Counted from the first letter of the stretch, positions 1 through 64,000 are shown. The stretch is DNA of 64,000 bases from an uncultured Clostridium sp. (GCA_947569365.1 CANOSM010000006.1:11296-75295), one strand, 5' to 3'. Notes: a model not told the origin generated them from the sequence alone. Numbers and translations are program-made.

Positions 1-1
1 T

Positions 2-754
2 AAGGATTTAGATTCTAGTTTAGTTAGTAAGACCGAAGAAATTCCTGGGTTAGGGATATTTTCTGAAGTTAATGGGCAAAATGTTTTTGTTGGTAATGAG
101 AAGTTAATGGAAAAAAATAATATTGCTTTTTCTAAGTGTGATGAAGTTGGTACTGTTTTACATGTTGCTATTGATGGAGTTTATGCTGGATATATTGTAA
201 TTGGTGATAAAATAAAATCTGATGCTAAACAAACTATTACTGATTTAAAGTCATATGGTGTTAAACAAACTGTTATGCTTACTGGTGATAGAAAAGTGGT
301 TGGAGAAAGTGTAGCTAATAATCTTGGTATTGATATTGTTTATACAGATTTATTGCCACAGGATAAGGCTAAAAAGTTAGAGGAAATTATGAAAGCTAAA
401 TCTTCTAATAGTACAGTTGCATTTGTTGGTGATGGCATGAATGATGCTCCTGTTTTAGCAATTTCTGATGTTGGTATTGCTATGGGAGGATTAGGTGCTG
501 ATAGTGCTATTGAAGCGGCTGATGTTGTTATTATGAATGATGAACCATCTAAAATTATTACTAGTGTTAAGATTGCAAGAAAAACTTTAAGAATTGTAAA
601 ACAAAATATTGTTTTTGCTATTTTTGTTAAGGTTTTAGTACTTATTTTTAGTGCCTTTGGTTTATCTACAATGTGGGAAGCTGTTTTTGCTGATGTTGGC
701 GTTTCTGTACTTGCTGTTTTAAATGCACTTCGTGCTCTAAAAAGCAAAATTTAA
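2..754 (+). CDS. P1B-type heavy-metal-translocating ATPase, C-terminal part (5' end outside window)
   Basis: The frame is open from base 2. The translation has LTGDR, the hinge motif VGDGMNDAPVLA and two terminal TM helices typical of Cd/Zn/Co-type P-type ATPases. Confidence 0.85.
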   Translation, partial: KDLDSSLVSKTEEIPGLGIFSEVNGQNVFVGNEKLMEKNNIAFSKCDEVGTVLHVAIDGVYAGYIVIGDKIKSDAKQTITDLKSYGVKQTVMLTGDRKVVGESVANNLGIDIVYTDLLPQDKAKKLEEIMKAKSSNSTVAFVGDGMNDAPVLAISDVGIAMGGLGADSAIEAADVVIMNDEPSKIITSVKIARKTLRIVKQNIVFAIFVKVLVLIFSAFGLSTMWEAVFADVGVSVLAVLNALRALKSKI

Positions 755-829
755 AAAATGCAAATACATTTACAAACAACATTTTTAAGTTTATAATATT
801 AATAGTAATTAAAAGAAAGGATGATTTAA

Positions 830-1033
830 ATGAAAGAATTTATAATAAAAGTTGATGGAATGGTATGTGGAGGATGTGAAAACAGAATTCAAACAGCTAT
901 AAAATCTATGAAAGGTGTAAAAAAAGTAGTTGCTGATTATAAAAAAGGAATTGTTACTATTTTAGCTAAAGATGATATTAATGAAAAAGAAATAAAAGAA
1001 AAGATTAAAGATATTGGGTTTGAAGTACTTTAA
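830..1033 (+). CDS. copZ: copper chaperone, heavy-metal-associated (HMA) domain protein
   Basis: 67 aa with a GMVCGGCE (MxCxxC) metal-binding motif. GGA-rich RBS (aaaggatga) upstream. It sits directly upstream of a copA-like ATPase. Confidence 0.85.
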   Translation: MKEFIIKVDGMVCGGCENRIQTAIKSMKGVKKVVADYKKGIVTILAKDDINEKEIKEKIKDIGFEVL

Positions 1034-1087
1034 AAATATTAGGTTTAAAGTAATTTGAAAAATTGTAGGAAGGAAATTTAATTCAAA

Positions 1088-3298
1088 ATGAAAAAAATTA
1101 TCTTAGCAATTGATGGTATGACTTGTAGTGCTTGTTCTAATGGGCTTGAGAAATATTTGAATAAGCAAACTGGTATTTCAGAAGCTTTTGTTAATTTAGT
1201 TATGGCAAATGCTTCTATCGAATATGATGAAAATATTTTAAATCAAAAAAAGATAGAACAATTTGTAAAAGAAGCTGGTTTTAAAAGTTTAGGATTATTT
1301 AGTGAAACTAACTTAGAAGGTCAAACAAAAAGCGAAAAAGTAAAGTTTTTTGTGTTTTTGATTCTTTCTATTATCTTAATGTATGTATCAATGGGACATA
1401 TGTTAGGTTTACCTAGTTTTGATTTTTTAAATATGCATACAAACCCTATTTCTTATACAATTATATTATTTTTGCTTACTATTCCTTTTTTGTTTTATGG
1501 TTTTGATATTTTGAAAAATGGTTATAAAAATTTAATACATAAAACACCTAATATGGATACATTAGTAGGTATTGGTGTTATAAGTAGTTTGCTATATAGT
1601 TTTTATAGTATGTATTTTATTTTTCAAGGAAATCATCATCATGTAGAAAATTTATATTTTGAATCTGCTGCTATTGTTATATTTTTTATTAAATTAGGAA
1701 GATATTTAGACCGAATTAGTAAGGATAAAACAAAAGATGCAATTCAAAAATTAGTAAAGATAACACCTCAATTTGCTGTTATTAAAGTAGATGGTATAGA
1801 AAAGCAGGTAACTATTGATGAAGTAAAAAAAGGTGATACTGTTATTAGTAAGCCTGGTGAAAAAATTGCTGTTGATGGAGAAATTATTTTAGGGAAGGCC
1901 CATTTAGATGAAGCTTTTATTACTGGTGAAAGTAAAAAGCCTTCTAAAACTGTTGGCGAAAAAGTTATTGCTGGAAGTATTAATTATGATGGGTATTTAG
2001 AATACAGAGCCGAAAAAATCGGAAAAGATTCTACTATATCTGAAATTGTCAGATTAGTAATTGAAGCAACAAATACAAAGGCTCCTATTGCTAAAGTTGC
2101 TGATACTGTAAGTGGATATTTTGTTCCTGCCGTAATGTTAATTGCCTTATTTACTTTTTTAGCATATTTAATTTTAGGATATGGCTTTAATTCAGCTATT
2201 GTAACTTTTGTAACAATCTTAGTAGTTGCATGTCCTTGTAGCCTTGGTCTAGCAACACCTCTTGCTATTGTTGTAAGTGAAGGTTTATGTGCAAGTAATG
2301 GCATTTTAATAAAGAAAAGTGAGATTTTAGAAAATGCTCTAAAAACTAATACTGTTGTTTTTGATAAAACTGGAACTTTGACTTATGGAACTTTAAAAAT
2401 TGCTGAAGTTATAAACTATAGTGACATTCCAAAAGATGATTTATTACAATTAGTAGGAAGTATTGAAAGCAAGTCTACTCATCCAATCGGGAAAGCTTTT
2501 GTTGATTATTTAACAGAAAATAAATTAGAACTTTTATCTGTTGATAATTTTGAAAACATTGCTGGTCTTGGTGTTATAGGAAAAATAAATTCACAAGATT
2601 TTATTTTAGGAAATCATAAAATTCTTTCTTCTAATAATATTGAAAACACTCATTTAGACGAAGAAAAAGTTTTAGCAAGCAAAGGTAATAGTATTGTTTA
2701 TGTTGTAAAAGACTCGCAAATTATTGCTTTAATTGGTGTAAATGATTTGATTAGGGAAAATTGTAAAGAAGTAATTTCTCTTCTTTCAAAAAATAATATA
2801 GAAACAATTATGCTAACTGGTGACAAGAAAGAAACAGCTGAAAAAATAGCTAGCGACATTGGTATAACAAATGTTATGGCAGATGTATTACCTGCTAAAA
2901 AAGCTGCTGTTATAAAACAATTAAAATCTGATGGTAAATTTGTTATGATGTGTGGCGATGGAATCAATGATAGTCCTGCTTTAGCAAGTTCAGACATTGG
3001 TGTTAGTTTTAATAGCGGAACTGATATAGCTTCTGATGCTTCTGATGTTATTTTAACTACTAACAATTTACATCGTATTATTGATTTAATGTCAATTAGT
3101 AAAAAAACTATTCGTATTATTAAACAAAATCTTTTTTGGGCGTTTTTTTATAATTGTTTGATGATTCCGATTAGTATGGGCATCCTTTCGCCTTTGGGAA
3201 TTACAATTACACCTATGCTTGCTAGTTTTGCTATGGTTATAAGTAGTTTCACTGTTATTTTAAATACATTAAGGCTAAGGGCAAGTTCGGACTATTAA
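1088..3298 (+). CDS. copA: copper-translocating P1B-type ATPase
   Basis: 736 aa with an N-terminal HMA motif GMTCSACS, a CPC motif in the TM helix (VACPCSLGLATP), the phosphorylation site FDKTGTLT and the hinge CGDGINDSPAL. Confidence 0.92.
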   Translation: MKKIILAIDGMTCSACSNGLEKYLNKQTGISEAFVNLVMANASIEYDENILNQKKIEQFVKEAGFKSLGLFSETNLEGQTKSEKVKFFVFLILSIILMYVSMGHMLGLPSFDFLNMHTNPISYTIILFLLTIPFLFYGFDILKNGYKNLIHKTPNMDTLVGIGVISSLLYSFYSMYFIFQGNHHHVENLYFESAAIVIFFIKLGRYLDRISKDKTKDAIQKLVKITPQFAVIKVDGIEKQVTIDEVKKGDTVISKPGEKIAVDGEIILGKAHLDEAFITGESKKPSKTVGEKVIAGSINYDGYLEYRAEKIGKDSTISEIVRLVIEATNTKAPIAKVADTVSGYFVPAVMLIALFTFLAYLILGYGFNSAIVTFVTILVVACPCSLGLATPLAIVVSEGLCASNGILIKKSEILENALKTNTVVFDKTGTLTYGTLKIAEVINYSDIPKDDLLQLVGSIESKSTHPIGKAFVDYLTENKLELLSVDNFENIAGLGVIGKINSQDFILGNHKILSSNNIENTHLDEEKVLASKGNSIVYVVKDSQIIALIGVNDLIRENCKEVISLLSKNNIETIMLTGDKKETAEKIASDIGITNVMADVLPAKKAAVIKQLKSDGKFVMMCGDGINDSPALASSDIGVSFNSGTDIASDASDVILTTNNLHRIIDLMSISKKTIRIIKQNLFWAFFYNCLMIPISMGILSPLGITITPMLASFAMVISSFTVILNTLRLRASSDY

Positions 3299-3362
3299 AT
3301 TATAAGTATATATAATCGCATTTAGAAATCATTGCTATATTACAATGGTTTCTTTTTATTGA

Positions 3363-3892
3363 CTTTTTTTAAATAATGTTAAAGCAATTTTAAATAGAAT
3401 GAACAAAGAAGGCATTATAGAAACTGCATACAAAGGTATTATTATATTCCTGTAGAAAATATATTTGGAAAAATGTTATTAGGTAATAGACAAATTATAC
3501 AATATAAATATATAATGGATAAAAACAGGAACATAAAGGGATATATTACTAGAGCAAAACTATTTAACAATATACATTTAACAACACAAGTTCCAAATAT
3601 TATTGATATAGCAACAAACGAATGTAAAAATTTCAATAAATATGAAAATAAAAATCTGAATGTAATAATAAGAAAGCCTAAAATAGAAGTAAATAATAAT
3701 AACTATAAATATTTACAACTATTTGATTTGATTGAAAACAAAGATAATATTAACATTGAAGTTGAAAATCCAGATGAAATAATCTATAATTTTATTACTA
3801 AAAACGAATTGGACTTTGAAAAAATAATTAAATATGCTATGGATACAAAAAGTAGAACTGTTATAAATAAAATACTTGTCCTAGCAAGATAA
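3363..3892 (+). pseudogene. DUF6088 / AbiEi_3-like antitoxin-family gene remnant (no start, one frameshift near 3437-3455)
   Basis: The frame open from 3363 reads NNVKAILNRMNKEGIIETAYKGI and then hits a stop. A second frame continues YYIPVENIFGK...IHLTTQVPNIIDIATNE into the 139-aa ORF. Joined, the pattern (L.RL.KEG.I....GIYYIP, then LGLSTQVP-like) resembles DUF6088/AbiEi family proteins. Confidence 0.5.
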
Positions 3893-3949
3893 GGGAGATA
3901 AATGAATTTACATTTAAAAAGAGAACTATTCAAACAATTTATAGATAAC

Positions 3950-4437
3950 TTAACAACGCAAACAGGCATAAACTCTGATATCTGTCATACAAGTAATAGC
4001 AAAGCGTAATTTATTTTGAATATTTTTGTAAAATTCTTGTGTAGTTTCACTATTTTTATCATAGTCAAAACTACATTCTTTGTATATATCAGTTATTTTT
4101 TGATAAAATCTTCTTTCACTTGCTCTTATTTCTTTTATCTTAACTAATAATTCATCAAAATAATCTTTTCCAAATTTGGGTCCATTTTTTAGCATTTCGC
4201 TATTAACAACAAATCCTTTTTTTATATATTCTTTTAAAGTTTTTGTTGTCCAAATTCTAAAATCCGTTACTTCTTTCGAATTTACTCTATAGCCAACTGC
4301 TATAATGGCATCTAAACTGTAAAAAGTTACTTCTCTTGAAACTTTTCGAGTTCCCTCATTTTGAACTACTCTAATTTTTTGAGTAGTTCGATTTTCTTCT
4401 AATTCTCCTGTTTTAAATATATTTTGTATAAGTAAAA
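3950..4437 (-). pseudogene. RhuM-family (virulence/Fic-associated) gene remnant, truncated at both ends
   Basis: The frame is open upstream of the listed 81-aa ORF with no start codon. It reads IQNIFKTGELEENRTTQKIRVVQNEGTRKVSREVTFYSLDAIIAVGYRVNSKEVTDFRIWTTKTLKEYIKKGFVVNSEMLKNGPKFGKDYFDELLVKIKEIRASERRFYQKITDIY, which is classic RhuM core sequence. The C-terminus degenerates after NKLRFAIT. Confidence 0.75.
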
Positions 4438-4495
4438 AAAGAGATTTTAAATACTCAAACTGGAAAAACCAGTTTTATATCTAAAATCTCTGAAA

Positions 4496-4571
4496 TGGTG
4501 ACTCATCTCGGGTTCGAACCGAGGACCTCCAGATTAAGAGTCTGTTGCTCTACCAACTGAGCTAATGAGCC
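4496..4571 (-). tRNA. tRNA-Lys (anticodon CTT), CCA encoded
   Basis: The reverse complement is GGCTCATTAGCTCAGTTGGTAGAGCAACAGACTCTTAATCTGGAGGTCCTCGGTTCGAACCCGAGATGAGTCACCA. It folds as a cloverleaf with a TTCGAAC T-loop and anticodon loop CTCTTAA. Confidence 0.9.
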
Positions 4572-4610
4572 ATTTACAAAGTTTCAAGCAAAATACTTGA
4601 AACTTTTTTT

Positions 4611-4639
4611 ATTATATTACCTTTTGTCTTAGTTGTCAA
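4611..4639 (-). promoter_or_regulatory. sigma-A type promoter for tRNA-Lys(CTT)
   Basis: The minus strand reads TTGACA, a 17-nt spacer, then TATAAT (both consensus hexamers). It lies about 40 nt upstream of the tRNA 5' end. Confidence 0.7.
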
Positions 4640-4643
4640 GAGT

Positions 4644-6632
4644 TTAGTTATTTGTTGTTTCTCCTGGAGTTGTTCCAGCACCTGTACTTGGGTCTGTTGG
4701 TTTTTCTTCTGTCGAACCTCCACCTGAAGGCTCTGTAGGTGTTGTTGGAGTCGTTGGTGTTTCTGGCGTTGTTGTTGGTGTCTCTGGAGTTTGTGGTTCT
4801 TGTGTTGTTTGATTATTTTGTGTTTCTGCCGCATTTGTTCCTTTTATAATGATTTTAGCCATAGCATCATATGTATCTCTTGAAAGCAATACAGTTGATA
4901 CTGGTTTTCCATTTAATAATTTTGTCATATATGTTTCTGTTTTTACTCCACTGTGTCCTTTTTGCTTTACTTGTTCTGTTCCTACTGGTAATGCTGCACT
5001 TTCTTCATATTTTGTTGTTTGTGGAATAGAAGCTATAGTTTTTGTACTAAATGTAAAAGTATATTCATTTTCTTCTTTTATTCCATACATAGATACTGTA
5101 GCAATTCCATTTTTTGCGCTAGCTACAATTCTAACAGGATATTTTCTTGTATTCTTAAATCTGAAGTCTGTCATTCCATATACAACAGTTGCATCTCTTC
5201 CTGCTGGTAGGTATGATGTAACAAATTGATGGTTTCTTCTTTCTACTATTTCTAAGTTAGATAGTAAAACTGTATTATATAGAGTTGAAGATATTTGACA
5301 TATTCCTCCCCCAATTCCGTCTACTACTTCTCCTCCTGCATAAATTTTTCCGTTTCTATAACCTGCTGCCGCTGTTCTAGGACCTAATGCTTTATTATAA
5401 GAGAATGTATCTCCTGCTAATACTATTTTTCCATTGATTTTTTGACATGCTATTACTAAGTTTGTTGTTCTGTTTACATCACTTGCGTCATATCTTGTAG
5501 TAAATGTTGCTAATTGGTCTGGAAATGCTTCTGAACCAATTTTGTCAATTGTTACTTTTGGTTTTGTTATTTTTAATTTGATTACATATTCTTCTTTTTC
5601 TTCTTTTAGCAATTCTTTTGCCGCTTCTACATCAAAATCAATTCCTTCAACTTCTGGGTAAATAGTGAATGGCTCTTTTGTGTAGTATGCGTCTTTTGCT
5701 TCTGTATAGACTTCTTCATGTATTTTGTCTATGTCTATTGTTTGTGGTTCTTTGTTTTCTGTTGGTATTTCTATATAATTATCATTTTTATTAATATCTT
5801 TTAATTCTTCTTTTACTGTTTCTAATAGGTGGTCTGTATTTATTGCAATTCCTGCTTTTCCTTTAGTAATTATTAATTCGTCTTCTTCAATTGCATAACT
5901 TGATTCAATAAGAACTCCTGGTAAATTAACTCCAATATCTTCTATAGTTTGCTTTGCTACATCTTCGTTTAATGTCATTTCAACATCAATATCTTTTTTT
6001 CCTATTTGTGTAAATAAAATATTGTAATTGTTTATAAATATATTGTCTCCTTTTCCTATTTCATAAGCTGCATTTACTGCTTTTTCCACATCATAATTAA
6101 CTTCCATTAGAGTAGGATTTAATGTTGTTTCATAGTCTTCATATTTTACTTCTATTTCTTTTTCTTTCTTTTCATTGTAAATAGTAGTTAACTTCTCGTT
6201 TGCTTCTTCCTTTGATAATCCTGAAACATCGATTCCAGAAATAGAAACTCCATTTATTATGTTTTCATTATTGATGTTGATTAATGCAAATATTGTTGAA
6301 CAAAAAGCAATTAAAACAATTGCTACTACCGCAATTATAGTTGGCATAACCCATTTTTTCTTGTTTTTTGGACTCATATTTTCTACTGTTTTTTCAACTT
6401 TTCTAGGATTTTCTTTTACTGGTTCGAACTTTTTTTCCTCTTCTTTGTTGTTTTCTTTTGGTTTATTTTCTTTTTGCTTTTTTTCGTTGTTGCTTTTATT
6501 TTCTACATCCTTATTTTTCTTAGTTTTTGCTTCTGGTTTTTTGTCAGGTTTTTCTTGTAGTTCTTTATCTTTTACTTCTTCTTGTTTCTTCATTTCTTTC
6601 TCCTCCGAATTTTCTTTTACTAATGCTTTCAT
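4644..6632 (-). CDS. VanW-family protein with G5 domain, N-terminal membrane anchor and low-complexity termini
   Basis: 662 aa. K/E-rich N-terminus, then a TM helix (VMPTIIAVVAIVLIAFCSTIFALI). VanW core (GDTFSYNKALGPRTAAAGYRNG...GGGICQISSTLYN...RNHQF). G5-like segment (LPVGTEQVKQKGHSGVKTETY). P/T-rich C-terminal tail. Confidence 0.85.
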   Translation of the reverse strand: MKALVKENSEEKEMKKQEEVKDKELQEKPDKKPEAKTKKNKDVENKSNNEKKQKENKPKENNKEEEKKFEPVKENPRKVEKTVENMSPKNKKKWVMPTIIAVVAIVLIAFCSTIFALININNENIINGVSISGIDVSGLSKEEANEKLTTIYNEKKEKEIEVKYEDYETTLNPTLMEVNYDVEKAVNAAYEIGKGDNIFINNYNILFTQIGKKDIDVEMTLNEDVAKQTIEDIGVNLPGVLIESSYAIEEDELIITKGKAGIAINTDHLLETVKEELKDINKNDNYIEIPTENKEPQTIDIDKIHEEVYTEAKDAYYTKEPFTIYPEVEGIDFDVEAAKELLKEEKEEYVIKLKITKPKVTIDKIGSEAFPDQLATFTTRYDASDVNRTTNLVIACQKINGKIVLAGDTFSYNKALGPRTAAAGYRNGKIYAGGEVVDGIGGGICQISSTLYNTVLLSNLEIVERRNHQFVTSYLPAGRDATVVYGMTDFRFKNTRKYPVRIVASAKNGIATVSMYGIKEENEYTFTFSTKTIASIPQTTKYEESAALPVGTEQVKQKGHSGVKTETYMTKLLNGKPVSTVLLSRDTYDAMAKIIIKGTNAAETQNNQTTQEPQTPETPTTTPETPTTPTTPTEPSGGGSTEEKPTDPSTGAGTTPGETTNN

Positions 6633-6806
6633 AACAACCTTTCCCCTTTTTCTTATTCTTACTCAATCTTATCACAAATTAAACATTTTTACAACTATCT
6701 ACAGTAATTTTATTCATTTATTATTAATATATACTGTATATTACAAATAGAAATATAAATATTTTGACAAAATATTTGATTTTTTTTACTTTTTTTAAAA
6801 AAATAC

Positions 6807-6835
6807 TTGAACATTGTAAAAATTAATATTATAAT
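6807..6835 (+). promoter_or_regulatory. sigma-A type promoter
   Basis: TTGAAC, a 17-nt spacer, then TATAAT, about 35 nt upstream of the 6871 start codon. Confidence 0.5.
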
Positions 6836-6870
6836 GTTGACAGCAAAAGATGAATAAGGAGAGAATAAAC

Positions 6871-7350
6871 ATGGAGTTAACAAAAAACATTTTTTTCAAT
6901 ACAGATAAATTAGTAGAAAATAACAAAGTAAAAATATCATATACAGGAAAACTTTTTCAAGATGCCTCTTGCGAAGAAGTTTCTATTCATTATGGTTTCG
7001 GCTTAAATTGGGACAATGTTAATGATGTAAAAATGGAAAAAACAGATTTAGGTTTCCAAGCTGAAATTGAATTAGGCGAAGGCGATACTTTTAATTTCTG
7101 TTTTAATGATGGAAATGGTAATTGGGATAATAATAATGGTCAAAATTACATTTTTCCTTTAGAAAAAGTACATAGTGAATTATTAGTTTTAGAAGATGAG
7201 CCTGTTTCTTTAGGGTCTGCTAAAAAATTAAGAAGGTCTTATTTATGGAGTAAAAAGGTTCGTTTAGCTGTTTATAAATTGATTACTTATCTTCCAAAAA
7301 TAATTTCTGGAAATTATAAAAGAAAATTAAAAAATAACGAAATTAATTAA
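6871..7350 (+). CDS. small protein with carbohydrate-binding-module-like (CBM20/25-type) motif
   Basis: The ATG at 6871 is preceded by AAGGAGAG, whereas the track start at 6850 has no RBS. The motif FNFCFNDGNGNWDNNNGQNYIF resembles starch/glycan-binding modules. The C-terminal basic tail contains a hydrophobic helix. Confidence 0.45.
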   Translation: MELTKNIFFNTDKLVENNKVKISYTGKLFQDASCEEVSIHYGFGLNWDNVNDVKMEKTDLGFQAEIELGEGDTFNFCFNDGNGNWDNNNGQNYIFPLEKVHSELLVLEDEPVSLGSAKKLRRSYLWSKKVRLAVYKLITYLPKIISGNYKRKLKNNEIN

Positions 7351-7393
7351 AAAACAAATATAAGCATTTCATATCTATCTTGTACAAAAAAAA

Positions 7394-7416
7394 GCGACTT
7401 TCTAAAGTCGTTTTTT
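7394..7416. terminator. bidirectional intrinsic terminator
   Basis: AAAAAAAA-GCGACTT-tcta-AAGTCG-TTTTTT hairpin flanked by A- and T-runs, between two convergent genes. Confidence 0.75.
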
Positions 7417-7443
7417 GTTTTAAATATTTATCTACTTTTAAAT

Positions 7444-8175
7444 TTATCTAATAACCCAACCACCATTTATAGATATAATTTGTCCTGTTGTAAAATCATC
7501 TTCTATTAGCCATTTTACACATTTAGCAATATCTTCTACTTTTCCTATTTTGCCTAATGGTGTTTCATTCTTTAATTGATTTATTTCCTCTTCATTTAAA
7601 TTAGCATTCATTTCAGTATTAATTGCCCCAGGAGCAATTGAATTAACTCTTATATTAGATGGTCCTAGTTCTTTTGCAAGACTTTTTGTTAAACCATCCA
7701 TTCCTGCTTTTGAGATAGAATATAATACTTCTAATGACGCTCCTACTAATCCCCAAATTGATGAAATATTTATTATACATCCTTGTTTGTTATGTATCAT
7801 ATTAGGTGTTACTTCTTGTGACATTACAAATGCTGAATATAGGTTAGTATTTATAATTCGATTCCAATCCTCATCTGTTTCATCTGTAAATATTTTGTAT
7901 TCACTAATTCCTGCATTATTTATTAGAATATCTATCTTTTTATATTTTTCTAAAGCATATTGTACTAGTTTTTTAGCTTCTTCTCTTTTGCTTACATCTG
8001 CTTTTACTATGTCTATTTCTATGTTTTCTATTTTTAGTTCTTCTTTTAATTCTTTTGCCTCTTTTTCTGATTTATTATAATTAGCTATTATTTTTATCCC
8101 GCTTCTAGCTAGTTGTTTTGCTATTTCTCTTCCTATTCCTCTTGATGCTCCTGTTATTATTGCAATTTTTTCCAT
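7444..8175 (-). CDS. fabG: SDR-family 3-oxoacyl-ACP reductase-like oxidoreductase
   Basis: TGASRGIG cofactor motif, NNAG, and the S...YSISK catalytic pattern. The ATG at 8175 (MEKIAIITG) follows an AGAGGGA RBS. Confidence 0.8.
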   Translation of the reverse strand: MEKIAIITGASRGIGREIAKQLARSGIKIIANYNKSEKEAKELKEELKIENIEIDIVKADVSKREEAKKLVQYALEKYKKIDILINNAGISEYKIFTDETDEDWNRIINTNLYSAFVMSQEVTPNMIHNKQGCIINISSIWGLVGASLEVLYSISKAGMDGLTKSLAKELGPSNIRVNSIAPGAINTEMNANLNEEEINQLKNETPLGKIGKVEDIAKCVKWLIEDDFTTGQIISINGGWVIR

Positions 8176-8246
8176 TTTATTTCCCTCTTTCATTTTTATA
8201 AATGAGAGTGCCTATTAGGGCACTCTTGATTAATTCAATGTTTACT

Positions 8247-8678
8247 TCAATTATTAACTGGCATTGATATATCAACATAAATCACTATGCATTCGTACTG
8301 ATTTTTCTTTCCTATGTAATTTGCATGAAATACAGGATATGTAATTGTATCCGTATATGGATATTCATGCGTATTGAAAATCTTTACAAATTTTTGCAAT
8401 ATTTCTTCTAACTTCCCATCACTACAGTTAAAAGTCGGATAATATACATATTCGTAATCTTTTCTGTTTAGAGGATAATTATACCATAGAATTATTTTAC
8501 TCTCATTGGCATGTAAATTAATTTCCATATTAGCATAACGTCCTAATCCCCAAAAGATAGATTCTATAGTGCTCATTACCCAATAGTATATTGTCTTTGC
8601 TGCCCGTTCTTCTAGGTTACTAGTTTTAAAGTAATCCTCATACCTTTTTGTCATTTCTTTTGACCTTGAATTTTTCAT
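8247..8678 (-). CDS. hypothetical protein
   Basis: 143-aa ORF with a GGAGG RBS upstream (atggaggtaaaaaaATG). No recognisable motif. Confidence 0.5.
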   Translation of the reverse strand: MKNSRSKEMTKRYEDYFKTSNLEERAAKTIYYWVMSTIESIFWGLGRYANMEINLHANESKIILWYNYPLNRKDYEYVYYPTFNCSDGKLEEILQKFVKIFNTHEYPYTDTITYPVFHANYIGKKNQYECIVIYVDISMPVNN

Positions 8679-8750
8679 TTTTTTACCTCCATAATTAATT
8701 TATTTTCGGGATACTTTATACATTCTTGCTTTAGCAAGCTAATTTAAGTT

Positions 8751-9137
8751 GTGATGTTATTATACCATATCAATAAATATAATTCAAATGGAGTTCCAGG
8801 AAAAATTGAAATTTTAGATTATTTATATACTCAAAATATATGGGAATTTCTTATAATATCTATAAAATCTTCTATAAAAACAGAAGAAGTTAATGGAAAA
8901 GAGTGTTATAGAATAAATGTAAGTTGTTTTGACATATTCTGTTTTGATAATCATAGACTAGATACATATTATTTTGAAAAAGAAACTGGATTACTTATCA
9001 GAAAAGAAAATGGTACATCTGGATATGATGGTGATAAAATTAATTTAGTATCAGATTATTATTATGAATTTGATATAGTAAAAGATGATGATTTAAAAGA
9101 GCCCGATATATCTGAATATACAATTCAAGAAAATTAA
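8751..9137 (+). CDS. hypothetical protein, possibly an N-terminally truncated LolA/DUF4367-like fragment
   Basis: 128-aa ORF with a GTG start, no clear RBS and no signal peptide. Followed by a hairpin terminator at 9141-9180. Confidence 0.3.
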   Translation: MMLLYHINKYNSNGVPGKIEILDYLYTQNIWEFLIISIKSSIKTEEVNGKECYRINVSCFDIFCFDNHRLDTYYFEKETGLLIRKENGTSGYDGDKINLVSDYYYEFDIVKDDDLKEPDISEYTIQEN

Positions 9138-9222
9138 ATAATTAAAGTAAAAGCAAGTATTTTATTGTACTTGCTTTTATTATATACTGTCAAAAATAGT
9201 ATTTAGCTTTTAAAATTAGAAT

Positions 9223-9774
9223 TTATAAAGAAATAGTATTATAAATGCTACCAATATTACCAACTTGTTCCCCAGTTGCTAAAATAATTGGATAATAATT
9301 ATTCTTTGCCATCCATTCATAAATCTCATAAGAATGATTACAGCTCATAGTATAAGCATCTTTTAAAAATTGTCTCAATTTTGAATTAGTAGTTTCCATA
9401 GAAGCAATAGCATATTCCTTTCCAGCTCTTTTTAAAGTTAAGAAATAAGATAAAGCGATTTCTCTATCTGTTAAAGTTTTGACATCTGTATTAACAGTAA
9501 CAGGATTAGCATTTTTAGTCTCACAAACCTTTTCTGAAAAGATAGAAGTATTTAATTCTGGAACATTTAATTTACCTGTTGCAGTTTCTACATCTTTTAC
9601 AAATTCTACTTTCCTGTTATAATCTTCGACATGTATAGGAAAATGATTATTTAATAATGCCTTTAATTCTTCATTAGTAACTTGATTTTTAAATAATGAC
9701 ATACAAGTAATTGTATTAACACAACTTGTTATTAATTCGTTTAAGTAACTTAACTCACATATTGTTAATTTCAT
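9223..9774 (-). CDS. spore coat protein F (CotF/Coat_F domain)-like protein
   Basis: 183 aa. The pattern LTDREIALSYFLTLKRAGKEYAIASMETTNSKLRQFLKDAYTMSCNHSYEIYEWMAKNNYYP matches the Coat_F domain architecture. GGAGG RBS upstream. Confidence 0.6.
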   Translation of the reverse strand: MKLTICELSYLNELITSCVNTITCMSLFKNQVTNEELKALLNNHFPIHVEDYNRKVEFVKDVETATGKLNVPELNTSIFSEKVCETKNANPVTVNTDVKTLTDREIALSYFLTLKRAGKEYAIASMETTNSKLRQFLKDAYTMSCNHSYEIYEWMAKNNYYPIILATGEQVGNIGSIYNTISL

Positions 9775-9865
9775 AGTAATCTACCTCCGTTTTTTATATT
9801 ATGCCGTTTTATAGTTTAATTTATTCAATAAATTTATATAAAAATCAATCAATTTACTATTATAC

Positions 9866-9921
9866 GCAAAAATAAAAGCCAGCAATCAAGACTATTTCAA
9901 GACTACTGACAATATTGGAGC
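9866..9921. repeat. 56-bp direct repeat, left copy (tRNA-Thr 3'-terminal 6 nt plus 50 bp of its downstream flank)
   Basis: GCAAAAATAAAAGCCAGCAATCAAGACTATTTCAAGACTACTGACAATATTGGAGC is identical to 11204-11259. Here it is followed by unrelated sequence rather than by the tRNA. Confidence 0.9.
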
Positions 9922-10069
9922 GGACGTCATAGTTATCTACAACTTTTCTCTCTTGACTACTGATACAAATATCAATCAATTTACTAAAAAATATCATATT
10001 TTTAGTAAATTACAATAAACTTTGTTCATTGTGAAAATAATTATCAGAAATTCATTATTAATATAGTTT

Positions 10070-10107
10070 AAACTGAAAAAGCTCCTTTTGTGGAGCCTTT
10101 TCAGTTT
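10070..10107 (-). terminator. intrinsic terminator after small membrane-peptide gene
   Basis: The minus strand reads AAACTGAAAAGGCTCC-acaaaa-GGAGCTTTTTCAGTTT. A GC core stem is followed by a U-run. Confidence 0.65.
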
Positions 10108-10279
10108 AAGGAGTATCACAATCATCAATATAATCAGCTGTGATTCCGTCAAAAATAGGGTCATGAACATATTCACGGGTACCGATTTTATCACATTTAT
10201 AATCTGATACAACGGCATACACAGCTACTCCTATTCCAACTAAAACAGGAACTGAAAAAATAACAAATAAAAAAATCAT
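10106..10279 (-). CDS. 57-aa small membrane protein (not in ORF track, below the size cut-off)
   Basis: A strong RBS (caAGGAGGttgcgttATG) precedes the start. Translation is MIFLFVIFSVPVLVGIGVAVYAVVSDYKCDKIGTREYVHDPIFDGITADYIDDCDTP. Promoter-like TTGACA-17-TATTAT upstream and a terminator downstream. Confidence 0.55.
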   Translation of the reverse strand: MIFLFVIFSVPVLVGIGVAVYAVVSDYKCDKIGTREYVHDPIFDGITADYIDDCDTP

Positions 10280-10632
10280 AACGCAACCTCCTTGTCAGTT
10301 GGTATAATCTGCAACACAGATTACAGTATCAATAATATTATTATCATAATAATACAATATTTTTACTATTATGTCAAATAATATTTAGAAAAAGTTATTA
10401 AAGTAGTTCTATATGCTTCATCAATTTATTCATAAGAATAGGACTTTGGCTATGCCATAAGTTCTAACCCCCTATATGTTATGACATTCTATCATAACAT
10501 GGGGCTCTGCGAGGCGAATATATCTTAATACATACTGAAAAGGTATATTTTTCATAAACAAAAAAATCAACCATTTTACTGATTGATTTTCATATCTATC
10601 TGTTCTATAAAAAGTTCGAACAGAAACGTCGT

Positions 10633-10709
10633 TGGAGCCACTTCCCAGATTCGAACTGGGGACCCCCGCATTACAAGTGCGGTGCTCTGGCCAGCTGAGC
10701 TAAAGTGGC
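10633..10709 (-). tRNA. tRNA-Thr (anticodon TGT), copy 1, inside the repeat-bounded insert
   Basis: 77 nt, identical to 11254-11330: GCCACTTTAGCTCAGCTGGCCAGAGCACCGCACTTGTAATGCGGGGGTCCCCAGTTCGAATCTGGGAAGTGGCTCCA. Confidence 0.9.
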
Positions 10710-10852
10710 ATATCCTATTATTTTCGTCTTCTAATATTAGTAAAATTTTACACTGTTCGCTTGTTTTATAAGTATAAATATTATACAATATTAACAACCT
10801 TACGCTACACGAAAGGTAGCTCTTTCTAAAGGGCGGAAAGGGGGGACTAATA

Positions 10853-10993
10853 TTGAATAACTGCGATTTAATTTTGCACTTTGCTGAGAAGTACATAGCT
10901 GAAAAAGAAAAAAACATCATCTTACAACAAAAATTAGAACAACAAAAGCAAATGCAAAATATCAACAATGTTAAGACTAATAAAAAGCAGTAA
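10853..10993 (+). CDS. 46-aa hydrophilic K/Q/E-rich small protein (TTG start)
   Basis: G-rich RBS (GAAAGGGGGG) 8 nt upstream of the TTG. TTGTTT-17-TACAAT promoter-like hexamers upstream. Followed immediately by a hairpin plus T-run at 11001-11032. Confidence 0.35.
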   Translation: MNNCDLILHFAEKYIAEKEKNIILQQKLEQQKQMQNINNVKTNKKQ

Positions 10994-11000
10994 TTAGTCG

Positions 11001-11032
11001 ATAGAGTAGATTCGTGGTCTGCTCTATTTTTT
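11001..11032 (+). terminator. intrinsic terminator (plus strand) of the small ORF
   Basis: ATAGAGTAG-attcgtggt-CTGCTCTAT followed by TTTTT. Confidence 0.6.
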
Positions 11033-11037
11033 AAGCC

Positions 11038-11067
11038 AAAAAAATCTGTGTATTCGTGGTACACAGA
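11038..11067 (-). terminator. intrinsic terminator (minus strand) downstream of tRNA-Thr copy 2
   Basis: The minus strand reads TCTGTGTA-ccacgaa-TACACAGA followed by TTTTTTT. Confidence 0.6.
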
Positions 11068-11203
11068 CGACTAAATTGAACAACTGCGATTCAATGTTCA
11101 TTTATTTTGTAATTAAATAATAACACATTATTTTGATTTTGTCAAACAATTTTGAAAAATTAATATGAAAAAATATACATTATTAAATTTTGATTAAACA
11201 TTT

Positions 11204-11259
11204 GCAAAAATAAAAGCCAGCAATCAAGACTATTTCAAGACTACTGACAATATTGGAGC
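11204..11259. repeat. 56-bp direct repeat, right copy (overlaps the 3' end of tRNA-Thr copy 2)
   Basis: Identical to 9866-9921. Confidence 0.9.
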
Positions 11260-11330
11260 CACTTCCCAGATTCGAACTGGGGACCCCCGCATTACAAGTG
11301 CGGTGCTCTGGCCAGCTGAGCTAAAGTGGC
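11254..11330 (-). tRNA. tRNA-Thr (anticodon TGT), copy 2
   Basis: Cloverleaf with anticodon loop CTTGTAA and T-loop TTCGAAT, CCA encoded. Confidence 0.9.
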
Positions 11331-11344
11331 ATATCCTATGAAAT

Positions 11345-11419
11345 TGGTGACCCGTACGGGAATCGAACCCATGTCTCCGCCGTGAAAGGGCGGTGTCTTA
11401 ACCGCTTGACCAACGGGCC
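11345..11419 (-). tRNA. tRNA-Glu (anticodon TTC)
   Basis: The reverse complement is GGCCCGTTGGTCAAGCGGTTAAGACACCGCCCTTTCACGGCGGAGACATGGGTTCGATTCCCGTACGGGTCACCA, with anticodon loop CTTTCAC. Confidence 0.9.
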
Positions 11420-11462
11420 TTATATACAAAGAACTAAATAATCAATTATTATTTAGTTCTTT

Positions 11463-11538
11463 TGGTGAGCTATCCGCGACTCGAACGCGGGACAACTTGA
11501 TTAAAAGTCAAGTGCTCTACCACCTGAGCTAATAGCCC
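11463..11538 (-). tRNA. tRNA-Lys (anticodon TTT)
   Basis: The reverse complement is GGGCTATTAGCTCAGGTGGTAGAGCACTTGACTTTTAATCAAGTTGTCCCGCGTTCGAGTCGCGGATAGCTCACCA, with anticodon loop CTTTTAA. Confidence 0.9.
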
Positions 11539-11588
11539 ATATATAAATATAAAAGCGTTAGCGAATGCTAATTCGTAACTGCTTTTAT

Positions 11589-11617
11589 ATATTACACTAT
11601 TTTTTGAGTATTGTCAA
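11589..11617 (-). promoter_or_regulatory. sigma-A type promoter of the tRNA Lys-Glu-Thr operon
   Basis: The minus strand reads TTGACA, a 17-nt spacer, then TAATAT, about 50 nt upstream of tRNA-Lys(TTT). Confidence 0.6.
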
Positions 11618-11644
11618 CATTTTTTTAAACTTTTTTATTATTTT

Positions 11645-13507
11645 TTATAAATTTATTAAACTATACTCCATTTTTTCTTCTTCTATAATATCACATTCTC
11701 TGTCTGTACATGTAAATATAATAATTTGATTATTACATTTTTCATTCAAATATCTTATTATGTTTTTCATTCTCTTTTTATCATAGTACACAAATGCTTC
11801 ATCTAGTATTATTGGAACTGACTCATCTGATATTGATTTAGAAGCACTTATCCTAAGTGCCAAATATATTAAATCTATTGTTCCTTCACTTAGTCTATCT
11901 GCACTCATATAATTACCATTTTCAATTTCTACCTTTATTCCATCTTCATCCAATATACAGTTATTATATCTATTGTTTGTTGAATCAGAAATAATATTAT
12001 TAATCTCATTAATAAATTCTGGAGTAATATTAGATTTCATTTCCTTATATGCTTCCTCTAAGTTTTGCTTTACTAAATTATAAATATTATTTCTATTATT
12101 TAATTCTTCTTTTTCTTTATATAGTTTGTCCAATTCTTCTTTTAAGCATACTAAATTTTCTAGACTTTTTTCAATATCTTCATTTGAAACTTGTATCTTT
12201 TTTTCAGATATACTACACTCAGATATTTGTACTTCTTTTTCATTTATCTTATTCACAATTTCATCATATTTTGTGGATAAGATATGTGTTATTTTTTTAT
12301 CAGATATTTTACTTTCAAATTCTTCTATTACTTTCTTTTCCTCATACTTCTCGTTTCTGTTTATTTCATCTTCTATTTTATTTATCTCTGCTAGTTTTAA
12401 ATTTTTAATATCCTCTAATCTGTCAATGTTCTCATTTATTTTTGTAATATTATCTTTGTATTTTCTATTTATTTTTTTAATTTTTCTTTCATTTAGAAAT
12501 AATTTACTTAATATAAGAATTATTATCACATTAATTACTAATAATAATTCATTTTTTATCATTATATATAATGCTGTAATTAAAAGCATCATTATTATTA
12601 AAATAATATATATTATTTTATATGGTTTTCTTTTTGACGCTTTTTCCTCTTTAAGTCTATTAATCTCTCCTCTTTTATCTTCTTGCATTTCAGAATATCC
12701 ATCTATCTCATTATCTAGAATTTTAATTTTTTCTTTATTAATGATATTTTTTTCTTTCATAGCTTTTATCTTTCTTAGTAATTCAAGTTCAATTCTATTT
12801 TCATTAATGTCTATGGATAAATTATTCTTCTCTTTTTCTATTTCATATTTTTTATCTTTATACTCTTCAATTATTTTAACTTCTTCTTGTAACTTTTCGA
12901 TTTTACTATTAATTATATTTATTGGTCTTCCACTACTTCTATCTGTTCCTATTTCCTCTAATTGTTTCTTATTTATTTTATCTATAGTTTTTTTATAGGA
13001 TATGTTTTCATTTCCTGTAGAAACTATATTACTTAATTTTTGTATTATAGAGTTCTGGCTATTTTTATCTAATTTAACTTCTCTCTGTTCTGATAGACAA
13101 GTAGAAAAAAACATATCTTCTGTGATTCCTGTTTGTTCTATAAAGAACTCACTGCCTTTTGATTTACTTACTTTAAATTCATTAGACACTTCTTGCCCAT
13201 TTTTATATATTTGAGGCGATTTCTTCTTAAAGTCTCGATATATTTCATATTTATCACCACCATCTACATTATATGTAATTTTACCTGAAAAGTCTTCTAT
13301 ATTCCATGGTGTATATTTTTCGTAATCTGATATATCTTTTCCATTCTTATTTCTTGATATACCATATAAAGATGATGATATGAACTTTAAAAGAGTTGAT
13401 TTACCCGATTCATTATTTCCTTTTATTATATTAAGTTTGTTATTTAACTCTATCTCTTTATTTTCTAACTTCCCAAATCCATTAATTTTCAACTTATTTA
13501 TTATCAT
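11645..13507 (-). CDS. yhaN: SbcC/YhaN-like ABC-type ATPase with central membrane-spanning segment
   Basis: Walker A GNNESGKST, long coiled-coil K/E-rich arms, two hydrophobic helices (IIYIILIIMMLLITALYIM / LLLVINVIIILILSKLF), signature LSEGT and Walker B IILDEAF. Immediately follows the yhaO-like nuclease gene. Confidence 0.75.
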   Translation of the reverse strand: MIINKLKINGFGKLENKEIELNNKLNIIKGNNESGKSTLLKFISSSLYGISRNKNGKDISDYEKYTPWNIEDFSGKITYNVDGGDKYEIYRDFKKKSPQIYKNGQEVSNEFKVSKSKGSEFFIEQTGITEDMFFSTCLSEQREVKLDKNSQNSIIQKLSNIVSTGNENISYKKTIDKINKKQLEEIGTDRSSGRPINIINSKIEKLQEEVKIIEEYKDKKYEIEKEKNNLSIDINENRIELELLRKIKAMKEKNIINKEKIKILDNEIDGYSEMQEDKRGEINRLKEEKASKRKPYKIIYIILIIMMLLITALYIMIKNELLLVINVIIILILSKLFLNERKIKKINRKYKDNITKINENIDRLEDIKNLKLAEINKIEDEINRNEKYEEKKVIEEFESKISDKKITHILSTKYDEIVNKINEKEVQISECSISEKKIQVSNEDIEKSLENLVCLKEELDKLYKEKEELNNRNNIYNLVKQNLEEAYKEMKSNITPEFINEINNIISDSTNNRYNNCILDEDGIKVEIENGNYMSADRLSEGTIDLIYLALRISASKSISDESVPIILDEAFVYYDKKRMKNIIRYLNEKCNNQIIIFTCTDRECDIIEEEKMEYSLINL

Positions 13508-13509
13508 AT

Positions 13510-14586
13510 TTATAATACCTCTAATCCAGTTTCTATAACCTTCTCCATTGTTTCCTTATCAAATATTCCTTGCTTATATTTTTCTATAACTATTTTTGTA
13601 AAAACACCTTTTATATCATTTTTTAGGATAATTTCATCTATATTATAAGTCATCTTCGTATCATCTTTTATTTTTACAATATTTTCTTTTGTTATTAATT
13701 TCTCTATTTCTTTTATATCTATTATAAAATTTCTATTCCCAATTAATAAAATCTTATATAAATAATTTTCTTTTAAATTTATTTCTTCTATTTTCTCTAT
13801 TATATCTTCATTTGACAAACACTCTGAAATGTCTAACTTATAACACTCATATTTTCTAGTATCCAATCTTATAAATTCTAATTTTAAGTCTTTTTTACTT
13901 AAGTCTCCAAATATCATTCCATGTTCTCCTGGTTCATCAAATCCAAATGATATAGTAGACCCTGGATATACTATTCTTTGTTTCTTCTCATCATTATATG
14001 ACTTTTTATGAATATGACCTAATGCAATATAATCAAACCCTAATTCCTTTAATTTTTTACTTGACATTGGATTATATTGTCTAAATTCATCATTTCCTCC
14101 ATCTACACTACCATGTACTAACAATATGTTTAATTTAGATTTATTTTCTATTTTTATATTTTCTACCACATCTTGTTTACAATAATAATCTCCAAATCCA
14201 TATCCATATATGTCTACATCCTCTAACTCTATTTTCTCTATATTATTTTTAAATATATGGACATTTTCACTCCATTCAAATGTATTATTATAAAAAGAGT
14301 TTTTTATAAATGGATCGTGATTTCCTGGTGAGATGAATATATTTACATCTGGTATCTCTCTAAATAATCTATTTATATACTCTATACTTGATCTTCTAAT
14401 ATATTCTTGTTCATACATGTCTCCTGCTATAAATAAAAATTTTATCTCATTCTCTTTTATATAATTTACTATATCATTTATTATTTTTCTTTGTTCTAGT
14501 CTTCTTTTTTCTGGAAGCCCATTTATCTTAGATAGATTATTAAAACATGCATCCAAATGCATATCTGCTATATGTATAAATTTCAT
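13510..14586 (-). CDS. yhaO: SbcD/YhaO-like metallophosphoesterase (DNA repair exonuclease)
   Basis: Calcineurin-like motifs HIADMHLD, GDMYE, GNHD and GHIH. Tightly linked (2-nt gap) to the downstream ATPase. Confidence 0.8.
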   Translation of the reverse strand: MKFIHIADMHLDACFNNLSKINGLPEKRRLEQRKIINDIVNYIKENEIKFLFIAGDMYEQEYIRRSSIEYINRLFREIPDVNIFISPGNHDPFIKNSFYNNTFEWSENVHIFKNNIEKIELEDVDIYGYGFGDYYCKQDVVENIKIENKSKLNILLVHGSVDGGNDEFRQYNPMSSKKLKELGFDYIALGHIHKKSYNDEKKQRIVYPGSTISFGFDEPGEHGMIFGDLSKKDLKLEFIRLDTRKYECYKLDISECLSNEDIIEKIEEINLKENYLYKILLIGNRNFIIDIKEIEKLITKENIVKIKDDTKMTYNIDEIILKNDIKGVFTKIVIEKYKQGIFDKETMEKVIETGLEVL

Positions 14587-14670
14587 ATAATTTCTCCTAA
14601 AAATAAAATAACATTGACCAAATTCTATCAGATGATAGTTTTTTAGTCAATGCTTTTAAAACATTTGTTT

Positions 14671-16696
14671 TTAATCATTACTTTCTACTGAACCAAATAA
14701 TTCATCAAATTTAGCTTCTAATTCTTTTTGTATATCTGTTAGTTCATCTTTTTTATTATCTAATACTTGCTCTTGTTTTTGCTCTTCTCTTACTTCTTGA
14801 TTTGAATCCATTTTTAATTCTTCTGTTTTAGGTGTATCTACATTATTTGATTTATCTTCATTTTTGTTATCATCTTCTTCAAATAAATCATCTAATTCTT
14901 CTATTTTTAGTTCTTCTTTCTCTTCGTGTTCCACATATGGATTATATGGATTAAATTTTCTATATACGCCTCTATCTGGTATTTCCCTAGTATTATGATC
15001 AACTGCATATGGAGATATTATTTTTACTGTATTATATTTATAATAGTAATACTTTCTAGCTCTAATTGGTTTTAGCCCTTTTTCGTAAATAATACAATCA
15101 TCAACATCCAGTCTTCTAAGTTCATCTGGCGTTAACAATGCTCTTGCCATATTCTGTTCTGATACGCTTTTACCTTGTTTCCAATCATCTTTATCTTTAT
15201 TTACTGATTCACTTTCTCTAAATATTGTTTTTTCTCCAAGAGCTTTTGAAAAATATTCAACAGTTTTTTGTGAGTTACTTCCTAAGAATAAGTGAGTATC
15301 ACAGTTACCCATAATAGTTTCATTAGATTCTTTATATACAGCTTCTAACTGATCTAAGTTCTGTAAAATAACACTAAATGAGATTTTTCTACTTCTTGAT
15401 GTAGAAATCTTTTTATCAAAATCTGGTATCTTTCCAATATTAGCAAACTCATCTAAAATAAAATATGTAGGTACAGGAAGTGCTCCTCCTTTTTCATCAG
15501 CAAAGTCATATAATTGTTGTATCATTTGTGAGAAAAATATTGTAAGTAAAAAGTCATATGCAGCATGAGTGTCAGATGATATAACATATACTGCTGTCTT
15601 TTCTTCTCCTATTTTTTTAAAATCTATTGTATTTGTTGATGTTAATGCTTCAATTTCTTTTGAATCAAATTTACCAAGTTTTGATTGAAGTGATGATAAA
15701 ATTGATCCATATGTTTTTTCTGGAGCAACTTCAATAGACTTATAGTTCATTCTTGCTGGATGGTCATATGGTAACTGATTAATTAAATTTGTAAGTAAGT
15801 TATCTCCTCCATTACTATTTGCTGCTCTAACTAATTCTGAACAACTTGCTAAACTTTGCTCTTCTGGTGGTCTAACAGCTTTCAAATAATATATTAATGC
15901 TTTAAGTAGCATTTCGGCCATATCATCCCAGAATGGATCTGATGCATTTGCTGTATTTTGTCCCTTTACTATAGTATTTGCTACAACATCTACATCAATT
16001 TCATTTTTAATATGTAATAATGGATTATATCCATCACTATTTTGTGGTCTTACTAAATTTAAAACTTTTATTTTATATCCCTTTGATTCCAAATAACCAG
16101 CTGTTTTATCATAAAGTTCTCCCTTTGGATCTGTAAATACATATGAACCTAATAATTGACATGCATTTGGAATAACATAAGATGCAGATTTACCAGCACC
16201 AGATCCGTCCAACAACTAGAACATTGACATTTCCTCTTTTATCTACAGGCAGATATTCTCTCTCAGCTAAAATTATTCCTTTTTTATTACTTAATGTCTT
16301 ATACTCTTCTCCATTTACGCACCAATCACTTGAACCATTTTCTATTCCATCATATTCATGTTTTGGTAGTGCTTTTGTAATTCCTATTGTTATTGCAAAA
16401 ATATACACTAAGCTAAATTTCCATAGTGTACTAAAGAATATACCATTTGTTTCTCCTGATAGAGCATTTCCTAATGCTACAAATGGGTTCATTATATATT
16501 TTGCGATTCCATTAAAAAAAGCTTCCCATGCTGGACCACCATTTATTCCTAAAGGACCAACTAATAATCCCTCATAAATAGAATTAGCAAGTGGTGCAAC
16601 AAGAACTATGACTAGTATTAGCCATAATATGAAGCTTACAATTAACTTATTCTTTATCTTCTTAATAGCTTTACCTATTTTTTCCCATATATTCAT
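14671..16696 (-). pseudogene. VirD4/TraG-family type IV coupling protein, interrupted by a frameshift within the Walker A region (about 16205-16208)
   Basis: The N-terminal ORF (two TM helices, ...NVNVLVVG) ends RIWCW*. The other frame continues GSGAGKSASYVIPN (P-loop), the Walker B YFILDEFANIG and the TraG-D_C-like LFLGSN. The two pieces abut at GTTGTTGGA-C-GGATCTGGT, so one extra nt or two missing. Confidence 0.8.
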
Positions 16697-16733
16697 ATAA
16701 AATCACCTTTTCATTAGTACTTTTGTATATATC

Positions 16734-17108
16734 TTATCTTCCATCATCTTTGTTACGACTATTATTATCTGATGGTGAAGGCATTTCGGCTATTCTCCTC
16801 TTCTCTGCTGCCTCTTCTTCTAATTGTTGCTGTGTTGTCTTTGTAGAAACAACTTTCTTTACTCCATCTTTTGTTATGTGCTGTGGCTTTTTTCCTTTTT
16901 TATCCATTTGTGTTGCATCTGATATTACAATAGCATCACCATTTTCACCATGTTCATTTATTTTTTTACTTGGAACTATGTCCATATGTGCCACATCTGG
17001 TGTTCCACACCTATTTAGTTGTATTTCTGTTAGATTTCCCTCCAACCCGTCAACAATTATTACAGTAGCCTCATCTGTTGATATATTCTTTTTGTTGTCG
17101 TTTTCCAT
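16734..17108 (-). CDS. hypothetical protein (charged, K/E/D-rich C-terminus)
   Basis: 124-aa ORF, co-oriented with and 37 nt upstream of the coupling-protein gene. RBS GAAAGGAGAT upstream. Confidence 0.5.
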   Translation of the reverse strand: MENDNKKNISTDEATVIIVDGLEGNLTEIQLNRCGTPDVAHMDIVPSKKINEHGENGDAIVISDATQMDKKGKKPQHITKDGVKKVVSTKTTQQQLEEEAAEKRRIAEMPSPSDNNSRNKDDGR

Positions 17109-17127
17109 TACATATCTCCTTTCGATA

Positions 17128-17658
17128 TTAATCGTAATTGTTTTCTTTTATTTCAAATACTACATAACTTTTTCCAGCTTTTAATTTACATTTGCCTTTT
17201 ATCTCATTAGTTTCTTTATCTAAATATAAAGTTGGTTTCATCTCTTCTGTTGTCTCTGGATCTATAATTGTCATTGGTCTTTTTAAATTTGGTGTATATG
17301 CAAATTCTCTAAATTCTGTTTCTTCTTCATTATATATAGTTTTACAATTCATTGGTATTGGTTTATTAGAGATCTTTACCATGTTAGTATTAGTTTCTAA
17401 ATAACCCACATTTAACACAACCTTTTCTTTTCCAAAAGAAAAGATTACTAATTGATTTCCATCTTCATGTGGATCATATATGAAAAACGTTTTTTTTACA
17501 TTATTGCCTACTAATTCCTTAGTATAATCGAGTCTTTCTATTGTAAACTTGGGATTGTCTTTTAAAAATTCTTTTTCTGTTTTATTTACTTTATATATTA
17601 CAGTATTGATATTTTTGGGTTCTGTAATACTAAAGTGTTTTCCAAAACTTTCTTCCAT
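17128..17658 (-). CDS. hypothetical protein
   Basis: 176-aa ORF, first gene of the unit. RBS AGAGGTG upstream. No recognisable motif. Confidence 0.5.
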   Translation of the reverse strand: MEESFGKHFSITEPKNINTVIYKVNKTEKEFLKDNPKFTIERLDYTKELVGNNVKKTFFIYDPHEDGNQLVIFSFGKEKVVLNVGYLETNTNMVKISNKPIPMNCKTIYNEEETEFREFAYTPNLKRPMTIIDPETTEEMKPTLYLDKETNEIKGKCKLKAGKSYVVFEIKENNYD

Positions 17659-17721
17659 TTTACACCTCTATCTTATACACTTGTTAAACTCGTGTTTCTT
17701 CTTTCGTAGATATCACTTATT

Positions 17722-17751
17722 ATTATACAACACAAAGCTTAACATTGTCAA
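17722..17751 (-). promoter_or_regulatory. sigma-A type promoter of the 176aa-124aa-coupling protein unit
   Basis: The minus strand reads TTGACA, an 18-nt spacer, then TATAAT. Confidence 0.5.
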
Positions 17752-17774
17752 TATTTTTTTACTTTTTATGTTAA

Positions 17775-18674
17775 CTATAGTCTAGGATTGAATTTACTTA
17801 TCTGTTGCATTTTTTTGAACAATTCTTCTTCTTCTTTAGATAATTCTTTAGGAATTGAAATATTAGCTTTAACTACCAAGTCTCCTCTTACTCCTTCTTT
17901 GTTTTTATAACCCATATTCTTTATTATTATCTCTTCTCCTGATTGAATACCTTTTGGAATATTTAGAGTTATATCATCCTCTATACCTGCAACTACTAAT
18001 TTTGTACTTAATGCTGCTTCCCATGGTGAAATGTTTATATTGGTTTTTAAATTTAATCCCTCTAATTCAAGTCTCGAATTGTTCTTTATTACTATATTTA
18101 TGATTAAATCTCCATCTTTACCACCATTTATTCCTTTTTTCCCTTGACCTATAAGACGTATTTTTTCATTATTTTGAATTCCTTTTGGAATTTTAACATT
18201 AAATGTTTTAGTGTTTCCATCTATATTCTTAAGAGAAATACTCTTTTCTTTTCCAAAGAAAGCATCTACAATTGAAATTTCTATTTCTGTTTCTATATTT
18301 TCTCCTTTTTTAGGAGTTTTTATCTTTATTTTTTTATCTAATTTTATATCTTTATCTTCTAATTTATTTCCAAAAAACATATTAAAAAAGTCTTTTGGCT
18401 TTGCTGTTATATTCTTCTCACTTATATTATAAGCTTTTTTCTTTCTTCCTATATAATAGTTCCAACTTCTATCATATTTTCTTTTAGAAGATGTTTTAGA
18501 TAATATTTGATATGCCTCGCTTATTTCCTTAAACTTTTCTTCTGAAATTCTATCTTCTTTATTTAAATCAGGGTGGTATTTCTTAGCAGAATCTCTATAT
18601 GCAATTTTTATATCTTCTAAACTTACTTTATTAGTTTCTAATCCTAATATTTTATAATAATCTTTAAATATCAT
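17775..18674 (-). CDS. cbpA: J-domain co-chaperone, CbpA-like (J domain plus DnaJ C-terminal domains, no zinc finger)
   Basis: DYYKILGL...YHPDLNK (HPD motif). C-terminal DnaJ_C-like beta domains (GENIETEIEISIVDAFFG..., GDLIINIVI, GDLVVKANI). No CxxCxGxG repeats. Confidence 0.75.
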   Translation of the reverse strand: MIFKDYYKILGLETNKVSLEDIKIAYRDSAKKYHPDLNKEDRISEEKFKEISEAYQILSKTSSKRKYDRSWNYYIGRKKKAYNISEKNITAKPKDFFNMFFGNKLEDKDIKLDKKIKIKTPKKGENIETEIEISIVDAFFGKEKSISLKNIDGNTKTFNVKIPKGIQNNEKIRLIGQGKKGINGGKDGDLIINIVIKNNSRLELEGLNLKTNINISPWEAALSTKLVVAGIEDDITLNIPKGIQSGEEIIIKNMGYKNKEGVRGDLVVKANISIPKELSKEEEELFKKMQQISKFNPRL

Positions 18675-18826
18675 TTAACATCCCCCGAATCCTTGCAAAT
18701 TCATAAGTTATTATATCATAGGTTTATCTTTTTGAAAACGTTTTTAAATTATTTTTTATTAAAAATAAAAATACCTTTTAAATATTATATTTTAGTAACT
18801 TTTAAAAGGTATTTTTACTATTTTTA

Positions 18827-19390
18827 TTAACTATTTAAATAATTATTTCTCAATTCTATTGAACTAATATGTATACATTTGTTCATTTTGATCATACGCT
18901 CTATTGTTCTATTTAAAAAATATAATACTGCTTTGTCTAAATTTTCTCTTGCTAGTTCTTTTCCATATTCTACTCCATCCCATATTCTATCATCTGCAGT
19001 TGAATCTGCTACATAAATAATCTTAGCTAATCTATTCATTCCTACTTTTCCAGTAGTATGATATTCAATTGCCTTTCCCATATCTTCTGTAAATCCTAAT
19101 TTCTTAATAGATATATCCTTTCCAATTTTCGCATGTAATAACTCAGGATTTTTTCTTTCTATTTCATCAATTTCAATATTATTTTTTTCACAATATTCTA
19201 TTTTTTCATCTGCTGGTATTTCTTTTGCTATATCATGTGCTATTCCTACTAAAGCAGCAATATTTTCATCTTCTTCATATATTCTTGCAAGCTCAATACT
19301 TTCATTTTTAACATTTACTGAATGTTTATATCTCTTCTCTGATAAGGTTTCTCTTATAATTTTCTCTACTTCTGAAATATTCTTCAACAT
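18827..19390 (-). CDS. yqeK: HD-domain bis(5'-nucleosyl)-tetraphosphatase, YqeK family
   Basis: RYKHSVNV...GIAHDIAKE...LLHAKIG...IEYHTTG...IIYVADS pattern of YqeK-type HD hydrolases. Confidence 0.75.
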   Translation of the reverse strand: MLKNISEVEKIIRETLSEKRYKHSVNVKNESIELARIYEEDENIAALVGIAHDIAKEIPADEKIEYCEKNNIEIDEIERKNPELLHAKIGKDISIKKLGFTEDMGKAIEYHTTGKVGMNRLAKIIYVADSTADDRIWDGVEYGKELARENLDKAVLYFLNRTIERMIKMNKCIHISSIELRNNYLNS

Positions 19391-19529
19391 TAATCCTCTT
19401 TTCTATATTATAAAATTATCATATGATTCCCAATTATAAATTGTAATGTTTGAATTGTCAATTTATATAAGATACACACAAATTTATAAATCTCATTTTA
19501 AAATATAATTAAAACACATTCTAAAAATA

Positions 19530-19560
19530 AAAGATTGAAGTAAAATAAACTCCAATCTTT
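19530..19560 (-). terminator. intrinsic terminator ending the essC-yukD-331aa unit
   Basis: The minus strand reads AAAGATTGGAG-tttattttac-TTCAATCTTT followed by a T-rich run. Confidence 0.55.
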
Positions 19561-19572
19561 ATAATAATAATT

Positions 19573-20568
19573 TTAGTAATCTAATTTCTTTAGTATAGCT
19601 ATTGCATCTTTTTGATCTGTGCTATACCCTTCTAAAGCAGTACAGAAGTTAGTTACAAGCTCGTTTAATCCTTTATCTATTTTTTCATGAAGTGCTCTAA
19701 GTGCTTCATCTATTGAACTTCTATCACTAAATCCCCAATATGATTCTGTACTTGTATTCTGGTATGCCTTCTTTATTGCTTTTCTAAATTCATCTGCAAA
19801 TGAATGAATAACATTTATCTTATTTTTGATATTTTCAGCTTCTTCTGCTAAATTTTCTTTATGACCGCCATCTGCTATAGTTGATTGTAAAATATGTCTT
19901 TTCCACTTTTGACAGTTCATTGGAGCTTCTTCCATTAATTGTGACCATGTTAGTCCCTTAAAATCCTTTTTTCCTTTATAAGTAGGATTATTTGCTAGTG
20001 CTGCTATTCTTCCTTGATAACTCTTATCCCACTTTTTAGAATTATCTTCATAATGATATTTTAACTCTCCTAATGGTACACAAACACCTAAATAAAATGC
20101 ACGACCTGCTCTTTGGCAAATTGCCTTTATTCTATCCTCTCCATCATAAGTATCATCTGAGTCTGATGCTACTATTGATAATTTTCTCATAGCTTTATCA
20201 TATTTTATTTTTCCTGATGCTCCTGCTGATGCACTTGATTGATTCCACCATTTTGCAAATACTTCTCCACTATTATCATTCCAGTATCCACCTCTACAAA
20301 CAATAGTATCTAAATAATCACCTAAGTCTATACAAGCTTTTATAGTATGATTATAAAGTTCAACTATATTATTAATTTGTGCTTTAGTAGCTGCAGCATC
20401 AGCAATCCACATCTTTCCTGATCCTCCTGTTGGTGTTCTTCCTAAGTTTCCTGATCCTCCTATTGGTGTTCCTCCTAATTTTCCTTCACTTACATTCCCT
20501 GTAGGTGCTTTCGGCCTTTTTCCTCCTTCGTCAAAGTCGAATAATGTCCATGTATCTGATTTTCCCAT
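19573..20568 (-). CDS. T7SS-linked 331-aa protein: N-terminal tandem Gly-rich repeat, WXG-like motif, helical C-terminal half
   Basis: RBS GAGAGGTAAA upstream. N-terminus GGTPIGGSGNLGRTPTGGSGK is encoded by a 33-bp tandem DNA repeat. Motif YWNDNSGEVFAKWWNQ resembles the W-x-G turn of WXG100/LXG-type substrates. Last gene of the essC unit. Confidence 0.6.
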   Translation of the reverse strand: MGKSDTWTLFDFDEGGKRPKAPTGNVSEGKLGGTPIGGSGNLGRTPTGGSGKMWIADAAATKAQINNIVELYNHTIKACIDLGDYLDTIVCRGGYWNDNSGEVFAKWWNQSSASAGASGKIKYDKAMRKLSIVASDSDDTYDGEDRIKAICQRAGRAFYLGVCVPLGELKYHYEDNSKKWDKSYQGRIAALANNPTYKGKKDFKGLTWSQLMEEAPMNCQKWKRHILQSTIADGGHKENLAEEAENIKNKINVIHSFADEFRKAIKKAYQNTSTESYWGFSDRSSIDEALRALHEKIDKGLNELVTNFCTALEGYSTDQKDAIAILKKLDY

Positions 20569-20707
20569 TATTTTACCTCTCTTCCTAAATGAAAATTTAT
20601 TTTTTATAATAACTCCATTTAATATTTTTTATTGTAATATATATATTTATTTTATACATATAATAATTTATTTAGTCAATAACTTTTATACATATTTTTG
20701 TCATTTT

Positions 20708-20974
20708 TTATACTAAAATAAGTTCTGTACCATTTTTTATTGAGGTTTCATATACTCTCATGTTTATATTATAAGCTTTAGCTGTTAACTTATTATATAA
20801 AATTGGTCTATTTTCTGGTAAATAATATCCTCCACTAAATTCACTAATCGCTTTTACCAATAAATCAATTACACTATATATTTTTCTATTAGTAGGTATC
20901 CAAATATCATATTTTTCTTCAATCTTAGGAACATATAGTTTAACTAATATCTTTTCCATACTATTCATCCTCAT
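20708..20974 (-). CDS. esaB: YukD/EsaB-family ubiquitin-like T7SS protein
   Basis: About 83-88 aa and overlaps the essC stop. The likely start is ATG at 20959 (MEKILVKLYVP), 8 nt after GAGGA. The size, beta-grasp-like alternating pattern and position after essC are typical of YukD/EsaB. Confidence 0.7.
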   Translation of the reverse strand: MRMNSMEKILVKLYVPKIEEKYDIWIPTNRKIYSVIDLLVKAISEFSGGYYLPENRPILYNKLTAKAYNINMRVYETSIKNGTELILV

Positions 20975-23900
20975 CTTCTGATTTTTCTTTCATTTCTAAT
21001 AATTTTATTAATACAGTCTTTCTATTTCTATTTAAGTAACCAAAACTACATCCACATTCGTTATATATCTCTTTTCTAGACATTTTTACTTCTATTATAT
21101 ATTGATCATCTATACCATTTCCTATCCAAAGTATATTATTTCCTGTATCATAATCTTTATACCAATCATCATAACTTCTGTCTTTTATCTTTCCTGAGTT
21201 ATCTACTATTATGAAACTGCCATTTTCATTCTCATTAACCTTTTTTACTAATCCTGAAAATTCTTCTTCACCATCTTCTAATTCATTTATAAATTTGTCA
21301 ACTCCAATGATAATACATAAAAAGAATTTATTTTTATCCTTAAATTCTCCTTTGAATTTTTCATATCTTTCTATTGCTATCTGCTTACTTCTATTATCTT
21401 TTTCATAATCTAGTATAATAATTTCCAAACCTGGTTCTTTTACAAATTTTAATTCTTCTATAATATTATTTATGTATTGTTGTGCATGCTCTAGTTCTAA
21501 TGATGTAATTATATTTATTGGATTTTCTTTAAAATTATAATTTAATATTTGAATATCTTTATTTTTTAGTCCTAATGGCACTTTGCTTAAATCAGTAATG
21601 TGCTTTTTCATATCTTCTAGTTTTAATTTTTCTGGTAATGTTTCTATTTCTGGTACTATCGAACTATCCTCTGCATTTATTCTTTCTATTTCTTCAGTTA
21701 TAAATACATTATAATCTTCTGCTGAACAAACTTTGGCACTCTGGAATTCATATACTCCTTCATCAATACAAACTAATCCTCTTCCAAATATATTTGATGG
21801 TTTTAAAAAGTTATTAGTATTAAATATTTCTGAGTATCCTAAATCGTTACTTAATAATAATGCTATTTTTTTAGGGAAGTTTTGAGATAATCTATACCTT
21901 AAATCGCTCTCATTACTTGTTATCGCCATAAACTTCATTCCATACTTTATTCCCTCTCTTGTTGCAGTAAGTAAAAATTCATCATATATATCTATATACT
22001 TTTCACTAAAGTTTTCGAATCCATTTATTATAGTTAAAATTAATGGCATTTTTTTACCACTACTTCTTAAATAAAAGTTATAATCTCCATTATATTCTGA
22101 CAAAGTCTCTTTTCTTTCTTTAAATTCTTTTTTCAACATAATGAAAAATCTGCCTATTTTTTCATAATCATTTGCTAAAATAACTTCTCCAATATGTGAG
22201 CTATTTCTAAATATTTTTAATGCTTCACTACCAAAATCTAATACATATGTCCATATATCTTCTACTGAATAATTTGATATAATATCATAAATAATTGTAC
22301 TTACTAATGTTTCTTTTCCACTGTCTGTTCTTCCATAAATAGCAACATTTGCATCCTTTGCTAAATTTATATCAACAATTCCCTGTTTTTGATTATATGG
22401 GTTATCATATTCTCCTAATGTAATATTCATTTTAGATGATTGTGGTTTAACTTTATACTTATTTTTCAGATCTTTTAAATAAATAGTATCTGGTATGTTA
22501 TCAAGCCAAAGTGGGTCCTCTTTTATATTTTCTTTTTTTGCTAGATCATACATATATTTAACAATATTCGTTAATTGATCTCCATCACTTTTTAAATTTG
22601 TTTTCGCATAATCATTTATTTCCTTTTTTATTATTCCTATATCAGAAATAAACTTTATTGAATTATCTTCTTCTCCTTTATTGACATTATTTATAAAATA
22701 CGGTGCTCCAGACCAACCAGATTGTCCTAAAGCAAAATATTCGTTATTTCCAACTTGTATATAGAAACGACCTGATTGTTTTATGTATGCAGCATCTGGT
22801 CTTTTTATTAAATCTGAACTATCTGACGTATCTTGAACTTTCAAGCAAACTGCAAACTTACTATTACTACGCATTTGATCATCAACAATACCACTTGGTT
22901 TTTGAGTTGCTAAAATAAGATGTACTCCTAAGCTACGACCAATTCTTGAAACACTTACAAGTTCATCCATAAAATCGGGTTGTTGTTGTTTAAGTTCAGC
23001 AAATTCATCACAAATAATTAACAGATGTGGTATTGGTTTATCTACAACACCATCTCTATATAATTTTTGATATTTATAAATATCAATAGTTCCTCCAGAT
23101 GTCTTATCCCTGGCTTCATTAAACAAAATTTGTCTTCTTTTAAGTTCACTATTAAAAGATGCAAGAGATCTTTTTAAATTTCCTGTATCAACATTAGTAA
23201 TAGTTCCTACTAAATGTGGTAATTTTACTTCATTTTTCTTAAATGCTCCTGCAAGTCCACCACCCTTATAATCTATAAGTACAAATGTAACATAGTCTGG
23301 ATGATAATTTAAAGCTAGAGATAATACATATGTTATTATAAATTCAGATTTTCCAGATCCTGTAGTTCCTGCAATTAATCCATGTGGTCCATGAAATTTC
23401 TCATGAATATCCAAATTAATTAATCTATTTGATGTATCAATTCCTATAGGAGCTGATAATGATAAAGTTGAATCATTATTATTCCATCTATTTTGGATAT
23501 TTAATTGTTCAACTGAGTTAACATTATACATATCTAAAAACGTATAATATTCTGGTAATTCTGCTTTTTCTATTGAATTGAATTTTATTTTTATATTAGA
23601 AATTACATTTATTATTCTATCAAAGAAAAACATATTATTCTTATCAAATTTAAACTCTTTCTTAAAATCTGATGTAGATTCACTCTTTACTACTTTTCCA
23701 GTATTTGATTTTAATTCTATAAAAGTCTCGCACTCTGTCGGTAATTCTTTAATATCATTTGCCATACATAAGATCCCAAATCCTAAATTATTATCTGATT
23801 TTAGAATTTCAGACACTATCTTTAGATTTTCTATCTTTCTATAATCATTTGTTATAATTAGATAATGCGGTACATGTCTTTTCTTATTTCCATTATTAGC

Positions 23901-25547
23901 TACATTATTATTTACTCTTTCTTTAAATTGTTCTTCTAAGTATTTTGAAACTTCATACATATCATCATAAGAATCTGCAAAAAATCTGAAATCTTTTGAA
24001 TCATTCCATACATATGGCAACATCTTAGCATATTCAAATTTACTTTTAGTATCTTCTTTTAATAAAAATACTAGTTTTAAGTCTTCATAACTTTGAAAAG
24101 CCATTAATTGTATAATTATATTCTCTATAAATTTCTTCATATTATTATTGTCTTTATCTATTATAGCAACCATGTTTTGCTCAGTAAATGAAAAAGTTAC
24201 AGGAACATTTTTTATAATCTTCATTTTGTCTACAAAATCATCTAACATATCTATTAGATCATCATTTTCCATAGCAAACTGTGCTTTCTGATATGAAACA
24301 TCTATATCAGCTGGCATATCTCCATTTCCTAAACTTACTTCCAAAAAGTCCTCATCATCACTTCTTTTTTCCCATAATCTATTTGAACGATTTAATATAA
24401 TTTTTGTACAATCTTCTGCCATTGCATAGGTTTCTATAAGAATCTCTTTTTGGTCATTTATAATATTATTTATTTCTGACTTTTTTTCTTCAAAATATTG
24501 TGTATATATTTTTCTACGCTTTTTTTCATAATCTTTCTTTACCTTTTTATCCCACTTCATGCTTAGAATTGGAATTAATAATGTCGTAAATATCATTAAT
24601 ACTGCCATTATAATTGAGATTACGCCCTGAAATCCTCTATATGTACCTGATATAACACCTTCTATTGTAGTAACAATATGAAGTATCGAAAACATTCCCA
24701 TAGAAAAAGTAGTACCAAATGTTAAAATCCATGGCATTTTATTTTCTTGTACTTTTTGTGGAGGAGGAACAATTTCCACCCTTCTATGTTCAATTTTCTT
24801 TGTTATTCTTGGTATTCTTGAAAAGTAAATTTCTGAATTTCTCTTTTTATCTATTTTTTCATCTCTATTTTCGTCTTTTTCTTCTACTTCCTCATTTTTT
24901 GTTTCATTTATACTAAAATATTTATTATTATATGTCACAGCATTTAATGGGTTATTAATAATTAAACTTTTCCCCATTATTATTATCTTTAGTCCCATTA
25001 TAAAAATAACATCACCATTAAATAGGATTTCTTTTCTTATTAATTTTCCATTAACCATTACACCATATTTCTTATCGCAGTTTTGAATCATCCATCTTCC
25101 ATTTATAAATAGCATTTTGGCATGTATGTTAGATACTAATGCATTATTATATAAAATGTGATTTGACTTTCCGCTTCCAATTAGAATTTCTGTTGTATTT
25201 TTTATGTCTAGGTGTATATAATTTTCCTCATACATTGGCATACAATAAAGTATATATATTTCGTCACTATTTTCAGAATGCATGCAATACATATTATGTT
25301 CTTTTAATGTTATTTGTTTAATTACTTTTATGTCATTATTTACACATATATTATCATTGTCTATTAGTAAACATTTTGGATTTATTATTTGCATTGATTC
25401 ATCACTGAAAACTTGGAACTCCTCTCCCTTTGCTTCAATCTTTAACAGTTTATTCTTGTTTTCGTCACAAACCCAGTATGTTCCTAATGGATTTTTAGGT
25501 AATATAGTTTTAAATATTGACTTTTTACTTATTAACATTACCTGCAT
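20961..25547 (-). CDS. essC: type VII secretion FtsK/SpoIIIE-family ATPase EssC/YukB
   Basis: 1528 aa. N-terminal FHA-like region, two TM helices, then three P-loop domains (D1 GTTGSGKSEF with LLIICDEFAEL; D2 GRTDSGKETL; degenerate D3). Confidence 0.9.
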   Translation of the reverse strand: MQVMLISKKSIFKTILPKNPLGTYWVCDENKNKLLKIEAKGEEFQVFSDESMQIINPKCLLIDNDNICVNNDIKVIKQITLKEHNMYCMHSENSDEIYILYCMPMYEENYIHLDIKNTTEILIGSGKSNHILYNNALVSNIHAKMLFINGRWMIQNCDKKYGVMVNGKLIRKEILFNGDVIFIMGLKIIIMGKSLIINNPLNAVTYNNKYFSINETKNEEVEEKDENRDEKIDKKRNSEIYFSRIPRITKKIEHRRVEIVPPPQKVQENKMPWILTFGTTFSMGMFSILHIVTTIEGVISGTYRGFQGVISIIMAVLMIFTTLLIPILSMKWDKKVKKDYEKKRRKIYTQYFEEKKSEINNIINDQKEILIETYAMAEDCTKIILNRSNRLWEKRSDDEDFLEVSLGNGDMPADIDVSYQKAQFAMENDDLIDMLDDFVDKMKIIKNVPVTFSFTEQNMVAIIDKDNNNMKKFIENIIIQLMAFQSYEDLKLVFLLKEDTKSKFEYAKMLPYVWNDSKDFRFFADSYDDMYEVSKYLEEQFKERVNNNVANNGNKKRHVPHYLIITNDYRKIENLKIVSEILKSDNNLGFGILCMANDIKELPTECETFIELKSNTGKVVKSESTSDFKKEFKFDKNNMFFFDRIINVISNIKIKFNSIEKAELPEYYTFLDMYNVNSVEQLNIQNRWNNNDSTLSLSAPIGIDTSNRLINLDIHEKFHGPHGLIAGTTGSGKSEFIITYVLSLALNYHPDYVTFVLIDYKGGGLAGAFKKNEVKLPHLVGTITNVDTGNLKRSLASFNSELKRRQILFNEARDKTSGGTIDIYKYQKLYRDGVVDKPIPHLLIICDEFAELKQQQPDFMDELVSVSRIGRSLGVHLILATQKPSGIVDDQMRSNSKFAVCLKVQDTSDSSDLIKRPDAAYIKQSGRFYIQVGNNEYFALGQSGWSGAPYFINNVNKGEEDNSIKFISDIGIIKKEINDYAKTNLKSDGDQLTNIVKYMYDLAKKENIKEDPLWLDNIPDTIYLKDLKNKYKVKPQSSKMNITLGEYDNPYNQKQGIVDINLAKDANVAIYGRTDSGKETLVSTIIYDIISNYSVEDIWTYVLDFGSEALKIFRNSSHIGEVILANDYEKIGRFFIMLKKEFKERKETLSEYNGDYNFYLRSSGKKMPLILTIINGFENFSEKYIDIYDEFLLTATREGIKYGMKFMAITSNESDLRYRLSQNFPKKIALLLSNDLGYSEIFNTNNFLKPSNIFGRGLVCIDEGVYEFQSAKVCSAEDYNVFITEEIERINAEDSSIVPEIETLPEKLKLEDMKKHITDLSKVPLGLKNKDIQILNYNFKENPINIITSLELEHAQQYINNIIEELKFVKEPGLEIIILDYEKDNRSKQIAIERYEKFKGEFKDKNKFFLCIIIGVDKFINELEDGEEEFSGLVKKVNENENGSFIIVDNSGKIKDRSYDDWYKDYDTGNNILWIGNGIDDQYIIEVKMSRKEIYNECGCSFGYLNRNRKTVLIKLLEMKEKSEDEDE

Positions 25548-25743
25548 TGAATTGCACCTTCCTCAATTGTTATATATATTTATACAATTTAATTATTATG
25601 TTTTTTATATATAAAGTCAAATAACATTTTATAATAAATAATACTTTTCTTTATAAAATACTTGCGGATGTATAATTTTCAGGTATATATTACAAATTAA
25701 TATAATTTTCATTACTTTTATATTTTTAATATAAGTATAAAAT

Positions 25744-25780
25744 AAAAAGTAGATACTTATCATTAAATATCTACTTTTTT
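25744..25780 (-). terminator. intrinsic terminator after murF-ddl
   Basis: AAAAAGTAGATA-n13-TATCTACTTTTTT, a perfect hairpin with flanking A/T runs. Confidence 0.7.
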
Positions 25781-25789
25781 ACATTGTTT

Positions 25790-28249
25790 TTAATTATTCT
25801 TTAATTCAAATTTCTCTATTTTTGCCATTTCTATTAGTCTATCTATCAAATCTTTGTATTTTATCCCAGACTCTTCAAATAATTTAGGATACATACTTAT
25901 ATTTGTAAAACCTGGTAAAGTATTTATTTCATTTAGTATTATTTTATTTGTCTTATCTTCTATAAAAAAATCTACTCTTGATAATCCCTTTCCACTTACT
26001 GCCTTAAATGCCTTTATTGCAATTCTTTTTATTTCTTTTTCTATAGATTTGTCTATATGGGCTGGTATAATAGTTCTTGATTCTTTATTTTCATATTTTG
26101 CTTCATAGCTATAAAATGTGTCTGCGGCTAGAACTTCTCCTGTACATGATGCAATTACATCATTATTTCCAAGAACAGCACATTCTATTTCTCTACCAGT
26201 AACTCCTTGTTCTATTATTATTTTATAATCATAATTAACTGCATATTTAATTCCAGAAATTAATTCTTCTGAATTTGTAGCTTTTGTTACTCCTATTGAT
26301 GATCCTGCATTCGAAGGTTTTATAAACATTGGATAATCTAAATTTTCCTCTATTATTTTAATTAAATTATCAATTAATACTTCCTTTTCATTTAATTTAT
26401 CATCAATATATAAGTATTTATCATCTATTTTCTTTATCCATATGTATTTTGCTTGTTTAATTCCTGCATTTTTTAGTATTTCTTTAGTAAACACCTTATC
26501 CATACAGATAGAAGATGATAATACTCCACAACCTACATATGGTTTTTTCATCATTTCGAATATTCCCTGCACACAACCATCTTCACCAAATGCTCCATGT
26601 AGTACTGGAAATATAACATCACAATCTTCGATTGAACTCATTAGATTTGATACTTTTTTTAAATCACACATTTCTAATTTTTCTATATTACTATTTTCTC
26701 CAATATACTCAAAAGTTTCTCCTTGTTTACTTATATATATTGTTTTTATTTTATATTTATCTTTATCTATATTATCTAATATTGACTTTCCTGATTTAAT
26801 TGATACATCATGCTCAGATGACATACCACCTATAATAACTCCAATCTTACGTTTTCCCTTTACTTGATTATATATCTCACCAAATTTCATACTATTTGAT
26901 GCTTTTAATAACACTTTATCTCCCCTTTCCATAATATTATTAAGTACATTTGCAGCTTCATTATTGTTATTACATGTATATACTTTATCTTTATTCATTC
27001 CCATATTTATAGCTTCTTTTGAAATATATTTCGCATCTTCTCCAACTGTTACTAATATATTAACTTTTTGTTTATATACTTCTTTTCCTACTTTTTCATG
27101 TAATTCTTGTGAAAATCCTCCCAATTCTTTAATATCACCAAGAACTGCTATTTTTCTTCCTTCTTTTAATGACATTAAATATTCTAATCCTGGTTTTATT
27201 GATTCATAGCTTGCGTTATAATAGTCTTTTATCAAAGTTATGTCTTTTCTAATTTTTTCGCAGTCTAGTCTATTGACAGTCATTTTAGTATTTTCTAAAC
27301 CTTCTTTAGCACTTTCTATAGAAATTCCAAGCTCTATTCCAACAGCAATAGCGGATAATGCATTCATTACGAATGGTTCTCCTGGTTTAGAAGTGTACAA
27401 TGTATATTCCCTGTTATTTTCTCTTATTTTAAATTTACTTTTATTTTCAAAATGTTCTACATCATATCCTTTTACATCCGAATTTGAGATACTACCAAAA
27501 GTCCTTGTTCTTATTTTATTATTTTTTTCATTGTTCCATTTATTAAGCAAATCATTATCATTATTTAATATAAGAATTCCATCTTTCTTCATTCCTTCTA
27601 ATATTTCCATTTTAGCTTTTAGTATATTCTCTCTTGAACCAAGAATTCCTATATGAGATGTTCCTATATTAGAAATAACTGCAATAGTAGGTTTAGCTAT
27701 GTTTGTTAATTCTCTAATTTCTCCAAAATGATTCATTCCCATTTCAACAACTAAAGCTTCATGATCCTTTAATTTTAGTATAGTCAATGGTAATCCTATA
27801 CTATTATTAAAATTACCTTCTGTTTTTAATACTTTATATTTTTGAGATATAACACTTGCAATAGCATCTTTTGTACTTGTTTTTCCAACACTTCCTGTTA
27901 TAGCAATCACTGGTATATCATATAAAGTTCTTTTATATGTTGCTAATTTTATCAAGGCTTTTCTATTATCTTTTGTCTTTACAAGTGTTAATTTTTTATT
28001 ATTATATTTTTTTATTTCTGTATCTGTTAATTTAATATCTTCTACTAGACATATTCTAGCTCCACTTTCAAAAGCTATATTACAATATAAATTCCCATTA
28101 TTTGTTTCACCTTTAATTGCTATAAAAGTATCTCCTTCTTTTATTTTCCTTGTGTCTGTTGATACATCAATAATTTCGTCATCTGCGTTTCCGAAAATGA
28201 TTTCTCCTTCAATTATCTTTAATACATCTTTAATTTTTATATTCTTCAT
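25790..28249 (-). CDS. bifunctional fusion: UDP-MurNAc-pentapeptide synthetase (MurF) fused to D-alanine--D-alanine ligase (Ddl)
   Basis: The N-terminal ~455 aa have Mur ligase motifs (ITGSVGKTSTKD, NNSIGLPLT, EMGMNHFGEI). The C-terminal ~360 aa begin KIGVIIGGMSSEHDVSIKSG and carry the ATP-grasp Ddl pattern (FPVLHGAFGEDG, FIKPSNAGSSIG, NEINTLPGFT). One uninterrupted frame. The probable start is ATG 28249, because the track start GTG at 28258 lies inside the RBS. Confidence 0.85.
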   Translation of the reverse strand: MKNIKIKDVLKIIEGEIIFGNADDEIIDVSTDTRKIKEGDTFIAIKGETNNGNLYCNIAFESGARICLVEDIKLTDTEIKKYNNKKLTLVKTKDNRKALIKLATYKRTLYDIPVIAITGSVGKTSTKDAIASVISQKYKVLKTEGNFNNSIGLPLTILKLKDHEALVVEMGMNHFGEIRELTNIAKPTIAVISNIGTSHIGILGSRENILKAKMEILEGMKKDGILILNNDNDLLNKWNNEKNNKIRTRTFGSISNSDVKGYDVEHFENKSKFKIRENNREYTLYTSKPGEPFVMNALSAIAVGIELGISIESAKEGLENTKMTVNRLDCEKIRKDITLIKDYYNASYESIKPGLEYLMSLKEGRKIAVLGDIKELGGFSQELHEKVGKEVYKQKVNILVTVGEDAKYISKEAINMGMNKDKVYTCNNNNEAANVLNNIMERGDKVLLKASNSMKFGEIYNQVKGKRKIGVIIGGMSSEHDVSIKSGKSILDNIDKDKYKIKTIYISKQGETFEYIGENSNIEKLEMCDLKKVSNLMSSIEDCDVIFPVLHGAFGEDGCVQGIFEMMKKPYVGCGVLSSSICMDKVFTKEILKNAGIKQAKYIWIKKIDDKYLYIDDKLNEKEVLIDNLIKIIEENLDYPMFIKPSNAGSSIGVTKATNSEELISGIKYAVNYDYKIIIEQGVTGREIECAVLGNNDVIASCTGEVLAADTFYSYEAKYENKESRTIIPAHIDKSIEKEIKRIAIKAFKAVSGKGLSRVDFFIEDKTNKIILNEINTLPGFTNISMYPKLFEESGIKYKDLIDRLIEMAKIEKFELKNN

Positions 28250-28342
28250 AAAAATCACCTTATTTATTTCTATGATTTGTTATATATTAATATTCACAAA
28301 TTTTTTTAATCTTATCACTTTTTTTTATTTTTGTAAAATGTT

Positions 28343-28370
28343 AAAAGGAGATGAACAATCATCTCCTTTT
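28343..28370 (-). terminator. intrinsic terminator after the giant surface protein gene
   Basis: AAAAGGAGATGA-acaa-TCATCTCCTTTT. Confidence 0.75.
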
Positions 28371-28456
28371 AAACTAGATTTTAAGTAGATTTTTGAAGAA
28401 TTCTTTTTTAGAATTTCCTTCTTAAACAATATATATTTTTTTATTGTTTACATTAA

Positions 28457-31400
28457 TTATTTTTCTTCATCTTTTGTCTTTACTTCTTCAGCTTTAAAAT
28501 TTAGTCTTCTACTAAAGTATATTATTGCTAAAATATATACAAGTGCTATTATGGCTACTGCTGGAATCTTTTCAGTACCTGTTCCAACTGATACTATTAC
28601 TTCAATTTGATCACTATTATTATTTAAGTTTACTTCTTCAGCTTCAATATTATTCTCTGTTGATTCTATAGTTGTCTTGCTTACACGTGATCCCATTTTT
28701 GTAGTTCCAGTTTTCCAGTGTAATTTTATAATATATATTCTTGTCTCTCCTGGAAGAATTTCTTCTGTTTTTATTCTTGCTTCATTATTCTTTATACTCC
28801 ATCCAGGATTATCTTTTTCATACATTACAAATCCATTTGATATTTTTTCAAGTATATTTGCTTTTCCTTTAACTTCTCCAATATTTCTTACACGTATTGA
28901 ATACTCTATTTCAGCAGTTGATTTATTACTATTCTTCTTGCTTAATTCTGCTTTTATTGTTTTATCACTTGATACTTTTTTATGTTTTCCATCTATTACT
29001 AGTGATTTTACACTCTTCTCTAAGCTTATATCAAAGTTTAGTTTTCTATAATAATATACTACATTAACATCTCCTGCCATTATTCCTGTTGCATTGCTTG
29101 GTAATTCAATCAATTTCATATTCTTTATTTCTTTTGCTGCTGTTATATATTCCTCACCTTCGTATCCCGCCTGAATAATCTGTTCAGCAACTTCTTTATT
29201 TGTTGCTTTCTCAACAAATCTTACTGTTACTTTTGCTACTCTTGAATAATAGAATTTTATTACCTTTGTTTCACCAGGATCAAATACTCCCTCAAGATCT
29301 CCTTCTGACTCTAAGAAATCATAATTTTCAAAACTTCTTGGTTTTAATGAATATTTCTGAGCTTCAACACCATCTATTGTTTCAGTTTTAATTATATCTC
29401 CTGTATATTTATTTATACATTGTACAATTATTTGAGCATTTTTTACATAATAGTAATTTACTTCTATTACTTCCACTTTCATCTTTCCAGATTTATTTTC
29501 TGGATATTTGTCTTTAACTAATTGATATCCTGGGAATTCTTTTTCTGATGTTGTATATTCATCTCCCTCATATCCTTCATGTCTTGTTTCTGCTAATACT
29601 TTTCCACTTACCATATCAATATGTCTTTCAATTACACCACCAGAAATATGCATGTAATAGAATTGTACTAAGATTTCTGTTTTATAACTTCCATCACTAT
29701 TTACGATTATTTCCATTTCTCCTTCATCATTTTCTGGTCTCTTAACTAAATCATATCCTTCAAATTCCTTTGCTTCAGCAACATAGTGGTCTTTTTCATG
29801 TCCTTCTATAATTACATCTGCTATAATTTTCTTGTCATGAAGCTTATCTATATATTGTACTCTTACAGTAGTTCTTCTCTTGTAATAATATTTTACTTCT
29901 ATAAAGTCAACAGTGAATCTTCCTTCTTTATTAGTTGGATATTTTTCTTTATTTAAATCATATCCTTCAAATTTTCTCTCGTCAGTTACATATATGTCTC
30001 CTTCTTTTCCTTCATGTATTTCTTCATATAAGATTTCTCCTGTTATTTCATCAATATGTTTCTCAATTACACCTTCTGAGATATGTGAATAATAATATCT
30101 TACTATTATTTCTTCTTTTGTCATTGTTACTCTCTTAGCTCCTGGTGATTCTACTAAAACATATCCTGGAATTTCTCTAGCAACAGTCTCATATACATCT
30201 CCTTCAAGACCTTCTTTTACAGTTGTTCTTAGAACTTCTCCAGTTTCTTTATCTATATATTGAACTGTTACTTTCGTATTATATTTATAATAATATATTA
30301 CTTCTATTGTTCCTCTTGTCATATATCCTGATGTATTTTTTGTATTTTCTACATATGTGTAGTTTGCTATATTTCTTATATCTGTTGTATATTCTTTTCC
30401 TTCATATCCTTCAATTATTTCTGTATCTTTTATTTCTTCACCCGTTATTTGATCAACATATCTTACCTTAACTTGTGAATTCTTAGCATAGTAGTATATT
30501 CTTTCTTGTCCCTTCTCTGTATATATTCCTGTTTTATTAAATGGTTCTTCAATTAATGTATATCCAGAAATATCTTTTTTGTCACCAGTTACATCAAATG
30601 GATCTCCCACTTTTCCTGTTTTTATTACAATTTCGCTAATCTGTTCATTATTAGCTTTGTCAATGTATTTAACTTTTACTTGCCCATTTACATTAATTTC
30701 TGATGTACAATCAGCTATACTTTCTGATACTATATCTTGTGCTGGTAAATATAATCCAACTTTTGCATTATTTATCATTCTATCTTTTAGTAAATCTACA
30801 TCTTTATATAATAATGATATTTTCTTTACTATTTTAACTTTTTCAGGAACATTTACTCCTGTTTCAAATGTATTTATATTTCCTAAGTCTAAATCCCATA
30901 CTATGGTATTATCTGCTCTTGAATATGTTCCTCCATCTAATGTTGATTCTTTTTCAATTATTGGATATGGTAATTTATCTTCTAAGTATACACCTGCTTT
31001 TCCAATATAATTACTTATCATTGCTTCATATGTTAATGTATAAGTTACTTTATCTTTTGATGTTGTAAGTTCATCACTACTTACTTTAGTTAAAGTAGGT
31101 TCTAATACTTCTGTCCTTCTTAATTCATAGTAAACCTTTATTATAGTTCCACTTTCAACTGTATCTGGAACTGTTCCTGTACTTATTTTCTTATAGTCAT
31201 ATCCTTTATATTTGTTTGTTATATTTATTTTTTCTTTCTTTACGTCTATTATATCAGGTTGTAATATTTGAACTTCTTGTTCTACAATTTCAGTATCATT
31301 CTTTTGTTCTATTCCATCTTTATAATATTTTACTGTATAATTTAATGTTTTTGTATTATCTGGATCTATAATATAATATACCTTCATTATATTATCTTCT

Positions 31401-34400
31401 GCTTTTTCAGTTATCCTCATTGGAAAGTTATCTACTGTTTCTAGTTTATATCCATGTATGTTTTTATCTTCATAGAATTCTACTAGTTCTCCATATGTTA
31501 GTGTATCTGTTTCTGTCTTTTCATCATTCTTTAAACCATCATAATAATATTCTATAGTATATTCAAATTTGTCTCTTACATAATATATTCTTATTACATT
31601 TTCTTCTTCTTTTTCACTTAGTGTAAGTGGGAAATTTGATGTTCTTTGTAGTTTGTATCCTGCTATGTTTTTATCTGGATATTCCTTAATTTCATCATCA
31701 TATACTCCACCAACTACAAATTCTGTTTTCGTGTCATCTCTTTTTCCATCATAATAATATTCTATTATATAATCAAAATCAGCTTTTACATAATAAATTT
31801 TAATTACATTCTTTTCTTCATTTTCTGTTATTGTTAATGGTAAGTTTTGTGTTGTATCTAGTCTATATCCTGTATTTGCTTTTGATAAATATGTTCTTAT
31901 TTTGTTTCCATATATAGATTCTGCATATTCTGTAGCTGTATCATCTTTAACTCCATCATAATAATATTCTACAGTATATTCAAATTGATCTTTTACATAG
32001 AATATTTTTATTATATTATCTGAAATTACATGTGATATTGTTAATGGTACTTTTGATGTTTTCTGTAATGTATATCCTGGTATATTCTTATCTTCATATT
32101 TAGTAATTATATCTTTAAATGTTGCTGTAAATGTATCTGTTTTACTGTTATCTTTAACTCCATCATAGTAATATTCTACCGTATAATCAAATTGATCTTT
32201 TACATAATAAATCTTTATTACATTTTCTAATGGATTATCTCCTACTCTTAATGGAATATTTGGCATATTGTCTTTATCTAGAGTATATCCTTCTATATTC
32301 TTATCTTTATATGTTTGAATTAAAGTTCCAAATGGTACATTAAATACATCTGTATCTGGATCACTTATTTTTCCATCATAATAGTATTCTACTCTGTAGC
32401 TGTATTTTGTTAGTTCATAATAGTAAATTACATATATTGTATCTCTTCCCATGTATCCAGCTACATTATCTGTTGATTCTACAAATGTGTAATGTTCTAT
32501 TTCTTTCTTTACTGTTTCATACTCTAATCCTTGGTATCCTGGTATTGTCTCTGATGTTGCAATTTCTTTTCCTGTTGATTTTTCAAGATATGTTACACGA
32601 ACTTTGGTATTTTTAGCATAATAATATGTCTTTTCTTGTTTTTCTTCTGTATATTCGCCTTTCTTTATTTCAGGCTCTTCAATTAGCGTATAATCTTCAA
32701 TATCTTTCTTGTCTCCACTTACATCATAAGGTATACCTATCTTTCCTATTTTTATAGTTGGTTCTGCTATTTCTTCATCTGTATATTTGTCAATATATCT
32801 TACTGTTACTTGTCCATCTACATTTATTTGTGTTGTTGCATCTGCAGTTGCTTCTGCTATTTCATTATCTGCTGGTAAGAATAAACCTACTTTTGCATTA
32901 TTTGTCATTGTATATTTTTCTAAATCTGCATCTAAGAATTGTACTGTTATATTTTTCTCTACTAATACTCTCTTAGAAACATTATTTCCACCTTCATCAT
33001 ATGTATGAATATGTTCTAAATCAATCTCCCACACGATTGAATTATCTGCTTTTGAATATGTACCACCATCTAACATTGCTGATGTTTCATCAATTGCATA
33101 TGGTAATCTATCTTCTAAATAAACACATCCTTCACCCATATAGTTGTCTACCATAGCTTCATATATTAATCTATATGACACTTTATCTTTTCTTTTACTT
33201 ATAGCAGTAGTTCCTGTTTTTACTAATTTACTACTTGAAATCTTAGTTTCATTTAATTCATAATATATTCTTATTACAGTTCCATCTTCTACTATATCTG
33301 GAAGTCTTTTTGGGTCTCCTGTTGCCATTGTTGATGAGAAGCATTTCTTATATGTATAACCAGTATATTTATTAACTAAATTTATTCTTTCTTTTCTTAC
33401 TGGTAATGTATCAGGTTGTAATACTTGTACAGTAAGTTTTTCTACTTGTGTATCTAATTCTTGTTTGCTTCCATTTTTGAAATATTCAACTGTATAACTT
33501 AATGTTTTTGTATCTTCTGGGTTTATAACATAATATATTTTCATTACATTTGTAGTAGTAGTATCTTCAGTGGTATTACTATCAACTATAGTCATTGGAT
33601 AATTTATTCGTGAATCCAATTTATACCCTTTTTTAATATTATTCGTATATTCTGATATTATATCGTTATATCTTGCTTTTCCGTATTCTGTTTTTGTATC
33701 ATCTAGAATACCATCATAATAGTATTGTATTTGATAATCAAAATATGCTCTTACATAAAATATACTTATTACATTATTTTCTACTTGATAATCTATTTTC
33801 ATACCAAGATTTCTTTCTTCTAATACTTCATACCCTGGATCTTGTTTATGTGGATATTCTTTTATTTCTTCTTCAAATGGTGCTCGTAGATATTCTGTTT
33901 TGCTACTATCTTTTTCTCCATCATAATAATATTCAACTTTATAGTCATATATACCTCTAGCATAATTTACTTTCATTATATTTTTATCAGGATCATCAGT
34001 TATCTTAAGAGAACTTGGTGTAACAGAAGGTTTTTCATCAAATCCATATTCTGGTTTGTTTTCAAACTCTTTTATTTCTGAATCATATACTGCCTTTTTA
34101 CAAACAGTTTTTTCTGGATCTTTACGACCATCATAATAATATTCTATTGTGTATTCAAAAGTATCTTTTACATAATATACATTTATTACATTATTAGACT
34201 CTACTTCAGTTATTGTTATTGGACTCTCTGATGTTGTTTTTAGCGTATATCCTTTTTTTACTTTATCTATGTATGCTATCTCTGTACCAAATTTGGCTTT
34301 TTGCTTTATTGTTTTTTCTGTATCTTGCTCTCCATCATAATAATAATTTATTGTATAATTAAATGTATCTTTTATATAATCTACTCTTATTATATTCTTT

Positions 34401-35638
34401 CCTTCATCATCTGTTATTGTTAAAGGATAGTTTGTTGGTGTATCATCTTTTAATCTATATCCTGTTTTCTTTTTATCTGTAAAATCGTTAATTTCACTAC
34501 CATAATCAGCATATATATACATTGTTTTATCTGATTCTAATACACCTTCATAATAGTATTCTACTTTATATCTATATTGATGTATTTTATAATAATATGT
34601 AACTATTATATCCTTATCTTCCATTATTGTTGAATTACTTGTTGATGATTGTCTAATTTGATCATAATGTGCTATAACTTCTGGGCTTGTCATATATGAT
34701 TTTCCCTCATATCCTTTTATATCTAATTGTGGTCTCAGTTCTTTTAAAGTAACATCCTCAAGATATCGTACATATACATGTGATGTTTTTGCATAAAGAA
34801 ATACTTTTACTTGATCTTCTACTGTATATCTACCTGTTTTTTGTACTGGTTCTTCAATACATGTATATCCAGGTAATGTTTTCTTACTAGATGATACATC
34901 AAAATTCGTTCCAATGTTTCCTTTTAATATTGTTGGATCTACTATTGATTGACCAGTATTTTTATCTCTAAATATTACTTCTACTTTTCCTTTAACATTT
35001 ACTGTTGAAGATGCACCATTTGTTGTAGATATTGTATTAATAATACCACCACTATCATTAACCAAATCTACCGTTGCTTTTCCACTAAAAGTTACTGTAC
35101 CAGGTGAATAATCATCAAAATATAATGTTAAACTTTCTGTACCTGGCCAAGGAATTGCCATTTTATTCAGATCTCCAGCAGCATTTGTTGTATCTACATA
35201 CTGTACTGGATATGACCAAGTTAATTTTTTTGAAGCTGGATTATATGTAGCACCACCTAAATTACTTAATGTTTCATTTATTGGACGGCTTACTGTGACT
35301 TCAACTGTAACTCTCACATTTCCTGTATAATTCTGAATTGTACCTGCACCTTTTACTTCATACTGTGCACCTGGTACTGTACCTGTCCCTGTTTCTGTTA
35401 TCGTTCCTGTTATCGCATTTACTTGAAAGTTAGTAATGTTTACTGTACCAGATGACGCAGCAAACATTGCTTCACCTAATGCTTGTGTTTTAGATGTGTC
35501 TGTTCTGTTTTTCTTAGCTATTACCATTTGTTGATTACTTTTAAAAACATAAATTCCCGTCAATATTAATAATACTAATGAGAATATTATTGATATAGCC
35601 AGAAACATTCCTTTCTTTAAAATTTTCTTCTCTTGCAT
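28457..35638 (-). CDS. giant (2393 aa) repeat-rich surface protein / putative adhesin with MucBP-like repeats and C-terminal TM anchor
   Basis: AGGAGG RBS. N-terminal signal/anchor helix. Many MucBP-like ~70-aa units (V.VRYID..TGEEI....I.G.EG..Y......I..Y.LVE......G........V.YYY). About 12 copies of a ~67-aa YYYDG unit. C-terminal DUF11/CARDB-like module and a TM helix (IPAVAIIALVYILAIIYF) with a basic tail. No LPXTG motif. Confidence 0.85.
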   Translation of the reverse strand: MQEKKILKKGMFLAISIIFSLVLLILTGIYVFKSNQQMVIAKKNRTDTSKTQALGEAMFAASSGTVNITNFQVNAITGTITETGTGTVPGAQYEVKGAGTIQNYTGNVRVTVEVTVSRPINETLSNLGGATYNPASKKLTWSYPVQYVDTTNAAGDLNKMAIPWPGTESLTLYFDDYSPGTVTFSGKATVDLVNDSGGIINTISTTNGASSTVNVKGKVEVIFRDKNTGQSIVDPTILKGNIGTNFDVSSSKKTLPGYTCIEEPVQKTGRYTVEDQVKVFLYAKTSHVYVRYLEDVTLKELRPQLDIKGYEGKSYMTSPEVIAHYDQIRQSSTSNSTIMEDKDIIVTYYYKIHQYRYKVEYYYEGVLESDKTMYIYADYGSEINDFTDKKKTGYRLKDDTPTNYPLTITDDEGKNIIRVDYIKDTFNYTINYYYDGEQDTEKTIKQKAKFGTEIAYIDKVKKGYTLKTTSESPITITEVESNNVINVYYVKDTFEYTIEYYYDGRKDPEKTVCKKAVYDSEIKEFENKPEYGFDEKPSVTPSSLKITDDPDKNIMKVNYARGIYDYKVEYYYDGEKDSSKTEYLRAPFEEEIKEYPHKQDPGYEVLEERNLGMKIDYQVENNVISIFYVRAYFDYQIQYYYDGILDDTKTEYGKARYNDIISEYTNNIKKGYKLDSRINYPMTIVDSNTTEDTTTTNVMKIYYVINPEDTKTLSYTVEYFKNGSKQELDTQVEKLTVQVLQPDTLPVRKERINLVNKYTGYTYKKCFSSTMATGDPKRLPDIVEDGTVIRIYYELNETKISSSKLVKTGTTAISKRKDKVSYRLIYEAMVDNYMGEGCVYLEDRLPYAIDETSAMLDGGTYSKADNSIVWEIDLEHIHTYDEGGNNVSKRVLVEKNITVQFLDADLEKYTMTNNAKVGLFLPADNEIAEATADATTQINVDGQVTVRYIDKYTDEEIAEPTIKIGKIGIPYDVSGDKKDIEDYTLIEEPEIKKGEYTEEKQEKTYYYAKNTKVRVTYLEKSTGKEIATSETIPGYQGLEYETVKKEIEHYTFVESTDNVAGYMGRDTIYVIYYYELTKYSYRVEYYYDGKISDPDTDVFNVPFGTLIQTYKDKNIEGYTLDKDNMPNIPLRVGDNPLENVIKIYYVKDQFDYTVEYYYDGVKDNSKTDTFTATFKDIITKYEDKNIPGYTLQKTSKVPLTISHVISDNIIKIFYVKDQFEYTVEYYYDGVKDDTATEYAESIYGNKIRTYLSKANTGYRLDTTQNLPLTITENEEKNVIKIYYVKADFDYIIEYYYDGKRDDTKTEFVVGGVYDDEIKEYPDKNIAGYKLQRTSNFPLTLSEKEEENVIRIYYVRDKFEYTIEYYYDGLKNDEKTETDTLTYGELVEFYEDKNIHGYKLETVDNFPMRITEKAEDNIMKVYYIIDPDNTKTLNYTVKYYKDGIEQKNDTEIVEQEVQILQPDIIDVKKEKINITNKYKGYDYKKISTGTVPDTVESGTIIKVYYELRRTEVLEPTLTKVSSDELTTSKDKVTYTLTYEAMISNYIGKAGVYLEDKLPYPIIEKESTLDGGTYSRADNTIVWDLDLGNINTFETGVNVPEKVKIVKKISLLYKDVDLLKDRMINNAKVGLYLPAQDIVSESIADCTSEINVNGQVKVKYIDKANNEQISEIVIKTGKVGDPFDVTGDKKDISGYTLIEEPFNKTGIYTEKGQERIYYYAKNSQVKVRYVDQITGEEIKDTEIIEGYEGKEYTTDIRNIANYTYVENTKNTSGYMTRGTIEVIYYYKYNTKVTVQYIDKETGEVLRTTVKEGLEGDVYETVAREIPGYVLVESPGAKRVTMTKEEIIVRYYYSHISEGVIEKHIDEITGEILYEEIHEGKEGDIYVTDERKFEGYDLNKEKYPTNKEGRFTVDFIEVKYYYKRRTTVRVQYIDKLHDKKIIADVIIEGHEKDHYVAEAKEFEGYDLVKRPENDEGEMEIIVNSDGSYKTEILVQFYYMHISGGVIERHIDMVSGKVLAETRHEGYEGDEYTTSEKEFPGYQLVKDKYPENKSGKMKVEVIEVNYYYVKNAQIIVQCINKYTGDIIKTETIDGVEAQKYSLKPRSFENYDFLESEGDLEGVFDPGETKVIKFYYSRVAKVTVRFVEKATNKEVAEQIIQAGYEGEEYITAAKEIKNMKLIELPSNATGIMAGDVNVVYYYRKLNFDISLEKSVKSLVIDGKHKKVSSDKTIKAELSKKNSNKSTAEIEYSIRVRNIGEVKGKANILEKISNGFVMYEKDNPGWSIKNNEARIKTEEILPGETRIYIIKLHWKTGTTKMGSRVSKTTIESTENNIEAEEVNLNNNSDQIEVIVSVGTGTEKIPAVAIIALVYILAIIYFSRRLNFKAEEVKTKDEEK

Positions 35639-36107
35639 TTAAAAATCCTCCTAAATATTCTGAAAGTTAAGATCCCTTTATTATTAACTTTCTAAAATTC
35701 GAAAAATTAAAATTTTATCTCTTATTTCCTTGCAAACTGCTTGCAAAGCAATTTCGAAATAATCAATTTAATTTCTATATATTTATAATAAGATTTTTCT
35801 TCTAATAGTCAAATTAAGTTTTTTACTTTTTTCTAAGCTATATTCTAAATATCGTTGTCTCTGTAGCATTATACGCTTTTTTTACTTTTTTTTTATTTTT
35901 TTATTACTATTTTTTTTCGATTTTGCTATTTTTCTTCTTTTCCTTTAGGGATGAGTATTCTAGGACATTCAAATTTTTTTTACTTTATCTTTCATCTAAT
36001 TTTATTTGCACTATAATAAGTATCCTATCCTTTATTTTTCGCACTTTTCCTTGTTTCCGTTATGTTTGGTTAGAAATGCTATAGAAAATTCATCTAAAAC
36101 GTAAAAA

Positions 36108-36148
36108 CAAAAAGAATGTTTCATAAACAATATAAAACATTCTTTTTT
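36108..36148. terminator. hairpin terminator downstream of ypeB
   Basis: AAAAGAATGTT-n15-AACATTCTTTTTT. Confidence 0.6.
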
Positions 36149-36166
36149 AAAGTTACTTTTATTAAA

Positions 36167-37552
36167 TTACATTGTTAATATTCCACCTTCTGTCTCTATT
36201 ATTACTAGTATTTCTTCCTCTTCTCCTGTTTCAGCATTTATATAAACTAAAAACTCTGTTTCATTAACTTTTCCTTTAAATTCATAACACAAAACTTCAG
36301 TTTTCCATTCTGTAGGTATTATCGCCAATCCTTCACTTTGAATATTTAACTTTTTATTTAACTTTTTCTTTGCATCTTCCTTACTAACTTTTGCTTTTAT
36401 ATTATCTCTTTTATTATGACAATTTAAATATCCTTTACTTTCTATACCTAGTATTTCCCCATCATATAATGACATTTTCACCTTTATTAAATCTGGATAT
36501 ATAACAACATTATTCTGACTATATGCATAATTAACTGTAATTGTATTTGCATCTAATTGATAGTATGTTTCTTTCATATTATCAAAACCTATTTTTGCAA
36601 GGAACTCTTTTCCTATCCTATCAGCATCTTCTTTTTCTATATTTGTTTTTTCAATATCTTTCGGGTAGCTCATAAGTAGTACTTTTCCGCCTTTTTTAGT
36701 TATTGATATACTAGCTTTTACATCTGTATCATACATATCTACACTAAATTTATATACTGGAATATCTGCATCCTTAACTTCCTCTAAAAAATTAATCTTT
36801 TTTATTTTACTCTTCTCAAATACTTGTCTTACTTTCTTTTCTGCTTCTTCTTTTGAAATATCATCTCCATTTAATCCCTTTTTATTTCTTTTTTCAATGT
36901 GTTCTGAAAATGCACCATCATATATTAAACCAGAATATTCACTAAAGTTTTTGTCTATATCAACTAAAGTACTTAGTGATATATTATCAACTTCTTGAAT
37001 ATAGTCTCCATTTACACTTGTCTTTGTTATATCTTTCCATGAAATAACTCTATTTGATATATCATCTTCCATTTGTGATAAGCTATTTTTTAGATCTATT
37101 GAATAATCATGTAACATCTCTATATTATCTAAATCTTCTTGTGATAACTCTTGATGATTAATAGCTTTCTTTGAAAGTGAATAGCTATATTCACTTAATT
37201 GATTTAAAAACTTAGCTGTTTTTGTAAGTTCCCTTGTAGACAGTGGAACTTGTGATAAATACGCTACTGCTAAATCTGAATCCCTATATATCTCTGTTAA
37301 AGTTTCTATTCCATTTTTATTACTAGAAGATATTGTTGCCTTTGCTAGTAAATTTTCTATATTTTGCACATAATAAACTAATTCGCTAAATGCTTGATTA
37401 TAAGTATTTTCTTTATAATTTTGATTAGATCTTTCTTTATCATATGCATATTTTACTATACACCCCATAATAATTAATAATATTAATACAGTTCCAATAA
37501 AGATTCTATTTCTTTGCATATTTTTATTTTCATTTTTAATATTTTCCTTCAT
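36167..37552 (-). CDS. ypeB: germination protein YpeB-like (PepSY domains, N-terminal membrane anchor)
   Basis: N-terminal TM helix (IFIGTVLILLIIMGCIV), YpeB-type architecture and C-terminal PepSY-like repeats (...AKKKLNKKLNIQSEGLAIIP...YEFKG......VYINAETGEE). The probable start is ATG 37552. Confidence 0.65.
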   Translation of the reverse strand: MKENIKNENKNMQRNRIFIGTVLILLIIMGCIVKYAYDKERSNQNYKENTYNQAFSELVYYVQNIENLLAKATISSSNKNGIETLTEIYRDSDLAVAYLSQVPLSTRELTKTAKFLNQLSEYSYSLSKKAINHQELSQEDLDNIEMLHDYSIDLKNSLSQMEDDISNRVISWKDITKTSVNGDYIQEVDNISLSTLVDIDKNFSEYSGLIYDGAFSEHIEKRNKKGLNGDDISKEEAEKKVRQVFEKSKIKKINFLEEVKDADIPVYKFSVDMYDTDVKASISITKKGGKVLLMSYPKDIEKTNIEKEDADRIGKEFLAKIGFDNMKETYYQLDANTITVNYAYSQNNVVIYPDLIKVKMSLYDGEILGIESKGYLNCHNKRDNIKAKVSKEDAKKKLNKKLNIQSEGLAIIPTEWKTEVLCYEFKGKVNETEFLVYINAETGEEEEILVIIETEGGILTM

Positions 37553-37660
37553 AACAAATACCATCCTTTTATTCTATTTTTAGTTTTATTTTTAAAATTA
37601 TTCATTATTTTTATAAATTTATGTTATAATAAACATGTCATTTTAAAGAAAGGATTTATT

Positions 37661-38797
37661 ATGAAAAAAATATTAATTTTTTATGGTGCTTATGGAGGAG
37701 GTCATCTTTCTGCGGCCAAAGCAATTAAAGAATATATAGATACTAATTATAAAGATACTTGTGAAACTATGATGATTGATTGTATAGAATATATAAATAA
37801 ATATCTAAATAAAATTTCAACCACTGCATACAAGGAGATGGCAAAAAAAGCCCCTTGGATTTGGAAAAGAATATACACAAATTCTTCTAGTGGAACATTA
37901 TCAAAAATAACTACTGGTGCAAATTACATAATGTCAAAAAAATTAGATATTATTCTTCAAGAATATAAACCAGATTTAGTTATAAGTACACATCCTTTTT
38001 CAAACCAAATGTGTACTACTTTAAAGAAACAGTCTAAAATTACTTGTAAAATCGCTACAGTCCTTACGGATTTTGAGCCTCATTCACAATGGACTGTTGA
38101 TTCTGATTATATTGATTACTTCTTTGTTTCTAATCAAGAAATGAAAGAATCCTTATACCGAAATTATAATGTATCTGAGTCTAAAATATTCGTAACTGGT
38201 ATTCCTATATCAAATAAATTTAAACAACATTTCAATAAAGATGCTATTTATGAAGAATTTGATTTAGATAAAAATAAAGACGTTATTCTATTTTTTGCTG
38301 GAGGAGAATTTGGTCTTGGCAGAAAAAGAACTTCTATGATTTTTAGAGCATTAATAAGACTCTTTAAAAATACACAGGTAGTCGCAATATCTGGAAGAAA
38401 TAAAAGAATGTATAATAAATTTAGAAGTCTAATTGAAGTATATAATGCACAAGATAGAATAAAATTATACGAATTTACACCTAAAATCCCAGAAATTATG
38501 AGTATCTCAAAATTGGTTATAACAAAACCTGGAGGATTAACTACTAGTGAAAGTTTAGTATCAGGACTTCCTATAATAATTATTAATCCAATTCCTGGTC
38601 AGGAAGAAGAAAATGCAAATTTTTTAGAAAGAAATCATCTAGCTTTTTGGATTAAAAAGAATGATAATGGTACAAGAATATTAAAAGAATTATATAGACA
38701 TCCAGAAAAAATAGAAGAAGTTAAAAATAACATATATAAATTTGCAAAACCAAATTCAACAAAAGATATTTGTACAATATTAATATCAAATATTTAG
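37661..38797 (+). CDS. ugtP: MGDG-synthase/UgtP-family diacylglycerol glycosyltransferase (GT28)
   Basis: The true start is MKKILIFYGAYGGGHLSAAKAI, with GAAAGGA RBS at 37648-54. The track start at 37514 overlaps ypeB. C-terminal GT-B motif ITKPGGLTTSESLVSGLPIII. Confidence 0.75.
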   Translation: MKKILIFYGAYGGGHLSAAKAIKEYIDTNYKDTCETMMIDCIEYINKYLNKISTTAYKEMAKKAPWIWKRIYTNSSSGTLSKITTGANYIMSKKLDIILQEYKPDLVISTHPFSNQMCTTLKKQSKITCKIATVLTDFEPHSQWTVDSDYIDYFFVSNQEMKESLYRNYNVSESKIFVTGIPISNKFKQHFNKDAIYEEFDLDKNKDVILFFAGGEFGLGRKRTSMIFRALIRLFKNTQVVAISGRNKRMYNKFRSLIEVYNAQDRIKLYEFTPKIPEIMSISKLVITKPGGLTTSESLVSGLPIIIINPIPGQEEENANFLERNHLAFWIKKNDNGTRILKELYRHPEKIEEVKNNIYKFAKPNSTKDICTILISNI

Positions 38798-38818
38798 ATA
38801 TTAAGAAATGAGGTTTTT

Positions 38819-39232
38819 ATGAGAATAGTATTAGAACTATATAAGAAATATGAAGAGATAATTAACTACTTAGTATTTGGTGTACTTACTACTTTAGTCA
38901 GTATTTTATCATATGCAATATTTGCACAGTGTTTTAAAATTGAATATCATATATCAACAATACTTGCATGGATCTTATCTGTTTTATTTGCTTTCGTTAC
39001 AAATAAAATATTTGTTTTTAAATCAAACAAACAATCTTTGAAAGATTCATTAATAGAATGTATTAAATTTTTTGCATCAAGACTATTTACATTAGCTGTA
39101 GATTTACTATTAAAAACTTTCTTTGTTGAATTTTTGAATATTAATGATATGATTGCAACAATAATAAATCAATTTATTATTATTGTTTTAAATTATATCC
39201 TTAGTAAATTAATTGTTTTTAGAAATACATAA
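38819..39232 (+). CDS. gtrA: GtrA-family membrane protein
   Basis: 137 aa with four TM helices. YLVFGVLTTLVS...FVTNKIFVFKS pattern of GtrA-like proteins. Confidence 0.75.
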   Translation: MRIVLELYKKYEEIINYLVFGVLTTLVSILSYAIFAQCFKIEYHISTILAWILSVLFAFVTNKIFVFKSNKQSLKDSLIECIKFFASRLFTLAVDLLLKTFFVEFLNINDMIATIINQFIIIVLNYILSKLIVFRNT

Positions 39233-39261
39233 AAATTCTGCAAGATTTTCTTAGAAAACTA

Positions 39262-39305
39262 AAGGATATCCACAATAACTGAACATTATGTGGATATCTT
39301 TTTTA
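39262..39305. terminator. bidirectional terminator between gtrA and recR
   Basis: AAAGGATATCCACAATAA-ctgaac-ATTATGTGGATATCTTTTTT, an imperfect long hairpin. Confidence 0.65.

Positions 39306-64000: not shown

Follow-up and report, generated by a model that had tools for sequence, protein, structure and literature searches.

Export by type VII secretion systems (T7SSs) of the T7SSb type depends on EssB, which is essential, and EccC is known from cryo-EM to form a hexameric membrane channel, the YukB counterpart of which has been modelled. The near-universal core of T7SSs consists of TsxA, TsxB and TsxC (PMC11217815). In T7SSb, the FHA domain of the ATPase EssC binds the EssB pseudokinase, and the FHA, DUF and D1 regions of YukB are bound by YukD (PMC12637312). 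Besides T7SSb, the systems closest to the locus described here are T7SSf and T7SSg, simple Bacillota variants organized around TsxA, TsxB and TsxC (Garrett, Higginson and Palmer 2024, PMC11217815). T7SSf is clostridial and comprises a TsfC with FHA domains, in which the pThr motifs are partly conserved, a PPM phosphatase, TsfJ (DUF6382 and FHA, 2 TM helices) and the TsfV ATPase (PMC11217815). T7SSg has only five proposed components, among them a TsgC without FHA, two small WXG100 proteins and the DUF5050 propeller TsgL (PMC11217815).

The locus was found on a contig from an uncultured gut Clostridium sp., in a stretch of 64,000 nt that is referred to below as the window. It consists of three minus-strand ORFs, all intact, encoding EssC, an 83-aa protein and a 331-aa protein (Table 1). 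On balance, we consider it probable that this is a functional three-gene T7SS-type export operon limited to the near-universal core, with EssC/TsxC, a TsxB of ubiquitin-like fold and a helical protein related to WXG100. The 242 nt that separate murF-ddl from essC contain a promoter-like sequence, which is listed as no more than a candidate, because promoter-like matches are not enriched relative to shuffled sequences in this AT-rich region. At the other end, the stop codon of the 331-aa ORF is followed after 13 nt by a terminator-like hairpin, and a perfect TTGACA-17-TATAAT is found beyond it, ahead of yqeK. Both the terminator placed after the 331-aa gene in the initial annotation and the flanking genes named there, murF-ddl and yqeK, were located.

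Table 1. Features of the operon and its surroundings (positions in the window; aa, residues of the respective protein)
Feature	Position	Strand	Basis or placement
yqeK	18827-19390		flank of operon on 331-aa gene side
Intrinsic-terminator-like hairpin closing the operon	19530..19560	-	12-bp stem, 7-nt loop, T-rich tail
331-aa helical protein, suggested to be both substrate and the EsxA/TsxA equivalent of its clade	19573..20568	-	family, context, AF2
WXG100-like helix-turn-helix at its C-terminus, aa 245-321	19606..19836	-	alignment, profile search, translation
Conserved turn motif at its N-terminus, W-x-D-x-N-x3-F-A-x-W-W-N, aa 96-109	20242..20283	-	alignments, translation
tsxB-like gene, 83-aa ubiquitin-like (beta-grasp) protein	20708..20959	-	AF2, Foldseek, context
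essC (tsxC), 1528-aa membrane-bound FtsK/SpoIIIE-type T7SS ATPase	20961..25547	-	TIGR03928
EssC D2, degenerate Walker A GRTDSGKE	22311..22334	-	comparison with 66 relatives
EssC D1, Walker A GTTGSGKS	23346..23369	-	translation
EssC, two predicted TM helices, aa 273-292 and 301-333	24549..24731	-	Kyte-Doolittle scan
EssC, FHA domain, aa 122-181	25005..25184	-	Pfam FHA, E=7.5e-10
Candidate sigma-70-like promoter, TTGACT-17-AATAAT	25592..25620	-	10/12 positions matched
murF-ddl fusion	25790-28258		flank of operon on essC side
MucBP-repeat protein, 2393 aa	28457-35638	same as essC	two genes upstream of essC

EssC scores 980.5 bits against TIGR03928 (T7_EssCb_Firm; cutoff 778.4) over aa 241-1387, and a sequence search of the PDB returned B. 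subtilis YukB as the best solved relative (E=3.9e-130), with FtsK at only ~1e-11 (3e-11). A SpoIIIE/FtsK DNA translocase, which the initial annotation had named as the alternative identity, is ruled out by these scores, and the protein groups with EssC/YukB. Its earlier description as a full-length EssC with an FHA domain and two TM helices is borne out too, and Pfam recognizes the FtsK_SpoIIIE domains. The protein is a true T7SS ATPase, full-length and with an intact D1 catalytic site, that combines the FHA domain, two predicted TM helices, a DUF and three P-loop domains. The TM pair constitutes the only predicted membrane segments of the operon, the 83-aa and 331-aa proteins having none. In the FHA domain, GS stands in place of GR, such that the arginine is replaced, and SxxH is kept as SNIH; we take these residues, read off the sequence, to be the pThr-binding positions.

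The order FHA, two TM helices, DUF, D1, D2, D3 is that of T7SSb EssC, and D1 is 57% identical to that of Listeria EssC. In contrast, the first ~110 aa (aa 1-110, 8%), which belong to the FHA region contacting EssB in T7SSb, and D3 (13%) are essentially unrelated to the Listeria protein in sequence, and identity reaches only 20% over the FHA segment (aa 111-200). The D1 motifs, G-x-T-G-S-G-K-S and D-E-F (the Walker B DEF at aa 847-849), are invariant in 66/66 full-length relatives sharing 35-55% identity. D2 has a Glu after the Walker A lysine and Asn for the Walker B Asp at aa 1175. The K-E pair is found in 60 and the Asn in 62 of the 66 relatives, whereas the EssC proteins of Listeria and B. 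mycoides have K-S and D. D3 is without Walker A, and in Listeria EssC, too, D1 alone matches this motif.

The gene for the 83-aa protein begins with an ATG 1 nt past the TAG stop of essC and has a GAGGA Shine-Dalgarno sequence within the essC 3´ end; translational coupling, as proposed in the initial annotation, is therefore plausible. This ATG, at 20959, is the start used in relatives and by gene callers; an upstream start at 20974 gives a longer reading of 88 aa (20708-20974). The AF2 model (pLDDT 95) has a beta-beta-alpha-beta-beta topology and gave 217 ubiquitin-like matches at E<=1e-3 in Foldseek, with TM scores of 0.80-0.82 for the Ubl domains of ESX EccD. On this model, the fold is confidently ubiquitin-like; the link between the gene and essC is a tight one. 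It resembles YukD/EsaB and the EccD Ubl in being a beta-grasp protein of ~80 aa that ends without Gly-Gly (its C-terminus is ELILV) and in having its gene tied to that of the ATPase, and a YD-x-x-IP motif is in register with Listeria EsaB. Sequence similarity to YukD/EsaB is, however, at noise level. Neither Pfam nor NCBIfam gave a YukD (PF08817) match for the protein of the window, even at E<=10; YukD is the sole Pfam family touched by its relatives (5/22, best E=0.025, below threshold). HHalign against canonical EsaB gave just 3.7-6% probability, and a PDB sequence search with the family profile found nothing. The name "YukD-like" used in the initial annotation therefore lacks the backing of Pfam and NCBIfam, and would rest on the predicted fold and context, with only a trace of sequence similarity to YukD. 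The gene order also differs from T7SSb, in that B follows C here and lies ahead of EssB there.

The 331-aa protein, to which Pfam and NCBIfam assign no family, is composed of a disordered Gly/Pro/Thr-rich leader (aa 1-49) followed by a long-helix bundle, with a beta-hairpin insert predicted in the N-terminal half (AF2, pTM 0.76). Its family has 18 representatives among 1.84 billion proteins, corresponding to our clusters c10 and c21, and is known only beside essC. It adjoins essC in 11/11 loci of this EssC subclade, including 9/9 of the full-length members, all but one of which are without another WXG100 gene; other EssC subclades have WXG100 genes of clusters c2, c3 or c27 instead. The family co-varies with its EssC subclade, in which it replaces the WXG100 gene that is usual elsewhere. 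The C-terminal 80-100 aa resemble WXG100/EsxA (PF06013) in forming a predicted helix-turn-helix, the turn of which carries a conserved YWGF/WWGF with an invariant G279. An iterated local WXG100 profile matched the protein in hmmsearch (whole-protein E=0.0013, hmm positions 13-90), and HHalign of the C-terminal part gave 88.7% probability (E=2.6e-6) but was negative against two canonical EsxA alone. The link to WXG100 is weak, as it depends on an iterated profile. In contrast to EsxA, the protein is three times the size, has no Pfam WXG100 match (one of 16 relatives reached E=0.06) and no specific PDB structural match in Foldseek. Its N-terminal half differs further by the leader, the insert and a turn motif of its own (W96, D98, W107 and W108 invariant) between predicted helices 58-89 and 99-112, a region without significant similarity to WXG100 in HHalign. 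Taken with the position of the gene in an esxA-like slot by essC, the C-terminal hairpin suggests that the protein is likely a WXG100-type partner.

EssB, EsaA, EssA and small WXG100 genes were sought in the window by three checks: a Pfam scan of 26 proteins, the larger ones encoded between 1 and 43 kb, a precomputed Pfam annotation of 39-64 kb, and a search of all ORFs of at least 45 aa with HMMs derived from annotated components of Listeria and Bacillus mycoides. None was found in the 64 kb, so that the components of a canonical T7SSb, namely EssB, EsaA/EssA and an EsxA of ~100 aa, are all without a match at this locus. Among 3781 ORFs from the window and 83 loci, the best EssB score was E=0.33, and the best EsaA (E=0.24) and EssA (E=0.036) scores in the window and related loci had bit scores at noise level. 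With the iterated WXG100 profile, the 331-aa protein was the only product of a window ORF of 45 aa or more to score below E=1. Pfam found no kinase, PPM, DUF6382, DUF5050, vWA or AAA+ proteins in the operon or its flanks. The absences reported in the initial annotation are upheld for the 64-kb window, but "no WXG100" is only literally true, because the 331-aa protein, which went unrecognized there, is likely a partner of this type.

The same pared-down layout is seen in ~75 uncultured gut bacteria, and its persistence across two classes, Clostridia and Bacilli, speaks for long-term selection. Our comparison set consists of 76 related essC loci drawn from different MAGs. All relatives are MAGs, and the three-part reading rests on sequence and models. 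A small gene adjoins essC in 71 of the loci (directly downstream in 67), its overlap with essC being kept among relatives, and two MAGs bear two minimal loci each (L012 and L016; L024 and L071). Related loci also include WXG100 and DUF4176 genes, as in T7SSb, and the ~209-aa proteins (c2) of related subclades have two WXG100 stretches each according to Pfam. A MinD/CbiA-like gene (c9), possibly TsfV-like, is confined to one other subclade. In the ~956 kb flanking the 76 loci, EssB, EsaA and EssA had no match, and the positive controls did hit, with DUF4176 reaching 1e-21 and EsxA ~1e-8 in related loci and 1e-11 in L069, a distant locus. At most four loci share any one cluster of membrane proteins.

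One explanation is that the operon belongs to a dispersed T7SSb with EssB, EsaA, EssA and a classical EsxA encoded elsewhere on the chromosome. The sequence seen amounts to 64 kb plus extensions of ~13 kb, EssC passes a T7SSb-type equivalog model (TIGR03928), and it retains the N-terminal FHA domain that binds EssB in T7SSb (PMC12637312), a feature that, like the essential role of EssB there, also speaks against the three-part reading. However, the six genes are contiguous in annotated canonical loci, 0/76 related loci show the missing components in their flanks, the EssC N-terminus and D3 are divergent, and in this subclade EsxA is replaced by a protein encoded next to essC; we consider dispersal unlikely. 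Of the two options left by the initial annotation, parts encoded elsewhere or a minimal system, the comparative evidence (76 loci, ~956 kb of flanks, the divergent EssC N-terminus) favours a minimal, non-canonical system. That annotation missed the likely role of the 331-aa protein and overstated the sequence basis for YukD.

A part of the envelope machinery could also have gone unrecognized, in the form of the MucBP-repeat protein acting as an Ig-repeat wall conduit in the role of TsdI/TseI/TsjI or EsaA; if it takes part, the system is not truly three-component. Its signal/anchor (aa 5-35), 12 MucBP repeats and C-terminal TM helix (aa 2353-2381, no LPXTG) give it the topology described for TsxI (PMC11217815), it is encoded on the strand of essC, and giants with a C-terminal TM helix lie upstream of essC in L012 and L024 of the same subclade and in L004. 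We find this reading quite improbable, since the housekeeping murF-ddl separates the giant gene from essC, giants occur near essC in only ~4 loci, and Pfam found no TsxD kinase, TsxH or TsxK in the window. Moreover, the giants' C-termini resemble atypical sortase signals (x-x-x-T-G, TPPTG in L004, ahead of a hydrophobic segment and basic tail), so that they may be ordinary surface adhesins. Least credible of all is decay, in which a formerly complete T7SS would have left a non-functional operon behind. Decay is seen in some relatives, as L002 retains the small gene beside mere essC fragments and the essC ORF is split or truncated in L032, L036, L063, L066 and L067. Against this stand the three intact ORFs of the window, the D1 motifs invariant across 66 divergent sequences, the conserved overlap of essC and the small gene, an identical EssC protein on 10 contigs of public assemblies, and the spread of the layout over Clostridia and Bacilli.

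In the three-gene export operon that we favour, EssC would form a hexamer with 12 TM helices as the membrane channel, a step that follows EccC cryo-EM and YukB modelling. The ubiquitin-like protein may brace the FHA, DUF and D1 regions of EssC in the manner of YukD. The 331-aa protein could be a single-chain, double-hairpin substitute for the EsxA dimer, recognized by the variable D3 domain and exported at the expense of ATP hydrolysis by D1. Export would proceed without EssB, EsaA and EssA; at minimum, the locus does not encode them. Compared by gene content with published descriptions, none of the variants from T7SSb through T7SSj is limited to these three components. T7SSb has EsxA where a protein of 280-330 aa is found here, and Pfam detected none of the extra components of T7SSg and T7SSf in the window. 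Among variants c to j (PMC11217815), the search gave no TsxD, TsxF, TsxJ, TsgL, EspG-like or TsfV neighbour, and the MucBP giant is TsxI-like in topology only.

In conclusion, we read the operon as a new core-only T7SS variant, widespread in uncultured gut Firmicutes. If this is true, these bacteria would export protein without the membrane partners needed by the textbook Gram-positive type VII system, and the stripped-down layout, given its recurrence in so many gut bacteria, may represent the T7SS machine in its simplest natural form.

The three genes that the initial annotation assigned to a type VII secretion (T7SS) locus are present on the minus strand exactly where it had placed them, co-directional and spanning about 6 kb. 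In gene calls and in 21 aligned relatives, the small gene begins at the ATG at 20959 and encodes 83 aa. This ATG lies 1 nt past the TAG stop of essC and is preceded by GAGGA, an arrangement that fits translational coupling with essC. A hairpin follows the 331-aa gene, and a perfect TTGACA-17-TATAAT lies between it and yqeK, ahead of the latter. The three genes thus appear to form a single operon between the murF-ddl fusion on the upstream side and yqeK on the downstream side. The host is a spore-forming Firmicute encoding YpeB and CoatF; the G+C content of the window is about 26%, and the replication origin region (dnaA, dnaN, recF, gyrB, gyrA) occupies 50-63 kb. The murF-ddl neighbour (25790-28258) is a single 822-aa ORF that joins MurF (UDP-MurNAc-pentapeptide synthetase) to Ddl (D-Ala-D-Ala ligase), uniting two consecutive steps of peptidoglycan precursor synthesis.

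Features of the operon, its products and nearby mobile-type genes (window coordinates, or residues of the protein named)
Feature	Position	Strand	Remarks
1528-aa ORF (essC)	20961-25547	minus	
FHA domain of EssC	residues 122-181		
Hydrophobic helices of EssC	residues 273-292 and 301-333		
Small ORF	20708-20974	minus	listed as 88 aa
331-aa ORF	19573-20568	minus	
Trp motif 1 of 331-aa family	residues 96-109		W-x-D-x-N-x3-F-A-x-W-W-N, conserved in alignment
Trp motif 2 of 331-aa family	around invariant G279		W-W-G-F, conserved in alignment
Hairpin	19530-19560		12-bp stem and T-run, 3' of 331-aa gene
DnaJ/CbpA-like gene	17775-18674		ahead of split coupling protein, with 176-aa and 124-aa genes
168-aa protein, two TM helices	16190-16696	minus	overlaps TraG/VirD4-like ATPase
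TraG/VirD4-like ATPase, 514 aa	14671-16215	minus	Pfam T4SS-DNA_transf, 6e-82
Metallophos protein	13510-14586		after coupling protein
AAA_27 protein	11645-13507		after coupling protein
tRNA-Arg	43582-43658		
Second TrwB/TraG-like gene, 571 aa	44135-45850		beside DUF1858 gene (43689-43871)
DnaB_2 (321 aa) and DnaA-like/IstB (332 aa) pair	47502-49583		ends about 45 bp from gyrA 3' end

The ATPase scores 980.5 bits over residues 241-1387 against the curated EssC equivalog model TIGR03928 (cutoff 778.4), and its best solved relative is B. subtilis YukB (E=3.9e-130), compared with about 1e-11 for FtsK DNA translocases. These values rule out an FtsK/SpoIIIE DNA translocase, and the original identification as EssC survives. 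An identical EssC is encoded in SRR15604515 and on 9 further contigs, and other genes of the window map to assemblies ERZ14864629-31. Identity to Listeria EssC depends strongly on the region, falling from 57% in D1 to 20% in the DUF, 13% in D3, the substrate-recognising end of EssC, and 8% in the first 110 residues. In an alignment of the window protein with 65 full-length relatives (n=66), plus Listeria and B. mycoides EssC, both Walker motifs of D1 are invariant (A, G-x-T-G-S-G-K-S; B, D-E-F). The D2 pattern is non-canonical throughout the lineage: in 60/66 sequences Glu comes after the Walker A Lys, and in 62/66 Asn takes the place of the Walker B Asp, whereas the canonical Listeria and B. 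mycoides proteins have K-S and D at these positions. Cryo-EM of YukB-YukC-YukD has shown that the FHA-containing N-terminal region of EssC contacts EssB and YukD (PMC12637312).

The small gene had been called YukD-like, a description upheld by fold and context and not by sequence. Neither Pfam nor NCBIfam gave a match, even at E<=10, and a profile of 22 family members found nothing relevant among PDB sequences. HHalign against two canonical EsaB proteins reached 4-6% probability, with a 'YD-x-x-IP' motif aligned in register, and the only Pfam family touched by the relatives is YukD (5/22, best E=0.025). The AlphaFold model (pLDDT 95, pTM 0.83) has a beta-beta-alpha-beta-beta topology, and Foldseek retrieved 217 ubiquitin-like structures with it at E<=0.001; by TM-score, the top matches include EccD ubiquitin-like domains of ESX-1 and ESX-5 (0.80-0.82). 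The protein ends in ELILV, without Gly-Gly. From the predicted fold and the gene context, we conclude that it is probably a highly divergent ubiquitin-like component of the TsxB/YukD type.

The 331-aa protein has no family assignment in Pfam or NCBIfam, including at E<=10, and a word-indexed search through 5.8 billion proteins retrieved nothing but the protein itself. HMMER, run exhaustively on 1.84 billion representatives, matched 18 proteins, mostly of 270-295 aa and 25-33% identical, and their alignment reveals two conserved Trp motifs. In the AlphaFold model (pTM 0.76), residues 1-49 are disordered and rich in Gly, Pro and Thr, and each motif lies in a predicted turn between long helices (58-89 and 99-112 for motif 1, 240-269 and 284-328 for motif 2). 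Foldseek found no specific match to this model in the PDB, only generic helical bundles at E>0.25, and the family profile found nothing relevant among PDB sequences. With a WXG100 profile that was built from the EsxA proteins of Listeria and B. mycoides and then iterated on related loci, the protein is the sole ORF in the window with a signal (whole-protein E=0.0013). Its residues 245-321 cover profile positions 13-90, the Trp being in register, and in the other full-length family members retrieved the best match again falls in this C-terminal region. HHalign of the isolated C-terminal part against this profile gave 88.7% probability (E=2.6e-6) and that of the N-terminal half gave nothing; the whole family was negative against every WXG100-like cluster. 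Because the C-terminal and not the N-terminal part is matched, we regard the C-terminus with moderate confidence, from sequence comparison, as WXG100-related and the N-terminal half as novel. A toxin is disfavoured, as no immunity-like gene follows.

The strongest argument that the 331-aa protein is a TsxA equivalent, the cognate WXG-type partner or substrate of EssC rather than a passenger, is its co-variation with the EssC subclade. In the neighbour-joining EssC tree, the window clusters with loci L018, L009, L013 and L011 from other genomes, then with L024, L012, L010 and L070. All of these carry, directly beside essC, a gene of the 331-aa family (protein cluster c10) or of cluster c21, which HHalign relates to that family at 98% probability (E=5.6e-14). 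Loci L063 and L066, omitted from the tree for their split essC ORFs, also have c10 or c21 adjoining essC. Except for L018, the c10/c21 loci have no other WXG100 match at E<1e-3, and other EssC subclades have WXG100 genes of clusters c2, c3 or c27 instead. The family is a new essC-linked one that may functionally replace EsxA.

A scan for EssC in one genome per GTDB species yielded 73 loci, all from uncultured gut MAGs (Clostridia, Bacilli, 'Tenericutes' or Erysipelotrichaceae, including Clostridium sp. CAG:245), at 30% to 55% EssC identity to the window and none from the window's own species. ORFs were called and clustered in these loci and in those retrieved via the small protein. Among the 76 loci with essC, the ubiquitin-like gene lies directly downstream in 67, mostly overlapping essC, and directly upstream in 4; the remaining 7 cases (counted per essC gene; L038 has two) are split essC ORFs or contig ends. 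All other genes vary: c2 (about 209 aa, two WXG100 stretches, E=1.4e-12), c169 (WXG100, E=2e-7), c4 (DUF4176, E=3e-28), small helical proteins, putative toxins and, in one EssC subclade, a MinD/CbiA-like ATPase, c9. Twice, a single MAG holds two separate minimal loci (L012 and L016; L024 and L071). In the subclade with c9, which resembles Clostridium sp. CAG:245 (L021, L022, L025, L028, L037, L058, L064, L072), the gene for this MinD/ParA/CbiA-like P-loop protein (about 273 aa) invariably comes after the ubiquitin-like gene, and the protein may parallel the TadZ-like TsfV of T7SSf. The c9 gene is usually followed by c15 (small, Ser/Asn-rich) and c16 (helical, about 550 aa), and in several loci c17 and a second WXG100 gene (c2) come after c16.

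The absence of EssB, EsaA and EssA near essC, noted at first from the window, is borne out. Comparison of 107 predicted membrane neighbours with NCBIfam was uninformative (364 families match), and local HMMs were used instead, with EsxA, EsaA, EssA, EsaB, EssB and DUF4176 probes taken from the PGAP-annotated T7SSb locus of Listeria monocytogenes and that of Bacillus mycoides. Searched against 3781 ORFs of at least 45 aa from the window and 83 loci, the EsxA probe found matches to about 1e-8 in related loci and 1e-11 in the distant Coriobacteriaceae locus L069, and the DUF4176 probe many, to about 1e-21. The best E-values in the same set were 0.33 for EssB, 0.24 for EsaA and 0.036 for EssA. The flanks searched total about 956 kb, with at least 5 kb on each side in 36 loci, and no predicted membrane-protein cluster near essC occurs in more than four loci. 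A dispersed T7SSb with its remaining components elsewhere in the genome is the less likely reading, and the other option initially offered, a minimal or non-canonical EssC-dependent export system, is the better supported.

A TsxI-like envelope component could in principle be supplied by the 2393-aa surface protein encoded two genes upstream of essC (28457-35638). It has 12 MucBP repeats, an N-terminal signal/anchor segment and a C-terminal TM helix; it ends ...SVGTGTEKIPAVAIIALVYILAIIYFSRR..., without a canonical LPXTG. An atypical sortase substrate and a TsxI-like envelope protein are both conceivable identities. Although its topology is that of TsxI, it is separated from essC by murF-ddl, such giants occur near essC in only about four loci, and their C-termini resemble atypical sortase signals, so that a part in secretion is improbable. 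That the window copy is a decaying remnant is more doubtful still, even if decay is visible in some relatives of the locus. At 9497-10252 of L002 (GCA_947625895.1), the 83-aa ubiquitin-like gene is intact but has only ORFs of 34 and 136 aa before it, and in its sister contig L003 the equivalent upstream ORF clusters with EssC C-terminal fragments (c50), which looks like decay of essC with the small gene kept; an RVT_1 reverse transcriptase, an N6 methylase and a PDDEXK gene lie further upstream in L002.

Mobile-type genes occur elsewhere in the window. A lone split type IV coupling protein (14671-17658, minus strand) is accompanied by genes at 11645-14586 whose products may be SbcCD-like, and no further T4SS genes are present with it. 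The block of DnaJ-like, c55, c56 and TraG-like genes also lies beside essC in L011, L035 and L036, but belongs to a shared backbone (recR, MGDG synthase, ypeB) in which the essC cassette takes differing positions, and a functional link of the block to essC was rejected as a core association. The order DnaJ-like, c55, x, c56, c57 is conserved in L035 and L036; L011 has c55, x, c56, c57, and its contig ends before any c33. Conjugation-type genes adjoin the origin at 53060-56455, between gyrB (56919-58847) and gyrA (49629-52073): a TraC-like gene (192 aa), a pair of P-loop_TraG fragments (269 and 277 aa), and a 356-aa ORF for which one assembly has a 218-aa call with a weak CbiA match. This insertion recurs in independent assemblies (L082, L088, L089) and is therefore not an assembly artefact. 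The segment 43689-49583 looks like the remnant of an integrated element beside tRNA-Arg. A near-identical strain, L086, matches window 1-11543 at 99.99% and diverges completely right past a tRNA-Thr/Thr/Glu/Lys cluster (window 11543, L086 position 14860), where it has a different DUF1858 and TrwB/TraG-like pair; this strain-variable junction is 8 kb from the T7SS operon. Two copies of tRNA-Thr(TGT) are present (10633-10709 and 11254-11330).

T7SSc to T7SSj were defined from RefSeq genomes, with TsxA (WXG100), TsxB (ubiquitin-like) and TsxC (ATPase) near-universal and variant-specific core additions that include kinases, PPM phosphatases, FHA proteins, the giant Ig-repeat TsxI, EspG-like chaperones, the TsgL propeller and the TsfV ATPase; even T7SSg, the simplest, retains TsgL, and its ATPase lacks FHA domains (Garrett, Higginson and Palmer, 2024; PMC11217815). 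In contrast, the window operon has none of these extras, and our literature searches turned up no account of a T7SS consisting of A, B and C only, or of this MAG lineage. We therefore classify it as a new variant of T7SS, and add that the core-only layout is widespread in uncultured gut Firmicutes, being seen in more than 70 species-level genomes. This extends the 2024 catalogue, built on RefSeq isolates, into uncultured gut lineages.

One possibility, which we put forward tentatively, is that EssC and a divergent ubiquitin-like brace suffice for type VII secretion in a large radiation of uncultured gut Clostridia and Bacilli, and that in the window subclade a single-chain protein of 280-330 aa with a double hairpin stands in for the universal EsxA dimer. 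Judging from the YukB/YukD structure (PMC12637312) and from those of ESX-5, EssC would form a hexamer with a channel lined by its 12 TM helices. Its FHA, DUF and D1 regions would be braced by the ubiquitin-like protein, and the divergent D3 would bind the C-terminal WXG-like hairpin of the 331-aa protein. Hydrolysis at D1 would drive export, with the degenerate D2 and D3 acting as regulatory nucleotide-binding modules. It is still debated in the T7SS field which component makes up the channel and what role the many accessory membrane proteins play. A natural system of only an ATPase, a ubiquitin-like protein and one WXG-related protein would offer a compact test bed for reconstitution and cryo-EM, and would directly test the EssC hexamer alone as the pore. 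If EssC and the brace do suffice, this would be the minimal natural T7SS, and EssB/EsaA/EssA or EccB/EccD/EccE would be lineage-specific additions rather than mechanistic necessities.
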